Source of the DNA: Acidimicrobiales bacterium
GTDB taxonomy: Bacteria > Actinomycetota > Acidimicrobiia > Acidimicrobiales > SHLQ01
Direction: 5' to 3'
Assembly (NCBI GenBank): GCA_965216815.1
Contig: OZ244202.1
Location: 785,762 to 849,761, forward strand
DNA length: 64,000 nt
Shown here: positions 1-64,000 of the stretch, piece by piece
Layout of the letters: each line of letters opens with the position of its first letter
Numbering within the stretch: the first letter of the stretch is position 1
The notes under the pieces: model-generated
Told to the model about the DNA's origin: nothing
Databases searched by the model: none
The model's input: the letters and a program-made list of their open reading frames with translations, nothing else
Translations under genes and position numbers: made by a program

Positions 1-1
1 T

Positions 2-238
2 GCCGGAAGCAATACCGCATACCTCCAGCGTCTCGCCGTGCATCCCGACAGCCAGGGAGCCGGGCTCGGTACCGAACTCGTGAACGATGCGCTGCGCTGG
101 GCACGAAAACGGGGCGCCGAGCGATGTTTCGTCAACACTCAGCTCGACAACACGAGAGCGCGCGACCTCTACGAAAGACTCGGCTTCGTGACCGAACCCG
201 ACCGTCTGCGCGTGCTCCAGCGGAATCTCGCGGTATGA
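2..238 (+). CDS. GNAT-family N-acetyltransferase, C-terminal part (5' end lies outside the window)
   Basis: The frame is open from the window edge. The translation 'YLQRLAVHPDSQGAGLGTELV...ARDLYERLGF' matches the GNAT acetyl-CoA-binding motif region. Stop is TGA at 236-238. Confidence 0.65.
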   Translation, partial: AGSNTAYLQRLAVHPDSQGAGLGTELVNDALRWARKRGAERCFVNTQLDNTRARDLYERLGFVTEPDRLRVLQRNLAV

Positions 239-2106
239 CTGCGACCACGCTCCGCCGAACGAGCTTCGCCCTCCTCGCAGCGGTGTTGCCGCTCGCGTGG
301 TTTGTCACCTCATCGACCACCAATACTGCCGGAGCAGCCCAGCTCGACCCCACCCTCGAGCTCGTCAGGTCGGACATGTGGCTGTCGCCGAACGATCCCA
401 TCCGCATCACCGTCGACACCGTCGCTACACCATCGGCGACCGTGACGGCACGGCTGTACGGCGTGCTGCCCGATCGAGCGGCATTTCTCGCCGCGCTCTC
501 CGGCGACCTCGGCGAAGTGCGCGAGAATTTCGAGCCCGAACCGATTCGAGCAAACAGGCCGACCCCGATCAACCGCGATCCATCGGCGTCGCTCCCCGAA
601 GGCGTCTACCCGGTCGAGATCACGCTGACCGCCGGCGACCGGGACCTCGACGAGATCACCGTGTTCATCGTCTCGACCGAACCCGACACGATGCTTCACG
701 CCGATCTCGCGCTACTCGCGGAGCCGGAAATCCCTATCGCACATCAACCCGACGGATCGGTCGACCTCGATGTCCCCTCCACGCTCGATCGAGCCGCCGA
801 GCACGCCGACATCCTGACCCTTCGCCTCACGGGTGAAACCATCGCCGCCGCGACCGAGACCGGCGTGTCCCTCGACCGCCTCGGAGACTTCGAGATTCCC
901 TCGGCAACCTTCGTCGACATCGAACCGAGCGCCTGGCTCGATGCCGACGCCGAGAGCCAACTGCGTGTACAACTCGAGGGAGGCCGCGACGCCATCGCGG
1001 CTGCGATCGACGCCGAGCCGGCCCCCATCTGGCTTGCCGAGTCGACAGCGAACACCGAATCCCTCGAGTGGCTGTCCGACGAGGGACTCGGCGGCTTCGT
1101 GCTGCGGCCGAACCAGCTACAGCCTCTGTTCGGCGACCCCGGTACACCGATGACCGCCCCCTTCACCCTCTCGTCGTCGGGCCGCGATCTCGTCGCCATG
1201 AGCGTCGACGAGGTGCTCGGCCAGCACCTCGACGAGACCGACACCGTGCTCGCATCCCAGAGACTTCTGGCCGACGTGGCCGTGATGATGCACTCGAGCG
1301 GCGCGACGCGGCACGGGTTCATAGCCGAACCGTCCACCATCGACGCGATCGACGACCTCCGGTCGCAGGTCGAGGCGTCGCCGTTCGTCGATTTCGCCCG
1401 CATCGAGAAGATGCTCGACGACGTGCCTCTCATGGCGACCGATTCCGGTGCCGGCGATCGGCCTCTCGTGCGCGCGCTCGACGGAGACGATCCGACGCCC
1501 ATCGACACGCTGCCCATCGAGATCCTCTTCGCGAACGCCGCCATCCAGACGTTCGACCAGATGCTCGTCGACTCGAAGGCCCCCATCGCGGCACTTCGTA
1601 CGAACGTGCTGGTCGGGAGCGCGGCGTCGCTCTCGTCGATAGAACGCGACGAGTACTTCGAGCAGGTCTACGACGACATCGACGCCGCGACCAGCGGCAT
1701 CGAAGCGCCGGAGGACGAGACGATCACGTTGACGGCGCGGACCCAGACCGTTCCGTACACGATCCGCAACGGGCTCGGCTACAGGGCGAACGTGTTGTTG
1801 GTGTTCGAGAGCGACACGCTCGACTTTCCCGACGGCGCGACGGTTGAACAACAGCTCGAACTCGGCGACAACCACCTCGACCTCAGGGTGCATTCCCGAT
1901 CCTCCGGCGATGCGGTCCTTCAGTTCACCGTGCGCTCACCCGACGCCACACGGCTACTGACGTCGTCTCGCGTTCGCGTACGGTCGACGGTGTTCTCCGG
2001 GCTCGGGATCGTCATCACGGTCGCCGCGCTAGCGGTGCTGCTGCTGTGGTGGGCACGTGAGATAGTGCGTTCCCGTAGAGCCCACAGAGCGTCGTCGATC
2101 AAGTAG
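235..2106 (+). CDS. Secreted or membrane-anchored hypothetical protein (N-terminal signal/TM, C-terminal TM anchor)
   Basis: ATG at 235 overlaps the upstream stop (ATGA). N-terminus 'MTATTLRRTSFALLAAVLPLAWFV' is hydrophobic, and 'GLGIVITVAALAVLLLWW' forms a C-terminal TM followed by a basic tail. Its position upstream of sigma/anti-sigma/trxBA/cwlM/parBA matches the DUF6049-type protein of other actinobacterial ori regions. The family assignment cannot be verified here. Confidence 0.55.
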   Translation: MTATTLRRTSFALLAAVLPLAWFVTSSTTNTAGAAQLDPTLELVRSDMWLSPNDPIRITVDTVATPSATVTARLYGVLPDRAAFLAALSGDLGEVRENFEPEPIRANRPTPINRDPSASLPEGVYPVEITLTAGDRDLDEITVFIVSTEPDTMLHADLALLAEPEIPIAHQPDGSVDLDVPSTLDRAAEHADILTLRLTGETIAAATETGVSLDRLGDFEIPSATFVDIEPSAWLDADAESQLRVQLEGGRDAIAAAIDAEPAPIWLAESTANTESLEWLSDEGLGGFVLRPNQLQPLFGDPGTPMTAPFTLSSSGRDLVAMSVDEVLGQHLDETDTVLASQRLLADVAVMMHSSGATRHGFIAEPSTIDAIDDLRSQVEASPFVDFARIEKMLDDVPLMATDSGAGDRPLVRALDGDDPTPIDTLPIEILFANAAIQTFDQMLVDSKAPIAALRTNVLVGSAASLSSIERDEYFEQVYDDIDAATSGIEAPEDETITLTARTQTVPYTIRNGLGYRANVLLVFESDTLDFPDGATVEQQLELGDNHLDLRVHSRSSGDAVLQFTVRSPDATRLLTSSRVRVRSTVFSGLGIVITVAALAVLLLWWAREIVRSRRAHRASSIK

Positions 2107-2154
2107 TTTCTTCGTTGGCGGGCAACTCGACTAGACGCGAGAAACGAAGGAACC

Positions 2155-2994
2155 ATGACAATTCGAATCGTCACCGACAGCGCGTGCGACCTGGAGAAGT
2201 CCGAGGTCGACGACAACGGCATTCGTGTCGTGCCCCTGTCGATTCGGTTCGGTTCCGATGAGTTCATCGACTGGGTAGATCTCTCGGTCGACGGGTTCTA
2301 CGAACTGCTCGACGAGCGTGAGGAGCTGCCCGAGACCGCCGCGCCGGCTCCTGGAGCGTTCACCGAGACGTTCCGGGAGCTCGCCGCCGAAGGTGCCGAC
2401 GGGATCTGTTGCATCAACCTCTCGGCGGGTCTCTCCGCCACGATGCAATCGGCCCAGACCGCCGCGGAAGCTGTCGCCGACGAGATCGAGGTGCGCGTCA
2501 TCGACTCGAAGAGCATCACGGCCGGCCTCGGCAGCATCGTGCTCGCCGCTTCGTCCGCCGCGCGCGACGGAGCCGGTTTCGAAGACATCGAAGCGCTAGT
2601 CGCCGACCTGAGCGACCGCACGCGAGTGTTCGGCGTTCTCGACACGCTCGACAACCTGCGCAAGGGCGGACGCATCGGAGGCGCTCAAGCGCTGGTCGGT
2701 TCGTTGCTCTCGATCAAGCCCATCATCGACCTGAGCTCGGGCACGGTCGAGGAAGCCGGCAAGCAGCGCACGCGAAAGCGTGCACTCGGGTGGCTTCGCG
2801 ACCACATCATCGAGGCGCAGCCGACCGACTCGCTCGCGATCATGCACGCCAACGCGCCCGACATCGACGAGTTCGTAGCGTCGCTGAGCGACCACATCGA
2901 CACCACCGACGTTCGTATCGCGAAGATCGGAGCCGTCATCGGCACACACGGTGGACCGGGCGTGATGGGAGCGGCCTGGCAGGAACCCTCCTGA
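2155..2994 (+). CDS. DegV-family fatty-acid-binding protein
   Basis: 279-aa ORF starting 'MTIRIVTDSACDL', followed by 'INLSAGLSATMQSA', the typical DegV N-terminal signature. A GAAGGA ribosome-binding site lies upstream. Confidence 0.85.
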   Translation: MTIRIVTDSACDLEKSEVDDNGIRVVPLSIRFGSDEFIDWVDLSVDGFYELLDEREELPETAAPAPGAFTETFRELAAEGADGICCINLSAGLSATMQSAQTAAEAVADEIEVRVIDSKSITAGLGSIVLAASSAARDGAGFEDIEALVADLSDRTRVFGVLDTLDNLRKGGRIGGAQALVGSLLSIKPIIDLSSGTVEEAGKQRTRKRALGWLRDHIIEAQPTDSLAIMHANAPDIDEFVASLSDHIDTTDVRIAKIGAVIGTHGGPGVMGAAWQEPS

Positions 2995-2996
2995 CC

Positions 2997-3587
2997 ATGT
3001 CCGCGGCCACCGGCGACGATCCGGAGCTGATCGCGGCCGCTAAGACCGGTGACCGAGCGGCGATCGAGTCCCTCCTGCGAACCCACTACGACAACATCTA
3101 CGCCGTCTGCTACCGGATGCTCGGCAACGCGGCCGACGCTGAGGACGCCGCACAGAACACGCTCATGTCGATCACGCGACGCATAGAGAGTTTCGACGGC
3201 CGAGCCGCGTTCGGAACCTGGGCCTACCGCATCGCAACCAACGCGAGTCTCGACGAAATCAGGCGGCGCAAACGCCACGCAGAGCCAGGTCTGTCCGAGA
3301 TCGAGCGAGCCGATGATGACATGGTCCACCGCGCGAAGGTTCGTTCGATCGACGAAGTGGAGACGAGCGACGAGATCCAGCGCGCGCTCGATCGGTTGCC
3401 CGAGATTTTCCGTGCCCCCGTGGTTCTGAGAGACCTGTTCGGCTACGACTACGCCGAGATAGGACGGATCCTCGAGATCGCCGCCGGTACCGTCCGATCG
3501 CGCATCGCCCGCGGTCGACAGATGCTGCGCGAACACCTCGGGAACCAACGGCCTACAGCCGACGTCAAAGTTGATGACCATGAGTGA
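2997..3587 (+). CDS. ECF (sigma-70 family) RNA polymerase sigma factor
   Basis: Internal ATG at 2997, directly after the DegV stop. 'DAEDAAQNTLMSITRRIESFDGRAAFGTWAYRIATNASLDEIRRRKR' matches region 2, and 'PVVLRDLFGYDYAEIGRILEIAAGTVRSRIARGRQML' matches the region 4 HTH. Confidence 0.85.
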   Translation: MSAATGDDPELIAAAKTGDRAAIESLLRTHYDNIYAVCYRMLGNAADAEDAAQNTLMSITRRIESFDGRAAFGTWAYRIATNASLDEIRRRKRHAEPGLSEIERADDDMVHRAKVRSIDEVETSDEIQRALDRLPEIFRAPVVLRDLFGYDYAEIGRILEIAAGTVRSRIARGRQMLREHLGNQRPTADVKVDDHE

Positions 3588-4539
3588 CAGCACCGATCCC
3601 CGCGAAGAACTGGCCTCGGCCCATCTCGACGACGAGTTGGATGCCGACGAGCGCGCGTTGATCGAGGGAGACGACGAGATGCTCGGCCTCGTCGAGGAGT
3701 ACCGGGCGATCTCGCATCGTGTCGGATCACCGCCCGCCGCTCGAGCCGGCGCTGTCGATGACGCCGTGGCTGCAGCGTTGACCGCCCTCGATGGTGAAGC
3801 TCCCGTCGGAGAAGACCCAGGCGAGGATCCCGCTGCCGACGTCATCGATCTCGGCGAGCGACGGCGATGGCGTTCACGGACCTTCGCCGGAATCGGGGTC
3901 GCCGCCGCGGCGCTGATCGGAGTCGTCGCGATCTCGAGCACCTTCGACTCCGACGACGACAGCGACCTCGCGACCCGCGCTGTACTCGCCGACGAGGACG
4001 CCGGGGGTGACAGCCTGGCGGGCGACGCCGAGATGGACATGAGCGAGGCCATGCAGGAGGGATCGATCGACGAGGATTTGACCGCCGGGGTGCCGACGAC
4101 CTTCGCCAGCGGGCCCGCCGAGGACGGCGAGGCCGCCGAGGACGGCGCCGAGACAGAACCCGAGGCCGCCGCGATGGATGCCTCCCCTGATCTGCGTCGC
4201 TTCCTCGAGGAGGATCCGGTGCGGCTGTTCGTCGAGACCGCGCGCATCGAACAGGATCTGCGCGCCCTTCTGCGCGCGTCCGACGGTAATGCAAGGTCGC
4301 TCGTCGACAGTTACGGACAGGAAGCGGTCGAGTCGGCAGACAGTAGAGAGCAGTCGACAATCGAGAGCTGTGGAGAATTCGGATCGGTCGTCATCGTCGA
4401 CCGCATCGGCGACGACGTCGTGGTCGTGACCGCAACCGATGATGAGGCGCTGCTCGACAACGCCGGCACCGACGACGACTACGCCTTCCTGCTCGTGCAT
4501 CCGTCGAGCTGTGCGATCATCGCGACGCTCATGCCCTGA
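3571..4539 (+). CDS. Putative membrane-spanning anti-sigma factor
   Basis: Overlaps the sigma gene by 17 nt. Has an acidic N-terminal domain, one TM ('FAGIGVAAAALIGVVAISS') and an extracytoplasmic acidic domain. No HxxxCxxC motif, so not ZAS type. The call rests on context only. Confidence 0.5.
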   Translation: MMTMSDSTDPREELASAHLDDELDADERALIEGDDEMLGLVEEYRAISHRVGSPPAARAGAVDDAVAAALTALDGEAPVGEDPGEDPAADVIDLGERRRWRSRTFAGIGVAAAALIGVVAISSTFDSDDDSDLATRAVLADEDAGGDSLAGDAEMDMSEAMQEGSIDEDLTAGVPTTFASGPAEDGEAAEDGAETEPEAAAMDASPDLRRFLEEDPVRLFVETARIEQDLRALLRASDGNARSLVDSYGQEAVESADSREQSTIESCGEFGSVVIVDRIGDDVVVVTATDDEALLDNAGTDDDYAFLLVHPSSCAIIATLMP

Positions 4540-4604
4540 AGTGACCCCGGTGTCAGACCAAAGTTTCACCTGAAGTGACCCCGGTGTCAGACCAAAGTTT
4601 CACC
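4537..4604. repeat. Perfect tandem duplication of a 34-bp unit
   Basis: 'TGAAGTGACCCCGGTGTCAGACCAAAGTTTCACC' occurs at 4537-4570 and again at 4571-4604. The first TGA is the anti-sigma stop codon. Confidence 0.9.
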
Positions 4605-4637
4605 TGATCGGAGGGTTCGGCACTAGGATCGCCGCCC

Positions 4638-4958
4638 ATGAGCGATACGAGCGTAGGCGTCGCCCACCCTCCAAACAGAGCGGGCGAGCGAGACTGGCCA
4701 GCGGAAGCCGCCGACCGGATCGTCGACACGGTCGACCAGGTCAGGGTCAAGACCACCCGCCCGGCGATCCTCGCGGCGCGGGTCATCGTCTACGGCATCG
4801 TTCTCGGCATGGTCGGGTTGGCGATCGCCGTGCTGTTGATCATCACGCTGTTCCGTCTGTCGTCCTACCTTCCGGGCGAGATCTACTGGGCCTACTTCGG
4901 CTGGGGGGTCCTGTTCACGATCCTCGGTATGGTGCTCTGGTCCAAGAGAGACGACTGA
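4638..4958 (+). CDS. Small integral membrane protein, hypothetical
   Basis: 106-aa ORF with two predicted TM helices ('VIVYGIVLGMVGLAIAVLLIITLF' and 'WAYFGWGVLFTILGMVLW'). No family recognised. Confidence 0.5.
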   Translation: MSDTSVGVAHPPNRAGERDWPAEAADRIVDTVDQVRVKTTRPAILAARVIVYGIVLGMVGLAIAVLLIITLFRLSSYLPGEIYWAYFGWGVLFTILGMVLWSKRDD

Positions 4959-5000
4959 GCCATCGCCGCAGCCGCCGTGCGGCGGCCGACGGGAGCACAG

Positions 5001-5957
5001 ATGAGCGAACCACGCGAAGTCATCGTGATCGGTTCAGGTCCGGCGGGTCTGACCGCTGCGATCTACACGTCGCGGGCAAACCTCGAACCGCTCGTCATCG
5101 AAGGTGAACCGTCCTCGACCAGCGACCAGCCGGGCGGACAGCTCATGCTGACGACCGACGTCGAGAACTACCCGGGCTTCCCCGAAGGGGTGATGGGTCC
5201 CGAGCTCATGGCGAACTTCCGGTCCCAAGCCGAGCGGTTCGGTGCCGAGATGGTGACGCGAAAGGTGAGTCGCGTCGATCTCTCTGAGCGGCCATTCAAG
5301 GTCTGGATCGGCGACACCGATGTCGACACCCCTACCTACTCTGCGAAGACGATCATCGTGTCGACGGGCGCCCATTCGCTCATGCTCGGGCTCGAGCGGG
5401 AGACCGAGCTGATAGGCCACGGCGTGTCAACTTGCGCCACCTGCGACGGGTTCTTCTTTCGCGACCAACACATCGCCGTCGTGGGTGGGGGCGACTCTGC
5501 GATCGAGGAGGCGACCTTCTTGACCCGCTTCGCTGAGAAGGTCACGATCATCCACCGCCGAGATGAGCTGCGCGCCTCGAAGATCATGCAGGATCGAGCG
5601 ATGGCAAACCCGAAGATCGAGTTCTTGTGGAACCACGTCGTCGAGCGCCTCGACGGCGACGGGTCGCTGAGCGGCATAGGCGTGCGCAACGTCGTGGATG
5701 AAACAGAATCCGAACTCGACGTCACCGGCCTGTTCATAGCGATCGGCCATCGCCCGAACACCGATCTGTTCGCCGGCCAACTGGCGATGAAGGACAGCGG
5801 CTACCTGATCACAGAGCCCGACTCGACCCGCACGAACGTCGAAGGCGTCTTCGCGTGTGGCGACGTACAGGACGACTACTACCGCCAGGCGATCACCGCT
5901 GCCGGCAGCGGTTGCATGGCGGCGATCGAAGCCGAACGCTGGCTCGAAGCGCAATAG
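5001..5957 (+). CDS. trxB: Thioredoxin-disulfide reductase
   Basis: 'VIVIGSGPAGLTAAIY' FAD motif, redox-active 'CATCDG', and 'VVGGGDSAIEEATFL' NADPH motif. ATG at 5001 is preferred over the GTG at 4977. Confidence 0.9.
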   Translation: MSEPREVIVIGSGPAGLTAAIYTSRANLEPLVIEGEPSSTSDQPGGQLMLTTDVENYPGFPEGVMGPELMANFRSQAERFGAEMVTRKVSRVDLSERPFKVWIGDTDVDTPTYSAKTIIVSTGAHSLMLGLERETELIGHGVSTCATCDGFFFRDQHIAVVGGGDSAIEEATFLTRFAEKVTIIHRRDELRASKIMQDRAMANPKIEFLWNHVVERLDGDGSLSGIGVRNVVDETESELDVTGLFIAIGHRPNTDLFAGQLAMKDSGYLITEPDSTRTNVEGVFACGDVQDDYYRQAITAAGSGCMAAIEAERWLEAQ

Positions 5958-5969
5958 GGTTTCGGTGCC

Positions 5970-6034
5970 GGTGTCAGGCACCGAGCTCAAAGTGGTCTTG
6001 GTCCGAGTGAGGTGTGAGCTCGGTGCCTGACACC
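5970..6034. repeat. 65-bp palindromic REP/MITE-like element, copy 1 (opposite orientation to copies 2 and 3)
   Basis: 20-bp arms GGTGTCAGGCACCGAGCTCA (5970-5989) and TGAGCTCGGTGCCTGACACC (6015-6034), with a 25-bp spacer. Confidence 0.85.
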
Positions 6035-6059
6035 GCCCCGAACTCGCAGCAAGGAAGCC

Positions 6060-6085
6060 GGAATCATTCAACAGTGGTTAGTGTT
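6060..6085 (+). promoter_or_regulatory. Candidate SigR/SigH-type (thiol-stress ECF sigma) promoter upstream of trxA
   Basis: GGAAT (6060-6064), an 18-nt spacer, then GTT (6083-6085). This matches the published GGAAT-N18-GTT consensus and lies about 50 nt upstream of the trxA ATG. Confidence 0.5.
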
Positions 6086-6133
6086 GAAACTTGGCGAACC
6101 CACTTCCTCTCGGGTTTCGCGAAAGGGAACGAC

Positions 6134-6460
6134 ATGTCCGCAGCAATAGCAACGCTCTCGGAAACGACGTTCGACGAGACGGTCGGATCCGCCGAGGGCC
6201 CTGTACTCGTCGACTTCTGGGCCGAGTGGTGTGGCCCGTGCAAGGCGATCGCACCGATTCTCGACGAGATCGCCGACGAACAGGCCGGCAAGATCACGAT
6301 CGCGAAGTTGAACGTCGACGAGTCACCCGAGATCGCCCGCCGTTTCGAGGTGCTGAGCATCCCCACCCTGATCGTGTTCAACGAGGGCGAGCCCGCCAAG
6401 CGTCTGGTCGGTGCAAAGGGCAAAGAGCAGCTGCTAGAGGAGCTGAACGACTTCATCTGA
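6134..6460 (+). CDS. trxA: Thioredoxin
   Basis: 'VLVDFWAEWCGPCK' active site. ATG at 6134 is preceded by GAAAGGGA. Confidence 0.9.
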   Translation: MSAAIATLSETTFDETVGSAEGPVLVDFWAEWCGPCKAIAPILDEIADEQAGKITIAKLNVDESPEIARRFEVLSIPTLIVFNEGEPAKRLVGAKGKEQLLEELNDFI

Positions 6461-6512
6461 AGGGTCTGAGCGCCTGGACCGAGGGACCCGATTCGCGCAG
6501 TAGTCTCGCGTC

Positions 6513-7511
6513 GTGAATCCCGACGATGAGAGCGGCTTTCCATTGCGGGTCGGCGCGGTTGGAGAAGTCGTGCGCGACCTGCACCGCAGGCTCGCCGATC
6601 TCGGCTTTGCGCGCGCCGACGAGCGCTATGACCGCTACGACGATCTCACCGCCGATCTCGTTCGAGGATTCCAAGAAGCCCATGGTCTCGATGTCGACGG
6701 CGCATGCAGCCGCTCGACGTGGCGCGCCATTGTCGAGGCCGGGTTTCGGCTGGGAGACCGCTTCCTCTATCTGCACACGCCGATGCTCTACGGCGAGGAC
6801 GTGGCTCAGCTTCAGTTGGCGCTCGGCGCGCTCGGGTTCGATGCTGGACGTGTCGACGGCATTTTCGGCCAGGACACTCGGGCAGCTCTGACCGAGTTCC
6901 AACGCAACGTCGGCCTGACAGCGGACGGCATTGCGGGGCCCGATGTCGCGGCTGCGCTGGGTCGGCTCGGTCAGCGACCGGACCGCGCAACGCCTGTGTC
7001 GAACGTCCGGGAACAGGAGCGCCTCCTCGGCCGACCCGAACAATTTCTTCACTCAAGTAGAATATTTATTGGTGACTTCGGTGACCTCGCTGTCCTCACG
7101 AACGCCATCGCTCGCTGCCTACGCGACCGTGGTGGCCACGTCGTGACGCTGACGCACCCCGACCCCGAACAACACGCCACGAGCGCGAACGACTTCGACG
7201 CCGACGTCTACATCGGAGTCGAGCTCGTTGGCGCCTCCGAACCCTCATGTAGGTACTTCGAGGTGGCTGAATTCGAGTCGGTCGGCGGCCGCAGACTCGC
7301 CGAACGCATCTCATCAGCCCTCGAGCCGCTGCTCGGCGACTCGATCGCCGCACGCGGAATGCGCCTCCCAGTTCTACGCCGCACGCGCATGCCTGCGGTG
7401 TCGCTCAAGCTCGGTCCTCCGCGGACCATCGTTCGATCTACACCTGAACTTTCGCGTGTACTCGCCGGCGCCGTCTCAGCGTGGTTGTCGAGTCCCGTCC
7501 AAGCGCCATGA
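6513..7511 (+). CDS. cwlM: CwlM-like protein: two peptidoglycan-binding repeats plus an amidase_3-like domain
   Basis: Two PG_binding_1-like repeats ('VRDLHRRLADLGF...LVRGFQEAHGLDVDGACSRSTWRAI' and 'VAQLQLALGALGFDAGRVDGIFGQDTRAALTEFQRNVGLTADGIAG') and a C-terminal amidase-like region. Sits between trxA and parB as in mycobacteria. Confidence 0.7.
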   Translation: MNPDDESGFPLRVGAVGEVVRDLHRRLADLGFARADERYDRYDDLTADLVRGFQEAHGLDVDGACSRSTWRAIVEAGFRLGDRFLYLHTPMLYGEDVAQLQLALGALGFDAGRVDGIFGQDTRAALTEFQRNVGLTADGIAGPDVAAALGRLGQRPDRATPVSNVREQERLLGRPEQFLHSSRIFIGDFGDLAVLTNAIARCLRDRGGHVVTLTHPDPEQHATSANDFDADVYIGVELVGASEPSCRYFEVAEFESVGGRRLAERISSALEPLLGDSIAARGMRLPVLRRTRMPAVSLKLGPPRTIVRSTPELSRVLAGAVSAWLSSPVQAP

Positions 7512-7517
7512 GCGGCT

Positions 7518-7548
7518 TACCCACACCGTTACCCACAGCTGTGGATAA
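7518..7548. promoter_or_regulatory. Three-box DnaA-box-like module (site A)
   Basis: TTACCCACA (7518-7526), TTACCCACA (7529-7537) and TGTGGATAA (7540-7548; reverse complement of the perfect box TTATCCACA). Lies in the convergent cwlM/parB spacer. Confidence 0.5.
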
Positions 7549-7618
7549 GGGTGAGGGCAACCCTTTGATCGACGTTTTGCCCGTTGGTCGAGGGTTTGAT
7601 CGAGGGTTTCGACAGTGT

Positions 7619-8506
7619 CTACGGGGTCCCGAGACCACTGATGAGGCGATAGATCCGTTCCAGGTCATCAAGATCGGCAAAACTGACGGCGATGGTGCCT
7701 CGCTGTTTCGTCATCGAGATCCGCACATGAGTTGACAACTGTTCAGCCAACATTTCCTCGAGCTCGAGCACACCGGGCTCCGAGACGCGCGGACGCAACG
7801 GCGCATCGGCCTTCGGTTTAGGCTTCGGGAGATCGGTAGATTCGGTTTCCTCACCTCGACTCAGTCGTTCGGTCTCACGAACGGACAAACCATCGGCAAC
7901 AACCCGTTCGGCCAGTTGGACCTGGTCATCGGCATCGTCGACGGCCAACAGCGCACGCGCATGCCCTGCAGAAAGGTCACCGTCGGACAACATCCGTTGC
8001 ACTACCGGCGCCAGTTGAAGGAGCCGTAGTGTGTTGGTTACCGCCGACCGACTCTTGCCAACGCGCTCGGCGACTTCGTCCTGTGTCATCGCGAAGTCGT
8101 CGACCAGCTGTTGATATGCGGCTGCCTCGTCGAGGGGGTTGAGGTCAGTTCGATGCAGGTTCTCCACCACCGCTTGCTGAAGGAGTCCAGCTTCCTCGAC
8201 GTGCCTGACGATGGCCGGTATGTGGGACAGTCCGGCACGCTTCGCCGCGCGCCAGCGACGCTCCCCGGCGATCAGCTGGTACCGATCTCCGTCGGGACGC
8301 ACCAGAACCGGCTGGAGCACTCCGAGCTCTCGTATGGACGCGGTCAGCCCGGCAAGGGCCTCCTCATCGAAACTGGTCCTCGGCTGGTAGCTGTTCGGCT
8401 CGATATCGCCGACCGGTATCTCGAGGTACTCGGCGGTCGCCTCGCCGACGACGTCGGTGGGGATCAGCGCTCCGAGACCCCGACCGAGACCGCTAGGTCT
8501 GTTCAC
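7619..8506 (-). CDS. parB: Chromosome partitioning protein ParB
   Basis: 'GLGRGLGALIP' N-terminus, 'QPRTSFDEEALAGLTASIRELGVLQPVLVR' ParB box, and an HTH region. GTG start. Confidence 0.9.
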   Translation of the reverse strand: MNRPSGLGRGLGALIPTDVVGEATAEYLEIPVGDIEPNSYQPRTSFDEEALAGLTASIRELGVLQPVLVRPDGDRYQLIAGERRWRAAKRAGLSHIPAIVRHVEEAGLLQQAVVENLHRTDLNPLDEAAAYQQLVDDFAMTQDEVAERVGKSRSAVTNTLRLLQLAPVVQRMLSDGDLSAGHARALLAVDDADDQVQLAERVVADGLSVRETERLSRGEETESTDLPKPKPKADAPLRPRVSEPGVLELEEMLAEQLSTHVRISMTKQRGTIAVSFADLDDLERIYRLISGLGTP

Positions 8507-9278
8507 CGTGAACCTCCTTGGCCAGGTTGCGATAAGCGATCGCTCCCCGAGCAGTCGGATCGAACACAGTTATCGGCTGCCCGAACGACGGTGCCTCCGA
8601 CAGCCGGATCGATCGCGGTATGACCTGTCGACACACCTTCTCGCCAAAGTGTGTTCGCACCTCTGCGGCTACCTGAGAGGACAGGTTGGTGCGCGCATCG
8701 AACATGACGAGCACGATGGTGCTGACTTCGAGCTCCGGGTTGAGGTTCTTCTTGACCAGATCGACGTTGCGGAGCAACTGACCCAGACCCTCGAGCGCGT
8801 AGTACTCACACTGGATGGGCACGAGCACTTCGGTCGCAGCACAGAATGCGTTGACCGTCAGCAAGCCCAGCGATGGGGGACAGTCGATCAACACGTAGTC
8901 GTAGCGGTCACCCACGGCCGAGATTGCCTGTTTGAGCCGCGCCTCGCGACTGAACGCCGGTACCAGCTCGATCTCGGCTCCGGCAAGGTCGAGACTGGAA
9001 GGTGCAACAAACAGGTTGCGCACCGATGTGCCCTCGATCGCATCGTCGATCGGCGCCTCGTGGAGCAGCACGTCGTACATGGCGATCTCTACGTTGCGCG
9101 GGTTGATGCCGAGCCCGGTGCTTGCGTTCGCCTGTGGGTCTAGATCTACGATCAGGGTGCGCAACCCCATCTCCGCGAGCGCCGCGCCGAGGTTGACCGT
9201 CGTAGTTGTCTTGCCGACGCCACCCTTTTGGTTCGCAACCGCGATCGTTCGGCGCCTAGCGCCGGCCGGATCCAACAA
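8493..9278 (-). CDS. parA: Chromosome partitioning ATPase ParA/Soj
   Basis: Deviant Walker A 'NQKGGVGKTTTTVNLG'. TTG start. Overlaps parB by 14 nt. Confidence 0.9.
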   Translation of the reverse strand: MLDPAGARRRTIAVANQKGGVGKTTTTVNLGAALAEMGLRTLIVDLDPQANASTGLGINPRNVEIAMYDVLLHEAPIDDAIEGTSVRNLFVAPSSLDLAGAEIELVPAFSREARLKQAISAVGDRYDYVLIDCPPSLGLLTVNAFCAATEVLVPIQCEYYALEGLGQLLRNVDLVKKNLNPELEVSTIVLVMFDARTNLSSQVAAEVRTHFGEKVCRQVIPRSIRLSEAPSFGQPITVFDPTARGAIAYRNLAKEVHGEQT

Positions 9279-9357
9279 CGCGCATCCTCCTGGGTCGTGG
9301 CACGACTAGCGCCGCATCGTAGCCCCCGCCGTCCACGCGCGGGCGGAACTTACGAAA

Positions 9358-9373
9358 TGTTTCACGTGAAACA
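9358..9373. other. parS centromere-like site 1
   Basis: Perfect match to the 16-bp consensus TGTTTCACGTGAAACA. Confidence 0.85.
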
Positions 9374-9396
9374 TCTCTTCCGCTGGACGTGGAGAA

Positions 9397-9412
9397 TGTT
9401 TCACGTGAAACA
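9397..9412. other. parS centromere-like site 2
   Basis: Second perfect TGTTTCACGTGAAACA, 39 bp from site 1 and upstream of parA. Confidence 0.85.
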
Positions 9413-9505
9413 TCTACAGGTGCGAACTGCACCACGACGATCTCCGTCCAAAGCGACACTTGCTCCGGGCAGGTGTCGGCTCCTTTCGCCGACGCGCAGT
9501 GGTTG

Positions 9506-10189
9506 CTACGGGCCGAACCTCGGGCTCTTGCGGATCGCCGTCGACCTGCGCGCCCGAACGATCCCGTCATTGCGCCTAAGAGTCCGCCAAATGCCGTTGA
9601 CATCCGAGGTCGTCCTCTCGAGGACGAAGCCGAGCTCACCACACTCGTCGAGCGGCCAGCGATCTGCGTCCGGTGGCTCGCTCACGATCAGGTGATCACG
9701 CGCGTTCGTCAGTCTCGACGCGATCTCGAGCACGACCGCGGGCGGACCAAACGACCGCGCGGTTACGACGCGGTGGCGATCGTCGGCAATTTCGAGATCG
9801 CCTACGTCGCCCTCGATGACCTCGACGCGTCGCGAGGCACCGAGTGCATCGGTCGCCCATCGCAGAAACGACGCTCGGCCCTCGCGCTGTTCACAGAGAA
9901 GCCAGGATGATTTAGGCCAATCGACGATGAGGGGCAGTGAGGGTAGGCCGCCACCCGACCCGAGGTCGATCCACAGAGCACCCGATCGCTTCGCCGGCGG
10001 CACGGCCCATGCGGCAACCGCCGAATGCGCTACGCCGCTCGCCGCGGTGGGTTCACCCAGATGGCCCTCGCGGTGCGCGAGGTCGAGGACGTCGGCGAGT
10101 TCTATCGCGTCAGTCGGCAGGGCAGATGACGACCCGCCGGCGCGGGTCCTCCCCGTCCGAACGGGTCTCGATGCCCTCGATGTCGGCAA
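9506..10189 (-). CDS. rsmG: 16S rRNA (guanine527-N7)-methyltransferase RsmG/GidB (start uncertain)
   Basis: 'IDLGSGGGLPSLPL' SAM motif and 'VVTARSFGPPAVVLE'. No ATG or GTG lies between the jag stop and the domain. TTG at 10189 overlaps jag by 80 nt. The ORF's only ATG, at 10294, would overlap jag by 185 nt. Confidence 0.7.
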   Translation of the reverse strand: MPTSRASRPVRTGRTRAGGSSSALPTDAIELADVLDLAHREGHLGEPTAASGVAHSAVAAWAVPPAKRSGALWIDLGSGGGLPSLPLIVDWPKSSWLLCEQREGRASFLRWATDALGASRRVEVIEGDVGDLEIADDRHRVVTARSFGPPAVVLEIASRLTNARDHLIVSEPPDADRWPLDECGELGFVLERTTSDVNGIWRTLRRNDGIVRARRSTAIRKSPRFGP

Positions 10190-11084
10190 CCGCGTCGTGC
10201 ACGACCTTGCGATCGGCGGCCCGCATCGGCTCAAGCGCTCTCTCTTCACCGGCGTCGAGAACTTCTTCGGCGACCGAAGCTGCGAACCTCGCAAGTGCTT
10301 CGCGTCGGCGCTGCCGGTATCCGGCGATGTCGACCTTGACCCTTCCGGACCCTGGGGCCGAGCGTCGCTGAACCGTGGTCCGAACGAGCTCCTGAATCGC
10401 GTCGATGGTCCGGCCCTTCGGTCCGATCAGCAACCCGATTCCTTCACCGCCATCGGCCGCGACCTCTCGAGTCTCCTCGTCGACCTCAGCGATCTCGACC
10501 GAGCCCTCGATCTCGAACGCGTCGAGTAGATCGACCATGAACGACTTCGCGACCTCGGCCTGTTCGTCAACGCTCAGATCCTCACGCACGGTGTCTTCCC
10601 CTCGCTTAGTCGACGCTCGGTCGCGTCGTCCGTTCTTCGTATCACGTTTGCCACCGGCAGCGCCCACGCGTTCCGAGCGCCTTGCGCCCCCGCCCGACCC
10701 TTTGGATTCATCCCGGCCGCTGCGCGACTTGTTCGAACCGCCGGAGCGGCCCGACTTGGCCGAGCCCTGCTTGTTGCCCGAGCTCTGCTTGTTCCCCTCA
10801 CTCTGGCCACCGCCCGACTTCTGCCTGCGGTTATCGCCACCACCGCGTCGGCGCCGGTTGCCGCCGCGCCCGCGGCGCGAACCGTTGGCGTCACCCTTGT
10901 CGCGCGGCTTGCTCGGTCGAACGCGAGCACGAACCCGTGCCTTCGACTTGACCCGACCGAACCAGCCTGTCTCGGCGTCTTCGACAACCTCGAACTCTGC
11001 GTCGTCGATCGCGACACCGAGCCGGTCGAGCGCCGTGTCCTTCGCGTCCTCGATGGTGTCACCGACGGTCTCAATCCAATCCAC
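10110..11084 (-). CDS. jag: Jag/KhpB RNA-binding protein (Jag_N, KH, R3H) with a long RGG/SG-rich insert
   Basis: N-terminal 'DTIEDAKDTALDRLGV', a KH-like 'IGLLIGPKGRTIDAIQELV', and an R3H-like 'LEPMRAADRKVVHDAV'. An arginine/glycine-rich low-complexity segment of about 110 aa separates the domains. Confidence 0.8.
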   Translation of the reverse strand: MDWIETVGDTIEDAKDTALDRLGVAIDDAEFEVVEDAETGWFGRVKSKARVRARVRPSKPRDKGDANGSRRGRGGNRRRRGGGDNRRQKSGGGQSEGNKQSSGNKQGSAKSGRSGGSNKSRSGRDESKGSGGGARRSERVGAAGGKRDTKNGRRDRASTKRGEDTVREDLSVDEQAEVAKSFMVDLLDAFEIEGSVEIAEVDEETREVAADGGEGIGLLIGPKGRTIDAIQELVRTTVQRRSAPGSGRVKVDIAGYRQRRREALARFAASVAEEVLDAGEERALEPMRAADRKVVHDAVADIEGIETRSDGEDPRRRVVICPAD

Positions 11085-11087
11085 GGG

Positions 11088-12194
11088 TCATCTCCTCTTC
11101 TTCTTCTTGCGCGGGCGCGGCTGCGCGGAACCGGCCGCCGTGGTGCGCCCGCCGGACGATCTTGCTGATCCGCCCGAACCGGCTGTGGTTCGTCTGCTCT
11201 TCGCCGTCGAAGCCGGCGCTTTGCCCGAACCCGACTTCTTCGACGATTTCGACTTCTGCGACGAGTTGGTTCGCTCGCTGGCTCTCTGCGGACCCTTATC
11301 CGCCGAGCGCTTGGCACTCGATTTCGGTCGAGCACCAGCGTTGGCCTTCGGCTTGCTCTTCGACTCCGGAATGACCACTTCGTGCTCGGCAGCGTTGTCT
11401 CCGTACATCGATCGCGTGATGTAGGCCTGTTGACCGACGCGGAAGAGGTTCGAAACGATGAAGTACACCAGCAGTGCTGCGGGCATTGCGATGGAGAACA
11501 CGGGCAGCATGTAGGGCATGAACTTCATGATCATCTGTTGCTGAGGGTTGATCTGCCCATCCTTGTTGCGACCCTGAATCTGGCGCTGCTGGACGAGGCT
11601 CGTCACGAGCACGATGCCGATCATCAGAATGTACGGAATGGCCTTGACGAAGCCGGTTGTGATGACCTCGGTCAGCGACTTCGACAGATCGACGCCGAAT
11701 GACACCATCTCGTTCGAAGTGGACAAGTCCTGATAGAGCTCGCTCTCGTGATCGAGGTAGGCCGGGTTGAACCCCTGGTCGACGTCGGGCGGAGGCGACA
11801 GTTCGGAGCTGTTCGCGATCTCCATCGACGTCTGGCCGAACATGATGCCGACCTCGGTCAAGCGCCGGGTGAGACCGCGAATTACCTGGAACAACACCAA
11901 GAATATGGGAAGCTGGATGAACATCGGCAGGCAACCGCCGACGGGGTTGATGTCGTTGGCACGATAGAACTCCATGAGTTCTTCGTTCATGCGCTGCCGG
12001 TCGTCCTTGTACTTCTGCTGAATGCGCTTCATCTCCGGCTGAAGCCGCTGCATCTTGATCATCGACTTGGTGCTCGACAGCGTGAGCGGCACCACGATGA
12101 TCATCACGACGACGGTTAGCAGCGCTATGGCGATCGCATAGTTGGGAACCAGCGAATAGAAGAACGCGAGAACGCGCGAGATGAGGTCGAACAT
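11088..12194 (-). CDS. yidC: Membrane protein insertase YidC with a long basic C-terminal tail
   Basis: 'KMQRLQPEMKRIQQKYKDDRQRMNEELMEFYRANDINPVGGCLPMFIQLPIF'. ATG at 12194 overlaps the yidD stop (TGATG). The last roughly 100 aa are Lys/Arg/Ser-rich. Confidence 0.9.
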   Translation of the reverse strand: MFDLISRVLAFFYSLVPNYAIAIALLTVVVMIIVVPLTLSSTKSMIKMQRLQPEMKRIQQKYKDDRQRMNEELMEFYRANDINPVGGCLPMFIQLPIFLVLFQVIRGLTRRLTEVGIMFGQTSMEIANSSELSPPPDVDQGFNPAYLDHESELYQDLSTSNEMVSFGVDLSKSLTEVITTGFVKAIPYILMIGIVLVTSLVQQRQIQGRNKDGQINPQQQMIMKFMPYMLPVFSIAMPAALLVYFIVSNLFRVGQQAYITRSMYGDNAAEHEVVIPESKSKPKANAGARPKSSAKRSADKGPQRASERTNSSQKSKSSKKSGSGKAPASTAKSRRTTAGSGGSARSSGGRTTAAGSAQPRPRKKKKRR

Positions 12195-12430
12195 CAGTTC
12201 GTATGCCCTTCGGGAACGGGGTCGAAGCCATTGTTTCGGCTGAGCGGGTGACAGCGAAGAAGCCGGCGCATCGCGTACCAACCGCCGCGCATCGCTCCGT
12301 GTCGCTCGATCGCCTCGGTCGCATAAGCCGAGCACGTCGGCACGTACCGGCACGGCGTGGGGCGGTCAGCCACTGCCGCCTGATACATAGCGATCGCGGA
12401 TATCATCCTACGTGAGAAAAAAGAACTCAT
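12194..12430 (-). CDS. yidD: Membrane protein insertion efficiency factor YidD
   Basis: '[19 protein letters not shown]...RLLRCHP' signature. Confidence 0.85.
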
Positions 12431-12768
12431 GGGCGTTCAGTCCGCGTGAGCGAATCGATTTGCGTCGCAGCCGCCTCGAGCGCTTCTCGCAACCGGGTCG
12501 CCGAACACGTCTCGGCTGACGATCGGGGGCTCACGAGATACGTCCCAGCGGGGAGTCGCACCGCGTTCGCGCCGCGTAGCTGCCCCGCGATACGTCGCCG
12601 TATTCGATTGCGGACCACCGCGCCACCGAGATGCCGGCCGATCGCATACGCGACTCGGGGCGGGTCGCTCCCGTCGTCGAGGAAGCGCACCGTGATCGGC
12701 CCGTAGGTCCTACGAGGCGACTGGGAGAGCTCGCGGAAAGTTGCACGATCGCCGACGCCGTCGATCAC
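12427..12768 (-). CDS. rnpA: Ribonuclease P protein component
   Basis: '[11 protein letters not shown]' RNR motif. GTG start overlaps the rpmH stop (GTGA). Confidence 0.85.
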
Positions 12769-12899
12769 GCCGACAGTCGCTGACGTCCTTTCCGCCGGCG
12801 GGCGCGCACGATGGCACGGCCGCCACGGGTTGACATCCGCTTGCGAAAGCCGTGCCGACGGGCTCGCTTCCGGACGTTGGGTTGGTAGGTGCGCTTCAT
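12765..12899 (-). CDS. rpmH: 50S ribosomal protein L34
   Basis: Hand-translated 44 aa: '[44 protein letters not shown]'. Below the ORF-track length cutoff. GGAGG lies upstream. Confidence 0.9.
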
Positions 12900-13158
12900 C
12901 GAGTGCCTCCAGCGGGTTTCAGGGGCCTCGGCGGCGGCACAGGTCTCTGCCGGTCAGGCGCGGAAAACGGCCCCAGATCGCGTTCAACCTAGTGGCGTCG
13001 GACACAAATGACTACGAAGTAGATGCATGCGTCGCTCGTGATACCGGCGACCTTGCACAACGGTCGAGCACTGGTGCTAGGTTTCGCTACCCGCCACAGA
13101 CGAGATCGTGGCGCGATCGGGATGGGACAACCGAAAAGTCATGCCTTCCGGCGATAGG

Positions 13159-13190
13159 TTTTCCACAGGTGTGGATGCCTTTGTGGATGG
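13159..13190. promoter_or_regulatory. Three-box DnaA-box module overlapping the dnaA start (site B)
   Basis: TTTTCCACA (13159-13167), TGTGGATGC (13170-13178) and TGTGGATGG (13182-13190). Candidate dnaA start codons at 13175 and 13187 lie inside the module. Confidence 0.55.
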
Positions 13191-14584
13191 CATCCGGAGG
13201 GACTACCGAGTTGAACGACGCCACGAAACTCTGGGAAGTATGCGCGGAATCGATCCGCGAGCAGGTTTCCGATGCCGTCTGGCACAGCACGTTCAACCAG
13301 GCACGACCCACGGTGAGCACAGACGACCAGCTCGTCTTGATAGTCCCGAACAAACGCGTCAAAGAGAACCTCGAGGGGCGTTACCAGTCGATAGTCCAAG
13401 ATGCTCTCGACGATGCGAGCGAAGCCTCGGTGCAGCTGCGTATCGAGGTTCGGCCAGAAGAGCCCGACATCGACGACCTCCTCGCTCCCGCAGACGACAT
13501 CCTCGACGGTCTGGGAGACGAAGTCGAGCCTGTCGCCACCGAGCTGGACGAGTCGACCGAACTCGACGACAGTCGCTACACGTTCGACAGCTTCGTCATC
13601 GGTGAATCGAACAGGTTCGCGCATGCCGCTGCTCGGGCGGTCGCCGAGACTCCCGGACGGTCGTACAACCCTCTGTTCATCTATGGCGACGCCGGCCTGG
13701 GCAAGACGCATCTCCTCCAGGCGATCGGCCGCTACGCCAACGAGCACTACTCGCACTACGCGGTGAGATACATCTCCACAGAGGCATTGCTCAACGAATT
13801 CGTCGACGCGATCAGAAACCGCACCCAGCTCGCGTTCAAACAGCGTTACCGCGACATCGACGTGCTCCTCGTCGACGACATCCAGTTCATGGAGGGCAAG
13901 GAAGCTCTACAGGAGGAGTTCTTCCACACCTTCAACACCCTTTATCAGGCGAACCGACAGATCGTGCTGTCCTCCGATCGGCCTCCGGATTCGATAAAGA
14001 CACTCGAGGACAGGCTTCGTAGTCGCTTCAAGATGGGCCTTATCACCGACATCCAACCACCCGATCTCGAGACCCGGTTGGCGATTCTTCGCAAGAAGGC
14101 CGAGATACAGGACTACCCGATTCCTGACGGTGTCCTCGTGTTCATAGCGAGCCACATCACCGACAACATCCGAGAGCTCGAGGGTGCGCTGATCCGAGTC
14201 ACCGCGTACGCGCGACTCACCCAGGAGGAGCTCACGGTCGATCTCGCCGAAAGGACACTGGGTGACATCGTCAACGACTCGCAGCCGGAACCGATCACAC
14301 CAGATCTGATCCTGTCGAAGACCTCCGAGATGTTCGGCATCCCCGTCGAGGACCTCATCGGAGCATCGCGGCGCCGTCCTCTCGTCAACGCACGACAGGT
14401 GGCCATGTACGTCTGCCGAGAGCTGACCGAGCTGAGCTACCCGGCCATCGGACACGAGTTCGGTGACCGCGATCACACGACGGTGATCCACGCCGTTGAA
14501 AAGATCGGATCGCTGATGCCGGAGCGCCGACAGATCTATGACCAGGTAACCGCGCTCATTCGCTCGATCCGATCGGGAGACTGA
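13187..14584 (+). CDS. dnaA: Chromosomal replication initiator DnaA
   Basis: 'NPLFIYGDAGLGKTHLLQAIG' Walker A, 'DVLLVDDIQF' Walker B, and the C-terminal 'VNARQVAMYVCRELTELSYPAIGHEFGDRDHTTVIHA' DNA-binding signature. Start is ATG 13187 or 13175; the ORF-track start at 12830 would read antisense through rpmH. Confidence 0.9.
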   Translation: MASGGTTELNDATKLWEVCAESIREQVSDAVWHSTFNQARPTVSTDDQLVLIVPNKRVKENLEGRYQSIVQDALDDASEASVQLRIEVRPEEPDIDDLLAPADDILDGLGDEVEPVATELDESTELDDSRYTFDSFVIGESNRFAHAAARAVAETPGRSYNPLFIYGDAGLGKTHLLQAIGRYANEHYSHYAVRYISTEALLNEFVDAIRNRTQLAFKQRYRDIDVLLVDDIQFMEGKEALQEEFFHTFNTLYQANRQIVLSSDRPPDSIKTLEDRLRSRFKMGLITDIQPPDLETRLAILRKKAEIQDYPIPDGVLVFIASHITDNIRELEGALIRVTAYARLTQEELTVDLAERTLGDIVNDSQPEPITPDLILSKTSEMFGIPVEDLIGASRRRPLVNARQVAMYVCRELTELSYPAIGHEFGDRDHTTVIHAVEKIGSLMPERRQIYDQVTALIRSIRSGD

Positions 14585-14802
14585 GTAGTGGATTGCGTTG
14601 TGGAATCGGCTTGGATTGCCTGGGGAAACCGTTACCGTCGTCCACAGGCCTGTATCGTCGCCAGTGCCGACCTGAGGATAACGGTGGATAACCCGCGCGC
14701 CCCCAAAACGACTCTGACCGGGCGCGATGCTCAATCATCCACAATCCACAGGCCCTACCTACCACTACTACCGATGGTTACATACGAGGAAGAGTTGACA
14801 GT
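14585..14802. other. Candidate oriC (dnaA-dnaN spacer with clustered DnaA boxes)
   Basis: The 218-bp spacer holds at least 6 TCCACA-core boxes in both orientations: GTGGATTGC, TGTGGAATC, GTCGTCCACA (14637-14646), GGTGGATAA (14683-14691), TCATCCACA (14735-14743) and CAATCCACA (14742-14750). This is the canonical oriC position in Actinobacteria. Confidence 0.6.
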
Positions 14803-15897
14803 ATGAAGTTCCGCTGTGAGCGCGACGCTCTGTTCGAGGCACTCGGCTCTGCGAGTCGAGCGGTGAGTTCTCGCAGTGGCGCACTGGCGGTGTTGTCCGG
14901 TCTGCAGCTGTCGCTCACCGGAGATCGTTTGACGATCGTCGGAAGCGACCTCGATCTCACCATCAGCGTGGGCCTCGACGTCGGTGGCGAATCCGACGGG
15001 AGTGCTGTGTTGCCATCGCGGTTGTTCGTCGACATCGTTCGCGCTCTCGACAGCGGTGCCATCACCATCGAGTCGGTCGAGGGCGATATCCGTATCAGCG
15101 CAGCACGCAGCGAGTTCAGCGTTCGCAGCTATCCGCCCGAGGAGTACCCGAGCTTGGCCGAACCGCCCGGCGATACGGTATCGATCTCGGCCGAGACACT
15201 GACCGAAGCCCTCCGGCAGGTCGTGCCGGCGGCTTCCAAGGACGATTCGCGCCCGATTCTCACCGGTGTGCTCCTGGCTACCGAGGACAAGGCGCTTCGA
15301 TTGGTGGCGACCGACTCCTACAGGTTGTCGGTGCGAGACGTCGAGGACGGCGCGGTCCTTGGTGAAGACCAGACGGTATTGGTGCCTTCGCGTGCGTTGA
15401 CTGAGCTCGCTCGGCTTCTCGACGATGGTGACGAGGTGAAGCTCGGCCTGACCGAACGTGATGCCGCGTTCGGTGTGGGCGACACCACGATCATCACCCG
15501 GTTGATCGAAGGTGAGTTCCCGAACTATCGAGGTCTGATTCCCGAAACGCATCCGAATCGTCTGACGGTGTCTCGCACCGAACTGATCGATGCGGTTCGA
15601 CGGGTGCGTCTCCTGGCACAGGAGACGACGCCGGTGAGATTGACGATGCGGACCGACGAGCTGGAGCTTGTGGCGATCACTCAGGACGTCGGTCAGGCGT
15701 CTGAATCGCTCGACGCTTCCTATGACGGCGATGAGCTCACGGTGGCTTTCAATCCCGAGTATCTGCTCGACGGTGCTGAAGCCGCCTCGGGTGAAGAGGT
15801 GGCGCTCGAAACCGTCGACGCGCTGAAACCAGCGCTCATCCGTACACCGGACGAGCCCGGATTCCTGTACCTCTTGATGCCCGTAAGGGTGTCGTGA
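14803..15897 (+). CDS. dnaN: DNA polymerase III beta sliding clamp
   Basis: 364 aa. 'MKFRCERDALFEALGSASRAV' at the N-terminus and 'PALIRTPDEPGFLYLLMPVRV' at the C-terminus. Confidence 0.95.
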   Translation: MKFRCERDALFEALGSASRAVSSRSGALAVLSGLQLSLTGDRLTIVGSDLDLTISVGLDVGGESDGSAVLPSRLFVDIVRALDSGAITIESVEGDIRISAARSEFSVRSYPPEEYPSLAEPPGDTVSISAETLTEALRQVVPAASKDDSRPILTGVLLATEDKALRLVATDSYRLSVRDVEDGAVLGEDQTVLVPSRALTELARLLDDGDEVKLGLTERDAAFGVGDTTIITRLIEGEFPNYRGLIPETHPNRLTVSRTELIDAVRRVRLLAQETTPVRLTMRTDELELVAITQDVGQASESLDASYDGDELTVAFNPEYLLDGAEAASGEEVALETVDALKPALIRTPDEPGFLYLLMPVRVS

Positions 15898-15918
15898 CAC
15901 GGCGGTGAGCGACGACAG

Positions 15919-16998
15919 ATGCGGTTGACGTCGGTCGCGCTCACCGATTTCCGCAACTACGAAAACCTCGAGCTCGAGCTCTCGCCTTCCACCACCGTCA
16001 TCGTCGGGCCGAACGGCTCGGGCAAGACAAACCTGGTGGAAGCCATCGGGTGGCTTGCTACGGGTGCCTCTTTTCGTGGTGCACCCGACGACGCATTGGT
16101 GAGAATGGACGCCGAACAGGCGATCATCCGGGCACTCGGCGAACGCTCCGAGCGTGCGCTGCAAATCGAGGTCGAGATCAATCGGCATGGCCGGAACCGT
16201 GTCCAGGTCAACCGGCAACGTCTCGCCCGAGTGTCCGATTTGGCCGATTCGCTCGCCGTGACCGTCTTCTCACCCGACGACCTCGAGCTGATCAAGGGCG
16301 GGCCAGCCCATCGCCGACAACTACTCGATCGGACTCTGGCGGTTCTTCATGCCCGCCATCGCAGCAGCCAAGCCGACGTGGCGCGTGTGCTGAAACAGCG
16401 CAACACCCTGTTGCGCCAGGCCGGAGGCCGACTCGACGCGGAGATCGCTTCGACGCTCGACGTGTGGGACGCGAAGCTCGCAGAATGCGGAACGGCGCTC
16501 ATTCGCGCCAGACGTGGGTTGGCCGAGGCGATGGTTGGTCCGGTGCAGGCGGCCTACGACACGCTCGCCGGATCCGAGAGCCGCGTGGCAATGAACTACC
16601 GAAGCGCCCACGGCGACGGGGAGCTCGCCGACGCCCTCGTCGATCACCGAGACGACGATCTGCGACGCGGTACGACCACCGTCGGGCCACACCGCGACGA
16701 GCTCGAACTGGCACTAGGTGAGCTTCCGGCACGCACGCACTGCTCTCAGGGCGAGCAACGTACCCTCGCGCTGGCGCTTCGGCTCTCCGCCCACCGACTG
16801 GTCACCGAACGACTAGAGACGACACCGCTGCTGATTCTCGACGATGTGTTCTCGGAACTGGACGGCGATCGCGCCCGAGCCCTGGTCGAACAGATTCCGG
16901 TGGGGCAGGTGTTGATGACCACGGCCGCGCCGGTTCCCGTCGACGAGACGAACGCGCGGATCGTGGCGGTCGAGGACCTCTCGATGGCAGCGCGGTGA
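15919..16998 (+). CDS. recF: DNA replication and repair protein RecF
   Basis: 'VGPNGSGKTNLVEAI' Walker A, 'SQGEQRTLALALRLS' signature, and 'LLILDDVFSELD' Walker B. Confidence 0.9.
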   Translation: MRLTSVALTDFRNYENLELELSPSTTVIVGPNGSGKTNLVEAIGWLATGASFRGAPDDALVRMDAEQAIIRALGERSERALQIEVEINRHGRNRVQVNRQRLARVSDLADSLAVTVFSPDDLELIKGGPAHRRQLLDRTLAVLHARHRSSQADVARVLKQRNTLLRQAGGRLDAEIASTLDVWDAKLAECGTALIRARRGLAEAMVGPVQAAYDTLAGSESRVAMNYRSAHGDGELADALVDHRDDDLRRGTTTVGPHRDELELALGELPARTHCSQGEQRTLALALRLSAHRLVTERLETTPLLILDDVFSELDGDRARALVEQIPVGQVLMTTAAPVPVDETNARIVAVEDLSMAAR

Positions 16999-17303
16999 GC
17001 TCGCCGGACGACCCGACGCCGATCGGCGATGAGCTCGACCGGGTTCTGCGCTCGTTCGGGGCCCCATCAGCGAGGGGGTTGCGCACGCTGTTCGACGACT
17101 GGGAAGAGGTGGTCGGACCTCAACTCGCCGGTCACTGTCGGCCCTCGGGTATCGACGGAACCACACTGTTGTTGACGGTGGAAGACCCGGCTTGGGCGAG
17201 TGAGCTGCGCTGGCTCGAGGAGCCGCTTCTCGAAAGGATCTCAGACGGAATAGGACCCGGTGTCGTCACCGCAGTCAGACTCAGAATCGACCGGGACTTC
17301 TGA
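16995..17303 (+). CDS. dciA: DUF721/DciA-like protein
   Basis: 102 aa. GTG start overlaps the recF stop. 'WEEVVGPQLAGHCRPSGIDGTTLLLTVEDPAWASELRWL' fits the DUF721 pattern. Conserved position between recF and gyrB. Confidence 0.65.
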   Translation: MSSPDDPTPIGDELDRVLRSFGAPSARGLRTLFDDWEEVVGPQLAGHCRPSGIDGTTLLLTVEDPAWASELRWLEEPLLERISDGIGPGVVTAVRLRIDRDF

Positions 17304-17564
17304 CCGGGACCGCCAGTCGAATCAGATAATTACATGCCCAAGAGATTTCAGGTGATCGGGTCACCGAAAACCGGGGTGGCGGTGGTAAACTCACATCGAC
17401 GTGATTTGCCCGCGTACACCGTCCGTCGACCGGTTGATTCCAGGCTCTCCGACGGCGTCTGCGACAGCGATCAACAACTTTTTCCACAGACTGTGCGTAA
17501 CTGCCGGTCTGGCTTGATCCGCGGGTCTTTGATCCGTCCGTATACCCCCAATTCGAGGAGTGAT

Positions 17565-19490
17565 GTGACCGATACCGAGTCGTCCTACGGAGCCAAGGAC
17601 ATCACGGTGCTCGAGGGTCTCGAGGCGGTACGAAAGCGCCCCGGGATGTACATCGGTTCGACCGGACCCACCGGGCTGCATCACCTCGTCTACGAGGTTG
17701 TGGACAACTCGGTGGACGAGGCGATGGCAGGGCATTGCGACCGCATCGACATCACCATGCTGGCCGACGGCGGATGCCAGGTGAGCGACGACGGCCGAGG
17801 CATTCCGGTCGACAAACACCCGAAGTACGACGACCTCAGCGCGGCCGAGGTCGTACTCACCGTTCTGCACGCCGGCGGCAAGTTCGGCGGCGACGGATAC
17901 AAGGTCTCGGGTGGCCTGCACGGTGTAGGCGTGTCGGTGGTCAACGCCCTGAGTCGGCGGGTCGAGGTCGAGATCGACCGCGAGGGCGGTCGTTACGCGA
18001 TGAGCTTTGTCGACGGCGGCCAGCCTGACGAGAAGCTGTCGCGAGTCGGCGACGCACCCGAGGGGAGCACCGGCACGACGGTGCGGTTCTGGCCCGATCC
18101 GACGATCTTCGATGAAGTCCAGTTTCGAACCCAGACGCTGCTCGAGCGTTTCCAGATGATGGCTTTCCTCAACCGGGGCCTGGAAATCCGGCTCAAGGAC
18201 GAGCGATCGGGCGATGGTGAATGGACCGCGTTCCGCTACGAAGGGGGCATCCGCGACTTCGTGAGCCACGTCAACCAGTCAAAGGAAGCTCTCTTCGACG
18301 ATGTCGGCTATTTCGATGCCGGAGAAGAGGATCAGGAAGTCGAGATCGCCTTCCAGTGGAACACCGGCTACAACACCGACGGGCTCCATTCGTTCGCGAA
18401 CGGCATCGCCACACTCGAAGGCGGCATGCACGTCGAGGGATTCCGCTCTGCCCTCACCTCGGTCGTCAACAAATACGCACGCTCGAAGGGCTTTCTCAAG
18501 GAAAAGGATGCAAACCTCCAGGGTGAGGACATCCGGGAGGGTCTGACAGCGATCATCTCGGTGCGCCTCGCAGAACCGCAGTTCGAGGGGCAGACCAAAT
18601 CCAAGCTCGGCAACGTCGCAACGCGCTCGATGGTGCAGAAGGCGACCAACGAGCAGCTGGCCGAGTGGCTCGAGGAGCATCCGAACGAGGCCAAGCGAGT
18701 CGTGCAGAAAGCGACGAGCGCTGCGACCGCGAGGATCGCCGCCACCGAGGCCCGCAAGGCCATCCGGTCGAAGTCATTGCTCGATGGTGCCGGCATGCCC
18801 GACAAACTCAAGGATTGCTCGTCGAGCGACCCGGCCGAACGCGAGTTGTTCATCGTCGAGGGCGATTCCGCGGGCGGCTCTGCGGTAAGGGCACGCGACC
18901 CGCTACGCCAGGCGATTCTGCCGATCAGGGGCAAGATCCTCAACGTAGAACGAGCCCGCGCCGACCGCATGCTCAAGAACAACGAGGTTCAATCGCTGAT
19001 CACGGCCATCGGCGCCGGGTTCGGCGAAGAGTTCGAAGGCGAGAACAGCCGCTATCACAAGGTGATCATCCTCGCTGACGCCGATGTCGACGGGAGCCAC
19101 ATCCGTACCCTGCTCCTCACGTTTTTCTACCGTCAGATGCGTGCGCTGTTCGAGCACGGATACATCTACATCGCTCAGCCGCCCCTGTTCTCGACGAAGG
19201 TCGGCAAGTCGACCGTCTACCTCAAAGACGAGGCAGCGCGAGAGCAGTTCCTTGCCGACAATCCGAAGCACTCGAAGGAGTTCCAGCGCCTCAAGGGGCT
19301 GGGCGAGATGGATTGGGAAGAGCTGCGGGTCACCACGATGGATCCGGCCGAGCGCACGCTCCTGAAGGTTTCGGTGCATCAGGCCGCAATCGCCGACGAA
19401 ATGACTTCGATCCTCATGGGCGACGACGTCGAACAGCGCAAGAACTTCATCGTCACCAACGCCCGTGAGGTCCGGAATCTCGACTTCTGA
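17565..19490 (+). CDS. gyrB: DNA gyrase subunit B
   Basis: GTG at 17565 is preceded by GAGGAG. 'LEGLEAVRKRPGMYIGSTG', 'ELFIVEGDSAGGSA' and 'PLRGKILNVE'-type motifs are present. Confidence 0.9.
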   Translation: MTDTESSYGAKDITVLEGLEAVRKRPGMYIGSTGPTGLHHLVYEVVDNSVDEAMAGHCDRIDITMLADGGCQVSDDGRGIPVDKHPKYDDLSAAEVVLTVLHAGGKFGGDGYKVSGGLHGVGVSVVNALSRRVEVEIDREGGRYAMSFVDGGQPDEKLSRVGDAPEGSTGTTVRFWPDPTIFDEVQFRTQTLLERFQMMAFLNRGLEIRLKDERSGDGEWTAFRYEGGIRDFVSHVNQSKEALFDDVGYFDAGEEDQEVEIAFQWNTGYNTDGLHSFANGIATLEGGMHVEGFRSALTSVVNKYARSKGFLKEKDANLQGEDIREGLTAIISVRLAEPQFEGQTKSKLGNVATRSMVQKATNEQLAEWLEEHPNEAKRVVQKATSAATARIAATEARKAIRSKSLLDGAGMPDKLKDCSSSDPAERELFIVEGDSAGGSAVRARDPLRQAILPIRGKILNVERARADRMLKNNEVQSLITAIGAGFGEEFEGENSRYHKVIILADADVDGSHIRTLLLTFFYRQMRALFEHGYIYIAQPPLFSTKVGKSTVYLKDEAAREQFLADNPKHSKEFQRLKGLGEMDWEELRVTTMDPAERTLLKVSVHQAAIADEMTSILMGDDVEQRKNFIVTNAREVRNLDF

Positions 19491-19541
19491 GATGCCGATT
19501 CACCCCCTGCCCGATCGACTCCGATTGTGAGGACCACGTAG

Positions 19542-22079
<2,538 letters not shown>

Positions 22080-22132
22080 CCTGTCGGACCTCGACTTCCC
22101 CTCCTCATCACTCGCACAAACGAGGACCGAAA

Positions 22133-22465
22133 ATGGAGAAGGGGAGCGCGACGCTCGTCGCAACCGTTGCGATCGTCGTCGCGGTCGTGGCGATGCGGCT
22201 GGTCGTGCACGCCGGAACGGCGGCCGCCGATCGAGCCCGCGCACAGGCCGCCGCCGATGCCGCAGCGCTCGCTGGAGCGGTGCATGGACGTGCCGCCGCA
22301 GACCGCGCCGCGACCTACAACGACACAACGATCATCGAATTCGACCGGGTCGACGACATCGTGACGGTGACGGTGAGCCATCGCGGGGTCGAGGCGACCG
22401 CGCAGGCGGCTGCATCGCTCGAATACCCGTGGGAGCGGGAGGAACGAGCCCCGAACGAGGGCTGA
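22133..22465 (+). CDS. Small membrane protein with a TadE-like (pseudopilin-like) N-terminus
   Basis: 'GSATLVATVAIVVAVVAM...DRARAQAAADAAALAGA' resembles the helicase/secretion-neighbourhood TadE-like family. No tad/secretion genes are nearby. Confidence 0.4.
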   Translation: MEKGSATLVATVAIVVAVVAMRLVVHAGTAAADRARAQAAADAAALAGAVHGRAAADRAATYNDTTIIEFDRVDDIVTVTVSHRGVEATAQAAASLEYPWEREERAPNEG

Positions 22466-22493
22466 TACGCAATCGGCGCCAGGTCTCCTAGAC

Positions 22494-23162
22494 TTGCTGA
22501 CCGTGCCCGACGAAGACGTCAGAACACTCGAGGGCTCCGCGGGGATCGCCAACGATGATGCGATCGACAACTTTCTCGCCGAGTCCGGCACGCCGACGCG
22601 TGGTGCGTCGCCGCGCCCACCACAAAAGCGCGCCTCCGGTTCCCGTGCTGCCCAGCAGCCCGTGCCCGGCATGTTGCCCCCTTCGCGGCGCGACCGAAAG
22701 GCTGCGACACGCCTTCGCGCCCGCAAGGTTCGTCGTATCGTGCGTCACGTCGAGCCGTGGTCGGTGCTCAAGATGTCGCTCATCCTCTACTTCTGCATGT
22801 GGGTGATCATCGTCGTCGCGGGCGTGGCCCTCTGGAGTCTCGCGGTCAACTCCGGCACGATCGACAACTTCGAGAGCTTCCTGACCGAGGTACTCGCCCT
22901 CGAGACCTTCGAGTTCGACGGCGGAGACATCTTCGAAGCCGCCGCCATAGGCGGCCTGATCCTCGTCATCGCCCTCACCGGGTTCAACGTGCTGGTGGCG
23001 GTGCTGTTCAACCTGATCAGCGACCTCACCGGAGGCGTCAGGGTGACCGTTGTCGAAGAAGAGACCGCCCGCTACATGACCCGTCGTCCACGCAGGGGCC
23101 AGGCCCCTGACCAACAGCGACAACGCCCGGCGGCGGCCCCCGCGAGCGACGATTCCGCGTAG
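22494..23162 (+). CDS. DUF3566-type membrane protein (conserved downstream of gyrA)
   Basis: 'VRHVEPWSVLKMSLILYFCMWVIIVV...VLFNLISDLTGGVRVTVVEEE'. TTG start. Same position as the Rv0007 homologues. Confidence 0.7.
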   Translation: MLTVPDEDVRTLEGSAGIANDDAIDNFLAESGTPTRGASPRPPQKRASGSRAAQQPVPGMLPPSRRDRKAATRLRARKVRRIVRHVEPWSVLKMSLILYFCMWVIIVVAGVALWSLAVNSGTIDNFESFLTEVLALETFEFDGGDIFEAAAIGGLILVIALTGFNVLVAVLFNLISDLTGGVRVTVVEEETARYMTRRPRRGQAPDQQRQRPAAAPASDDSA

Positions 23163-23199
23163 GACTCCAATCGTCGGCTGGTAACGTTGTCGACTCCGC

Positions 23200-23273
<74 letters not shown>

Positions 23274-23328
23274 CGCCGTTCCTCGCTTCGCTCGTCACTA
23301 ACCGAGTTTCGGCTCCGCCGAAACATCG
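23274..23328 (+). repeat. Conserved tRNA 3'-flank hairpin element
   Basis: 'CGCCGTTCCTCGCTTCGCTCGTCACTAACCGAGTTTCGGCTCCGCCGAAACATCG'. The same core follows both tRNA-Ser genes. Confidence 0.8.
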
Positions 23329-23375
23329 CCCCCTGAAAGCGTGATGAGTGTGGCGTTGATCACGCGAACCCCATC

Positions 23376-23440
23376 GGTGTCAGGCACCGAGCTCACAACG
23401 TGCTGGGACTAAGATTGCTTTGAGCTCGGTGCCTGACAGT
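23376..23440. repeat. 65-bp palindromic REP/MITE-like element, copy 2
   Basis: Left arm at 23376-23395. The right arm at 23421-23440 matches for 18 of 20 bases, differing in the last 2 nt. 25-bp spacer. Confidence 0.85.
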
Positions 23441-23481
23441 GACGCATTCAGACTGCCGGGCAAAGGGCGTAGGCTTCTGAG

Positions 23482-23646
23482 GTGGTCGCGCTCTATCACC
23501 TGGCCAAGCGGTTGTTGACCGCGCTGGGCTTGGCCGGACTCGTCGCCGGCGCGTTGCGGCTCTCGGGACGATCCGAGGCGCCGCTGAGTACCGGGGGATG
23601 GTCACCGCTCGACCTCGACACCTACACGACCGGCCCGAGGCCATGA
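23482..23646 (+). CDS. Possible small membrane protein (54 aa), translationally coupled to the downstream gene
   Basis: Hand-translated 'VVALYHLAKRLLTALGLAGLVAGALRLSGRSEAPLSTGGWSPLDLDTYTTGPRP'. High GC3, and its stop overlaps the next ATG (ATGA). The GTG start has no clear ribosome-binding site. Confidence 0.3.
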   Translation: MVALYHLAKRLLTALGLAGLVAGALRLSGRSEAPLSTGGWSPLDLDTYTTGPRP

Positions 23647-24671
23647 CCGAGCGACAACGCGTCGGCATCATCGGGCTCGGCGCGGTTGGCGCCCGGGCAG
23701 CGCGGTCGCTCATCGGGTCCCTGGGCACGTCCTCGCTGGTTCTCGTCGACCGCGACGAGCGGGTGGCCGACGGCATTCGCCGCACCCTCGGCGACGACCT
23801 CGATGTTCGCGTGGGCGAGATGTTGCCGGCTGATCTCGAGGTCTCGGTGCTGGCGACCCCGGCGGGAAACCACGCTGCGGCTGCGGGCGCAGCGCTGCGC
23901 GGCGGATCCCACGTCGTCAGCGTCGCCGACTCGGTCGACGATGTTCGAGCGCTCCTCGATCTCGACCAGCTCGCCCAGAGCCTCGAACGAAGCGTCGTCG
24001 TGGGTGCTGGGTTCGCACCAGGCCTGAGTTGCCTGCTGGCAGCGCTGGCTTCGACTCGGTTCGAACGTGTCAAAGAGATACACGTTGCCAAGTTCGGAAC
24101 CGGGGGCCCCGCCTGCGCACGCCAGCGGCACCGGGCACTTCGCTCAGAGGCCCTCGATTGGCGCGAGGGTTGGCTGACCCGGAGCGGAGGGTCGGGCCGG
24201 GAGCTGTGTTGGTTCCCGAACCCGATCGACGGCCACGACTGTTACCGAGCGGCGTTGGCAGATCCCGTGCTTCTCCAACCCGAGTTCGCCGGGGTCGAGC
24301 GGATCACCTCACGACTGGCGGCGACGCGGCGAGATCGCCTGACGATGCGTCTTCCGATGCTTCGCAAGCCTCATCCCGAGGGCCGCGAAGGGGCGATACG
24401 TGTCGAGGTGCGCGGAATCCGACACGGGGCCCACAGCGTCGAGGTGCTCGGTGGCGTCGAGAGACCGGCCGTTGCTGCTGCGAGCGTGCTCACCGGCGTG
24501 GTCAGAGCGCTCATCGAAGGCAGTGGCGCTTCATCCGGCTCGTTCGGGTTGGCCCGCTGGTCGAACACGCGTGAACTTTTCGACGAAGTGATTTCTCACG
24601 GAGTGCGGTTGTCGAGCTTCGACGGAAGGGTCGACTACACCATGTCTGGCTGGGCCAACGTTTCTCGTTGA
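23643..24671 (+). CDS. Saccharopine-dehydrogenase-like NAD(P)-binding protein
   Basis: 'RVGIIGLGAVGARAARSL' Rossmann motif, then 'VLATPAGNHAAAAGAALRGGSHVVSVAD'. Confidence 0.55.
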   Translation: MTERQRVGIIGLGAVGARAARSLIGSLGTSSLVLVDRDERVADGIRRTLGDDLDVRVGEMLPADLEVSVLATPAGNHAAAAGAALRGGSHVVSVADSVDDVRALLDLDQLAQSLERSVVVGAGFAPGLSCLLAALASTRFERVKEIHVAKFGTGGPACARQRHRALRSEALDWREGWLTRSGGSGRELCWFPNPIDGHDCYRAALADPVLLQPEFAGVERITSRLAATRRDRLTMRLPMLRKPHPEGREGAIRVEVRGIRHGAHSVEVLGGVERPAVAAASVLTGVVRALIEGSGASSGSFGLARWSNTRELFDEVISHGVRLSSFDGRVDYTMSGWANVSR

Positions 24672-24824
24672 GATCCTCAAGAGTCACGCAGAGTGGTCGA
24701 TAGAAGTCACCGAAGCGGAGTGATGTCGAAGAAATCGCTCAAGTTCCTCCTCCGGCGCGCCGAAACATCCATTCGTTGGATTGGACCCGGCGCGAATGGC
24801 CGGCTGAAGAGATGAGGCGACCCG

Positions 24825-25718
24825 ATGGGCGACCAAGAAGCCACGCAACAGGACATGTCAGCGATGATCGAGCAGAACCTTCCGCTCGTGAAGCACATCG
24901 TGTTCCAGGTTGCGGTGCACTTCCCTCGACACGTAGAGCGCGACGAGCTAGCCCGGGCCGGAGCGCTGGGACTCGTCGAGGCGGCTCGCCGCTACGACGA
25001 AGACCGTGGAGTGCCCTTCGAACGCTTCGCCGCACAGCGAATCCGAGGAGCGATCCTCGACGCGGTGCGCGCTGCCGACTGGGCGCCGCGTTCGGTGCGA
25101 ACGCTCGCCCGTAAACTCGAATCGGTCGAGCAGCGACTCGCAACACAGCTCGGTCGTGTGCCTTCGATGCCCGAGATGGCAGAAGCGCTGGAAATGTCTG
25201 CCGACGAACTGCATCGGCTCCAGGACCGGATGTTCCGCTCGGTTGTGCTGGCACTCGAACACGAGGTCACCGACGACGTCGACGAAGATCTGACGCTCGT
25301 CGACGTGTTGATCGACCAGAATTCGATCGAGCCCTCCGAGGAGCTCGAAACTCGCGAGCTCCACAGCTATCTCCGCGACGCGATTGCCCTTCTGCCCGAA
25401 CGTCAACGATTCGTCGTCGTGGGCTATTTCCTCGAGGGCAAAACTTCACAGGACCTGGCTCGATTCCTCGGTGTGACCGAGTCGCGAATCTCCCAGCTGA
25501 GGTCGGAGGCGTTGCTGATGCTCAAGGAAGGCATCGAAGCGCAGTATGTCCCTGGTGGAGCCCAGGATGCCGAGGAGCAGATGGGTCGTGTAGCACGTCG
25601 CAAAGCGAACTACGCCACTGCGATATCCGATGCGAGCGAGTTCGGCGACCGGATGGAACGCCTGAACCTCGTCGAGGGTGACGCAGGCTCTATCCCGGTG
25701 GGTGTGCCGCTGTCCTAG
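24825..25718 (+). CDS. FliA/WhiG-family (sigma-28 type) sigma factor
   Basis: 'NLPLVKHIVFQVAVHFPRHVERDELARAGALGLVEAARRYD' (region 2) and 'LPERQRFVVVGYFLEGKTSQDLARFLGVTESRISQLRSEAL' (region 4). Confidence 0.8.
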   Translation: MGDQEATQQDMSAMIEQNLPLVKHIVFQVAVHFPRHVERDELARAGALGLVEAARRYDEDRGVPFERFAAQRIRGAILDAVRAADWAPRSVRTLARKLESVEQRLATQLGRVPSMPEMAEALEMSADELHRLQDRMFRSVVLALEHEVTDDVDEDLTLVDVLIDQNSIEPSEELETRELHSYLRDAIALLPERQRFVVVGYFLEGKTSQDLARFLGVTESRISQLRSEALLMLKEGIEAQYVPGGAQDAEEQMGRVARRKANYATAISDASEFGDRMERLNLVEGDAGSIPVGVPLS

Positions 25719-25757
25719 GACACCGGCGAGCCGCCGATAAGCACGCAGTCCGTGATT

Positions 25758-25796
25758 GCAGAAGCCCCGCCGCAGGCGGGGCTTCTGCGGGTTTTG
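25758..25796 (+). terminator. Rho-independent terminator (stem-loop plus T tract)
   Basis: GCAGAAGCCCCGC-CGCAG-GCGGGGCTTCTGC, followed by GGGTTTTG. Confidence 0.7.
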
Positions 25797-25802
25797 TCGT
25801 CG

Positions 25803-25876
25803 CGCGCGTGAGAGGACTTGAACCCCTAACCTTCTGATCCGTAGTCAGATGCTCTATCCAATTGAGCTACACGCGC
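25803..25876 (-). tRNA. tRNA-Arg (anticodon ACG)
   Basis: Hand-folded. Acceptor GCGCGTG/CACGCGC, anticodon arm TCTGA-CTACGGA-TCAGA, T arm AGGGGTTCAAGTCCTCT. Confidence 0.9.
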
Positions 25877-25922
25877 AGCGTCGGCCAGTCTACGTGCTGG
25901 TGAGCATGGGTCGAAACCGGAT

Positions 25923-28196
25923 TCACGCAGCTTCGATGCGGGCGATCGTGCCCGAAAGCGAAAGGGTGTAGAGCTCCCCGTCGGGTCCCTGACCGAACGA
26001 CGCGAGTGTTCCTCCGGGAACCGCGGTGCCGAAGTCGACGGTCTCGAACGTCGACCCGCCACGGAATCCCCACAAGCGCGACGTGAAGAAGTCGCCGTAA
26101 ACGTACGTGCCGACGAGGTCGGGGATGGCGCTGCCGCGGTAGACGTATCCACCGGTTATCGATCGTCCTCGAGCGTGGCTGTACTCGTGGATCGGTGGGA
26201 CATACCCCGGTGGAGTGGCTCCGCCGCGGAAGGGGCGTGAGCCCTCGAATATCGGCCAACCGAGGTTCGCGCCGCGCCCGCGACCAAGGTCGGCGCGCAG
26301 CAAGTCGATCTCCTCGACGTCACCCTGGCCAACGTCGGCGACCCAGAGGTCACCCCGGTCGGCGTCGAACGAGATCCGCCACGGGTTGCGCGCTCCGATG
26401 GTCCACAGCTCGTCCGCGCCCGGCTTGTTGACATATGGGTTCGATGCGGGGATTCCGTACTGACGCCCACCGGAAGGTGACGATGGGTCGATGCGCAGAA
26501 CACCCCCGAGAAGGGTGTTCGCGTTTTGTCCGTTGTTGAAGGGATCACCGCCGCCGCCACCGTCACCGGTTGCGATGTAGAGGTAGCCGTCGGGTCCGAA
26601 AGCTATGTCGCCACCGTTGTGGTTGCTCGCCGGCTGATCGATACCGAGGATGGCTCGCCTCGACGCGGGGTTGGCGGTTCCGTCGGAAGCCATGGTGTAT
26701 TCGGCGATCGCTGTGTCGCCGGCGCCGTCGGTGTGATTGATGTAGAGCTTGTTACCGATGGGGTTGAATGCCAGGCCGAGTAGACCACGCTCGCCACCGG
26801 TGCTGATGAGCCCGCTGGGAAGATCGAGGATGGTCCGATTGGGTTGTCCGGGTCTGACTTCGACGACATTGCCGGATTGCTCGGCTACGAAGAGACTGTT
26901 GCTGCCCTTCCGTGTCGCCATAGCGACCGGCTGGCTTGCACTCGCGACCGGGGTGGCCTTTAGCTTCAACCGCGCGAGGTCACCGAGCGGTGGGGGAGTC
27001 GTCCCCGGGAACCAGCCGGCGACGTCCGCGACGAGGTGAGCATGGCCCGCGTTGTTGTAGAGAGCGATCTTTCCGCCCTCACCCACCTTGGCCACGACGA
27101 GGTTGGGCAGTGTCTCGCCGGCGACCATGTTGAGGGTGGACGCCAGTGGCCTGTAGTCGCCGGCCGGCCACTCGGTCACGAAGCTTCCGGCCGTCGGTTC
27201 GGTAACGGTCACGTTGAGCACCACCGAGCCGACACCGGCTGCCGGGATCCCCCCACGTCCCGTGACCTGAACTTCGATCACGCCGCGTGGCGGAACCTTG
27301 CCGACCGCAGCTCCGTTGCCGATGCGAGTATCGAGGACGCGGGCGGGGTTGGTCGATCGGTAGTCGCTTTGGGTTGGGAACCAGCCGACGACGTCGGCGA
27401 CGAGGTGGGTGTTGCCGGAGTTGTTGTAGAAGCGGATGCGGCCGTCGGTGCCGACTTTGGTTATGACGAGGTTGGGGATGGTTTGGCCTGCGACCATGTT
27501 GAGGTTGGAGGCGAGGGGTCGTGGTGATTCGTCGGGCCAGACGGTGACGTAGCTGGCGGCGGTGGGATCGGTGACGGTGACGTTGAGCGCGACAGCGCCG
27601 ATGGTGCCGGGTGCCACACCGAGGTGGGACGCGACGTCGAGCGATATCTCGGACCGGGAGCCGACGGGGTTCGACTGATCGCGGGTGTCGAGTGCCCGCG
27701 ACGGGTTGATGGATCGGTAGTCGCTTTGGGTTGGGAACCAGCCGACGACGTCGGCGACGAGGTGGGTGTTGCCGGAGTTGTTGTAGAAGCGGATGCGGCC
27801 GTCGGTGCCGACTTTGGTTATGACGAGGTTGGGGATGGTTTGGCCTGTGATCATGTTGAGGTTGGAGGCGAGGGGTCGTGGTGATCCGTCGGGCCAGACG
27901 GTGACGTAGCTGGCGGCGGTGGGATCGGTGACGGTGACGTTGAGCGCGACAGCGCCGACTCCGGTCGCGGGTACGCCGCCCTTGCCGGTTACATCGAGGC
28001 TGATCTCGCCGTGCCGACCGATCGGTCCTTTCGCGCCGACTCCCGATCGGGTGTCGAGGATACGCGCCGGCGTCAACGCGTTGTAGCTGTCGTCGGCGGG
28101 AGCCGCATCGGCTGTGGCGGGGACAGCGCTGAGCATGGCGCACATCGTGGCTATGACGGCGATGATGCGAGCGACCGGGCGAAGGCGAGGTTTCAT
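25923..28196 (-). CDS. Secreted protein: three tandem domains of about 119 aa plus a glucose/sorbosone-dehydrogenase-like beta-propeller
   Basis: Signal peptide 'MKPRLRPVARIIAVIATMCAMLSAVPATADA'. The C-terminal region contains 'GERGLLGLAF', 'NHNGGDIAFGPDGYLYIATGDGG' and 'IGARNPWRISFD', as in the PQQ-dependent sugar dehydrogenase family. Confidence 0.75.
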   Translation of the reverse strand: MKPRLRPVARIIAVIATMCAMLSAVPATADAAPADDSYNALTPARILDTRSGVGAKGPIGRHGEISLDVTGKGGVPATGVGAVALNVTVTDPTAASYVTVWPDGSPRPLASNLNMITGQTIPNLVITKVGTDGRIRFYNNSGNTHLVADVVGWFPTQSDYRSINPSRALDTRDQSNPVGSRSEISLDVASHLGVAPGTIGAVALNVTVTDPTAASYVTVWPDESPRPLASNLNMVAGQTIPNLVITKVGTDGRIRFYNNSGNTHLVADVVGWFPTQSDYRSTNPARVLDTRIGNGAAVGKVPPRGVIEVQVTGRGGIPAAGVGSVVLNVTVTEPTAGSFVTEWPAGDYRPLASTLNMVAGETLPNLVVAKVGEGGKIALYNNAGHAHLVADVAGWFPGTTPPPLGDLARLKLKATPVASASQPVAMATRKGSNSLFVAEQSGNVVEVRPGQPNRTILDLPSGLISTGGERGLLGLAFNPIGNKLYINHTDGAGDTAIAEYTMASDGTANPASRRAILGIDQPASNHNGGDIAFGPDGYLYIATGDGGGGGDPFNNGQNANTLLGGVLRIDPSSPSGGRQYGIPASNPYVNKPGADELWTIGARNPWRISFDADRGDLWVADVGQGDVEEIDLLRADLGRGRGANLGWPIFEGSRPFRGGATPPGYVPPIHEYSHARGRSITGGYVYRGSAIPDLVGTYVYGDFFTSRLWGFRGGSTFETVDFGTAVPGGTLASFGQGPDGELYTLSLSGTIARIEAA
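27355..27958. repeat. Near-identical 247-bp intragenic direct repeat (27355-27601 and 27712-27958, period 357 bp)
   Basis: The copies differ at only 3-4 positions. They encode consecutive copies of the 119-aa domain. Confidence 0.85.
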
Positions 28197-28296
28197 GATC
28201 GATCCCTGAAGTAGCGACAGAAGCTGACGGTAGCCGGTCTCTGCGGTGTCAGGAGATCGAGCGGATTGCCCTCCTCGGTTGCAGCGATCCGCTGAG

Positions 28297-29511
28297 TCAC
28301 TTGCGGTTGAGCGACACCACCATCCGGAGCTCGAGCGACATGCGTTCCACCGAACGACGTGCCGCTCTCGCGCGAGGGAGCCAATCGACGGCGTTCTCGC
28401 ACGTCGCTTCGGGATCGGCGCCGGCTTCGTCGAGGACCGCTTGCATGTTGTCGAGCGCGGCTTTCAGAGGCGGCGGAGTCTGTGAGCTCCGCGCCTGTGG
28501 TTCGGTCGAGGTTGCCTCGACAAGGTTTGCCACGTCGGTGGCCTTGGTAGCGGCCTCGGCGGCCTCGAGTGCCCGATAGAGCTGCTCTGCTACGTCCTCA
28601 CCCGGCAGGGTGCACGATCCGTGTGGTGTGCTCAACGTGTCGAACACGTAAGCGTTTCGATGGTCCATTTCGGTGCGCACGTACCAGCGCTGAGCGTCGT
28701 CGTGAAGGAACGCCCAGATGTCGTTGATCTCCATCTCGTCTTTGCGGTCGAGAAAGGACCCGGTGTGTAGCCCGTAGCGGAGCTGGTGGCTGCGCCGGTC
28801 GATGGTTCGGCCGTCGGCCAACGCCAACGGCTGGACGATCTGTTGCAGCGGAATCCACAGGTTCACCAACATGAGCGACGCATGGCTGTTGGAGCCGTCG
28901 GGCGACTCGTAGCGGAACATCTCGGGTGCGCGGCCTTCCATCAGCTGGAGCAGAGGCGTTCCGAACACGTCCTGGTCGACATGAACCGACCTGGCGACGC
29001 CGTGGCCGTTCATGCCTTGCGAGAGTTCGCCGACGATCGCGAGACCGTTCGGACCCGAGCTTCGCATGATGAAGCCCTCGTCGGACACGTGGGCGACGGA
29101 GACGGTCGAACCTCCCGCCAGGGACAGCTCGGCGTTGTTCAATGCTGCCCTGATCGTCGCAGCGTCGTTGTCGCTGATCTCGCCGGCAGCACATACCCGT
29201 TCGCAGGCTTCTTGTAGCGAATCGATTCCCGATAGGTCGGCCACGTCGAACCCGACCTCGTGAAGGCTGGGCTGCAACTCCGTGCCTCGGGTGCCATCGA
29301 CCGCGCGACAGATGTGTCGTTCGACGTTCGCGTCGCCATAGGGCGCAGATGCGCGCGGTCCCGCCCGCATCAAGCCCGGGTGGTCGGGGTCCTCGATCGC
29401 CACCGAACGCGGCGAGAACCCTAGCTCGATGTCGAGTGTTGTGCGGTCCTGGCCCACGAGATCGGAGGGTAGCTCAGTCGACGCTGCGACTCCCAGCGAC
29501 TGCGGGGGCAA
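28297..29511 (-). CDS. Hypothetical protein, possibly a CmcJ/NvfI-like oxygenase fold
   Basis: 404-aa ORF. 'ARSVHVDQD' and 'LVNLWIPLQQIVQPLALADGRTI' resemble the HxD and N(V/L)WxPL motifs recalled for that family. The assignment is weak and from memory. Confidence 0.4.
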   Translation of the reverse strand: MPPQSLGVAASTELPSDLVGQDRTTLDIELGFSPRSVAIEDPDHPGLMRAGPRASAPYGDANVERHICRAVDGTRGTELQPSLHEVGFDVADLSGIDSLQEACERVCAAGEISDNDAATIRAALNNAELSLAGGSTVSVAHVSDEGFIMRSSGPNGLAIVGELSQGMNGHGVARSVHVDQDVFGTPLLQLMEGRAPEMFRYESPDGSNSHASLMLVNLWIPLQQIVQPLALADGRTIDRRSHQLRYGLHTGSFLDRKDEMEINDIWAFLHDDAQRWYVRTEMDHRNAYVFDTLSTPHGSCTLPGEDVAEQLYRALEAAEAATKATDVANLVEATSTEPQARSSQTPPPLKAALDNMQAVLDEAGADPEATCENAVDWLPRARAARRSVERMSLELRMVVSLNRK

Positions 29512-29579
29512 TGTTCGGTTTCGAGCGCCTATCGCCTTGTGGTGTCGTCGCGTACGAGCGCCCTAGCGTTCGCAGGGCC

Positions 29580-30512
29580 ATGACGTCGCCCTCCGAGCCG
29601 CAACCGAATCGCCCCGTCGTGCATAGCCGGCTCGGTACGGCGGCGGTCAGCGGCGCGATGATCGCATTCGGAATCAACAACGTGATCGTCCGCACGACGG
29701 ATCTGACAGGTGTCGTGACAGCGTCGTATCGGCTCGTTGTGGGAGTCGTCCTGCTCGTGGGTGTCCTGGTACTGATGCGTCGTAGTCCGAGCACCGCCGG
29801 GCTGAGGCTCGCACTGCTACCGGGCCTCGCCTACGGCTCGTCGATCCTGTTGTTCTTCAGTGCGTTCAAGGAGACCTCGATCGCCAATGCCACGCTTATA
29901 GCCGCTCTCCAGTCGGGGGTGAGCCTCGCCGTTGTGGGACCGATCTTCGGTGAGCGAGTGCGCTGGAGCGAGCTCATGTTGACGGCGCTTGCGACCGGGG
30001 GTGTGGCTTTGGTCATTTTCGGTGCCGAGACCGGAGGCTCCGGGTCGCTTCACGGCGACCTCTTGGCCGTGGCCGCGATGTTGGCCAATACGGCCTATTT
30101 CGTCCTCGGCAAACGTGCGCGCGAGGCATCGAAGGTTGAGGCTGGCGACTTCCAGGTCGGACTGCTCGTCGTCGCAACCATCTTGACGATTCCGTTCGTG
30201 CTGTTCGAGGGTCCGCCGCCGGTGCCCGATGCGACCGATTCGCTGCGGCTGTTGGTGCTAGCGGTCGGCGGAACGGCCGGGCACTTCGCGATCAACTGGG
30301 CGCACCGCCACGTGACCCTCACCGTCGCGTCGCTGTTGACCCTCGCCGTGCCGGTCGTTTCGTCGACCGTCGCATGGTTCGCGCTGGATGAACGCCTCGG
30401 AGCGCTTCAGTGGGTCGGTGCGGTTGTGACCTTGGCCGCGCTGGCTCTCGTCGTGATTCGAGCGGTGCGTCCGCTCCCGGAACCGATGCGGGTACGCGAC
30501 GAAGATGGCTAG
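29580..30512 (+). CDS. EamA/DMT-family transporter
   Basis: About 10 hydrophobic helices in two EamA-like halves. ATG at 29580 is preferred over the ORF-track start at 29349. Confidence 0.75.
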   Translation: MTSPSEPQPNRPVVHSRLGTAAVSGAMIAFGINNVIVRTTDLTGVVTASYRLVVGVVLLVGVLVLMRRSPSTAGLRLALLPGLAYGSSILLFFSAFKETSIANATLIAALQSGVSLAVVGPIFGERVRWSELMLTALATGGVALVIFGAETGGSGSLHGDLLAVAAMLANTAYFVLGKRAREASKVEAGDFQVGLLVVATILTIPFVLFEGPPPVPDATDSLRLLVLAVGGTAGHFAINWAHRHVTLTVASLLTLAVPVVSSTVAWFALDERLGALQWVGAVVTLAALALVVIRAVRPLPEPMRVRDEDG

Positions 30513-30520
30513 GCGACGGC

Positions 30521-30624
30521 GAGCGGAACTCGAAGCTCGGTTGGCGACGGGGTGTGGTTGCGCGGCGCGATGTTTCGAGCGGAGCTCGAAACTCGGTTAG
30601 CGACGAGCGAAGCGAGGAGCGACG
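30521..30624 (-). repeat. tRNA 3'-flank hairpin element (full copy 30568-30624) plus a degenerate second copy (30521-30550)
   Basis: On the sense strand: 'CGTCGCTCCTCGCTTCGCTCGTCGCTAACCGAGTTTCGAGCTCCGCTCGAAACATCG'. Confidence 0.75.
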
Positions 30625-30715
30625 CGGAGAGGGTGGGATTTGAACCCACGAGGGACCTTTCGATCCCTACTCCCTTAGCAGGGGAGCGCCTTCGACCTGA
30701 CTCGGCCACCTCTCC
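30625..30715 (-). tRNA. tRNA-Ser (anticodon GCT)
   Basis: Hand-folded. Acceptor GGAGAGG/CCTCTCC, anticodon arm CTCCC-CTGCTAA-GGGAG, long variable arm, T arm GTGGGTTCAAATCCCAC. Confidence 0.9.
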
Positions 30716-30755
30716 GAATGGACCGAGCGTAGCTGTTGCGTTCCCAGTGGCCCAC

Positions 30756-31772
30756 GTGGTTGTCGCTACATTGACGATCTTGCAAGCGATTCCTACTCCT
30801 GCGCTGATCGTTGACGGGCCGACCCTCGACCGGAACCTCGCCGCTATGGATGTGGTGCTCCCCGGGAAACGTCTGCGACCGCACGTGAAGGCGTTCAAGT
30901 CGACCGCGTTGGCGACGCGACTGGCCGCCGACGGCCATATTGCGTTCTGCGCCGCGACGCCACGGGAGATCGAAGGACTGGTTTCGGCCGGCCTCGGCGA
31001 AGATCTGCTGTTGGCGAACGAGTCGCTCGACGTCTCCCGTCTCGGGGCACTCGCCGATACCGCTAATATCACGGTCGCTGTCGACTCCGACGAGACACTC
31101 GCAGCCGTCATCGACGCCGACATTCGTTCGGTGCTAGTCGACATCGAGGTCGGGCTGCCTCGCTGCGGCTGCGACCCGGAAACCGCCGGTCGGCTCGCCG
31201 ATAAGGCTCGCAAGGCGGGTGTCGAGGTGCGCGGCGTCATGGGGTATGAGGGTCACCTGATGATGGTCGACGACCGTGAGGAGCGCACCGAACGGGTAGC
31301 GGAGGCCATGGGTGTGCTCATGAGAGCGGTCGACATCGTCGGTGGTGATGTGATTTCCGGTGGCGGTACGGGGACCTTCGACACGAACACCTGGTGTACC
31401 GAGATCCAGGCCGGCAGCTACACGCTCATGGACACCGACTACGCCAAGCTCGACCTGCCCTTCGAGATCGCGCTGAGCGTCGAGGCAACCGTCGTGTCGA
31501 CGAGTCCCAAAGGGTGGATCGTCGTCGATGCGGGTCTCAAGGCGTTTGGCATGGATCACGGTGACCCGACCTGGGACGGCGGCGAGGTCCTGTTCTGTTC
31601 GGACGAACACACCACCCTCGCGCCGGACGCCTTGGGCGACTGGAGCGTCGGCGATCGCATTCGGCTGCTACCGGCACACGTGGACCCCACCGTCGCCCGC
31701 CACGAGCACATGTGGGTGGTCGATGGCGGCGAGGTCGTCGACCGATGGGACGTCGACCTGCGCCACTGGTAG
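30756..31772 (+). CDS. PLP-dependent D-threonine-aldolase/D-serine-dehydratase-like enzyme (alanine racemase N-terminal fold)
   Basis: 'IPTPALIVDGPTLDRNLAAM', 'RPHVKAFKS' (PLP lysine), and a C-terminal 'LLPAHVDPTV'. The ORF-track start at 30552 runs through the tRNA. GTG at 30756 or 30747 are candidate starts. Confidence 0.7.
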   Translation: MVVATLTILQAIPTPALIVDGPTLDRNLAAMDVVLPGKRLRPHVKAFKSTALATRLAADGHIAFCAATPREIEGLVSAGLGEDLLLANESLDVSRLGALADTANITVAVDSDETLAAVIDADIRSVLVDIEVGLPRCGCDPETAGRLADKARKAGVEVRGVMGYEGHLMMVDDREERTERVAEAMGVLMRAVDIVGGDVISGGGTGTFDTNTWCTEIQAGSYTLMDTDYAKLDLPFEIALSVEATVVSTSPKGWIVVDAGLKAFGMDHGDPTWDGGEVLFCSDEHTTLAPDALGDWSVGDRIRLLPAHVDPTVARHEHMWVVDGGEVVDRWDVDLRHW

Positions 31773-31784
31773 GCGTGTCCGTCG

Positions 31785-31984
31785 CTTAGCCTGGATCCAC
31801 CGAAATGAGTTGATGCCCCTTAGTCCAGGCTTCGCATCACTGCCTTCCAGGCGGGCCGTTCTAGCGCCACGGAGGCGCTTTCATCGACGGTCACGAGGCG
31901 TACCTGTTGCCAAGAGCCTCCGTGGCTTGAACGGCCTTCCGGAGGGGCGATGTAAACGGCTAGAAACGGTGGATCCAGGCTTAG
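31785..31984. other. 200-bp element bounded by 18-bp inverted repeats, with nested internal inverted repeats (candidate structured RNA or MITE)
   Basis: Outer arms are 31785-31802 and 31967-31984 (one mismatch). Nested pairs are GGCCGTT 31854-31860 with AACGGCC 31930-31936, and GCCACGGAGGC 31866-31876 with GCCTCCGTGGC 31916-31926. Confidence 0.5.
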
Positions 31985-32610
31985 TCGACGGGTGCAGTGG
32001 ACGCGAAGGCCCGCGCTCGGTCGAGCGCTGCCAGTCGTTCGTCGCTGTTCGGGTTGCCGACCATGACGTAGTCGTCAGCGAGGTGGGGGTGCAGCTCTCC
32101 GTCGCCGTCGAGCATCCAGGGCAGGGCCATTCGTCTGGGTACGCGCACGCGTTCGGGCACCTCGCGGGTGCCGAAGACGATGTCCCAAAGCGCGATGCTG
32201 ACACCGTGGTTCGACAGCGGGTTGCCGAAGTGGTGGTGCAGATGGTGGCGCCGTAGCCAGGTCGAGTATCGCCCGGCGGGCCCTCGGAGATGTGAGATGG
32301 CGTGTTCGTACTCGTAGAGGAAGTAGCCGATGATCCAGCCCGCTCCGAGAGCCGCTCCGGCCGGCCCGAAAAGCAGATAGCCGATCGGCGCCCATAGACC
32401 GCCTCCGACGAGGAACACGCCCGCCCAGCTCAACAGGTGGGTGTAGGAGAAATGCCACTGCGCGTGCACGTGATGTTCCAGGTGCTCGCGGCTCATGATG
32501 CCCTTGCCGCCGAGCGCATGCATTGCAAAGCGGTGTAGCAGATACTCGGCGAGGGTCCACAGGACGATGCCGGCCAGCACCATGGCGACTATGGAGACGA
32601 AGGCACTCAT
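31981..32610 (-). CDS. Fatty acid hydroxylase / sterol desaturase-family membrane protein
   Basis: His boxes 'HRFAMH', 'HLEHHVH' and 'HHLHHH'. The ATG overlaps the upstream TetR stop (ATGA). Confidence 0.75.
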   Translation of the reverse strand: MSAFVSIVAMVLAGIVLWTLAEYLLHRFAMHALGGKGIMSREHLEHHVHAQWHFSYTHLLSWAGVFLVGGGLWAPIGYLLFGPAGAALGAGWIIGYFLYEYEHAISHLRGPAGRYSTWLRRHHLHHHFGNPLSNHGVSIALWDIVFGTREVPERVRVPRRMALPWMLDGDGELHPHLADDYVMVGNPNSDERLAALDRARAFASTAPVD

Positions 32611-33392
32611 CGTCCAACTCCTTCGGAGGATGTGTTCGTCGACCACTTTCGTGCGATCTCCCGGGCGGCATTCAGGTCGGCGGCCGGCGCGCCCCAGCCA
32701 CGCAACAACGATGCGGTCAGCTCGCCGCCGATGGCCCAGCCGTCGGTCGGAAGCCCGGTCGTGAGCTGATCGGTGAGGAGGGCTCCGTTCAGCGCGACGA
32801 CCCATGCGAACGTGCGCACGAGCGCACCTTCGACGGTGTTGCCGATCGGGTCGATCACCTCGGTGTGATCGTCGAGAGCTCCGCAAGCGACTGCGTCGGC
32901 TAGGAGTTGTCGAGGGAGGTCAAGCGCCTCCATCGCGGTTGGAACGACCGTCGCTGCATCCTGTACATCCTCGTGGCCGGGGGAGACCAGCAAGCGCTGC
33001 TGGAGCTGGAACTCGCGCGGGTATCGGCGCGGCGCGGCCAGGAAGAGGTCGGAGAATCCCCACAGTCGGGCCAGCGCCGCCACTCGAGTGTCGAGATCGT
33101 CATAGTCGTCCCGCAGCGCCCGGTTCCAGTGGTCGAGCTCGTCGAGTGATGCTCGCTTCAGTTCGACGATCGCACTCTGTTGTAGGGCCGCGATCAGAGC
33201 GCTTCTCGACTTGAAGTAGGTGTAGAGCGAAGCCGTTGCGTAGTCGGCGGCTTCGGCCAGAGCCCCCATCGTGAGGCTCTCTACGCCGCCGTCGTCGACG
33301 ATGTCGGCGGCCAGATCGAGCAGGTGCTGACGTCGGGCGTGGTGCTTGCGGGTCCGCCGATCGATCGATGGCGATACGGTTTCCGAATCCAT
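32607..33392 (-). CDS. TetR-family transcriptional regulator
   Basis: The HTH spans 'LTMGALAEAADYATASLYTYFKSRSALI'. Start is ATG at 33392 ('MDSETVSPS'). Confidence 0.8.
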   Translation of the reverse strand: MDSETVSPSIDRRTRKHHARRQHLLDLAADIVDDGGVESLTMGALAEAADYATASLYTYFKSRSALIAALQQSAIVELKRASLDELDHWNRALRDDYDDLDTRVAALARLWGFSDLFLAAPRRYPREFQLQQRLLVSPGHEDVQDAATVVPTAMEALDLPRQLLADAVACGALDDHTEVIDPIGNTVEGALVRTFAWVVALNGALLTDQLTTGLPTDGWAIGGELTASLLRGWGAPAADLNAAREIARKWSTNTSSEGVGR

Positions 33393-33406
33393 TTCGGAAA
33401 CCGTAT
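33374..33406. promoter_or_regulatory. Perfect 14-bp-arm palindrome overlapping the TetR start codon (candidate operator)
   Basis: ATACGGTTTCCGAA-TCCAT-TTCGGAAACCGTAT. The TetR ATG is the reverse complement of the spacer's CAT. Confidence 0.6.
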
Positions 33407-33462
33407 ATCTGTCAGTAGCTGTGTGCAACCTCGCGACGGCATGTGGTGGGGTAGGTACCGGA

Positions 33463-34173
33463 TCAGAGCCCGATGGCGTCGTCGAGTAGCGACCGGACGA
33501 CCTGAGACTTCGCGTCGGTGTATGCCCGGCGGTCGTAGCCGGGCTCGTCGACAAGTTCCTTCTTCACCGCCTCGTACCGCTCGCGTGCCTCGGGGCTCTG
33601 CCTGAGCAGGTCTCGTAGGAGCAGGTAGTCGAGCCACTGCGATTTGCCATGTTCGACGATGTGGATGTGCGCTACCCGGTACCAGGGCCGGGTCTCGAGG
33701 ACGCAAACGTGGCCGCCGCTGTCGCCGGCGTCGCCCCGGTAGATCCAACCCGTGCCCTTCAACGCCTCGAGAGCGGCATCGACGTCCGGTAGCGCCGTCA
33801 CTCCGACCGCTAGATCGACGATCGGCTTGGCGAGGAGACCGACCACGGCCGACGAGCCGATCTGTTCGACCGCCACGACTTTGTGCTGGAGGCGATCTGC
33901 GACCTCGTCTCGTAGCGACGCACCGGCGGTCACCCAGCCTTCGGTAGTGCGGTCGAGCCTCAATAGGTTGTAGTCGAGCCCGAGCCCTTCATCGGCGAGT
34001 GCCTGTGCGGTCGCATTTCGCGGGCGACTCATACGGGCTTGCATACCACGCGGACCTTGGCCGACCACATCAACCATGTGGTATGTCGGACCGAAGCCGA
34101 GATGATCCAGCGCCTGCTGGAGCGACAGGGTGCCCGTTCTGGCGAAACCAGCGCCGATGACTTCAAGAGTCAC
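33463..34173 (-). CDS. GrpB-family protein whose ORF carries an in-frame N-terminal fragment of a sulfotransferase-like gene
   Basis: The C-terminal roughly 190 aa fit GrpB ('VEQIGSSAVVGLLAKPIVDLAVGV', 'HIHIVEHGKSQWLDYLLLRDLLRQSPEARERYEAVK'). The first roughly 33 aa, 'MTLEVIGAGFARTGTLSLQQALDHLGFGPTYHM', fit a Sulfotransfer_4 N-terminus. Internal ATGs at 34044 and 34032 are plausible true GrpB starts. Confidence 0.6.
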   Translation of the reverse strand: MTLEVIGAGFARTGTLSLQQALDHLGFGPTYHMVDVVGQGPRGMQARMSRPRNATAQALADEGLGLDYNLLRLDRTTEGWVTAGASLRDEVADRLQHKVVAVEQIGSSAVVGLLAKPIVDLAVGVTALPDVDAALEALKGTGWIYRGDAGDSGGHVCVLETRPWYRVAHIHIVEHGKSQWLDYLLLRDLLRQSPEARERYEAVKKELVDEPGYDRRAYTDAKSQVVRSLLDDAIGL

Positions 34174-34215
34174 GATCCCGTTCTACCCGCGACTGCCGGC
34201 CAGCACTTGGTCAAC

Positions 34216-34563
34216 TCAGAGGTCGAGATGAATGCGCAACGCTTCATCGAGCTGTTCAGCGAGTACGAATCCGAGCGAACCAACCACCTCGCCGAGCCGT
34301 TCGACCGCCACGGATCGAACCTGTTCGGCCTGGGCCTTGGAATCGACATCGAGACCGGTCTCGTCTGCTGGCAACAGCACCTGGAAGGGATGGATGCGAT
34401 CGGTGTTCGAAGTCACTGGCACAACCGTGATCACCCCTCGGCCGAGTCGAGCCGCCGTCGTGTTCGCTCCGTCGTTGCTCACAACAACGGCAGGACGGGT
34501 TAGGGCTGCTTCGCTGCCGATGACCGGGTCGAGATTGACCAGGCGGATCTCCGTGCGACGCAT
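34216..34563 (-). CDS. mazF: MazF/PemK-family endoribonuclease toxin
   Basis: 'IRLVNLDPVIGSEAALTRPAVVVSND...VVPVTSN...ADETGLDVDSKAQAEQVRSV'. ATG at 34563 overlaps the antitoxin stop (ATGA). Confidence 0.8.
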   Translation of the reverse strand: MRRTEIRLVNLDPVIGSEAALTRPAVVVSNDGANTTAARLGRGVITVVPVTSNTDRIHPFQVLLPADETGLDVDSKAQAEQVRSVAVERLGEVVGSLGFVLAEQLDEALRIHLDL

Positions 34564-34778
34564 CAGCGGTCGACGACGGCGCTGTCCCACGCGTCACTAG
34601 CCGCAGTATCGTCCGCCCATTCGGCGAAGGCCGCTGCGTATGCGTCGCCGAGTTCGGATGCACGAAGCAAGCGAATGGCGCGCTGAACTGCCGCAGATCG
34701 AGATTCGATCTGGTGGGTCTTTGAGTAGTTGTCGAGGAACTCGACATCTTCGTCCGGGATGCTCACGCTGACCTTCAT
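34563..34778 (-). CDS. Ribbon-helix-helix antitoxin
   Basis: 'MKVSVSIPDEDVEFLDNYSKTHQIESRSAAVQRAIRLL' shows the RHH pattern, with an acidic C-terminal tail. Lies directly upstream of mazF. Confidence 0.7.
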   Translation of the reverse strand: MKVSVSIPDEDVEFLDNYSKTHQIESRSAAVQRAIRLLRASELGDAYAAAFAEWADDTAASDAWDSAVVDR

Positions 34779-34786
34779 TCCCTCGA

Positions 34787-34815
34787 TACTACCCCAGTAG
34801 TAAGCTGTTTACTAC
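34787..34815. promoter_or_regulatory. Candidate toxin-antitoxin operator
   Basis: GTAGTAA-GCTGT-TTACTAC palindrome at 34797-34815 plus an extra TACTACC half-site at 34787-34793, immediately upstream of the antitoxin start. Confidence 0.4.
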
Positions 34816-34858
34816 CATCCTGATCTGCCATGAGCCGGTCATGTGACGGGTGCCGGCG

Positions 34859-35596
34859 TCAGGAACTCGAGGTGTCAGGCGCGCCAGCGATGGCGATTCG
34901 ATACCCGACATCGAACTCCCGGAGTTCGCGCAGGTGCCCGTAGCGCCGGTCCCACTTCCCGCTCGCAAGGTCTGCGGCTAGTCGCTGGGATGCGGCGGCC
35001 CGAGCCTCGGGAGTCAGCCGAGCGATCCATGACATCCCCGCCTGGTTGGCCGGGTCGAGGTACTGCTCGGGCCGATTCCAGAAGGCGGCTCCTGCGGCGT
35101 CTTCGCAGTCGTGGGGCACATGCAAGTGCCGGGTCTCCACAACGTGAAGAACGTCGTGCACCACCTCGTGGTGGGGTCGGGAAGATCTTGGTTCGGCTCC
35201 AAAGTACTCGAACGGCCAGAACCCGTGATCGTCCAGCGGTTCGTAGTAGAGCACAATCTGTTTCGCGGAAACGCGACGCATCTCGGTAAGGCCCTGCGTT
35301 GCGTCTGTCCAGTGGTGAACGGTTGAGAGAGCCATTGCGACGTCGAATGCTCCGGTCCGAAATGGAAGTCGCTCGGCGGCAGCCTGAACCACGGGGTGAT
35401 CGGACCGCCGCTGCCGGATCATCGTTGTCGATGGCTCGGCTGCCACGACAGAATGCTGTGGCTCATAGTTCCCCGAGCCTGCGCCAACGTTGAGCAGCAA
35501 CTCCCAGTCGCCGAGCGCATTCTCGATCGCAGCTTTGAACCGGGGATCCTCTCGTCTCGTCGCCGAGTACGTGTGACCGATCTGGTCGTACAGCAC
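34859..35596 (-). CDS. Class I SAM-dependent methyltransferase
   Basis: 'LLNVGAGSGNYE' motif I, then 'LPFRTGAFDVAMALSTVHHW'. Confidence 0.75.
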   Translation of the reverse strand: MLYDQIGHTYSATRREDPRFKAAIENALGDWELLLNVGAGSGNYEPQHSVVAAEPSTTMIRQRRSDHPVVQAAAERLPFRTGAFDVAMALSTVHHWTDATQGLTEMRRVSAKQIVLYYEPLDDHGFWPFEYFGAEPRSSRPHHEVVHDVLHVVETRHLHVPHDCEDAAGAAFWNRPEQYLDPANQAGMSWIARLTPEARAAASQRLAADLASGKWDRRYGHLRELREFDVGYRIAIAGAPDTSSS

Positions 35597-35720
35597 CTCA
35601 TCATTGTCTCATGGCATGACGACGTTTCGCCCCGCCCGAGCGCGCTTGAAACGACAACCATGCTCGCCGTGTCGTTGTCAGGCGGTGTTCTGATCGGGCG
35701 TTTGGACCACACTGGCTGAC

Positions 35721-36203
35721 GTGGATCGAGTGTTGGTGCTGGGGCGAGGTGGATCTGGCAAGTCAGTGTTCTCAGGTGCCCTCGGAGCCAGGATCGGTGC
35801 CGAAGTAGTCGAACTCGACAAGGAGTTCTGGAGTCACAACCTCGAACCATTGACCGCCGCCGAGTGGGCTGACCGTCAACGCAGCCTGGCTCGGAAGCAG
35901 CGCTGGGTGATGGATGGTGACCTGGGTCCGTACGACGTCCTCGAGCCTCGCCTCCGCCGAGCTGACACCGTCGTCGTGCTCGATCTTCCGGTCCTGTTGT
36001 GTGCATGGCGAGCGTGGCGGCGCGGGCGCGAACGCCGTGACTTCTGGATATGGACGCTGCGTTGGCGGCGCGAGAGCCGTCCCCAGATTCTCGCGGCTGT
36101 CGCAGCATTCATTCCTGATGTTGACCTCGTCGTCCTCACGAATCGTCGCGCAGTCGAACGTTGGCTCTCAGGCGTCGACAAGAATGCGAAACGCGGCTAC
36201 TGA
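35721..36203 (+). CDS. P-loop NTPase (adenylate-kinase / topology-modulation-protein-like)
   Basis: 'VLVLGRGGSGKSV' Walker A, then 'WVMDGDLGPYD...ADTVVVLDLP'. GTG start. Confidence 0.65.
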   Translation: MDRVLVLGRGGSGKSVFSGALGARIGAEVVELDKEFWSHNLEPLTAAEWADRQRSLARKQRWVMDGDLGPYDVLEPRLRRADTVVVLDLPVLLCAWRAWRRGRERRDFWIWTLRWRRESRPQILAAVAAFIPDVDLVVLTNRRAVERWLSGVDKNAKRGY

Positions 36204-36285
36204 GGTCGGAGGCCGAACGGCGCGGTCCTCACGGGATGGGGTTCGAACTCCGACGTCGGTGTAGACAGCGACGTTTCGGCGCAGC
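36202..36285. repeat. Solo copy of the tRNA-flank-like module found in the 37835-38187 array
   Basis: 'GAGGTCGGAGGCCGAACGGCGCGGTCCTCACGGGATGGGGTTCGAACTCCGACGTCGGTGTAGACAGCGACGTTTCGG' is similar (not computed) to the B-type module. Its terminal hairpin is truncated. Confidence 0.75.
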
Positions 36286-36421
36286 AACTCTCGCGCACAG
36301 CCACGCTCTAATCGGATTCCCTTCTGAGATTTGGACCGTGCATCTGCGTGCCATTCGGTATGCCCTCTCGGTTGTCGCGCCGCGGCCCGTCACTCCCACG
36401 CTCAAGAACATTCAAATCAGC

Positions 36422-37021
36422 TCACGCTGGATCCGGATTGATGTCAGCCACACCAATGGACTCATGGCCGACTTCGCCCGCCTCGGCTGTGGAAGGCGTC
36501 GCCTCTGTCTTGTAGGCAGCGACGAACGCAGTGATGGCGGCATCGATGCGAGATTCGATCTCTGGGGGGCTGGCGTGGTTCACACCAAGCGCCTTACGGA
36601 GTTGCTGGTGCCCGACGATGCCACCGAGGAACTGCTCGGCAGCGATCTGGGGATCGTCGATGGCGATCGCGCGCTCCTCCCGCTTAGCGGTCAGGAACCT
36701 GGTGAGGCGGTCGTAGCTCACTCGTGGGCCATGATCGAACAGCGTCTGGCCGAGCTCGGGGAATCGGCTATGCTCGCCGAGCGCCAGCTGCAACAGGACG
36801 ATAGTTCGGTCATTGAGTGCGCCAGCGGCGACAGCGCGTCCGAGGATCTGAAGGCCTTCTTCCAACCCCACTCGACTCCAGTCTTCGTTGGCTGGGGCCG
36901 CCACGGTCGAGCCTGTGATGTCATCGATGATCGCGCGGAACAGAACTTCTTTGGACTCGAAGTACCGGTACAAGGTCGCCTTCGAGCCACCGGTGGCGGC
37001 CACCACCTGATCCATGCTCAC
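36422..37021 (-). CDS. TetR-family transcriptional regulator (true start probably upstream of the annotated GTG)
   Basis: HTH 'VSMDQVVAATGGSKATLYRYFESKEVLF'. The frame stays open upstream and encodes the helix-1-like 'IDRRSRYLQAALDLFAEHGFNG', but contains no ATG, GTG or TTG. Confidence 0.75.
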   Translation of the reverse strand: MSMDQVVAATGGSKATLYRYFESKEVLFRAIIDDITGSTVAAPANEDWSRVGLEEGLQILGRAVAAGALNDRTIVLLQLALGEHSRFPELGQTLFDHGPRVSYDRLTRFLTAKREERAIAIDDPQIAAEQFLGGIVGHQQLRKALGVNHASPPEIESRIDAAITAFVAAYKTEATPSTAEAGEVGHESIGVADINPDPA

Positions 37022-37168
37022 GCCATTGAACCCGTGTTCCGCGAAGAGGTCTAGGGCGGCCTGGAGATACCGAGATCGTCGATCGATGACAAAACTGTAC
37101 CGTTCCGTTTGACTCCCAGAAACTCGAGGCGTACTGTACGGTTCCGTACATGAAAGAAGGAGTCAAGA

Positions 37169-37639
37169 ATGGATGAGGCATTCGTTGTACGGGGTGACGA
37201 AGCGCTCTCGTTTACCACGACACCTACCGACCAGCTCCGATTTCTCTGTGCGGGAGGTCCCAACATGCCCGACGTCGAGGACGAACGTCTGGCGCCAGGT
37301 GATGGTCCGCCTCTGCACCGTCACAAATGGGCCACCTGGTCGATCGTGATCGAGGGGACCTTCTTGATCCGCATCGGTGACGACGACCACAACGTCGGAC
37401 CTGGCGACCTCATTTTCACCCCACCGGACGTGATCCACACCTTCGCCTGTACCGGCGAGATCGACGGCCGGCTCATCCACTTCAACTGGCCTGGCGGGTT
37501 CCATCACCTGTACGCCGAGCTCGCCGAAGCGTTCAAAGGCGACGGCCCACCCGACTTCGGGGCCATGGCCGAGGCCGCCACTCGTCACAACGCGGAGATC
37601 CTTGGCCCTCCGCTTTCCATGACCACCCAAGCCGAGTAG
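37169..37639 (+). CDS. Cupin-domain protein
   Basis: 'GDGPPLHRHKWATWSIVIEGTFLIRIGDDDHNVGPGDLIFTPPDVIHTF' carries both cupin motifs. AAGGAG ribosome-binding site upstream. Divergent from the TetR gene. Confidence 0.7.
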   Translation: MDEAFVVRGDEALSFTTTPTDQLRFLCAGGPNMPDVEDERLAPGDGPPLHRHKWATWSIVIEGTFLIRIGDDDHNVGPGDLIFTPPDVIHTFACTGEIDGRLIHFNWPGGFHHLYAELAEAFKGDGPPDFGAMAEAATRHNAEILGPPLSMTTQAE

Positions 37640-37670
37640 CCACGAGCTGACTGCACCCGGGTAGCCCGCG

Positions 37671-37818
37671 CAGACAACCGTTACCTGGCCCGGGCAGGTG
37701 TCGCCGACAGACAACCGTTACCTGGCCCGGGCAGGTGTCGCCGACAGACAACCGTTACCTGGCCCGGGCAGGTGTCGCCGACAGACAACCGTTACCTGGC
37801 CCGGGCGGGTGTCGCCGC
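37671..37818. repeat. Tandem repeat, 37 bp x 4
   Basis: The unit is 'CAGACAACCGTTACCTGGCCCGGGCAGGTGTCGCCGA'. Three copies are perfect and the fourth is degenerate at its 3' end. Each unit contains the near-palindrome CCTGGCCCGGGCAGG. Confidence 0.9.
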
Positions 37819-37834
37819 GCGGGGCGCCGACGGC

Positions 37835-38187
37835 GACGTTTCGGCGGAGGCGAAACTCGGGTAGAGACGAGCGAAGCGAGGAACGGCGCGGTCCTAACGG
37901 GATGAGGTTCGAACCCCGACGTGGTTACAGACAGCGATGTTTCGGCGTAGCCGAAACTCGGTTAGTGAGGCCGGAGGCCGAACGGCGCGGTCCTAACGGG
38001 ATGAGGTTCGAACCCCGACGTGGTTACAGACTGCGATGTTTCGCCGGAGGCGAAACTCGGTTAGAGACGAGCGAAGCGAGGAACGGCGCGGTCCTAACGG
38101 GATGAGGTTCGAACCCCGACGTGGTTACAGACAGCGATGTTTCGGCGTAGCCGAAACTCGGTTAGTGAGGCCGGAGGCCGAACGGCG
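37835..38187. repeat. Tandem array of about 100-bp tRNA-3'-flank-like modules (A1-B1-A2-B2) ending at tRNA-Ser(TGA)
   Basis: Units are A1 37835-37935, B1 37936-38034, A2 38035-38135 and B2 38136-38187. Each holds a GTTTCG-loop-CGAAAC hairpin, a GGTTAG..CGGCGCGG linker and a T-arm-like GGTTCGAACC segment. In B2 that last segment is replaced by the real tRNA. Confidence 0.85.
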
Positions 38188-38274
38188 CGGAGGGAGGGGG
38201 ATTCGAACCCCCGGGACCCCGAAAGGCCCGCCAGTTTTCAAGACTGGTGCAATAGTCCGCTCTGCCATCCCTCC
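38188..38274 (-). tRNA. tRNA-Ser (anticodon TGA)
   Basis: Hand-folded. Acceptor GGAGGGA/TCCCTCC, anticodon arm CCAGT-CTTGAAA-ACTGG, long variable arm, T arm GGGGGTTCGAATCCCCC. Confidence 0.9.
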
Positions 38275-38309
38275 GGTATTGAGATTACCGCGTCGACACA
38301 GGGACGAGT

Positions 38310-39245
38310 TCAGCCGATCGCGTCCAGGTGTTGGGCCAGCCAGGCCTGCGCCGCTGTCCAGGCATCGTTCGATTCGCGGCGGGCCTCTTGGGCTGCCTCA
38401 CCCGCGGCGGGGTAGCTACCGAGCAGCTTCACCGCCTCATGCTTCGCGTGCAGGTTCGTCAACGCATCAGCAACGAGCGGATCGGAGATGTGACCCTCGA
38501 GATCGATCAGAAAGCAGTAGTCGCCCAGACCGCGTCGGGTCGGGCGTGACTCGAGCTTCGTCAGGTTGATGCTGCGTGCTGCGAATTCCTGGAGAATGCC
38601 CAGCAGAGATCCGGGCCGGTCGGCGCGTTGGAACACGACTATCGAAGTCTTGTCGTTGCCCGTCCTCGCAGGCACCCGATCGGGAGCCACGACGACGAAT
38701 CGCGTCGTGTTCTCGGGGTGGTCCTCGATCTCGCTGGCGAGGATCTCCAGCCCATACATCGAAGCGGTCATCGCCGGGCCGATCGCTGCGCGGTGGGCTG
38801 CTGGGTCAGCAGCCAGCTGCTCGACGGCTTCGGCGGTGGAGTTCGCGGTGACGGGCACGACTTCGGGGAGGTGTTCGGCCAGGAAGCCCCGGCATTGCCC
38901 GATGGCATGCGGAATCGATATGACCTCGGTGAGATCTTCGAGCCGAGTTCCGGCCTCGGCGATGAGGTTCATCTGTACGGAAATCACAACTTCGCGTTGG
39001 ATGAGAAGTTCGCTGTCGAACGCCAATGTGTCCTGAGACGCGTTGACCGATCCCTCGATGGAGTTTTCCAGGGCGACGAACCCGAGGTCGACCTCGCCGC
39101 GAGACGTCGCGTGAATGACCGACGGCATCGAAGGAAACTGTCGGTGCTCGAGGTTCGCTAGGTCGGGCTCGGACGTGAGCGCCTGTTCGGTGAAGGTGCC
39201 GGAAGGTCCGAGAAACCCGATCGAGGTCGCAGCAATGTCGTCCAC
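38310..39245 (-). CDS. pheA: Prephenate dehydratase
   Basis: 'IGFLGPSGTFTEQA', 'ALENSIEGSV', and the ACT domain 'KTSIVVFQRADRPGSLLGILQEFAARSINLTKLESRP'. Confidence 0.9.
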   Translation of the reverse strand: MDDIAATSIGFLGPSGTFTEQALTSEPDLANLEHRQFPSMPSVIHATSRGEVDLGFVALENSIEGSVNASQDTLAFDSELLIQREVVISVQMNLIAEAGTRLEDLTEVISIPHAIGQCRGFLAEHLPEVVPVTANSTAEAVEQLAADPAAHRAAIGPAMTASMYGLEILASEIEDHPENTTRFVVVAPDRVPARTGNDKTSIVVFQRADRPGSLLGILQEFAARSINLTKLESRPTRRGLGDYCFLIDLEGHISDPLVADALTNLHAKHEAVKLLGSYPAAGEAAQEARRESNDAWTAAQAWLAQHLDAIG

Positions 39246-39313
39246 GGTCGAGCCAGGATAGGCGAGCGCGGACCCCGGGCCCCGGAGTTTGCACGCCGGG
39301 TAGGGTCAACCGA

Positions 39314-40024
39314 ATGGAACGACTGTATTTCCGTCAGCTTCTCTCGGGCCGTGACTTCGGCACATCCGACCCGGTCGCCCAGCAGATGGTCAACTTCGTC
39401 TATCTCATTGGCGACGCCGAGACGCGCGAGGCTCTGGTCGTCGATCCCGCGTATGACATCGATTCGATCGTCGACATCGCCGAGGCTGATGGAATGACGA
39501 TCGTCGGGGCGCTCGCCACGCACCACCATCAGGATCACGTCGGCGGGAACATGATGGGTTATCCGATTCAGGGTGTGCACGAGCTGAAGCAGAGGGTCGA
39601 TGTGCCGGTGCACGTACAGTCGGTGGAGGCGGAGTTCGTTTCGAAGGTGACCGGGCTCGAAGCTGCGGACATGGCCACCCACGAGGGAGGCGACGTGTTG
39701 TCGATCGGCGAGATCGACATAACGCTGATTCATACACCGGGCCACACGCCCGGATCACAGTGTTTCCTGGTCGAGAATCGCCTCGTTGCCGGCGACACGT
39801 TGTTCCTGGATGGTTGCGGACGCACCGACCTGCCCGGAGGCGACCCTCGAGAGCTCTACCGGAGCTTGACCCAGCGATTGGCGAAGGTCCCCGACACAGC
39901 GGTGCTCTTTCCAGGCCACCAATACTCACCGGCGCCGTCGGCGTCGATGGGCGACACGCGCACACACAATTTCGTCTTCAAGCCGCAGACCGAACAGCAG
40001 TGGCTTGCGATGTTCGGTCAGTGA
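39314..40024 (+). CDS. MBL-fold metallo-hydrolase (glyoxalase II-like)
   Basis: 'THHHQDHVGG' metal motif and 'HTPGHTPGS'. Confidence 0.8.
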   Translation: MERLYFRQLLSGRDFGTSDPVAQQMVNFVYLIGDAETREALVVDPAYDIDSIVDIAEADGMTIVGALATHHHQDHVGGNMMGYPIQGVHELKQRVDVPVHVQSVEAEFVSKVTGLEAADMATHEGGDVLSIGEIDITLIHTPGHTPGSQCFLVENRLVAGDTLFLDGCGRTDLPGGDPRELYRSLTQRLAKVPDTAVLFPGHQYSPAPSASMGDTRTHNFVFKPQTEQQWLAMFGQ

Positions 40025-42138
40025 GATTCGGGCTTGCCGGGTTCGTTGATGACCGGTGGGCCTGTGGCCGGTTCTTGATCGACCGCCGTCTCCTGCCACA
40101 TCTTGAAGCAGCTGTCGCAGCTCATGTGACGGATCCCGCGCCCGTTGTCGACGATGTCGGCGCGGGCCGGGGCACCGCAGTGCGGGCAGATGTCCGGAAC
40201 GATCAGTTCGTCTCCCGCCTTCTTGCCCTTGCGCTGAGCCTTCTTTTCTTCCTTCTTGCGCTTCCGTCGCTCTGACCAGCTGCGCAGACGTGAGCTCTTC
40301 TGGTCGAGTCTCTCGCGTTCCTCGTCGGCCGCCTCGTCGACCGTCGTGAAGAACTCGTGGTCCTCTTCGGGATAGTCGCTGCTCAGGTCGTCGACTTCAT
40401 CGGTGGGCGGTTCCGCCGATCGGCCGGCGAGCATCGAGTCGATCGCCTCCCGATAGTCGCCGGTGAACGCTGGGGGCATCGAGTCGACATCTCTGCCTTC
40501 GTTCGCATCTGGAGCGAGGGGCGGTTGCGGGGAAGCGGTCGGTGCGGAACGACGGTCCGCCGCGGACGGAGGGGCCATCGGGGGAGGTGCCTCGATCATC
40601 CCGTCGACGGGCGGGGCGGGTGGTGTTGCGTTCGTTTCGGTGTCGAGTGTTGGGGTTTGGTCGACGGGTGCGACGGGTGCGACCGGTGCGACGGGTGCGA
40701 CGGGTTCGGGGGTTTGGTCGACGGGTGCGACGGGTTCGGGGGTTTGGTCGACGGGTGCGACGGGTTCGGGGGTTTGGTCGACGGGTGCGATGGGTGCGAC
40801 GGGTTCGGGGGTTTGGTCGACGGGTGCGACCGGTGCGACGGGTTCGGGGGTTTGGTCGACGGGTGCGACCGGTGCGACGGGTGTTGGGGTTTGGTCGACG
40901 GGTGCGATGGGTTCGGGTTCGGGGGTTTGGTCGACGGGTGCGATGGGTGCGACGGGTTCGGGGGTTTGGTCGACGGGTGCGACGGGTGCGACGGGTGCGA
41001 TGGGTTCGGGGGTTTGGTCGACGGGTGCGTCGGGTGCGACGGGTGCGATGGGTTCGGGGGTTTGGTCGACGGGTGCGTCGGGTGCGACGGGTGCGATGGG
41101 TTCGGGGGTTTGGTCGACGGGTGCGACCGGTGCGTCGGGTTCGGGGGTTTGGTCGACGGGTGCGACCGGTGCGACGGGTGCGATGGGTTCGGTGTCGGTG
41201 TGGAGGTCGAAGGTGGGGAGTTCGTCGACGGGTGCGATGGGTTCGGGTTCGAGGAGCTGATCGACCGGTTTGGTGTCGGCTGGACCGACGGCGAGATCGA
41301 AGTTCGGAATGGCCGTCTCGACGAGGCTTGCTTCGTCCAGGCCCGACATCTCGTCGGGGTGCACGGTTATCGCATCTTCCTCAGCCATCGCGGCGGCGAG
41401 GTCGCCAAAGTCGTCTGGTTCGTCCGCCTCCTCGTCGCTCGACAGGAGACGACTCCACAGACTCGAACGGCGCGTGAAGATCTCGTCCTCGCCCTCGGTG
41501 TCGGGTTCGGGGGTTTGGTCGACGGGTTCGGTGTCGGGTTCGTCGGTGTTGGTTGCTGGTGCTGTGTCGAAGAGCGCGTTGCGGTCGAAGAGCGGGGTGT
41601 CTGGCTCGGAGTCCCCCAGGCCAGTCGCCGGAGCGGGGTCCTCAACCGTCGCATCGCGGTTGTCGAGGATCGCGCGGCTGTCGTGCGTCGCAGCGCGGAA
41701 TGTCGTTACCCGAGTACCGCGTCGCGCTTTTGCGGGCTGGTCACCGACCGACGCCTCGTCCGGCCGCGGCTCCTCGACAGGTGCCGCCAAAGGACCGGCG
41801 GTCGTGAAGGATGGTGCGACCATCGCCGACGGTTGCTCGGCCCCGGCTGTTGCCCCATCGGCCATGGATGACGCCAGCTCCCGTTCCTTCGTGGGCGAGA
41901 CGGTCTGTGGCGCTGGCTCCGATGGGGCGTCGATGGTCGAGAACGATGTCGGAAGGCTGCTGTCGTCCGACGACGGCGCCTGCCAGATCGGCAGCCCCGG
42001 CGACGGCGCCTGCGAGGTGCTGGGGGTGGCCACACCATCGGTCTCGGCGTCGCGAGGCTCGTCGCCAGTGCCACGACGGGCAGCGGACTTCTTCCCGAGA
42101 CGTGACAATCGCCTGCCAAGGCTCATGTGGACCTTCAT
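40018..42138 (-). CDS. Proline-rich tandem-repeat protein with a C-terminal basic segment and a CxxC...CxxC zinc-ribbon-like domain
   Basis: 706-aa ORF. The central roughly 200 aa are 'PEP(V/I)APVAPVDQT' repeats. The C-terminus is '[18 protein letters not shown]...[32 protein letters not shown]'. No family recognised. Confidence 0.6.
40652..41250. repeat. Intragenic tandem DNA repeats (variable 9-39 bp units) encoding the P/V/A/D/Q/T repeats
   Basis: Reiterated GGTTTGGTCGACGGGTGCGA(C/T)GGGT... units on the + strand. Confidence 0.85.
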
Positions 42139-42239
42139 TCATGCCGGGTCGTCAACCTGGACGACAAGAACTGGAACGAGGTCCAATCGGCAGGACAGCC
42201 GGTGCATCAAGTCTTTACCCCCGCTGCCGACAGATCTCC

Positions 42240-42854
42240 ATGATGTCAACGCACGACGATCGGGCGATCGAGATTCTCGACGATGGAGAGTCTCGGACGC
42301 TGCTCGACCGCATCGCGGACCTCGAGGGTCACCTCGAGGCTGCGACCACACGGAACACAGAGCTGGAGAAGCGGTTGCGCAACGGGGTCGATGCGGCCGG
42401 CCAGACCATCGAGGAGGCCAAGATGGCAGTCGCATCCGCACACGAGGCCACGCTCAAGAATGCAGGGGCCGACGCGACCGTTGGCGACAACGAGATGGAG
42501 CAGATCACTCAGAAGCTCGAAACGGTCTCGGCCGCCCTCGAAGAGCTCGCACGTCGAATAAGCATTGCCCGGGGATCGGTGAACCGTCGCATCGCTCAAA
42601 GCGGTACGCGGGTGCGCGTCCACGGCCGCCAACCGGCCGAGAGGACCAAGGGTTCGACGCGAACCGCCAGTGCGTCGCGAGCCCAACCCGCCCGTCGTCC
42701 AGAGTCGCAGCGGTCAGCGGTAGCTCCGCGATCTCCGAAGCGAGAGCTATTCTCCGTCGAACCTGACCCGCCGGTCGACGACGTGCTCTTCGACCAGTTC
42801 TTCGCCGACGGCGATGAGGAAGAACCGAGTCGTCGCTGGCTCCTGAGCGGCTAG
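42240..42854 (+). CDS. Coiled-coil hypothetical protein
   Basis: Starts at ATG 42240 ('MMSTHDDRAIEIL'). Has heptad-like 'LLDRIADLEGHLEAATTRNTELEKRLRN' and 'MEQITQKLETVSAALEELARRI', then a basic and an acidic tail. The ORF-track start at 41811 overlaps the divergent gene. Confidence 0.5.
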   Translation: MMSTHDDRAIEILDDGESRTLLDRIADLEGHLEAATTRNTELEKRLRNGVDAAGQTIEEAKMAVASAHEATLKNAGADATVGDNEMEQITQKLETVSAALEELARRISIARGSVNRRIAQSGTRVRVHGRQPAERTKGSTRTASASRAQPARRPESQRSAVAPRSPKRELFSVEPDPPVDDVLFDQFFADGDEEEPSRRWLLSG

Positions 42855-42935
42855 GTCCCACGGCGCGATCCTTGCCGGGTCGCGCGCAGTCCACCAGACT
42901 TGGCGGCACGAAACGACCTCGAGCAGGCGGTGTAC

Positions 42936-44456
42936 ATGGACAGGCGAGCATTCCTACAGGCTGGTGTCATAGGTGCTGGAGGGCTTGTCGCCTCGAGCAG
43001 CGCGGCGGCAGCCAGGCAGCCCGCAGCCACTGGTCCCTACGGATCGCTCGATGGCATCGAACCTGATGCCAACGGCGTGATTCTGCCCGAGGGCTTCACA
43101 TCTCGCGTCGTCGGTATCGGCGGTGAGACCGTCGAGGGAACCGACCACGAGTGGCATGTCTTTCCCGACGGCGCGGCAACCTTCGACGACGGTCAGGGTG
43201 GCTGGTTCTATGCCTGCAACAGCGAGGTTTTCAGCGCCGGGCTGGGTGGCGTGAGCGCCGTGCACTTCGACGCCGACGGCAAGATCACCGCCGCCTATCC
43301 GATCCTCACCGGCAGTATCGCCAACTGCGCCGGTGGACCGACCCCGTGGGGCACATGGCTCTCCTGTGAGGAGGACTTCGGAAACGAACAGGGTCTGGTC
43401 TGGGAGTGCGACCCGAGCGGCGCAAGCGAACCGGTTTCCCATCCGGCCATGGGCCGGTGGGCGCACGAGGCCGCGGCGGTCGACCCGGTCGGCGAGAAGG
43501 TCTACATGACCCAGGATCATCCCGAGGGTCTGCTCTACCGCTATACCCCGACGAACTACCCCGACCTTTCCGAGGGCCTACTCGAAGCAGCGATACTGCG
43601 TGAAGGCGATGAAGTCTTATGGGAAGAGGTCCCCGACCCGTCGGGCGCTTCCGCTCCCACGCGCACGCAGGTAGAAGGGGCGGCGTTGTTCAACGGTGGC
43701 GAAGGCATCTGGTATCACGACGACTGGATCTACTTCTGCACCAAGGGCGACAACAGAGTGCATGCCGTCAACGTACGAACCGACCACTACGAGGGCGTCT
43801 ACACCGCTGATCCGGCACAGGTCGCCGCCGGAACTGCCGTGCTCTCGGGCGTCGACAACATCACGGTCGAGGAGGGCACCGGCGATCTCTTCGTCGCCGA
43901 GGACGGCGGCAACATGGAAATCGTGACCATCACGCCCGACGGTGCCGTCAGCCCCTTCCTTCGCGTTCCCGGCCAGGACGACAGCGAGATCACCGGACCG
44001 TGTTTCAACCCGGCCGGGGACCGTCTCTACTTCTCGAGCCAACGCGGGCAATCGCCACGTGCCGTTTCCGACATCGTCCCCGGGCTCGAGGCGATCGGGA
44101 ACACCGCCGGAATCACTTGGGAGATCTCCGGACCGTTCCGCGGGGCCGGGAAAGCTCCGAGCCCGTCGACCACCACGACGGTGCCGGCTTCCACCAGCAC
44201 ACCGTCGACGACGAGCGTCGCCTCGACGACCACCTCGTCGCCGCAGTCGACGACGTCTGCGGCCGCGTCCAGCACGAGCTCGCCCGCGACGACACTCGCG
44301 GCGGTCGCCACGAGCGACGGCGTCGGTGGCGGCAACGGCACCGCCGTCGCAATCGGAGTCGGCGCAGCGGTGGTACTCGCGGCCGGCGGAGCAATCGTCG
44401 CCGTGCGAAACCGATCAGCTGATGGTGACGATGGGGACGAGTCGCCGGGCTCGTAA
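42936..44456 (+). CDS. PhoX/DUF839-like secreted protein with a Tat signal, Ser/Thr-rich linker and C-terminal TM anchor
   Basis: 'MDRRAFLQAGVIGAGG' twin-arginine motif, 'NCAGGPTPWGTWLSCEE' PhoX-family signature, a 'TTTVPASTSTPSTTSVASTTTSS' linker, and the TM 'AVAIGVGAAVVLAAGGAIVAV'. Confidence 0.7.
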   Translation: MDRRAFLQAGVIGAGGLVASSSAAAARQPAATGPYGSLDGIEPDANGVILPEGFTSRVVGIGGETVEGTDHEWHVFPDGAATFDDGQGGWFYACNSEVFSAGLGGVSAVHFDADGKITAAYPILTGSIANCAGGPTPWGTWLSCEEDFGNEQGLVWECDPSGASEPVSHPAMGRWAHEAAAVDPVGEKVYMTQDHPEGLLYRYTPTNYPDLSEGLLEAAILREGDEVLWEEVPDPSGASAPTRTQVEGAALFNGGEGIWYHDDWIYFCTKGDNRVHAVNVRTDHYEGVYTADPAQVAAGTAVLSGVDNITVEEGTGDLFVAEDGGNMEIVTITPDGAVSPFLRVPGQDDSEITGPCFNPAGDRLYFSSQRGQSPRAVSDIVPGLEAIGNTAGITWEISGPFRGAGKAPSPSTTTTVPASTSTPSTTSVASTTTSSPQSTTSAAASSTSSPATTLAAVATSDGVGGGNGTAVAIGVGAAVVLAAGGAIVAVRNRSADGDDGDESPGS

Positions 44457-44487
44457 CCCCGCCATGACTACTCAGCAGTCCGCTAGA

Positions 44488-45702
44488 TCAACGGTCCCGC
44501 GGCGGGGGCCAGTGGGCGTGACCCGGCCGGTCACCGGGTTCCACGAGTGCACAATGCGTGCCGCGATAGATCGACGGCATGCACTTGTTGCAATGGATGC
44601 ACAATGAATCCGACTCGTCACCCTCACGCCAGCGATTGATCAGAGAGGGCTCCCGAAGAAGCGCCCGGCCCATCGCCACGAAATCGAACCCGGCGGCGAG
44701 CGCTTCGTGGACCGTGTCGAGGCGGCTGACCCCACCGATCAGAACCAGAGGCAAGTCCACCTCCGCGCGAACCTGCCGGGCATAGGGCAAAAAGAAGGCC
44801 TCTTCGAACGGGTACTCGGGCATGAACCTCTTCGCGGTCAGCTTGAACCCGGCTCGAATCGCCTTTGGAAAGATCGCCGCCATCTCCGCGATCGGTGCTT
44901 CGCCGCGGAACAGATACAGTGGGTTTTCGAAGCTGCTGCCGCCACTCAACTCCAGCGCGTCGAGCGTCGCGTCCTCCTCGAGGAGCTTCGCGAGCTGCAC
45001 CGCCTCGTCAACCCAAAACCCGCCGGGAACACCGTCGGCGAGATTCATCTTCGCGATCACAGCGATGCGACCGTCGATCACCTCCGCCACCGCACCCGCG
45101 ACCTCCCTCGCGAGCCGAGCACGGTTCTCCAGCGAACCACCCCAATCGTCGTCACGCTTGTTGAGCTTCGGGCTGAGGAAGTTCGACACGATGTAGCCGT
45201 GCCCGAAGTGCAACTCGATGCAGTCGAAGCCCGCGTCGATTGCGAGCGACGCCGCGCGTGCGAAGTCGTCGATCACCCGTGCCAGATCGGCTGCGGTCGC
45301 TGGCGTCGTGTATTTCATCGCCTGCTTTGCCAACACTCGTGACGCCGACAGACCCGGCCGCCCGTTCCCAGCGCCGACCGGGCCAGCATGGCCGAGCTGC
45401 ATCGACGCCATCGCTCCACAATCGTGGACCATGTCGGAAAACCGCCTCAGATCGTCGACGATCTCCGGGCGCATCACGATCTCGTTCGGTGCGCCCTGAC
45501 CATCTTCGGAGATGGCGCAATAGGCCAGCGTCGTCGTCCCGACACCACCTTCGATGTGAGCGCGGTGATAATCGATTATGGCGTCGCTCATCGAGTTGTC
45601 GATCGCCATCCCTTCGAACGTGGCCGCCTTGATGAACCGGTTGGGGAGTGTGATCGGACCGAGATCGGCCGGGGCAAACGGATCTACTGCGACTGAAGCC
45701 AT
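44488..45702 (-). CDS. NADH:flavin oxidoreductase (Old Yellow Enzyme family)
   Basis: 'LPNRFIKAATFEGM', 'MQLGHAG' and 'FDCIELHFGHGYIVSNFLSP'. Confidence 0.85.
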   Translation of the reverse strand: MASVAVDPFAPADLGPITLPNRFIKAATFEGMAIDNSMSDAIIDYHRAHIEGGVGTTTLAYCAISEDGQGAPNEIVMRPEIVDDLRRFSDMVHDCGAMASMQLGHAGPVGAGNGRPGLSASRVLAKQAMKYTTPATAADLARVIDDFARAASLAIDAGFDCIELHFGHGYIVSNFLSPKLNKRDDDWGGSLENRARLAREVAGAVAEVIDGRIAVIAKMNLADGVPGGFWVDEAVQLAKLLEEDATLDALELSGGSSFENPLYLFRGEAPIAEMAAIFPKAIRAGFKLTAKRFMPEYPFEEAFFLPYARQVRAEVDLPLVLIGGVSRLDTVHEALAAGFDFVAMGRALLREPSLINRWREGDESDSLCIHCNKCMPSIYRGTHCALVEPGDRPGHAHWPPPRDR

Positions 45703-45782
45703 GCCCCTTGTCTAGTCGTGTTGCGCAGCGAAGGCGACGGGCGCAGGTTCGGTCCCATCGCCGAGTAACCTTGAGTGGCCAC

Positions 45783-45866
<84 letters not shown>

Positions 45867-46131
45867 CTTCGCTCGGCGCTCGTTTCGGCTTTGCCGAAAC
45901 GTTGCGCCCTCGCTTCGTTTGCGCTCTGCGCGCGTTTGTCTCGCGCTCCGCTCCGGGGCGCTCGAGCCACGGCGGCTCTTGGCATCTGTTCGTTGAGTGG
46001 GTGTTGGTGCTCGCTCGGTGCTGCGCACCTCGCTTCGTTTCTGCTCGCGTTCCGGCTTCGCCGGCACTTTCGGGCTCAACTCAGCGGTGCCTGGAGGCTG
46101 CGCGGTGAGGTGCCCAAGCCCGAACCACATG

Positions 46132-46196
46132 GGTGTCAGGCACCGAGCTCAAGGCGCGCTGAGCCCAAGATCACTTTGAGCTCGGTGCCTGACACC
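46132..46196. repeat. 65-bp palindromic REP/MITE-like element, copy 3
   Basis: Perfect 20-bp arms at 46132-46151 and 46177-46196. The 25-bp spacer resembles that of copy 2. Confidence 0.85.
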
Positions 46197-46228
46197 GCTG
46201 AATTGGCGCCTTCAGTCAAGCGACAGGT

Positions 46229-46324
46229 GGTCACCTATCCGCTAACCCTCCTGGCACTGGTTTGCCTGCTGCGGGCCGCTTTCGGTTGCAGGTCCGCTTC
46301 TCGGTCACCTATCCGCTAACCCTC
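46229..46324 (+). promoter_or_regulatory. Pair of perfect 22-bp direct repeats upstream of fhaA
   Basis: GGTCACCTATCCGCTAACCCTC occurs at 46229-46250 and 46303-46324 (period 74 bp). The second copy ends 52 nt before the fhaA ATG. Confidence 0.5.
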
Positions 46325-46376
46325 GCGACACCTCTGCCTCGCGGGTCGGTGAGCCGGCCCGTGTAGGTTTGTCGCC

Positions 46377-47036
46377 ATGGGTCTGCGCAGCGTCGAAAGG
46401 GCGCTCGAACAAGGCGTCGAAGGCGCATTCAACCGGCTATTCCGCAGTGGTGTGCGCCCCGTCGAGATCGGCAAACGCGTCGTCCGCTCCCTCGAGGATG
46501 GTCGTTCCATCGGCGTCGACGGTCGCCCGATCGTGCCGAACCAGATCGCCGTCCAATTGGCCGCCGCCGACCACGCACAGCTCCAGCAGATATCGGAATC
46601 GCTACGCAGCGAGCTGGCCGAAGCGGTGCGCGGCCACGCCCGCGAAGAGTCCTACGGCTTTGCGGGACCTGTTGAGATCACACTCGTCGAACACCCGAAA
46701 CTGAAGAAGGGCTCATTTCGCGTCGACGCACAGATTGCGGAAGCCCCAGGTGGAGCCCCGGTCGGGTCGCTGGTCCTCCCAACCGACGAGCGCATGGTGC
46801 TCGGCGAATACGTCGTCACGATCGGTCGTCTCGAGGAATGTACCATCACGCTCGGCGACCCGAACGCTTCGCGTCAGCACGCCGAGATCCGTCCGCACGG
46901 CCACAGCTACGTTCTGCGAGACCTCGGCTCGACCAACGGCACACTCGTCAACGACAGCCCGATCGGCGAGCACGTCCTGGGCGACGGCGACCGCATCCAA
47001 ATCGGCAATACCGTCCTGGTGTTCAACGCATCCTGA
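46377..47036 (+). CDS. fhaA: FhaA (DUF3662 N-terminal domain plus C-terminal FHA domain)
   Basis: 'FNRLFRSGVRPVEIGKRV', and the FHA domain 'VTIGRLEECTITLGDPNASRQHAEI...LRDLGSTNGTLVN'. Confidence 0.8.
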   Translation: MGLRSVERALEQGVEGAFNRLFRSGVRPVEIGKRVVRSLEDGRSIGVDGRPIVPNQIAVQLAAADHAQLQQISESLRSELAEAVRGHAREESYGFAGPVEITLVEHPKLKKGSFRVDAQIAEAPGGAPVGSLVLPTDERMVLGEYVVTIGRLEECTITLGDPNASRQHAEIRPHGHSYVLRDLGSTNGTLVNDSPIGEHVLGDGDRIQIGNTVLVFNAS

Positions 47037-47129
47037 CGCGAAACCGTGCCAGACCAGGTTTCGCGGTGCTGGCGAGGGCCGCCCGTACGACGCAAACGTT
47101 CGTGGTCGCGGCACTAGGATCGGCGCGGC

Positions 47130-47591
47130 GTGAGCGAGCAAGTACTGAATATTCTCAAGCTCTGCCTCGTCGCGGTGCTCTATCTGTTCTTCCTACGGGT
47201 TCTCTGGGCAGTTGCGACCGAGGTTCGCGCGCCCGAGCTGGCTGCCAACCCGCCGCGGCCGCGTAGGCGAAGCAAAGCCAAGAGCACCTCCCCCCCACCG
47301 AGTAGCGACGGGCTCGTCGTCGTCCATCCCGCCGAGCTCGCCGGGCGTGTGTTCCCGCTCGGCAACGAGCTGACCATCGGTCGGGCGGCCGGATGCTCGA
47401 TCTCGCTCGACGACACCTATGTGTCGCAACTCCACGCCCGGGTCTTCCGCAAGGACGGTGTGTTCCACGTCGAAGACCTCGGCTCGACCAACGGCACACT
47501 GCTCAACGACAGATCGATCACAGCGCCGGTAATCGTCCGAAAAGGCGACCGTATCCGCGTCGGTGGCACCGTCTTGGAGCTGCGCACATGA
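47130..47591 (+). CDS. fhaB: FhaB/FipA (N-terminal TM plus FHA domain)
   Basis: TM 'LKLCLVAVLYLFFLRVLW', then 'LTIGRAAGCSISLDDTYVSQLHARV...VEDLGSTNGTLLN'. GTG start. Confidence 0.8.
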   Translation: MSEQVLNILKLCLVAVLYLFFLRVLWAVATEVRAPELAANPPRPRRRSKAKSTSPPPSSDGLVVVHPAELAGRVFPLGNELTIGRAAGCSISLDDTYVSQLHARVFRKDGVFHVEDLGSTNGTLLNDRSITAPVIVRKGDRIRVGGTVLELRT

Positions 47592-48754
47592 CCCGGCTCG
47601 TCTGGGGAGCGTCGAGTCACGTCGGGCGCGTGCGCGAGGTCAACGAAGACGCCGTATACGGCAGCGACGACCTCGTAGCGGTCGCCGATGGCATGGGAGG
47701 TCACCGTGGAGGCAAGGTCGCGTCGGCGACCGCAATCGAGACGATCGAACAGAGTGGGGAGGAGTTCGAGGTCGCCGACGACTACGCCGTTCTGGTCCAG
47801 AGCGCGAACATCGCAGTCCTCGAGCGAGCAGCGGGCGATCCCGAACTTCAGGGAATGGGCACGACGATGGTGGCGCTCGGGATCTTCCGCAGCGCCCCGG
47901 CCGACGACGGCGACGACGCTCCCGAGCCCGTCGAGCGACTCGTCATCGCCAACGTCGGCGACTCGCGCGGCTACTCGTTGCGCGATGGGGAGTTGGTGCA
48001 AATCACCGAAGACCACAGCCTCGTCGAGACGCTGGTTAGAGAAGGTCGCATCACCCGCGAAGAGGCAGAGCACCACCCCAACCGCAACGTTGTCACCCGG
48101 GCGCTCGGCGTCGAACCGGAGGTGCTCGTCGACCTCTGGGAGTTCACACCGACGCCAGGCGATCGCTATCTGCTCTGTAGCGATGGGCTGTTCAACGAAG
48201 TCGCCGACAATCAGATCGCATCGACGCTGAGGCGGTTGTCCGACCCCGAAGAGGCCGCGGCCGAGCTCGTCCGCCTCGCTAATGAAGCCGGCGGTCGGGA
48301 CAACGTGAGCGTCGTCGTCGCCGACGTCGTCGCCGACGACGATCCCGCGGGCACCGCTGTCTCGAGTGCCGATCGGGAAGCCGGGGCCGACGAGCCGATC
48401 GCTGCCTGGGCCGACGAGGGCGATCATGTCGAGGCGTCCGAGCGCCGCGGACCGCGGTTCACCTGGAGAACCGCCCTCTTCGGCTTGATGCTGTTGGCGG
48501 TGGCCGTCGGCGGAGTCGCCGCGATCGGCTCCTACGCCCGAGGTGCCTACTACGTCGGAGTCGGCGACGGTGACGAGGTGACTATCTACAAGGGTCGTCC
48601 CGGTGGAGTGCTGTGGTTCGACGCGACCGTCGAACGTCGGACTGGACTCGATCTCGAGGAGCTCGACGAAGCGGCACGCAGCGACGTCGAGGCCGAGCGC
48701 GAGCTCGACTCGCTCGACGAGGCGCTGAGCCTGGTCGAGTCGATCACTCCGTGA
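47588..48754 (+). CDS. pstP: PP2C-family Ser/Thr phosphatase with a C-terminal TM
   Basis: 'VNEDAVY...VADGMGGHRGG' and 'LLCSDGL...GGRDNVSVVV'. The ATG overlaps the fhaB stop (ATGA). Confidence 0.85.
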   Translation: MTRLVWGASSHVGRVREVNEDAVYGSDDLVAVADGMGGHRGGKVASATAIETIEQSGEEFEVADDYAVLVQSANIAVLERAAGDPELQGMGTTMVALGIFRSAPADDGDDAPEPVERLVIANVGDSRGYSLRDGELVQITEDHSLVETLVREGRITREEAEHHPNRNVVTRALGVEPEVLVDLWEFTPTPGDRYLLCSDGLFNEVADNQIASTLRRLSDPEEAAAELVRLANEAGGRDNVSVVVADVVADDDPAGTAVSSADREAGADEPIAAWADEGDHVEASERRGPRFTWRTALFGLMLLAVAVGGVAAIGSYARGAYYVGVGDGDEVTIYKGRPGGVLWFDATVERRTGLDLEELDEAARSDVEAERELDSLDEALSLVESITP

Positions 48755-50088
48755 AGTCGCGGCGGCGCAACGCCGAACTCGGACTCATCGTCCTCGCGTC
48801 GGCGGTCACCGCCGGGGCGTACGTGCTGGCCAGCCTCGGCCAGTCGGCATCGATCCCTGCCAACATCGGGCCGTTCCTCGGCGTGGTCATCGGATTGCTG
48901 GTTCTCGCGCACCTCGCCAACCGTTGGCTCGCGCCGTCCGCCGACCCGGTCCTACTGCCGCTCGCGGCGCTACTGAACGGTCTCGGGTATGTCTTCATCG
49001 TCCGCCTCGCCGGCGATCTCGGCGATGACGCGGCCGACCTTCCCGGGCTTCAGGCCAACTGGGTCGCGATCTCCATCGCGGCATACGTAGGCGTGCTGTT
49101 GTCGGTCCGACGGGTTCGCTCGCTCGAGCAGTACCGCTACATCCTCGCCGTGATCGGTCTGGTGCTGCTCCTCGTGCCTCTCCTGCCCGGCATCGGTCGC
49201 GAGATCAACGGAGCACGAATCTGGGCGAGCATCGGCCCGGTCAACTTCCAGCCGGGCGAGTTTGCGAAACTCGCGCTCGCGATCTTCTTCGCTGCGTACC
49301 TCACCGACAAGCGAGAACTGCTGCAACAGGCGACGGTTCGCATCGGCCCCGTGCGCTTTCCGGAGCCGCGCCACCTCGGCCCGATCCTCTTCGCCTGGGG
49401 CCTGTCGATTCTCGTGATGATCGCGGAGAAGGACCTCGGTTCGTCCCTGCTGTTCTTCGCCATGTTCGTCGTGCTCCTCTGGGTCGCAACCGAGAAGCTC
49501 GGCTATGTCGTCCTCGGCTTCTTGATGTTCGGAGCCGGTGCAGCCTTCACCTGGTCGCAGTTCAGCCATGTGCAGGACCGCGTGTCGACCTGGCTCGATC
49601 CATGGTCGGTCGCAAAAGAGGAGGGGTTCCAGACGGTCGAGTCGGCGTTCGCTCTCGCGGAAGGTGGATTGACCGGCTCGGGACTCGGACTCGGAGAGCC
49701 CGATCGCATACCCGAGATCGAGACCGACTTCATCTTCGCCGCTATAGGCGAGGAGCTCGGGCTCCTCGGTGCCGCGGCGGTCTTGATGGCCTATCTGTTG
49801 ATGATCGGTTCGGGATTGCGAATAGCTGTTCGGGCCCCGCGGACATTCGACAAGCTCCTCGCCGTCGGCCTCACAACCCTCATTGGCACCCAGGCGTTCA
49901 TCATCATCGCCGGCGTCATACGACTCGTGCCGCTCACCGGCATCACCTTGCCGTTCGTGTCCTACGGTGGATCGTCGCTGCTCGCGAACTATGTGCTGCT
50001 GGCGTTGCTCATCCGTCTGTCCGATGAGGTCGAGGGAGACGCCGCCGACGAGGCGTCTGGGGCGGCCAGCGAGCCCGTAGCGGTATGA
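48751..50088 (+). CDS. rodA: SEDS-family peptidoglycan glycosyltransferase (RodA/FtsW)
   Basis: 'NGARIWASIGPVNFQPGEFAKLALAIFFA', 'DFIFAAIGEELGLLGA' and 'GITLPFVSYGGSSL'. GTG start overlaps the pstP stop. Confidence 0.85.
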   Translation: MKSRRRNAELGLIVLASAVTAGAYVLASLGQSASIPANIGPFLGVVIGLLVLAHLANRWLAPSADPVLLPLAALLNGLGYVFIVRLAGDLGDDAADLPGLQANWVAISIAAYVGVLLSVRRVRSLEQYRYILAVIGLVLLLVPLLPGIGREINGARIWASIGPVNFQPGEFAKLALAIFFAAYLTDKRELLQQATVRIGPVRFPEPRHLGPILFAWGLSILVMIAEKDLGSSLLFFAMFVVLLWVATEKLGYVVLGFLMFGAGAAFTWSQFSHVQDRVSTWLDPWSVAKEEGFQTVESAFALAEGGLTGSGLGLGEPDRIPEIETDFIFAAIGEELGLLGAAAVLMAYLLMIGSGLRIAVRAPRTFDKLLAVGLTTLIGTQAFIIIAGVIRLVPLTGITLPFVSYGGSSLLANYVLLALLIRLSDEVEGDAADEASGAASEPVAV

Positions 50089-51644
50089 ACAAGCAGATCC
50101 GGCGACTCGCCGGGGTTCTCGCCGTTCTCTATGTCGCGCTGTTCGTTCAACTCAACATCGTGCAGCTGTTCGGCGCGCAGCGCCTCAAGGACGACCCGAA
50201 CAACACCCGCCCGCTGTTCGAGGATTTCGACGAGCTGCGCGGCGACATCGTCACTGCCGACGGAGCGATCGTCGCAACGTCGGTCGAGATCGACGATCCG
50301 CGGTTCGATCGCCGCCGGGTATATCCCACCGAGGACCTGTTCGCACACGTGAGTGGCTTCTTCTCGTTCAACTTCGGCGCCGACGGTGTCGAGCGGGAGT
50401 ACAACGATCTGCTCACCGGCGACACCGCCGAGCAGCAGTTCGGTGACCTCAGTGCGCTGCTCGACGATCGGGACCCGACCGCCGACGTCATCCTCACGCT
50501 TCGCCAGGACGTCCAGACGGTCGCCAAGGAGATGCTCGGCGAGCGGCAAGGGTCGGTCGTCGCGCTCGACCCGCGAGACGGGTCCATCCTCGCCGCTTAT
50601 ACGTGGCCGACGTACGATCCGAACTTCTTGTCCGACCCCGACGCCGCCAATGCCGACGCTGCAAGACGATTGCTGCTCGACTCCGACCTCGATCCGCTGT
50701 TACCGAAGTTCTACCGCGAGATCTTCTTCCCAGGCTCGACCTTCAAGGTCGTGACTGCATCGTCCGGTGTCGACAACGACGTGGTCGACCGAACCGAGCC
50801 GGTCTATCCGACTGTCACCGAGTACACGCCACCGCTCACGACGCGGCCGATCTCGAACTTCGGGGGTTCGGCCTGCGGCGGGAACCTCTTCGACATCCTT
50901 CGCCGGTCGTGCAACTCGTCGTTCTCGCAGATGGCGTCCGAGCAGCTTGGACCCGAGCCGCTCATCGCCACTGCCGAGGATTTCGGTTTCAACGAGTCGG
51001 TGCCCATTGACCTGCCGGCTCCGGCAGAGTCCAACTTCCCGACCGACTACGGCGATTTCGTGGCACCGGTCACCGAGTACGTCGAAGATCCGTTGCCCGG
51101 CCCCGGTGGGGAGCCTGCCGATGTCTTCGACAACCAGGCCGCCCTGGCGCAGGCCGCCATCGGCCAGAACGATGTGAAGGCCACGCCGATGCTCATGGCG
51201 ATGATCGCGGGTGCGCTCGGTAACGAGGGGATCATGATGGAGCCCCACGTGATGGCATCGGCGGTCGATCAGACCGGCCGAACCATCGATGAGTACCGCC
51301 CGTCGGTGTGGCAGCAGGTAACGGCTCCGTCGACGGCGTCGCTGATGCGCAGCGCGATGCAGGGTGTGGTCGACGGCGGCACCGCGTCGGGGCTGGCGCT
51401 ACCGGGATTCGAGGTTGGCGGCAAGACGGGGACGGCGCAGCTCGGCACTCCCGAGCCGCAGTCTCACGCGTGGATCATCGGATTCGCAGGTCTACCGGAC
51501 GAGCCGCCGAGCGTGGCGGTCGCGGTGATCGTCGAGGCACAGCCCGGGGCGTCCGAGCAAACCGGCGGACGTGTCGCAGCCCCGATCGCCAGGGCTGTTC
51601 TCGAACAGGCTCTCCAGACTCCGGTGCCCGTCACTCCGAACTGA
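50085..51644 (+). CDS. pbpA: Class B penicillin-binding protein (transpeptidase)
   Basis: 'FPGSTFKVVTA' (SxxK), 'SCNSSF' (SxN) and 'GGKTGTAQ' (KTG). The ATG overlaps the rodA stop. Confidence 0.85.
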   Translation: MNKQIRRLAGVLAVLYVALFVQLNIVQLFGAQRLKDDPNNTRPLFEDFDELRGDIVTADGAIVATSVEIDDPRFDRRRVYPTEDLFAHVSGFFSFNFGADGVEREYNDLLTGDTAEQQFGDLSALLDDRDPTADVILTLRQDVQTVAKEMLGERQGSVVALDPRDGSILAAYTWPTYDPNFLSDPDAANADAARRLLLDSDLDPLLPKFYREIFFPGSTFKVVTASSGVDNDVVDRTEPVYPTVTEYTPPLTTRPISNFGGSACGGNLFDILRRSCNSSFSQMASEQLGPEPLIATAEDFGFNESVPIDLPAPAESNFPTDYGDFVAPVTEYVEDPLPGPGGEPADVFDNQAALAQAAIGQNDVKATPMLMAMIAGALGNEGIMMEPHVMASAVDQTGRTIDEYRPSVWQQVTAPSTASLMRSAMQGVVDGGTASGLALPGFEVGGKTGTAQLGTPEPQSHAWIIGFAGLPDEPPSVAVAVIVEAQPGASEQTGGRVAAPIARAVLEQALQTPVPVTPN

Positions 51645-51736
51645 ATGCGACGAGCAGCCCCTGCCGGTAACGGCGCCCCGTGCCGGTCAGGTGCGTGAGC
51701 CATTCGGTGGTCGGGTGAGGGTTAGAATCGTCTGTC

Positions 51737-53809
51737 ATGTCTCAGCAGGGACCAACCGTTTTCGGCGGACGGTACGAGCTTCAGCGACAGCTCGCGCGCG
51801 GCGGAATGGCCGACGTTTTCCTCGCACGCGACCAGACCCTCGACCGCCAGGTTGCCGTCAAAGTTCTCATCGCCGAGTTCGCTTCCAACCCGGCGTTCGT
51901 CGAGCGGTTCCGGCGCGAGGCTCAGGCAGCGGCGAACCTGAACCACCCCAACATCGTCGGCATCTACGACTGGGGCGAGGAACGCGGCACCTACTTCATC
52001 GTCATGGAGTACGTCGAAGGGCGAAGCCTCGCAGAGATCCTCCGCACAGAAGGGCCGATGCACCCCGATCGCGCGGCTGAGGTTGCGATCGATGTAGCGA
52101 TGGCCCTCGACGCGGCCCATCGGCAAGACCTCGTCCATCGCGACATCAAGCCGGGCAACGTTCTGCTCTCGCCGACGGGTGAGGTGAAGGTGGCCGACTT
52201 CGGAATCGCCACCGCCATCGCCGCGGGCACCGACAACAACCTCACCCAGGCCGGCCAGGTCATGGGCACCGCCACCTACTTCTCGCCCGAACAGGCACAG
52301 GGTCACAAGGTCGACCAGCGCTCGGACATCTACTCGCTCGGCGTCGTTCTATACGAGATGCTCACCGGCGACCCACCGTTCAGCGGCGAGACGCCGCTTT
52401 CGGTCGCCTACAAGCACGTGCAGGAAAAGCCCGTGCCGCCTTCGGACAATGGCGCGACGATCGCCCCGTCGCTCGAGGCGATCACGATGAAGGCTCTCGC
52501 GAAGGAGCCCGGGCGCCGCTATTCGGGCGCGGCAAAGCTCGCCGCCGATTTGCGACGTTACCGCGAAGGCCAACACGACCTGGGCGCGGCGGCGGCAGCT
52601 GCCGGTGCGGCGGGTGCCGCCGCCGGTGTTGCTGCCACCGGCCTCGCCGACGGGCCGACCGACCCACCGCCGCCGGGAGCTGCCGGTCAACCGACGATGG
52701 CGTCGCCTGCGGCCGCTGCCCCCGGCACGCCTCCGGGCGGTTACCCCCAGGCGGCCGGTCCCCCGTCGGGGACCTACTACACCGTTCCGCCGCGCGACGA
52801 TGGCTGGCGTCGCTCGACTGTGTTCGCTGTCGCATTCGTGGCGCTTGTCGCCGTGCTGATCGGGCTGCTGCTGGCGCTTCGCGCCGCGCTAGACAGCGGC
52901 AACGACGACCCGTCGGTCGAGACCGTCACGCTCGCGCGCGTCGAGGGGCTCCCACTCGAAGAAGCTCAGGCGGTCCTCGAAGCCGACGGTCTGCGCGTAA
53001 CACCGGAGTTCGAGGAGAACGCCGATGTGCCCGAAAACGAAGTGTTCCGACAGGATCCCGCCGCGGGCACCATCGTCGAGGTCGACAGCGAGGTCGTTCT
53101 CACCGTCTCGAAACCGAGCGAGGAGTTCGAGCTCCAGAACCAGGTCGGCAAGACGAGCACCGACGCCGAGGAGTTTCTCAGGAGCCAGGGTCTAGAAGTC
53201 GCAATCGAGACCGAAGAGCACCCCGACGCACCCGTGGGTGAGGTCATCGGGATGGATCCACCGGCCGGCACCACCGTAAACGAGGGCGACACAATCACGC
53301 TGATCGTCTCACAGGGTCCGGGCACCTGCACCGTGCCGGACGTAAAGGGCAAGTCGAGCAACGATGCAGTCGCCGAGATAATTCGGGCGAGGTTCGAGCA
53401 GGAAACCGACACCGAAGGCAGCAACTCGGTTGCCGAAGGCAACGTGATCCGTACCGAACCTCCGGCGAACACGCCACTGAACTGTGGTGAGACGGTCAAG
53501 ATCGTCGTGTCGAGCGGAACACCCCAGGCGATGGTGCCCAGCTTCGTCGGTCTCATCCCCGAGGCGGCACAGGCTGCGGCCGATGCTGCGGGCCTCGTGC
53601 TAGTGATAGTCGAGGTCGAAGTTCCCGCCGGCAGTGACCAGGTCGGGCGCGTTGTTTCACAGTCACCGGCGCTCAACACCAGCGTTGCGGTCGGCTCGGA
53701 AGTCACCGTCGAGGTCGGCAAGGCTGCTGCGCCGACCACGACCCAGCCGCCGTCAACCACGACCCAGCCGGCGAACACCACGTCTACACAGCCGCCGACC
53801 ACGGCGTAG
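51737..53809 (+). CDS. pknB: Ser/Thr protein kinase PknB with four PASTA domains
   Basis: 'LARGGMADVFLARD...VAVKVL', 'HRDIKPGNVLL', 'DFGIA' and 'GTATYFSPEQA', then a Pro/Ala linker, one TM and four PASTA-like repeats. Confidence 0.9.
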   Translation: MSQQGPTVFGGRYELQRQLARGGMADVFLARDQTLDRQVAVKVLIAEFASNPAFVERFRREAQAAANLNHPNIVGIYDWGEERGTYFIVMEYVEGRSLAEILRTEGPMHPDRAAEVAIDVAMALDAAHRQDLVHRDIKPGNVLLSPTGEVKVADFGIATAIAAGTDNNLTQAGQVMGTATYFSPEQAQGHKVDQRSDIYSLGVVLYEMLTGDPPFSGETPLSVAYKHVQEKPVPPSDNGATIAPSLEAITMKALAKEPGRRYSGAAKLAADLRRYREGQHDLGAAAAAAGAAGAAAGVAATGLADGPTDPPPPGAAGQPTMASPAAAAPGTPPGGYPQAAGPPSGTYYTVPPRDDGWRRSTVFAVAFVALVAVLIGLLLALRAALDSGNDDPSVETVTLARVEGLPLEEAQAVLEADGLRVTPEFEENADVPENEVFRQDPAAGTIVEVDSEVVLTVSKPSEEFELQNQVGKTSTDAEEFLRSQGLEVAIETEEHPDAPVGEVIGMDPPAGTTVNEGDTITLIVSQGPGTCTVPDVKGKSSNDAVAEIIRARFEQETDTEGSNSVAEGNVIRTEPPANTPLNCGETVKIVVSSGTPQAMVPSFVGLIPEAAQAAADAAGLVLVIVEVEVPAGSDQVGRVVSQSPALNTSVAVGSEVTVEVGKAAAPTTTQPPSTTTQPANTTSTQPPTTA

Positions 53810-53837
53810 GTCAGTCGGGCGTTGCAGGAGCTGTGGC

Positions 53838-54470
53838 TCAGACGGCCAGGAAGTTGCTCAACAGATCGTGACCGGCGACGGTGAGGATCGACTCGGGGTG
53901 GAATTGCACACCTTCGATCGGCTGGGTGCGATGGCGCAGTCCCATGATCGTGCCATCGTCGGTGCGCGCGGTGACCTCGAGCTCTGCGGGTACCGAGTCG
54001 GGGTCGACTACGAGCGAGTGGTAACGGGTGGCTTCGAGCGGATCGGGCAGCCCGGCGAAGACTCCGCCGGCGTCGTGGGTGATGACCGAGGTCTTGCCGT
54101 GCATGACTCGCTCGGCGCGCACGATCTTGGCTCCGAATCCCTGGCCGATGCACTGATGGCCGAGGCACACGCCGAGGATCGGAATCGATGATCCGAATTC
54201 AGAGATCGCCTCGTTGCTCACGCCGGCATCGTCGGGCGTTCCCGGCCCGGGGCTGATGAGAATGCGATCGGGGACCAACTCGGCGATGTCGTCGGTGCTG
54301 AGAGCGTCGTTGCGCGCGACGATCGGCTCGGCGCCGAGCTCACCCAGATATTGGACGAGGTTGTAGACGAACGAGTCGTAGTTGTCGATGACCAGCACGC
54401 GCACGGAGCCGACGGTAGCAACGGCGCGCACCGTTGCGGTGTGCGGCCTTTCGATAGTATTGGTCGCCAT
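53838..54470 (-). CDS. trpG: Glutamine amidotransferase, anthranilate/aminodeoxychorismate synthase component II
   Basis: 'VLVIDNYDSFVYNLVQYLGELG', 'PILGVCLGHQCIG' (nucleophile Cys) and 'GVQFHPESI'. Start is ATG 54470 or GTG 54404. Confidence 0.8.
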   Translation of the reverse strand: MATNTIERPHTATVRAVATVGSVRVLVIDNYDSFVYNLVQYLGELGAEPIVARNDALSTDDIAELVPDRILISPGPGTPDDAGVSNEAISEFGSSIPILGVCLGHQCIGQGFGAKIVRAERVMHGKTSVITHDAGGVFAGLPDPLEATRYHSLVVDPDSVPAELEVTARTDDGTIMGLRHRTQPIEGVQFHPESILTVAGHDLLSNFLAV

Positions 54471-54750
54471 GCCACGCCCCCAGAAGCGCAGGATCGAAGG
54501 CGGCGGTCGCGTCACCCCGAAGGGAACGCGGCCCGAGTCGGTGCAGAAAGACATCGAGCGCGACGCGACCAAGCTCCCGCCCTCGCCGATGTGGGTTCCG
54601 GTGCTGATGTTCACGTTGCTCGGGATTGGCATCGTGATGATCTTCCTCAACTACACCGGCACACTCCCCGGCGCTCCGGACAACCTCTACCTACTGGGTG
54701 GTCTCGGCCTCATCCTCGCCGGCATCATCACCGCGACCCAGTACCGCTGA
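54469..54750 (+). CDS. crgA: Cell division membrane protein CrgA
   Basis: 'MPRPQKRRIEGGGRVTPKG...SPMWVPVLMFTLLGIGIVMIFLNY...LGGLGLILAGIITATQYR'. Two TM helices, as is typical of CrgA. Confidence 0.8.
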   Translation: MPRPQKRRIEGGGRVTPKGTRPESVQKDIERDATKLPPSPMWVPVLMFTLLGIGIVMIFLNYTGTLPGAPDNLYLLGGLGLILAGIITATQYR

Positions 54751-54755
54751 CAGGA

Positions 54756-54868
54756 TTTCTGAACCTTGGGGTGTCATATACCGCACCGGAGGGTTCAGAA
54801 ATCTCGGGCGTCGGGGTTTTCTGAACCTTGGGGTGTCATATACCGCACCGGAGGGTTCAGAAATCTCG
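54756..54868. repeat. Two copies of a 51-bp hairpin-forming unit (period 62 bp)
   Basis: 'TTTCTGAACCTTGGGGTGTCATATACCGCACCGGAGGGTTCAGAAATCTCG' occurs at 54756-54806 and 54818-54868. Each has the 10-bp stem TTTCTGAACC/GGTTCAGAAA. Confidence 0.85.
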
Positions 54869-54894
54869 AAAACGGTCAAATGACACCCGTGTGA

Positions 54895-54927
54895 TTTCCC
54901 ACAGGGCTGTCCACAGCCTGTGGAAAA
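54895..54927. promoter_or_regulatory. Three-box DnaA-box-like module (site C)
   Basis: TTTCCCACA (54895-54903), CTGTCCACA (54907-54915) and TGTGGAAAA (54919-54927). Lies in a convergent intergenic region about 40 kb from dnaA. Confidence 0.5.
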
Positions 54928-54986
54928 CGTTGCTGCGGGCTAGTCCGCCCAGGGACAGCGCGGCGCCTCGATCGGGGAGAGCGCGG

Positions 54987-55241
54987 TTACTCGACCGGGG
55001 AGACGAGGTCCATGTCCTCGAGACAGTGGCGCGGAGGCTCGGGGTCTTCGTCGACCGCTGCGGTCATCCGAACCTCGGTGCCACAGATGCTGCATCGATA
55101 CTGGAGCTTCACCTTGCGGAGCTCGCCGGCGGGCGGGGGTTCGGGGATCGGCTGAGCGAGCGCTCGCAGGAATCCGAAGCCGATCCGCACGAGGACCACA
55201 GCTACTGCGATTGCGATCAAGACGCGCAGAACATCCCACAC
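54987..55241 (-). CDS. Small membrane protein with a CxxC-containing C-terminal segment
   Basis: GTG at 55241, just after the upstream stop. TM 'VLRVLIAIAVAVVLVRIGFGFL', then 'YRCSICGTEVRMTAAVDEDPEPPRHC'. Confidence 0.45.
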   Translation of the reverse strand: MWDVLRVLIAIAVAVVLVRIGFGFLRALAQPIPEPPPAGELRKVKLQYRCSICGTEVRMTAAVDEDPEPPRHCLEDMDLVSPVE

Positions 55242-55251
55242 GAAGACGAGG

Positions 55252-56334
55252 CTACTGGGGTGCCGTAGGCTCGATGCGAAGCGCACGACATGCCCCGCTC
55301 GTCGACGCGGACACGGCCGCTGCCGAAGCTCGGGAACGCAGGCACTCGCGGTGCAGGTCGGCGATCGCAACCAGATCCGAAACGCCCTGCGGTCTCCCCC
55401 TCGCCAGCGCGCCGCCGTCGCGGTTGACGATTTCAGGATCGAGTCCGAGCCGGTCGATTAGGTGCAACTCGATCACGGCGGCCTGCGCATCGATTGCGAC
55501 ATCGGCGACACGATCGGTGAGCCGGGGATCGCACTCGAAGCCCACGCACTGATCGCGCGCGACGATCCGGGTTTGCCCTGGCCCCGGCACAGACGTGAGC
55601 ATCATGGCTATGGCGACGTCGCCGCCGCAGACCCAAGTCGTGGCAGTGATCGATCCATCGGATGCGAAGACGCCCGGCTCCCGCCCAACCGGTTCGTCTC
55701 GGGACGACGCAACGTCGTCGAACAGCGTCGGCTCGGACGACCCTGACGACGCCGGCACATCGACGAGCGATGGACCGCGGCGCTCGTCTTCGGTACGGCG
55801 CTTGCGCATCGCTGCCGCCCAGGCGACCTGCTGGTCGGTGTCGATCGACGCCGCGGCGGCGAGTTGTTCGCATGCGTGCGGTCCGTCGTCGGGGCCGGCG
55901 AGGTCCGCCCAGGGGCGCCCGTAGTCACGCCCGCAAAGCGTCGCACCTGGCGGGACCTTCGACTCGTGGGCGATCCCGAGCACGAGCGCGGCGCTCGCCC
56001 GTCCGGCAGCGATGGCGTCGATCGCTGCGTCGAGCGCAGCGTGGCCGCTCAGTTCACCGTTGTCGATCATCACCGCTGCCGGCCCGACCCAGCCACACCG
56101 GGTGAGTGCCGCGTTGGCAACGTTTCCCGCCAGCGCTCCGACCCGTTCGACACACGCAGCGAACACGGGAGGCGGTGAAGCCGGATCGATCGCCGATCGC
56201 TCCACCATCGCCTCGATGACGATTGCGAGCAGGTCGACAGGGTGGTGCGACGCCAGCGCGCCATGGGCCGGTGCCACAGGGGTACGTGCGGCGTCGGCGA
56301 TGAACACGTCTCCACCGTTGAGCCCAGGATCCAT
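55252..56334 (-). CDS. Thiolase-like protein with substituted catalytic residues
   Basis: 'FIADAARTPVAPAHGAL' (thiolase N-terminus) and 'NRDGGALARGRPQG' (compare NxxGGAIAxGHPxG). No Cys at the nucleophile position ('DNGELSGHAAL' compared with 'NRLCGSGLQA'). Confidence 0.55.
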   Translation of the reverse strand: MDPGLNGGDVFIADAARTPVAPAHGALASHHPVDLLAIVIEAMVERSAIDPASPPPVFAACVERVGALAGNVANAALTRCGWVGPAAVMIDNGELSGHAALDAAIDAIAAGRASAALVLGIAHESKVPPGATLCGRDYGRPWADLAGPDDGPHACEQLAAAASIDTDQQVAWAAAMRKRRTEDERRGPSLVDVPASSGSSEPTLFDDVASSRDEPVGREPGVFASDGSITATTWVCGGDVAIAMMLTSVPGPGQTRIVARDQCVGFECDPRLTDRVADVAIDAQAAVIELHLIDRLGLDPEIVNRDGGALARGRPQGVSDLVAIADLHRECLRSRASAAAVSASTSGACRALRIEPTAPQ

Positions 56335-56407
56335 GCGCGAACTGTATCCATTCACGGTCACCCGGTAGCCTTGCGCACCGAGCACAGGTAGGGAAGCGAG
56401 GAGCGAC

Positions 56408-56926
56408 GTGGAGAACCTGCCCGATGAGATCAACACAGCGCTCTTGGTGCTGCGCGTCGTGCTCGGTGTGACGATCGCGGCACACGGCTACGGCAAGTTC
56501 TTCCAGGGAGCTCGCATCCCTGGAACGGCAGGATGGTTCGACAGCATGGGCATGCGGCCTGGAAAGGTCCACGCTGTACTCGCCGCCGGAACCGAGGTCG
56601 GCACCGGTGTGCTGCTGTCGCTCGGACTGTTGACGAGCTTCGGCGCAGCGGGTCTCGTCGGCCTCATGGTCGTCGCCGGCTGGACAGTGCACCGCCACAA
56701 CGGCTTCTTCATCATCAAGGAGGGCTGGGAGTACGTCTTCTTCCTGGCGGTGGCGGCGATCGTGGTCGCCATGCTCGGCCCGGGCGATTGGTCGGTCGAC
56801 GCTGCGCTCGAGATCGACACCGACCTCGACGGATGGACCGGATTGGCCATCGCCGGCGGTCTCGGCGTCGCATCGGGCGTCGGACTGATGGCGGCGTTCT
56901 ACCGGCCCTCGTCGGTCGAGTCCTGA
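56408..56926 (+). CDS. DoxX-family membrane protein
   Basis: 'LLVLRVVLGVTIAAHGYGKFF' plus four hydrophobic helices. GTG start. Confidence 0.8.
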   Translation: MENLPDEINTALLVLRVVLGVTIAAHGYGKFFQGARIPGTAGWFDSMGMRPGKVHAVLAAGTEVGTGVLLSLGLLTSFGAAGLVGLMVVAGWTVHRHNGFFIIKEGWEYVFFLAVAAIVVAMLGPGDWSVDAALEIDTDLDGWTGLAIAGGLGVASGVGLMAAFYRPSSVES

Positions 56927-56962
56927 CTCTCACGCAACAGCGCTTCATGCCGATGGAACACC

Positions 56963-58408
56963 ATGCGCCCACTCCGGCTTCTCGCGTCCGCATGCACGAT
57001 CACGATCCTCGCGGCGGCCTGTAGCTCATCGGGTTCCGGCGAACCCGGCGCGGTCGGCTTCGCCGATCCCACGACGGTGGTCGAGATCAACATCGTCGCC
57101 ACCGAGTTGATCGACGAACACGGCATCTGGCCCGACACGGTCGATGCCCGACGCATGTCCATTCTCCATCAGGTCCTCTACGAAACGTGGGCGGTGTTCG
57201 ATGGCGAGGCCGCGGGCACGATCCCCGACAGCGGTCACCGACGACTCGCCGCTTCCTTCGGTGCCGAGTCGATCGATGAGGCCACGAACGCGGCTGCCTA
57301 CACGGTCTTCGAAGAGCTGTACGACGACTCGGCCGGAGCGCGCGAGCGAATCGAAGCGTTTGGCACCGAGACGGGCACAACCGATGTCCTGCCAGGCATC
57401 CAGGGTCCGGATCAGCTCGGGGCGCGCATCGCGGACATGATCCTCACCGAACGCAGAGCGGACGGAGCCAACGAGGACTTCTTCTATCGCCCGCCGCAAT
57501 CGGGTGTCGCCGGCACCCCCGGCCCTCAGCCGCAACAGTGGCAGCCGCTCACCGTCCCGACGGGCGTCGCCGTCGACGGCGACGGCAAGCCGGTCGTCGA
57601 TCCCGACGATCCGCTGTCTCGCGAAGGCCAGGTCTTCGAAACGGCGCAGTGGGGAACCGTCACACCCCAGGCGCTCACCTCGGGCGATCAGTACCGACCG
57701 AGCGAACCACCTCCTCGACCACTCAACCGCCAGTCCGGCGACTACATCGACGAGCTGTTGTCGATCGCGCGGGGACCGTCCGAGCTGGACGAAAGCGCCC
57801 GCGCCGAAGTGGCGTTGTGGACCGATTCGTCGCCGGTCGTCACCTGGAACGTCCTGACACGAGATCTCATCGCTGACAACGCTCTGTCCGGTACCGAACA
57901 GACGCAGTTGTTGTTCGTGCTCAACGCTGCGCTGCACGACGCGTACGTTGCAGCCTGGGATGCGAAGGCGGCCTACCGTTCTCCACGACCCATCACCGAG
58001 ATCCAGCGACTTCTCGTCGCCGACGAGGTCGCCGACTGGACTGGTGAGCCGACGACGATCGCTGACTGGGCGCCCTACCAGGATCCTCGGGTTGTGACTC
58101 CGGCGTCGCCGGCCGTCGTGGCAGAACACGCCGTGGCTGCCGCCTCGGCGACGACGGTCCTCGACCAGTATCTCGACGGTTCGGTTGGCTTCACCATCGA
58201 GGTCGCGGCGCGAGAGGCCGACTGGACGGTCGGGCCCGCAGAAGCACTCACCTTGGAGTATCCGTCGGTCGAGGACGCGGTGGCTGCGTCGGTGTCGGCG
58301 TCGCTCGATGCCGGAATAGTCATCGAGGACGAGGCGCGGTTGGGCCGCGAGCTCGGGACGTTCATCGGGGCCGAGGTATACCGTCAGCTCGTCAAGCTCT
58401 GGATCTAG
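56963..58408 (+). CDS. Probable lipoprotein, vanadium-haloperoxidase/PAP2-superfamily-like
   Basis: Signal with lipobox-like 'ILAAAC'. 'WQPLTVP', 'ETAQWGTVTPQAL' and 'LHDAYVAAWDAKAAYRSPRPITEI' resemble that family. The family call is from memory and moderate at best. Confidence 0.45.
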   Translation: MRPLRLLASACTITILAAACSSSGSGEPGAVGFADPTTVVEINIVATELIDEHGIWPDTVDARRMSILHQVLYETWAVFDGEAAGTIPDSGHRRLAASFGAESIDEATNAAAYTVFEELYDDSAGARERIEAFGTETGTTDVLPGIQGPDQLGARIADMILTERRADGANEDFFYRPPQSGVAGTPGPQPQQWQPLTVPTGVAVDGDGKPVVDPDDPLSREGQVFETAQWGTVTPQALTSGDQYRPSEPPPRPLNRQSGDYIDELLSIARGPSELDESARAEVALWTDSSPVVTWNVLTRDLIADNALSGTEQTQLLFVLNAALHDAYVAAWDAKAAYRSPRPITEIQRLLVADEVADWTGEPTTIADWAPYQDPRVVTPASPAVVAEHAVAAASATTVLDQYLDGSVGFTIEVAAREADWTVGPAEALTLEYPSVEDAVAASVSASLDAGIVIEDEARLGRELGTFIGAEVYRQLVKLWI

Positions 58409-58472
58409 CCCCGTTGGGCCGGTCCGAGTCGACGGGCGTGCACGAGAAACGGAGTCGGGGCATTCTTGTGCG

Positions 58473-60020
58473 ATGAGCATCATCCACAAGAGCAACGCGC
58501 CAGACGTCGACATCCCCGACGTCCCGATAACCGATCTCGTCTTCCGCAAGGTCGATGAGCTCGCCGACAGCACGGCGATGGTCGATGGAGCGACCGGAGC
58601 CGAGTGGACCTTCGCTGAACTCTACGACTCGGTGAAACGGCTTGCCGGCGGCTTGTCGGCGCAGGGCTTCGGTCCCGGGTCGACTCTCGCGATCCTCGCG
58701 CCGAACATGCCCGAGTACGCCGTCGTGTTCCACGGAGCGGTGCGTGCCGGTGGAACCGTTACCACCGTCAACCCCACGTACACGCCCGAGGAGATCCAGC
58801 ACCAGCTCGTTGACTCGGGCGCCACCGCGATCTTCACGATCGAGGCTGCCGTGCCGCTGGCTCAGGCAGCAATGGCGGGAACCTCGGTGACCGAGATCAT
58901 CGTCGCCGGCGAGGCCGAGGGGGCGACATCTCTCGAGTCCCTCTACGGCGACCCCATCGAACAGGTGACGGTCGACGTCTCCGACCACGTCGCTGTGTTG
59001 CCGTATTCGTCCGGCACGACCGGTCTGCCCAAGGGTGTCATGCTCACGCACCGCAACCTCGTCGCGAACATCGTTCAGATCGAAGCGTTGATGGCATATC
59101 AGCCAGGAGAGGTAGCGCTCGCAGCGTTGCCGTTCTTCCACATCTACGGCATGCAGGTGCTGATGAACGGGCTCCTCGCGCAGGGCGTCGAGGTCGTTTC
59201 CATGCCGCGGTTCGATCTCCCCGAGGCGCTCGGGCTCGTTCAGAAGCATGGAATCACACAGTTCTTCGCCGTCCCGCCGATGGTGCTTGCGCTGGCCAAA
59301 CACCCGATCATCGACCAGTTCGATCTGTCGTCGTTGAAGATGGTGTTCTCGGGCGCGGCCCCTCTCGGCGCCGATCTGGCGCACGAGGCGGGTAGCCGCA
59401 TCGGCTGTGAGGTGGTGCAGGGATACGGCATGACCGAGCTCTCGCCGGTCACCCACCTCACGCCGACCGGTGAGTTCAAGCCCGGATCGTCGGGCGTCAC
59501 CGTCCCATCGACGGAATGTCGGATCGTCGACGAGGAAGGCGAAGACCAGCCCGTCGAGGGTGAAGGCGAGCTCTGGGTGCGCGGTCCGCAGGTAATGAAG
59601 GGCTATCTGAACAACGCCGAAGCGACCGCCGGCACCATCGACGAAGACGGCTGGCTACACACCGGCGATGTCGCGAAGTTCGATGCCGACGGTCACGTCT
59701 ACATCGTCGATCGAGTCAAGGAGCTCATCAAATACAAGGGTTTCCAAGTACCGCCCGCCGAGCTCGAAGCTCTGTTGTTGACCCATCCTGCAGTCGCGGA
59801 TGTTGCGGTCATAGGTGTCGCCGATGACGAGGCAGGAGAGCTACCCAAGGCGTTCATCGTCTTGAAGCCCGATGCTTCCGCCACCGCCGACGAGCTTCAG
59901 GAGTTCGTGAAGGGCCACGTTGCCACCTACAAGCAGATCCGCATCGTAGAGTTCACCGACGAGATCCCGAAGTCCGCGTCGGGCAAGATCCTTCGCCGCA
60001 TGCTTCGCGATCAGTCGTGA
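58473..60020 (+). CDS. AMP-dependent acyl-CoA/4-coumarate-CoA ligase
   Basis: 'LPYSSGTTGLPKGVMLTHRNL', 'GYGMTE', 'TGDVAKFDADGHVYIVDRVKELIKYKGFQV' and 'PKSASGKILRR'. Confidence 0.85.
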   Translation: MSIIHKSNAPDVDIPDVPITDLVFRKVDELADSTAMVDGATGAEWTFAELYDSVKRLAGGLSAQGFGPGSTLAILAPNMPEYAVVFHGAVRAGGTVTTVNPTYTPEEIQHQLVDSGATAIFTIEAAVPLAQAAMAGTSVTEIIVAGEAEGATSLESLYGDPIEQVTVDVSDHVAVLPYSSGTTGLPKGVMLTHRNLVANIVQIEALMAYQPGEVALAALPFFHIYGMQVLMNGLLAQGVEVVSMPRFDLPEALGLVQKHGITQFFAVPPMVLALAKHPIIDQFDLSSLKMVFSGAAPLGADLAHEAGSRIGCEVVQGYGMTELSPVTHLTPTGEFKPGSSGVTVPSTECRIVDEEGEDQPVEGEGELWVRGPQVMKGYLNNAEATAGTIDEDGWLHTGDVAKFDADGHVYIVDRVKELIKYKGFQVPPAELEALLLTHPAVADVAVIGVADDEAGELPKAFIVLKPDASATADELQEFVKGHVATYKQIRIVEFTDEIPKSASGKILRRMLRDQS

Positions 60021-60053
60021 GTAGGACGCGGGGACAGACCCCGTGTCCTACTC
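60019..60053 (+). terminator. Long stem-loop after the ligase gene (possible terminator; no T tract on the + strand)
   Basis: GAGTAGGACGCGGGG-ACAG-ACCCCGTGTCCTACTC, with one mismatch, followed by AAAA. Confidence 0.4.
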
Positions 60054-60090
60054 AAAAGGGTGTGTTCACCGAAGAAGGAGAGCGTGATAC

Positions 60091-60567
60091 ATGGGATTCC
60101 ATGACCTGGAGATGACATCGATCAAGGGCGAACAGGTTTCGCTCGGCGACTACGAGGGCAAGGTCTGCTTAGTAGTCAACGTCGCTAGTGAATGAGGGCT
60201 GACGCCCCAGTACGCAGGTCTGCGTGCTCTTCATCACGATTTCGCTGACCAGGGCTTCACGGTCCTCGGGTTCCCGTGCAACCAGTTCGGCAAACAGGAG
60301 CCCGGTTCCGACGCCGAGATCCTCGAGTTCGCCAGTTCGAACTACGACGTCGACTTCCCAATGTTCTCCAAGATCGAGGTCAACGGCGACGGCGAAGCCG
60401 AGCTCTACACCATCTTGAAGGCTGCACAGCCCGGCGACGGTGACACTCCCGACATCACCTGGAACTTCGAGAAGTTCCTCGTCGGTCGCGATGGGACCGT
60501 GCTGGCGCGCTACGCCCCACCGACCACACCCGAAGACATCGCCGCGGAACTACCTACATACGTGTAG
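60091..60567 (+). CDS. Glutathione peroxidase homologue with an in-frame TGA (60193-60195) at the catalytic Cys/Sec position; candidate selenoprotein
   Basis: Hand translation: 'MGFHDLEMTSIKGEQVSLGDYEGKVCLVVNVASE[TGA]GLTPQYAGLRALHHDFADQGFTVLGFPCNQFGKQEPGSDAEILEFA...DITWNFEKFLVGRDGTVLARYAPPTTPEDI'. AAGGAG ribosome-binding site lies 11 nt upstream of ATG 60091. The frame is the same before and after the TGA. The ORF track shows only the last 68 aa. Confidence 0.75.
60209..60228 (+). other. SECIS-like hairpin 13 nt downstream of the in-frame TGA
   Basis: AGUACGCA-GGUC-UGCGUGCU: an 8-bp stem including one G-U pair, with a GGUC loop. Confidence 0.55.
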
Positions 60568-60622
60568 ACCAGGCACCGACCCACCACTGCGCCAGCCGTT
60601 CGGAGACCAGCCGGACCATTCC

Positions 60623-61912
60623 TCAGTCGGCTTGCGCAGTCGATTCGCGCACGGCGCCGGCGAAGATGCCCTTGGCCATGAGGCTCGACTCGGTGCGCCG
60701 GCGCGCTGCGTATATCTCGGCTCGCGCTTGGTGCGCGGCCGCGTCGGTCCAATCTGCGTCGACCGCGATCTCGATGAGGTGACACGCGAGACGGAAGTCG
60801 CCCGAATCTGCGACCTCGGTGGCCCTCGCGACCAGTGAGTCGACGCCGCCCGCGAGCTGGGCGAGCTCGGCACCGAGCTCCGAGCGGCGGGCGGGTTTCA
60901 GCGTGTCCGGTCGGAAGTCCCACCATCCGCCGTAGAGACGCCAGATGTTCCGCACGACGAACTCGGGTTCGTCATACACGGGTTGCATCCACGGGCGCTG
61001 CAAGTGGTCGGGCGGGAGACGGACCGAGTGCACGATCTCGTCGAGTGACGCGCCCGCGTTCATCGCCGAAACGGTCTGTTCGACCAGCGACTCGAGCGCA
61101 CCCGCGAGGTCGCCGAGGACCCGGTTGATCCGCTCGCTTCCTTCGATCGGAAGGCCGTGCGCGGGCAGCAGAAGATCGGCGTCGTAGGACTGCATCGTGC
61201 GCAATGCCCGGGCCCACTCGAGCGGGTAGCGCTGTACCTTCTGCGGATTGCCTGCGTTCGGAAACACCCATGTCACGAAGTCGCCGACGCACAAGGCCCG
61301 GTGTGAGGGCACCCAAGCCCAACAATGGTCATCGGTCTCGCCCCGATCGTGATGCAGTACGAATTCGACATCGCCGACGCTGATCGTCAGCTGATCGGCG
61401 AAGGTCGTCGTCGGCCACATCGTCTCGGTGGGCAGAAACCGATCGGACCCGACCATCGAGGGCACGCCCTCTCGCCCCACGTTGCCGAACTGACGGGCGT
61501 TGATCGTGATGTTGTAGTCGTTGGTCTCGTCGTAGCGTCGGAATCGCACCGGGACCTGGTCGTGACCGACGACGGCTGGTCGGCGGTGTCCGCGCGCCTC
61601 AGCATCGGCAGCGACAGCGCCGCTGCCGCCGACGTGGTCGATGTGGCCGTGGGTGTAGACCAGGCTGTCGACGGGATCGGTGCGCCAGCCGCGAAGTGCA
61701 GCCGTCACCGCTTCCCCCGTGTTCGCGTGGCTGGTGTCGAAGCACACAAGACCGTCGCCGGTGCGAAAGGCGATCATGTGAGAGAACGATTCGACGATGG
61801 CAATGTCGTCGGTCAGTTCGGTCAGCTCGTTGGTGATGCGGTTCGTCGATTCGTCGACTGCGCCGTAGTCGATCGCCCGACTGGCGAGCTCGAGAGGGTT
61901 GGTTGTCGTCAC
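60623..61912 (-). CDS. MBL-fold hydrolase with an alkyl-sulfatase-type dimerisation domain
   Basis: 'YTHGHIDHVGG', and the C-terminal 'VRNIWRLYGGWWDFRPDTLKP...GDFRLACHLIE'. GTG at 61912; the ORF-track upstream extension overlaps the divergent gene. Confidence 0.7.
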   Translation of the reverse strand: MTTTNPLELASRAIDYGAVDESTNRITNELTELTDDIAIVESFSHMIAFRTGDGLVCFDTSHANTGEAVTAALRGWRTDPVDSLVYTHGHIDHVGGSGAVAADAEARGHRRPAVVGHDQVPVRFRRYDETNDYNITINARQFGNVGREGVPSMVGSDRFLPTETMWPTTTFADQLTISVGDVEFVLHHDRGETDDHCWAWVPSHRALCVGDFVTWVFPNAGNPQKVQRYPLEWARALRTMQSYDADLLLPAHGLPIEGSERINRVLGDLAGALESLVEQTVSAMNAGASLDEIVHSVRLPPDHLQRPWMQPVYDEPEFVVRNIWRLYGGWWDFRPDTLKPARRSELGAELAQLAGGVDSLVARATEVADSGDFRLACHLIEIAVDADWTDAAAHQARAEIYAARRRTESSLMAKGIFAGAVRESTAQAD

Positions 61913-62030
61913 GATGTCGCGTGGCCGTGGTCGATGGCCGGTTCCATGTGCACTCCTCGTTCGGTGCGGCGAGCATATGCACCGTCGCTGGGGCGGGCCA
62001 GACCCAGCTGCCCACCCGATTGGAGATGAC

Positions 62031-63038
62031 ATGCGAATCGATGGCGGTCTACAGGACGACCTGACCAATGCCCGAGAGCGATCGGCGATGTTCGAGTCGT
62101 GGGGATACGACGGCGTGTTCACCGCTGAGCTCAAACACGACCCTTTCCTGCCCGCGCTGGTCGCTGCGGAGGCGACCGAACGGATCGAGATCGGGACCGG
62201 AATCGCCGTCGCGTTCGCACGCAACCCGATGACGCTCGCGAACCTCGGGTACGACCTACAACGTCACAGCGGCGGCCGCTTCATCCTCGGCCTGGGTTCT
62301 CAGATCGAACCCCACATCACCAAACGCTTCTCGATGCCTTGGTCGTCGCCTTCGTCGCGCATGCGCGAGCTCGTATTGGCGGTTCGGGCGATCTGGGAGT
62401 GTTGGGAGAGTGGCGGGGATCTCGATTTCCGAGGGGAGTTCTACACCCACACGCTCATGACACCGATGTTCGATCCAGGGCCGAACCCGCATGGCAGTCC
62501 GAAGGTCTTTCTCGCCGGCGTTGGACCCAGGATGACCGAGGTCGCGGGTGAGGTCGCCGATGGATTCGTGGCGCACGGGTTTACGACGCCCGACTACTTC
62601 TGGGCGAGGACGCTGCCTGCCCTCGAGCGGGGGTTGTCCAAGTCGGGTCGAACGCTCGACGACTTCGAGATCTCCATGCCGTTGTTCATTGCCGAAGAGG
62701 GGGGCGATGATTCGATCGGGCGCACGCAGCCGGTCCGAAAGCAGCTCGCCTTCTACGGATCGACACCTGCGTACCGTCCGGTGCTCGACCATCACGGCTG
62801 GGGCGACCTTCAGCCGCAGCTCAACGCGCTCTCCAAACAGGGTCGTTGGGACGAGATGGCGGGTTTGATCGACGACGATGTGGTCGAGGCCTTTGCGGTG
62901 CGCGCTCGTCCTGGCCAAATCGCCGATCGGGTGGCCGAGCGCTACGGGGGAGTGCTCGATCGGCTCCAATTCTCGGCGCCCGTCGCCGACGATCCCGAGA
63001 CGTGGAGGCCAGTCGTGGCTGCGCTCAAGGAGATCTGA
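62031..63038 (+). CDS. LLM-class (luciferase-like) F420-dependent oxidoreductase
   Basis: 'ESWGYDGVFTAELKHDPFLPALVAAEATERIEIGTGIAVAFARNPMTLA' and 'FILGLGSQIEPHITKRFSMPW'. Confidence 0.8.
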   Translation: MRIDGGLQDDLTNARERSAMFESWGYDGVFTAELKHDPFLPALVAAEATERIEIGTGIAVAFARNPMTLANLGYDLQRHSGGRFILGLGSQIEPHITKRFSMPWSSPSSRMRELVLAVRAIWECWESGGDLDFRGEFYTHTLMTPMFDPGPNPHGSPKVFLAGVGPRMTEVAGEVADGFVAHGFTTPDYFWARTLPALERGLSKSGRTLDDFEISMPLFIAEEGGDDSIGRTQPVRKQLAFYGSTPAYRPVLDHHGWGDLQPQLNALSKQGRWDEMAGLIDDDVVEAFAVRARPGQIADRVAERYGGVLDRLQFSAPVADDPETWRPVVAALKEI

Positions 63039-63052
63039 CGGTTGCGTCGGTC

Positions 63053-63421
63053 GTGGGAGCGGTTGGCCGCCACCCCGCGCGGACGGCGGTGGTTGCGATC
63101 GCTTCGCTCGCTGAATCCGGGCTGCATGCGCAGCGCGCTCGGCCGCGCCACCTGGCCGGACCGGCGTTGATCTCGTATGAGGCCGACATCATCGTCCTCA
63201 TGAACGCGAAGTCGGAGATCGTGTCGGAAGGGCACATCGCAGACGACGCGCGCCGCCTGAGCAAGTTCGCTCGATCGGTTGTGTTCTCCGTCGAGAAGAA
63301 CCGATCGGGGGAGGCGAATGTCGACCTGGATTTCCGCCGCGACTTCGCCTGGTTCCGGTTCGACCCCGCTGGCGTGTTCACCCAGGAGCACCTCATCGAC
63401 GAGGCCCTCCATAGAAGCTGA
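63053..63421 (+). pseudogene. Fragment resembling the C-terminal part of a DnaB-family (RecA-fold) helicase
   Basis: 'VVAIASLAESGLHAQRARPRHLAGPALISYEADIIVLM...VVFSVEKNRSGEANVDLDFRRDFAWF' parallels DnaB motifs H3/H4 and the '(I/V)xKxRNGxxG' segment. No Walker A/B region lies upstream; that space is occupied by the LLM gene. Confidence 0.4.
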
Positions 63422-63432
63422 ATCGACCGGTC

Positions 63433-64000
63433 TCAGCGACCCCTGATCGATCGGGCGATGATGTTGCGACGAACTTCGCTCGTGCCGGCGCCGATTTCGA
63501 GCAGCTTGGACGCTCGGTAGAGCCGGTTGACCTCCATCTCCCAGATGAAGCCGCTACCTCCGTGAATCTGCATGGCGTCTGACGCTGCGTGCGTGTTGAC
63601 CTCGGCCGCGTAGAGGATGGCAGCTGCGGAGTGAGCGTGGATGCTGTCGTTGAGGGACTGGTCGGTCTCGGCCTTTTCACACATCTCGAGCACTCGGTAG
63701 CAGTAGGTTCGAGCGGTCTCGAGGCCGACCCACATGTCGGCGAGCTTGTGCTGAATGACCTGGAAGTCGGCGATTGGCCGGTCGAATTGTTCGCGGTTCT
63801 CGGCCTGTTCGAGCGATAGTTCGAGGCAACGTTCGGTCATGCCGACCGATCCGAGTGCGAGAAAGGCTCGCTCGATGTCGAGGCCGCTCATCACGATCGA
63901 TACTCCGGCGTCTTCTTGGCCGAGCAGGTTCGACGCCGGCACCCGGCAATCCTCGAACAGCAGCTCGCCGGTTTGGCTACCACGGAACCCCTGCTTGACC
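63433..64000 (-). CDS. Acyl-CoA dehydrogenase, C-terminal part (5' end lies outside the window)
   Basis: 'REQFDRPIADFQVIQHKLADM' and 'QIHGGSGFIWEMEVNRLYRASKLLEIGAGTSEVRRNIIA'. The frame stays open to the window edge ('VKQGFRGSQTGELLFEDCRVP'). Confidence 0.85.
   Translation of the reverse strand, partial: VKQGFRGSQTGELLFEDCRVPASNLLGQEDAGVSIVMSGLDIERAFLALGSVGMTERCLELSLEQAENREQFDRPIADFQVIQHKLADMWVGLETARTYCYRVLEMCEKAETDQSLNDSIHAHSAAAILYAAEVNTHAASDAMQIHGGSGFIWEMEVNRLYRASKLLEIGAGTSEVRRNIIARSIRGR

Follow-up and report, generated by a model that had tools for sequence, protein, structure and literature searches.

What is the tandem array that lies directly behind the tRNA-Ser(TGA) gene of this Acidimicrobiales genome, and how did it arise there? 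In the 64-kb stretch of DNA analysed here (the window), four modules of about 100 bp stand end to end at 37825-38187 and adjoin the gene, the first array base being the one right after the tRNA-Ser(TGA) discriminator. A sequence-only reading of this DNA had proposed reiterated duplication of a tRNA 3' end plus flank, either left by site-specific integration and excision or belonging to a tRNA-derived repeat family. Our analysis retains the duplication of a tRNA 3' end together with its flank, but not the flank as a tRNA-derived repeat or att relic. We consider it likely that the array is a minisatellite of two components, a tRNA-like piece (T') and an element (E) that represents a lineage-wide, MIRU-like family.

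The array and its modules

Tandem Repeats Finder, ARAGORN and Rfam bear out the four contiguous modules abutting tRNA-Ser(TGA) that had been described from the letters. Tandem Repeats Finder reports a period of 101 at 37829-38165 (3.4 copies, 87% matches) and a period of 200 at 37829-38190 (1.8 copies, 97% matches), and ARAGORN and Rfam place the tRNA gene at 38187/38188-38274 on the minus strand. In relatives, tRNA-Ser(TGA) lies downstream of pheA. The features of the array, from the gene outward, are as follows.

38188-38274, minus strand: authentic tRNA-Ser(TGA) (ARAGORN; Rfam tRNA, 54.9 bits), CCA not encoded
38139-38187, minus strand: E copy B2, consisting of CGCCGTTC, a GGCC-TCC-GGCC hairpin, TCAC, TAACCGAG and hairpin 2 (GTTTCGGC-TAC-GCCGAAAC)
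38089-38138, minus strand: spacer ATCGCTGTCTGTAACCAC (38121-38138) and T-arm-like piece T' (38089-38120), an exact 32-mer
38038-38088, minus strand: E copy A2, with A-type linker CCTCGCTTCGCTCGTCTC without a real hairpin 1, then TAACCGAG and hairpin 2
37988-38037, minus strand: spacer and second T' copy (37988-38019)
37939-37987, minus strand: E copy B1, identical to B2
37889-37938, minus strand: spacer and third T' copy (37889-37920)
37825-37888, minus strand: E copy A1, the distal array edge, with TACCCGAG and a mismatched hairpin 2
37671-37817, no strand: separate 37-bp tandem repeat in four copies (99% matches), with palindrome ACCTGGCCCGGGCAGGT in each unit

An nhmmer core model recognizes all four E copies, with E=3.6e-15 for B2 (both hairpins present in the fold), 8.3e-13 for A2 (structure also checked by fold), 2e-15 for B1 and 7.1e-09 for A1, the last supported by alignment as well. 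The module content given in the sequence-only reading (linker, hairpin and T-arm-like piece) applies except to the distal module A1, which has no T' piece and is followed by GTCGCCGTCGGCG. A-type and B-type linkers alternate along the array, with three identical T-arm-like pieces between the modules. The distinction between the two types, drawn earlier on their likeness to tRNA trailers, stands: the A linker CGCCGTTCCTCGCTTCGCTCGTC(T)C differs from the tRNA-Ile trailer at 1 of 38 bases and is close to the tRNA-Ser(GCT) trailer too, and the B linker CGCCGTTCGGCCTCCGGCCTCAC is the type that follows the real tRNA-Ser(TGA). Between A and B units the hairpin regions are replaced as whole segments; spacers and T' are identical. 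The GTTTCG-N7-CGAAAC hairpin occurs in the array at 37838, 37939, 38038 and 38139 and elsewhere after tRNA-Ile (23306) and tRNA-Leu (45882), six exact occurrences in total against 0.25 expected. The spacer motif CTGTCTGT(A/G)AAC is seen again at a further E locus (L064).

No sense-strand ORF spans the array. The 37-bp repeat adjoins it on the cupin-gene side, between array and cupin, and is absent from every comparison locus fetched. An Rfam gathering scan of the whole window and a scan of the array at E<=10 identified real tRNAs only, weak matches of the array to the TD-2, sX4 and plastid UTR models lying far under threshold. The array is not an integron attC series (no GTTRRRY core) and not a CRISPR (no spacers). 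Long-range RNA structure across the whole array was also set aside; the fold z-score is -3.35, but GGTTCGAACC palindromes in adjacent modules pair with one another and account for it, which makes the score uninformative.

The T-arm-like piece is local to this genome

The 32-mer GTCGGGGTTCGAACCTCATCCCGTTAGGACCG occurs in three mismatch-free copies in the array, where shuffles expect 0, and a fourth copy with 3 mismatches, missing from the earlier description, lies at 36223-36254. Aligned to the 3' end of the real tRNA-Ser, T' shares an identical GGGGTTCGAA and then reads CCTCATCCC where the tRNA has CCCCCTCCC; 0 of 200 random 30-mers score equally well in local alignment. Judged by this alignment, T' is a decayed copy of about 32 nt of the tRNA-Ser(TGA) 3' end. 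It takes in the 5' half of the T-arm, the T-loop and an acceptor strand that has mutated. Used as a pattern, the T-arm-like piece matched none of 185,579 species genomes and nothing in JGI metagenomes: T' is local to one genome and not a repeat family.

A metagenomic relative (L063) has the same architecture as the window, with tRNA-Ser(TGA) followed by E, an exact GAATCCCCCTCCCTCCG and an identical E. The piece between its units copies 17 nt of the tRNA 3' end exactly, and the locus is a young homologue of the window architecture. At L017 and L004 the inter-unit pieces match the T-arm or acceptor of the local tRNA-Leu. In the window, the three T' copies are identical to each other yet clearly diverged from the tRNA, which requires either divergence before amplification or homogenization.

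Element E is a dispersed Acidimicrobiales repeat

Beyond the array, the window holds four further sites with E or its remnants.

36186-36290, minus strand: solo degenerate unit 1.6 kb off the array, with a hairpin-2 remnant, spacer, T' (3 mismatches), B-type linker, TAGCCGCG and GTTTCGC
23274-23330, plus strand: single A-type E copy in the tRNA-Ile(GAT) trailer (nhmmer E=9.6e-13), starting at discriminator +1
30528-30624, minus strand: A-type E copy in the tRNA-Ser(GCT) trailer (E at 30566-30624, nhmmer E=1.4e-07) and a second degenerate core
45868-45900, plus strand: E remnant in the tRNA-Leu(CAG) trailer, CTTCGCTCGGCGCTC then hairpin GTTTCGGC-TTT-GCCGAAAC, with TAACCGAG absent

The solo unit, whose nhmmer matches are split and which was also aligned to the array, provides the stop codon of the ORF at 35721-36203 on the plus strand. 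The second core behind tRNA-Ser(GCT), CAACCGAGCTTCGAG.. at about 30528-30546, is a weak nhmmer match. By nhmmer, all full E copies in the 64 kb are tRNA-linked, so the MIRU-like operon behaviour described below is shown in other genomes only. E starts at discriminator +1, the place of CCA, behind tRNA-Ile, Ser(TGA), Ser(GCT), Val(TAC), Val(CAC), Leu(CAG) and Arg(TCG), and 2-3 nt further downstream behind tRNA-Leu(TAG).

Across the family, the core of E consists of (C)GCCG, a variable hairpin, (TC)AC-TAACCGAG and an 11-bp hairpin GTTTCGNN..NNCGAAAC closed by CGAG/ATCG, and long forms have an extra tail of about 45 nt. The survey was seeded with an exact 19-base core pattern, so that TAACCGAG and the outer pairs of hairpin 2 are invariant by construction. 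This strict pattern retrieved 53 loci, 49 of them in Acidimicrobiales, Acidimicrobiia or Actinomycetota MAGs. A tRNA abuts E at 9 of the 53, a fraction biased by the seeding, and most copies lie away from tRNAs. Dispersal without tRNA association, which the sequence-only reading had named as evidence against itself, is thus what we find for the flank but not for T', which is local and unique. Both hairpins covary: 7 of the 8 pairs of hairpin 1 have changed on both sides, as have the free inner pairs of hairpin 2, and 84.7% of cells are paired, against 30-53% when the partners are slid, a value that 0 of 500 shuffles reach. Copies of E are tandem in about 13 loci, with periods of 51, 54 and 98-101 nt. 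Single genomes carry both tRNA-linked and gene-linked E, as in CBDCGK01 (L001, L019 and L051 versus L040) and Ww550 (L004 versus L009 and L013).

Outside this genome, E lies mostly right after stop codons and at operon junctions; one copy starts 17 nt after an SRP RNA. The GCCG landmark follows the end of a stop codon by 1-5 nt in 17 of the 41 loci that have a long co-oriented ORF upstream. In 17 of 26 testable loci an unbroken relay of ORFs overlapping by -4/-1 leads from the upstream gene through mini-ORFs of 32-35 codons to the downstream gene. E units read as mini-ORFs of about 33 codons or, in frame, of 17-18 codons, and the in-frame arrays of L036 (51 nt, three units) and L002 (54 nt, five units) have ATGA overlaps at both ends. 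Since the start and stop codons of the units overlap those of the flanking genes, insertion keeps translational coupling, as has been described for mycobacterial MIRUs. The core is translated in two frames, depending on the subfamily (LTEFR versus TNRVS); the mini-ORF peptide itself is therefore not conserved, and its reading as a functional peptide was rejected on this ground.

The kbl-tdh junction offers a comparison of filled and empty sites. In L014 it is filled, and E is flanked twice by GAGGTGATC(GC/AG)CTGATGA, an 18-nt target duplicate; in L068, L071/L072 and L070 the junction is empty and the native kbl C-terminus is retained; in L069 it is filled by another E variant. Clear flank duplicates are confined to about a quarter to a third of the loci. 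In the systematic test for flank duplication a clear duplicate was present at about 12-15 first units, and the control was weakened by arrays within the same loci.

Together, these data establish E as a lineage-wide non-coding repeat element that is not tRNA-derived. The literature returned no paper joining Acidimicrobiia, a repetitive element and tRNA, and none with the core sequence string. E is an undescribed, MIRU-like minisatellite element, here amplified in a tRNA trailer.

Comparison with known intergenic repeats

The closest parallel is with the MIRUs (mycobacterial interspersed repetitive units), reportedly described by Supply et al. in 1997. Like them, E forms units of 50-100 bp (51, 54 and 98-101 nt) that are often tandem and variable in copy number, occupies operon intergenic regions co-oriented with the genes, comes in short and long variants with internal GC-rich inverted repeats, and shows copy-number polymorphism among strains. 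The hosts of both are high-GC actinobacteria, but of different classes of Actinomycetota. Many E copies start exactly at tRNA 3' ends and one starts 17 nt after an SRP RNA, placements of which we know no report for MIRUs. MIRU units of 40-100 bp have ORFs that overlap the adjacent genes and show direct repeats at filled sites (PMC3184786), and insertion at start codons with -4 coupling has been described (PMC12548453). E shares these properties in its unit ORFs, which overlap the upstream stop and the downstream start as a feature of the family, and in the direct repeats that distinguish filled from empty orthologous sites at kbl-tdh; the array of the window, in contrast, follows a tRNA and has no ORF relay. 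The M. tuberculosis MIRU array of senX3-regX3, fetched via RegX3, has units of 77 bp with TGATGA overlaps, and in both systems a unit with its own overlap measures 3n-1 (98 nt for E, 77 nt for the MIRU).

The likeness does not extend to sequence. One MIRU strand had seemed to resemble the A-type linker; homology to true MIRUs was nevertheless rejected, as the fetched M. tuberculosis sequence has no significant similarity. The E core model finds no match in the senX3-regX3 array (L067, 1355-1593), and pairwise local alignments in both orientations are no better than shuffles (p 0.22-0.65). E also differs in its conserved two-hairpin core with the TAACCGAG linker and in flank duplicates of about 17-18 nt or more, where MIRUs have tetranucleotides.

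REP sequences are palindromes of 21-65 bp in alternating orientations, mobilized by RAYT transposases. E resembles the REP/BIME repeats of proteobacteria as a short, GC-rich, hairpin-forming intergenic repeat that lies after stops and between operon genes, forms arrays and is probably transcribed with flanking genes. Unlike REPs, its units are directional, reach 100 nt, carry coupled mini-ORFs and abut gene ends exactly, and the E alignment contains no conserved case of GTAG next to either hairpin. MITEs have terminal inverted repeats and a short target-site duplication (2-10 bp), whereas the ends of E units are not inverted repeats of each other and its flank duplicates are 17-18 nt or longer.

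The tRNA-Ser locus in relatives and the case for att scars

Copy number at tRNA-Ser(TGA), a comparison that the sequence-only reading had proposed, does vary across relatives. The window has four E units, L054 one partial unit and L058 and L059 none; L056 has one and L057 at least two although their pheA protein is identical. Distant relatives have no E at this locus. Elsewhere, L008 has one unit and L036 three. Gene content differs as well. In the window about 7.4 kb of accessory genes (a D-Ser dehydratase-like gene, a fatty acid hydroxylase, two TetR, GrpB, a methyltransferase and a cupin) separate two tRNA-Ser genes whose distance in distant relatives (L058, L059) is 65-160 bp, and the closest relatives have other genes downstream of tRNA-Ser(TGA).

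Such variability is what stacked att scars would leave, had an integrase repeatedly duplicated the tRNA-Ser(TGA) 3' end as islands or prophages integrated and excised; E and spacer would then be either arms conserved among the integrating elements or small non-autonomous derivatives of them. As at the attL/attR sites of phages, ICEs and genomic islands, the intact gene is followed by a copy of the tRNA 3' end, variable gene content lies beyond, and accessory genes are bracketed by a distal repeat copy: with the solo T'+E unit 1.6 kb from the array, TetR-cupin stands between direct repeats. A similar case is L017, where a 2.33-kb segment encoding a patatin-like protein and a Phd/YefM antitoxin lies between two T'-like direct repeats (..TCCCGCCAGGCGCAC) inside a tRNA-Leu array; the sister locus L004, 93-95% identical, lacks this segment. 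A motif CCCCGACACC..TTCTNACTTGAACCC at the cargo end is common to L017 and L004 and has no convincing alignment to the window.

We nevertheless judge this explanation unlikely. No recombinase or integrase was found by Pfam scans among the 13 ORFs at 30.5-40.0 kb, for which the lack of an integrase noted earlier thus holds, or in the L017 insert; blastn of the array against 50,697 phage and 72,556 plasmid records gave no match, and 2.9 M viral contigs do not contain the core motif. About 40 E loci at stop/start junctions are free of tRNAs and have locus-specific duplicated flanks, which a tRNA-specific integrase cannot make. The terminal unit lacks the T' expected at attR, and the repeats around TetR-cupin are hairpin 2 and spacer rather than the tRNA core; homology of 36186-36290 to the array runs through E and spacer, with its proximal boundary in hairpin 2 and not in T'. 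Also unlike tRNA att repeats, the units are contiguous and free of cargo, and an element whose copies lie mainly away from tRNAs dominates them.

Function in the transcript and tRNA-like products

The precise placement of E also raises the possibility of a functional cis-element, a module for 3'-end processing, stabilization or termination of tRNA precursors and mRNAs of which the array would be a redundant multimer. E is strictly co-oriented with the upstream gene and abuts tRNA 3' ends and stop codons exactly, its hairpins covary strongly, orthologous loci of different species retain it (L013/24/27/30, L005/19/42, L037/47, L008/36), and CCA-encoding tRNA genes with a canonical terminator have no E. 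We think such a role quite improbable, however, as E lies between translationally coupled genes of operons, a harmful place for a terminator, both hairpins lack a U-tract behind them, terminator prediction is negative for the array, and L064 has a separate canonical terminator downstream of E. Orthologous tRNA-Ser genes of related genera do without E, and its copy number differs even among the strains with identical pheA protein. The near absence of G-U pairs in about 770 paired cells fits a palindrome maintained at the DNA level better than an RNA-only constraint.

A tRNA pseudogene origin of the T-arm-like modules, or their membership of a SINE-like family derived from tRNA and giving tRNA-like small RNAs, is hardly credible: GGGGTTCGAAC does resemble a T-stem and T-loop, and ..GGACCG, the end of the piece, runs straight into CGCCG in the manner of a tRNA 3' end, but neither ARAGORN nor Rfam, even at E<=10, scores the modules as tRNA and both find only the real gene, the T-stem 3' half is mutated (CCTCA versus CCCCC) so that no T-arm can form, the GGTTCGAACC palindrome in the fold pairs only between modules, and T' is unique to this genome with its sole further copy 1.6 kb away.

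A possible origin of the array

For the two-component minisatellite, a plausible series of events can be outlined. E would first have become established in the tRNA-Ser trailer. A second E may then have arrived or been duplicated along with the last 17-30 nt or so of the tRNA, either as a target-site duplication created when E inserted at the tRNA/E junction or through tandem duplication of the tRNA 3' end with E, and the copied tRNA end would have decayed to T'. One unit could have ended up at 36.2 kb as the TetR-cupin segment inserted or was rearranged, and recent unequal recombination or slippage would have multiplied the E-spacer-T' units. The last amplification step may have been duplication of the A+B doublet of about 200 bp (97% identity, three identical T'). 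Replacement of whole segments between A and B units that share spacers and T' means that simple duplication with point mutation is insufficient; accounting for the difference would take gene conversion with other copies of E as donors, or an inserted second type of E. Probably the array is transcribed within the pre-tRNA trailer and removed by 3' processing, which would make it harmless.

Implications

More speculatively, and in our view doubtfully, E could be an active non-autonomous mobile element that inserts exactly at the 3' boundaries of gene products, duplicates about 17-18 nt of upstream target and relays operon translation via its own start/stop overlaps. By its target rule it would go in one base beyond the discriminator of a tRNA, and at stops and stop/start overlaps or within a few bases of them. 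If true, such boundary sensing would imply insertion guided by RNA 3' ends or linked to ribosomes and translation, or a recombinase that reads boundaries, and could account for the movement of MIRUs, a question in the field since 1997. MIRUs are used worldwide in tuberculosis typing. The E/T' arrays might also serve as landing pads for small accessory cassettes, TetR-cupin here and patatin/Phd in L017.

Whatever moves E, arrays of this kind create spurious ORFs and N-terminal extensions in annotation, as RegX3 gene calls of 227-347 aa illustrate for MIRUs; they can also mimic tRNA att scars and mark variable hotspots downstream of tRNA genes. E represents a second MIRU-type system, with the same translation-relay design, an unrelated sequence and a host from another actinobacterial class, and its exact start at tRNA 3' ends is, to our knowledge, a feature beyond anything described for MIRUs. 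The many filled and empty sites and sites of variable copy number across MAGs make this family a comparative system in which the target rule, and the enzyme behind it, may be approached.

Architecture of the array

The tandem array of modules of about 100 bp that the sequence-only reading placed directly 3' of tRNA-Ser(TGA) was confirmed. Tandem Repeats Finder resolved 37829-38190 at two periods, 101 bp (3.4 copies, 87% matches) and 200 bp (1.8 copies, 97% matches), and ARAGORN and Rfam located the tRNA. A complete module combines a core, which is a two-hairpin repeat element designated E, with a spacer and a 32-nt T-arm-like piece designated T'. In tRNA sense the order runs from the tRNA through core, spacer and T' of B2, A2 and B1 in turn to the core of A1, the distal unit, which has no T' behind it, a point absent from the sequence-only reading; beyond it lie a 37-bp repeat and then the 3' end of the convergent cupin gene. 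T' occurs in three mismatch-free copies within the array, where shuffling predicts none.

Features in and around the array (window positions)
38187/8-38274, minus: tRNA-Ser(TGA) (ARAGORN, Rfam)
37671-37817: separate 37-bp tandem repeat, four copies, 99% matches, lying past the distal end of the E array and before the cupin gene
37169-37639, plus: cupin gene
36422-37021, minus: TetR gene
36186-36290: solo degenerate E/T' unit outside the array, absent from the sequence-only reading
35721-36203, plus: P-loop-like ORF without a Pfam match

The two linker types proposed earlier are also real: the A linker differs from the tRNA-Ile trailer at 1 of 38 positions and is close to the tRNA-Ser(GCT) trailer, and the B linker is the sequence directly 3' of the genuine tRNA-Ser(TGA). 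A and B differ by block replacement of the hairpin regions in identical surroundings, a difference that requires either gene conversion by E copies elsewhere or the arrival of a second type of E by insertion. No terminator was predicted within the array, which presumably belongs to the pre-tRNA trailer and is trimmed off during 3' processing.

Several side observations concern other repeats in the window. The solo unit provides the final codons and stop (..NAKRGY*) of the P-loop-like ORF, and together with the array forms direct repeats around the divergent TetR/cupin pair. Each 37-bp unit contains the palindrome ACCTGGCCCGGGCAGGT; the repeat shares TGTCTGT and GACACC with neighbouring sequence, and it recurs neither elsewhere in the window nor in the fetched loci. 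A perfect 34-bp tandem repeat (2.1 copies, CCTGAAGTGACCCCGGTGTCAGACCAAAGTTTCA) lies at 4535-4607. Two genes upstream of pheA, and unrelated to the array, a 706-aa ORF (40018-42138, minus) carries a long imperfect 9/39/48-bp coding repeat at 40662-41192, which encodes proline-rich repeats of the type (P) plus ten residues, and ends in a CxxC..CxxC C-terminus.

E as a repeat family

Three window tRNAs (Ile, Ser-GCT and Ser-TGA) have the same trailer, which begins directly 3' of the discriminator and has the layout CGCCG, a 15-17-nt linker, TAACCGAG, GTTTCG-N7/9-CGAAAC and ATCG, and a remnant lies 3' of a fourth, tRNA-Leu. A survey with the pattern TAACCGAGTTTCG-N7-9-CGAAAC across one genome per species (185,579 species) matched 53 loci, 49 of them in Acidimicrobiales, Acidimicrobiia or Actinomycetota MAGs; the remaining four came singly from other phyla and were counted as chance. 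A tRNA adjoins the motif in only 9 of the 53. In these contexts E is a core of about 50 nt, often with a 3' extension of about 45 nt. Tandem copies are frequent, at periods of 51, 54, 98, 99 or 101 nt.

Both hairpins are maintained through two-sided changes. Counting base pairs in an alignment of 57 distinct copies, we observed such changes at 7 of 8 pairs of hairpin 1 and in the inner pairs of hairpin 2 (CG 33, GC 19), and 84.7% of cells were paired, versus 30-53% with slid partners. G-U pairs are nearly missing, which hints that the hairpins are palindromes at the DNA level. In single-unit folds hairpin 2 reaches a length of about 11 bp, as CGAG within TAACCGAG pairs with ATCG further downstream. 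The constancy of TAACCGAG and of the outer hairpin-2 pairs was imposed by the search pattern, and relatives found by other routes show the variants TTACCGAG, TAACCGCC and GTTGC..GCAAC hairpins. The family appears to be undescribed.

At tRNA-Ile, Ser(TGA), Ser(GCT), Val(TAC), Val(CAC), Leu(CAG) and Arg(TCG), E starts one base past the discriminator, and at tRNA-Leu(TAG) 2-3 nt further downstream. E-bearing tRNA genes encode no CCA and have C-GCCG at that position; CCA-encoding tRNA genes of the same lineages, with canonical hairpin-plus-T terminators, lack E (loci L043, L059, L060 and L064 from other genomes or metagenomes). A canonical terminator lies downstream of E in L064. In L043 (3319-3485) an E copy begins 17 nt past an Rfam match to small SRP RNA (73 bits), so tRNA genes are not the only stable RNA genes that E follows.

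Target duplication and the origin of T'

Comparison of orthologous junctions suggests that E is gained and lost and that its target is duplicated. The kbl-tdh junction of L014 holds one E unit with GAGGTGATCGCCTGATGA on its upstream side and GAGGTGATCAGCTGATGA on its downstream side; L068 and L071/72 (89% kbl identity) and L070 (80%) are empty of E and retain the native kbl C-terminus and stop/start overlap, and L069 (85%) is filled by a different E variant with just GTGACC duplicated. Duplicated flanks are perfect or near-perfect over 15-18 nt in L005 and L042, longer and diverged in L039 and L037/L047, and absent from many E loci. In L039 (4085-4200) VTSTEAT is encoded twice, by the duplicated flank upstream of E and by the true gene start, and the two copies differ at synonymous positions, e.g. 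AGT versus TCC for Ser; such synonymous-only differences are unexpected for a neutral duplicate.

T' is probably a decayed copy of the local tRNA end. It is identical to the 3' end of tRNA-Ser(TGA) over GGGGTTCGAA, then reads CCTCATCCC where the tRNA has CCCCCTCCC, with a 6-7-nt insertion ahead of CCG, and the alignment score exceeds 200 of 200 random controls. Its T-stem 3' strand is mutated, so it cannot form a T-arm. Used as a pattern, T' found no match in all species genomes or in the JGI metagenomes. The decisive parallel is metagenomic locus L063: behind its tRNA-Ser(TGA) come E, 17 nt that repeat the tRNA 3' end exactly (GAATCCCCCTCCCTCCG), a second E identical to the first and then unique DNA; there, as in the window, the last E has no tRNA-end copy behind it. 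In the tRNA-Leu arrays of L017 and L004 the inter-unit pieces match the local tRNA-Leu T-arm or acceptor, and these matches together indicate that inter-unit pieces copy whatever locally precedes E. The earlier interpretation holds in part, for duplication of a tRNA 3' end with its flank, for varying copy number and for a variable hotspot; the flank is not tRNA-derived, since E lies mostly away from tRNAs, and integrase involvement is unsupported.

In the history we propose, E would already have resided in the tRNA-Ser(TGA) trailer, and a duplication or second insertion would have included the terminal ~17-30 nt of the tRNA, in agreement with the target duplications of filled sites and with L063, where this state is still young. 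The copied end may then have decayed into T'. The solo unit at 36.2 kb retains one tRNA-like base (CCCCA) no longer present in the array copies, and so would have split off early, parted from the array by the TetR-cupin segment. Recent amplification would have followed, its final step producing the 200-bp A+B doublet (97% identity, three identical T').

Alternative explanations and variable gene content

The sequence-only reading had suggested that the array records repeated integration and excision at the 3' end of tRNA-Ser(TGA), for which there is circumstantial support in the variable gene content 3' of these tRNAs, in the solo unit that brackets TetR-cupin and in the L017 segment described below. 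pheA lies upstream of tRNA-Ser(TGA) in all relatives examined, and the number of units varies as that reading implied.

The tRNA-Ser(TGA) locus in relatives
L054 (pheA 76%): one partial E 3' of the tRNA, then a different downstream gene
L055-57 (pheA 75%, protein identical in all three): variant E; one unit in L056, at least two in L057
L058 and L059, including Rhabdothermincola (pheA 64-66%): no E; tRNA-Ser(GCT) 65-160 bp on

In L058, tRNA-Arg(ACG) follows 2.4 kb further on. In the window tRNA-Ser(TGA), tRNA-Ser(GCT) and tRNA-Arg(ACG) lie at 38.2, 30.6 and 25.8 kb, so that the tight pheA-linked cluster of L058 and L059 is spread over 12.5 kb (25802-38274). Between the two tRNA-Ser genes there are now about 7.4 kb of accessory genes: D-Ser dehydratase-like, fatty-acid hydroxylase, two TetR, GrpB, methyltransferase, P-loop-like ORF and cupin, with the solo unit bracketing TetR-cupin. 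The tRNA-Leu E array offers a second case, in which L017 (4377-6706) and L004 (4488-5150) have flanks 93-95% identical and different small cargo: a patatin-like protein, an ORF of no assigned function and a Phd/YefM antitoxin in L017, and a small ORF on the opposite strand in L004. The variable segments of the two loci share the start CCCCGACACC-N6-TTCTNACTTGAACCC and an end near CTCAACCTNCGNAT, and the 2.33-kb L017 segment, missing from L004, lies between two T'-like direct repeats. These segments may represent a cassette-type mobile unit using the arrays. The integrase account nevertheless fails on several points: no recombinase or integrase was found among the accessory genes between the two tRNA-Ser genes of the window or in the L017 insert, no similarity to phage, plasmid or viral records was detected, and many tRNA-free E copies have locus-specific duplicated flanks. 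The spread-out tRNA cluster of the window is a tRNA-linked variable region in which no recombinase gene was found.

The reading of E as a functional 3'-processing or terminator module is disfavoured by E copies inside operons, by copy number differing between strains and by orthologous tRNAs of related genera without E. That the T-arm-like modules are tRNA pseudogenes or a SINE family is excluded, as neither ARAGORN nor Rfam covariance models (E<=10) recognised them, which the sequence-only reading did not include.

Operon junctions and comparison with MIRUs

Away from tRNAs, E has the organisation of mycobacterial MIRUs. These are tandem units of 40-100 bp that lie between the genes of operons; their ORFs overlap the genes on either side, and filled sites carry direct repeats (PMC3184786). 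They insert at start codons with -4 coupling and little disturbance of expression (PMC12548453). Among 41 loci with a co-oriented long ORF upstream of E, the upstream stop codon ends 1-5 nt before the GCCG landmark in 17, and an unbroken ORF relay connects the upstream to the downstream gene in 17 of 26 testable loci. The relay opens with a start codon that overlaps the stop of the upstream gene (ATGA, GTGA or TAATG); a mini-ORF of 32-35 codons then spans the unit and its stop overlaps the following start, repeated as far as the downstream gene. Unit lengths agree with this design, because 98 = 3x33-1 when every unit has its own overlap; units of 51 and 54 nt run in frame inside one mini-ORF (L036, L002), and the 99-nt unit forms an in-frame array in L033. 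The core is read in different frames by subfamily (..LTEFR.. versus ..TNRVS..), and therefore the ORF property is conserved and the peptide is not.

The M. tuberculosis senX3-regX3 MIRU (L067) comprises 3.1 units of 77 bp (77 = 3x26-1) that start with ATGACC and end with ..GCTGATGA. Comparison of E with this array gave no nhmmer match and local alignments at shuffle level; with similarity undetectable, E resembles MIRUs in how it works and does not belong to their family by sequence. It is best placed among intergenic minisatellite elements of the MIRU/REP kind, and its affinity for tRNA 3' ends is unusual. In different assemblies the gene call for M. tuberculosis RegX3 has a length of 227, 245, 248, 256, 277, 318 or 347 aa (protein records P0121-P0130), a spread that likely reflects gene callers extending the ORF into upstream MIRU units, as demonstrated for P0123 (L067). 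E arrays carry the same annotation hazard as MIRU units.

Follow-up and report, generated by a model that had tools for sequence, protein, structure and literature searches.

A probable selenocysteine-containing glutathione peroxidase gene in an Acidimicrobiales bacterium, with an in-frame TGA and a conserved SECIS-like hairpin

The locus described here raises the question of whether an in-frame TGA ends a broken glutathione peroxidase (GPx) gene or specifies the selenocysteine (Sec) of an intact one. In the window, by which we mean the whole 64-kb stretch of DNA that was analysed, the list of open reading frames shows just a 68-aa fragment of the gene, at 60361-60567. A first-pass annotation had proposed that this fragment is one part of a split gene that starts at ATG 60091 behind an AAGGAG and runs for 158 codons with one TGA, and each of these elements is found where it had been placed (Table 1). 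Translation from that ATG meets a single internal stop, TGA 60193-60195, within the 158-codon frame. TGA is also the commonest ordinary stop in the window, where it closes 23 of 36 long ORFs. In our reading, the gene very probably encodes a Sec-containing GPx of the known bacterial U-x-x-T type, in which the UGA is decoded via a SECIS hairpin.

Table 1. Features of the GPx gene and its putative SECIS element, in window coordinates
Feature	Position	Strand	Basis or remark
Shine-Dalgarno-like AAGGAG	60075..60080	+	10 nt before ATG 60091; direct reading
Complete Sec-type glutathione peroxidase CDS (predicted)	60091..60567	+	158 codons, Sec = codon 35, TAG stop 60565-60567; translation
N-terminal 34 codons before the TGA, missed by gene callers	60091..60192	+	Protein-level conservation
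In-frame TGA, predicted to be read as selenocysteine (U35); peroxidatic position, motif U-G-L-T	60193..60195	+	Alignment with Cys-type homologues
Spacer from UGA to conserved stem, codons G-L-T-P and start of Q	60196..60209	+	Third positions vary freely
Invariant 18-nt block CAG TAC GCA GGT CTG CGT, codons 40-45	60208..60225	+	24 Sec-type genes
Putative SECIS core: 7-bp stem 60210-60216/60221-60227, GGUC tetraloop 60217-60220	60210..60227	+	RNAalifold consensus, 24 sequences
Gln69 codon, catalytic-tetrad glutamine, in G-K-Q-E-P-G	60295..60297	+	Q in 160/161 aligned proteins
Trp124 and Asn125 codons, other tetrad residues, in I-T-W-N-F-E-K-F	60460..60465	+	W and N in 161/161

The family assignment is clear. 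With C put in place of the internal stop, the translation matched the Pfam profile GSHPx (PF00255) from end to end (positions 1-108 of 108; E 2.3e-42; 143 bits vs a cut-off of 27). The NCBIfam glutathione peroxidase model NF007900 was also matched (E 2.4e-55). The N-terminus, M-G-F-H-D-L-E-M, agrees with those of orthologues such as L003, which is the nearest relative of the window GPx at 85-88% protein identity. The U-x-x-T redox motif is present as U-G-L-T. U35 stands opposite the Cys of the homologues, and Q69, W124 and N125, which we take to be the remainder of the catalytic tetrad on a by-eye alignment to human GPx4 (U46, Q81, W136, N137), are kept in 160-161 of 161 aligned proteins, Sec-type and Cys-type together.

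The first-pass annotation had put the TGA exactly at the peroxidatic Cys/Sec position, and the comparison with homologues bears this out. Where the window has NVASE-TGA-GLTPQY, the genome scan shows NV/TAS-x-C-G-(L/F)-TPQY in 61 Cys-type homologues, and the Sec/Cys pair at codon 35 is TGA in the window vs TGC or TGT in these homologues. The same TGA is found in 24 other Acidimicrobiales assemblies, including those of the cultured Salinilacustrithrix flava (orthologue 75% identical) and Ilumatobacter nonamiensis (71% identical), as well as in 73 bacterial metagenome contigs, and it is invariant across the 24 Sec-type genes of the genome scan. Protein identity to other Sec-type genes is 50-88% over codons 3-34 and 58-85% after the TGA. 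Given this similar identity on the two sides, selection acts on the N-terminal segment as protein, and this segment must form one translation product with the remainder. TGA and TGC differ by one base, and annotation pipelines do call such genes truncated (for example, P0083 and P0089, each given as 122 aa), which is what an ordinary pseudogene, or a TGC turned into TGA by an assembly or sequencing error, would also produce. However, the same TGA recurs in about 100 independent assemblies that span 50-94% protein identity and have no frameshifts or further stops. This recurrence rules out an assembly error at 60195, which had been named at the outset as a possible refutation, and we give a pseudogene or sequencing error almost no weight. 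The metagenomes also contained one frameshifted pseudogene, L151, which is a decayed TGA-type copy.

Downstream of the TGA, an 8-bp hairpin with a GGUC loop at 60209-60228, starting 13 nt after the TGA, had been noted from the window sequence. It is present in the window in this form, but the conserved stem is only 7 bp long: the eighth pair, A-U (60209/60228), occurs in only 3 of the 24 genome-scan sequences, and the usual hairpin in Sec-type genes is GUACGCA-GGUC-UGCGU(A/G)C. Each of the 25 genome loci and 73 bacterial metagenome loci of the TGA type carries the hairpin, with the loop 21 nt downstream of the TGA. The pattern used for the metagenome scan stopped before the hairpin, and every bacterial TGA-type gene that the pattern returned had it at the same place, with the exception of the frameshifted L151. 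The same scan returned six eukaryote-like TGA-type GPx genes that have no hairpin in the coding region. This is expected, since the eukaryotic SECIS lies in the 3'UTR and has a different structure, whereas the hairpin of the window gene lies within the coding region.

A hairpin inside a coding region might simply follow from the codons for Q-Y-A-G-L-R-A, or serve a role unrelated to the UGA. Y-A-G-L is common in Cys-type GPx too, and the genome-derived set shows little covariation in the stem, both of which would suit such an origin. However, where Cys-type genes encode Y-A-G-L, they do so with different codons, and no fold results. The 61 Cys-type homologues vary at all six hairpin codons, and the closest Cys-type relatives (L088, L089/L090 and L091) have TGC, common codons and no hairpin, which disposes of the objection that close relatives might have TGC followed by an identical sequence. 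One of these, L089, is a positional orthologue that shares its gene neighbourhood with Sec-type loci. The hairpin codons of Sec-type genes, by contrast, are minor and frozen. In the 24 Sec-type genes, whose median DNA identity is 68%, the nucleotides are the same throughout at only 10 of 158 codon columns. Seven of these ten are the TGA and six consecutive hairpin codons (run of 6, permutation p < 1e-5), and codon 124, TGG, is among the other three. Within their codon families in the window, GCA accounts for 14%, GGT for 21%, CGT for 13% and CTG for 25%. The spacer codons vary among the Sec-type genes (GGG/GGC/GGT, CTG/CTC/CTT/TTG/ATG, ACN and CCN).

The stem itself is also maintained where the protein changes. 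Among 82 distinct sequences, 98.3% of stem cells are paired, and values as high as those observed came up in 0-1 of 500 shuffles. Compensatory changes of C-G to U-A and of G-C to A-U were found, and stem positions 21/32 and 22/31 change only jointly, despite the substitutions R to H, R to C and A to T that result; this covariation is limited to four sequences at two pairs, most stem positions never vary, and little of it falls in the genome-derived set. Such paired changes speak against a by-product of the codons. In addition, Arg45 is confined to Sec-type genes, with E, Q, K, A or V at that position in Cys-type proteins, and from the alignments the stem seems to dictate this residue. Among bacterial genes the hairpin goes with TGA and is missing with TGC, with no exception. 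The hairpin is thus under RNA-level selection and strictly linked to the TGA, and its origin as a by-product of the codons, or for an unrelated role, has a negligible probability in our estimate. The joint conservation of TGA and hairpin in Acidimicrobiales and metagenome genes strengthens the original suggestion of a candidate selenoprotein.

The hairpin also has the properties described for bacterial SECIS elements. The bSECISearch model, as in Fig. 2A of the source, calls for a loop of 3-9 nt, an upper stem of 4-16 bp and a minimum free energy (MFE) of no more than -7.5 kcal/mol, and the loop has at least one G in its first two positions, usually G followed by G or U (PMC13188914). In the window gene, the loop is 4 nt (GGUC) and the stem 8 bp, of which 7 bp are conserved. 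From the UGA to the loop there are 21 nt (60196-60216), within the spacing of the bSECIS model. The loop order is G-G-U-C, and both leading residues, G25 and G26, are invariant in the 82 distinct sequences. The MFE of the 22-nt window hairpin is -10.7 kcal/mol, and that of most relatives is -9.9 kcal/mol. In its 58-nt context, however, the folding energy of the window hairpin is unremarkable against shuffles (z -1.36), and a value of +1.21 was obtained for the region of the ArsM-type gene described below. Folding energy was consequently dropped as SECIS evidence, and the significance of the hairpin is drawn from the comparative data. Neither a gathering-threshold Rfam search of the window nor a permissive search of 60150-60300 gave a SECIS match, and the sole permissive match, to an lncRNA with an E of 9, was spurious. 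Bacterial SECIS elements are poorly covered by Rfam, and for this reason the null result counts for little.

A further comparison is with E. coli fdhF. The first-pass annotation had stated that the apical decamer of the window hairpin is identical to that of fdhF and is shifted by one codon, and both statements hold when checked against NC_000913. The fdhF element (L087) reads TGACACGGCCCATCGGTTGCAGGTCTGCACC, and the decamer GCAGGTCTGC is common to fdhF and the window hairpin. The likeness consists of an in-frame hairpin after a UGA, an identical apical decamer GCAGGUCUGC (window 60214-60223) and a GGUC loop. However, the loop of fdhF begins 18 nt after the UGA vs 21 nt in the window gene, which is 3 nt, or one codon, longer. 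The fdhF stem also has an extra unpaired U (GGUUGCA.../...UGCACC), while the window stem is continuous, and the host genes are unrelated. This unpaired U contributes to SelB binding in E. coli. Taken alone, the decamer is seen once in the window vs 0.22 expected, and 19 of 100 shuffles have at least one copy; given this frequency by chance, the match by itself is not significant. As judged from these alignments, the window hairpin is one that resembles the fdhF element and is not a copy of it.

Decoding a UGA as Sec depends on dedicated machinery, and here the search was largely negative. No selA, selB or selD (tblastn with E. coli queries) and no tRNA-Sec (ARAGORN) was found in the 64-kb window. 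When the same searches covered the window and all fetched loci (>2 Mb), they returned only a SelD on L020, a relative's contig, and no tRNA-Sec. This SelD, a Pyr_redox-SelD fusion, lies 9 kb from the Sec-GPx of that contig; what looked like a stop where its ORF begins is the locus edge. Its close relatives sit on short contigs, the neighbours of this SelD are unrelated, and its use as bait led to no selA/selB neighbourhood. On L002, another relative's contig, an ArsM-family selenoprotein gene likewise interrupted by TGA lies 6 kb from the Sec-GPx. Generic scans for more selenoprotein genes gave 367 candidates (TGA plus hairpin) and 62 (TGA plus GC3 coding signal). These scans are very noisy in high-GC DNA, and the ArsM-like gene of L002 was the only credible extra gene from the two. 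The Secmarker supplements have no Acidimicrobiia entries, and a mention of Ilumatobacter in a tRNA-engineering review was set aside, as it concerns GlnRS.

Evidence for the machinery comes instead from the literature on a carrier of an orthologue. Ilumatobacter nonamiensis YM16-303 (L008), which has the orthologue with the same element, is listed as positive for SelD, SelA and SelB and as having 10 selenoproteins (Peng et al. 2016, Tables S1 and S2). Actinomarinales, of the same class as Acidimicrobiales, have selA/B/C/D. For the organism of the window, selenium insertion is what we infer. It could be that the GPx of the lineage is truly a selenoprotein and that this organism has lost the Sec machinery, so that its gene is a relic that yields a 34-residue peptide. 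The lack of sel genes and tRNA-Sec in 64 kb would be consistent with such a loss, as would the existence of one decayed metagenome copy (L151) and the patchiness of Sec use, with Acidimicrobium ferrooxidans listed without the Sec trait (Peng et al. 2016). However, in a genome of several megabases one would not expect the sel genes to fall within 64 kb, and the window gene shows no decay before or after the TGA: its 8-bp hairpin is perfect, its tetrad is complete, and its protein is 85-88% identical to that of L003. We therefore regard a relic gene as unlikely.

The residue inserted at the UGA cannot be told from sequence alone. A Cys-charged tRNA that depends on SelB and SECIS, or near-cognate suppression by tRNA-Trp or tRNA-Cys, would also give a full-length protein, and tRNA-Sec-like tRNAs charged with Cys are known from a few bacteria. 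However, the carrier strain has standard SelA, SelB and SelD and several other selenoproteins, and Trp at the peroxidatic site would be inactive. A further point is the resolving-Cys block, where cysteine is present in 65 of 65 Cys-type proteins and 0 of 96 Sec-type proteins. The systematic loss in the Sec-type clade of a resolving Cys that every Cys-type protein keeps argues that position 35 is chemically unlike Cys. Taken with the standard machinery of the carrier strain, this makes insertion of an amino acid other than Sec very unlikely.

For the preferred reading, a Sec-containing GPx, the following sequence of events can be proposed. Translation would begin at ATG 60091, and the mRNA hairpin at 60209-60228 (7-8 bp stem, GGUC loop), a putative bacterial SECIS within codons 40-46, would recruit SelB. 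The UGA at 60193-60195 would then be decoded by the Sec-tRNA(Sec) that SelB brings, instead of by release factor 2. The product would be a 158-residue peroxidase with the predicted tetrad U35, Q69, W124 and N125, and its selenenic acid may be reduced directly by an external thiol reductant. Since there is no resolving cysteine, a one-selenol mechanism is probably used. This would differ from the Cys-type bacterial GPx (BtuE/PRK10606, thioredoxin-dependent and two-cysteine), which are 53-72% identical to the window GPx and share its fold family and tetrad; their genes carry TGC or TGT and lack the hairpin, and their resolving-Cys block invariably contains a cysteine. Mammalian GPx1 and GPx4 have a peroxidatic Sec, the Gln/Trp/Asn tetrad and no resolving cysteine, and in all three respects this clade is like them.

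Bacterial Sec-GPx is an established family, and the Sec trait is already documented in the class Acidimicrobiia, so the finding is less novel than the first-pass annotation implied. By description, the window gene can be likened to the known family (PF00255, U-x-x-T), which includes Treponema denticola WP_010957027.1 and sequences from the Sargasso Sea and GOS metagenomes. The family has Sec at the peroxidatic position and, just after the UGA, a coding-region stem-loop with a G in the apical loop, and the window gene has both. The accessible parts of the published accounts give 13 organisms (Peng 2016) and 40 sequences (GOS) with bacterial Sec-GPx and do not name the carrier lineages, and no statement describing this hairpin appears in the accessible published text on bacterial Sec-GPx. 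A broader evolutionary reading is possible, although we would sooner doubt it than rely on it: the gain of Sec and the presence of a resolving cysteine would be mutually exclusive and reversible in this clade, the Sec form with its SECIS would have arisen once, at the same time as the canonical resolving Cys was lost, the few lineages that returned to Cys would have gained a fresh resolving Cys at a distance of three residues, and the SelB-contacting apex of the SECIS would be the one of E. coli fdhF. If this is true, the clade would be a natural experiment in which Sec shifts the GPx catalytic cycle from a two-thiol to a one-selenol mechanism. Given this shared apex, E. coli might also produce native selenoproteins from these genes as they stand.

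While the finding does not change the current understanding of selenoprotein biology, it has value for annotation. The window gene and about 100 relatives are called as fragments of 68 aa or of 122-124 aa, such as an NCBI 'glutathione peroxidase' of 122 aa; mis-annotation of this kind had been anticipated, and it is indeed what the relatives called as 122-124-aa fragments show. Sec-specific NCBIfam models exist for ArsM-type selenoproteins, and none matched the window GPx. The strictly conserved motif TGA-N12-CAGTACGCAGGTCTGCGT offers a simple and specific marker with which the full gene can be recovered, and the same motif flags Sec-using Acidimicrobiia in genomes and metagenomes. Beyond annotation, the finding adds a well-resolved example to three known themes, namely a SECIS that constrains its host protein (as appears to be so for the stem and Arg45), switching between Sec and Cys forms, and loss of the resolving cysteine along with the use of Sec.

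The first-pass annotation had read this gene as a single glutathione peroxidase (GPx) frame split by one internal TGA, and this description holds: the frame and its ribosome-binding site lie where they had been placed, although the ORF listing shows just a 68-aa tail (60361-60567). With Cys at the stop, the translated protein covers the entire Pfam GSHPx profile (E 2.3e-42) and matches the NCBIfam glutathione peroxidase model (E 2.4e-55). The TGA had also been assigned to the peroxidatic Cys position, and exactly that codon is TGC or TGT in 61 Cys-type homologues from named genomes. Upstream, a very strong intergenic hairpin of 16 bp (-32 kcal/mol, z -6.45, with 0 of 200 shuffles equally stable) runs from the TGA stop of an acyl-CoA ligase gene to a point 37 nt short of the GPx start codon. 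No U-tract follows this hairpin, which is probably a terminator or mRNA-end hairpin; if so, the GPx gene would have its own transcript. Elsewhere in the window, a PbpA-type transpeptidase gene is followed by a gene for a Ser/Thr protein kinase whose product has four PASTA repeats. This order is typical of the actinobacterial pbpA-pknB cell-wall cluster and agrees with the window being of actinobacterial origin.

Features of the window and of relatives' loci (L handles) discussed in the text
Feature	Location	Strand	Remarks
PbpA-type transpeptidase and PASTA kinase	window 50085-53809	+	
Intergenic hairpin	window 60018-60054	+	
AAGGAG	window 60075-60080	+	ribosome-binding site, read from sequence
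Sec-type GPx CDS	window 60091-60567	+	158 codons, one internal stop, terminal TAG (translation)
In-frame TGA	window 60193-60195	+	within NVASE-TGA-GLTPQY
Hairpin	window 60209-60228	+	8 bp, GGUC loop (folding)
Residue L77	window 60319-60321		resolving-Cys region
Residue A80	window 60328-60330		resolving-Cys region
ArsM-family methyltransferase	L002:2077-2865	+	TGA 2695-2697; MAG GCA_035764875.1, Acidimicrobiales
SelD	L020:1-1427	+	uncultured Acidimicrobiales MAG, contig NODE_73
Tandem GPx paralogues	L024:10097 and L024:10564		Cys-type, then Sec-type; Ilumatobacteraceae MAG ASF_21
Hairpin deletion	L151:58-117		RCNG010072185.1
Variant SECIS	L099, L130, L132, L138, L144, L146, L156		metagenome contigs

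Several matches of 122-124 aa from the first protein search span only the part after the TGA, and their contigs carry the same in-frame TGA and a conserved N-terminal piece before it. A scan of one genome per species yielded 21 additional TGA-type loci, 20 of them labelled Acidimicrobiales, Ilumatobacteraceae or unclassified Actinomycetota. Among them are the locus of Salinilacustrithrix flava, which lies on a complete chromosome (75% identity to the window), and that of Ilumatobacter nonamiensis YM16-303 (71%). The 24 Sec-type sequences analyzed jointly are all distinct, with median identities of 64% (protein) and 68% (DNA), and conservation is at about the same level in the 32 codons compared upstream of the TGA and in the 123 downstream. 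Neither a pseudogene nor a sequencing error nor a gene beginning downstream of the TGA accounts for this pattern. Because TGA is also the commonest ordinary stop in the window (23 of 36 long ORFs), the predicted recoding is specific to this site and does not reflect a changed genetic code. The sole genome-scan locus labelled outside Actinomycetota (LNFB01000333.1, 'Deltaproteobacteria bacterium Ga0077550') has a GPx and hairpin of Acidimicrobiia type and a frame that continues without a stop for 373 codons ahead of the TGA, and could be a case of mis-binning, horizontal transfer or fusion.

The hairpin downstream of the TGA folds as had been proposed. The likeness to the Escherichia coli fdhF SECIS, also proposed in the first-pass annotation, is borne out by the real gene, which shares the decamer GCAGGTCTGC one codon closer to the UGA. 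The energy of the hairpin in its 58-nt context is not unusual (z -1.36), and in 64 kb a match to the decamer could by itself arise by chance; consequently, the meaning of the hairpin must come from comparison. A consensus model of bacterial SECIS elements specifies a loop of 3-9 nt closed by a stem of 4-16 bp, a G among the first two bases of the loop, a UGA-to-loop distance of 16-37 nt and an energy no higher than -7.5 kcal/mol (PMC13188914). The window element, with its 4-nt GGUC loop opening on GG, 7-8 bp stem, 21-nt spacing and -10.7 kcal/mol, agrees with all four of these consensus criteria. While its apex resembles that of the fdhF element, its stem is without the unpaired U found in E. 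coli and its distance from the UGA is 3 nt greater; it is therefore no copy of the fdhF SECIS.

Among the 24 Sec-type genes, just 10 of 158 codon columns show no nucleotide variation, and the TGA and the six consecutive codons CAG TAC GCA GGT CTG CGT account for seven of them (permutation p < 1e-5). Nearby, residues G36, T38, P62 and P71 are equally fixed in the protein, yet each is written with three or four codons. The genome, at 64% GC, uses GCA, GGT and CGT as minor codons. In Cys-type genes all six hairpin codons vary, as do three of the six encoded residues. Since Arg45 is limited to Sec-type genes, it would seem that the stem dictates Arg45 and not the reverse. The first-pass annotation had named near relatives with TGC and the same downstream sequence as grounds for abandoning its reading. 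The nearest Cys-type relatives, which at 68-72% identity are closer than many Sec-type genes, have TGC, preferred codons and no hairpin, and the reading stands; one of them (L089) even shares the ChsH2-thiolase-S4-GPx-SNF2-Fpg neighbourhood of the Sec-type loci L001, L002 and L004. This pattern shows that selection acts on the hairpin at the RNA level and that the hairpin goes together with the TGA. A separate observation comes from L024, an Ilumatobacteraceae locus with tandem paralogues, where the Cys-type copy has TGC, no hairpin and a Cys of the 'EVCEF' type, and the Sec-type copy directly after it has TGA and the canonical hairpin.

The genome-derived stems are nearly invariant and offer no compensatory change among them. 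For this reason, metagenomes were scanned with a pattern that stopped before the hairpin, and 80 loci were returned. The canonical hairpin is present in 66, and seven have a variant with a 6-bp stem, in which GCA GGT CTG has become GCC GGG TTG, the closing A-U pair is lost and the 6-nt CGGGUU loop retains GGU. Pair C21-G32 is replaced by U-A in two metagenome loci (L147, L162) and G22-C31 by A-U in two (L128, L138), both sides being altered together each time at the cost of R to H, R to C and A to T changes. Taken over 82 distinct bacterial sequences, 98.3% of stem positions are paired and two pairs show double changes, with the observed values reached by 0-1 of 500 shuffles. Covariation gives the stem real but thin support, resting on four sequences. 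The coding-region hairpin is absent from six TGA-type loci (L093, L102, L115, L136, L140, L168), which read 'VNVAS(F/K)-U-G(S/Y)TPQY', have 44-62% GC (mostly lower) and break frame, intron-like, after about 30-50 codons. These are probably eukaryotic (algal or protist) selenoprotein genes with a SECIS in the 3'UTR, which predicts the missing coding hairpin, and they served as a negative control. The remaining locus, L151, has lost GCAGGTCTGC between the two GTACGC stem repeats, which shifts the frame and introduces early stops; either the gene is a pseudogene or the hairpin collapsed in assembly.

Sec machinery was found neither in the 64-kb window nor in the sequence flanking any of the loci. 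Indirect evidence through relatives is good: I. nonamiensis YM16-303 and I. coccineus are listed with SelD, SelA and SelB, lack selenouridine and Se-cofactor genes, and have known selenoproteins numbering 10 and 15, respectively (Peng et al. 2016), while selA, selB, selC and selD are reported for all Actinomarinales, of the same class (2026 preprint). Two genes close to relatives' Sec-GPx belong to this indirect evidence too. At L020, 9 kb upstream of the Sec-GPx, a selenophosphate synthetase (SelD) of the Cys form (motif CGGCGAK) has a pyridine-nucleotide-disulphide oxidoreductase domain fused at its N-terminus, and the closest named relatives are marine Rhodobacterales fusion SelDs (about 50-58% identity). 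At L002, 6 kb upstream of the Sec-GPx, an in-frame TGA divides an ArsM-family gene, which is called as two genes of 206 aa and 43 aa. This TGA aligns with the conserved Cys of solved ArsM (5evj, 'llgeCLAGAL'), giving U-I-A-G, the known U-x-x-G motif. The gene matches the NCBIfam arsenite-methyltransferase selenoprotein models at E 1e-60 to 1e-70, the fold downstream of the TGA is unremarkable (z +1.21), and the window and the other loci have no copy of it. It is likely a second selenoprotein gene there.

Standard bacterial Sec insertion is the best-supported mechanism for the window gene. SelB with Sec-tRNA(Sec) would bind the GGUC-loop hairpin when the ribosome arrives at the UGA, Sec would be inserted, and translation would run on to a 158-residue peroxidase. 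In an alignment of 161 GPx proteins (96 Sec-type, 65 Cys-type), Q69, W124 and N125 are kept in 160-161. A Cys between QEPG and FPMF, the resolving-Cys block of two-cysteine GPx, is present in 65/65 Cys-type and 0/96 Sec-type proteins, the window having L77 and A80 in this region. In these sequences a protein has either Sec or the resolving cysteine, never both. As the Sec-type proteins are without this Cys, the catalytic cycle of the window enzyme probably passes through a selenenic acid, with an external thiol as its direct reductant. A neighbour-joining tree without support values places all 96 Sec-type sequences in one clade containing just five Cys-type tips, with about 60 Cys-type sequences outside. 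The 60 outside proteins have their Cys at '...F-C...'; the five nested genes have no hairpin and encode a Cys three residues earlier ('EVCEF/W'), as if it had re-evolved after a switch from Sec to Cys. The single clade, with the lost hairpin and shifted Cys of its nested tips, tentatively suggests a single origin of the Sec form followed by a few reversions.

The candidate selenoprotein call was correct, and the gene is a further member of an established family. Descriptions of bacterial Sec-GPx having a U-x-x-T motif date back to 2004-2005, and the family has been counted in Sargasso Sea, GOS and genome surveys; Peng et al. (2016) found Sec-GPx in 13 organisms. The Sec trait of Ilumatobacter is likewise published (Peng et al. 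2016). We found no published text naming the GPx of this clade or describing its SECIS. The expectation that such genes are mis-annotated was sound, with NCBI recording orthologues as 122-aa fragments, and the case aids annotation. The hairpin is a clean example of RNA-level constraint within a coding sequence, and the link between Sec and the resolving cysteine is modestly interesting.
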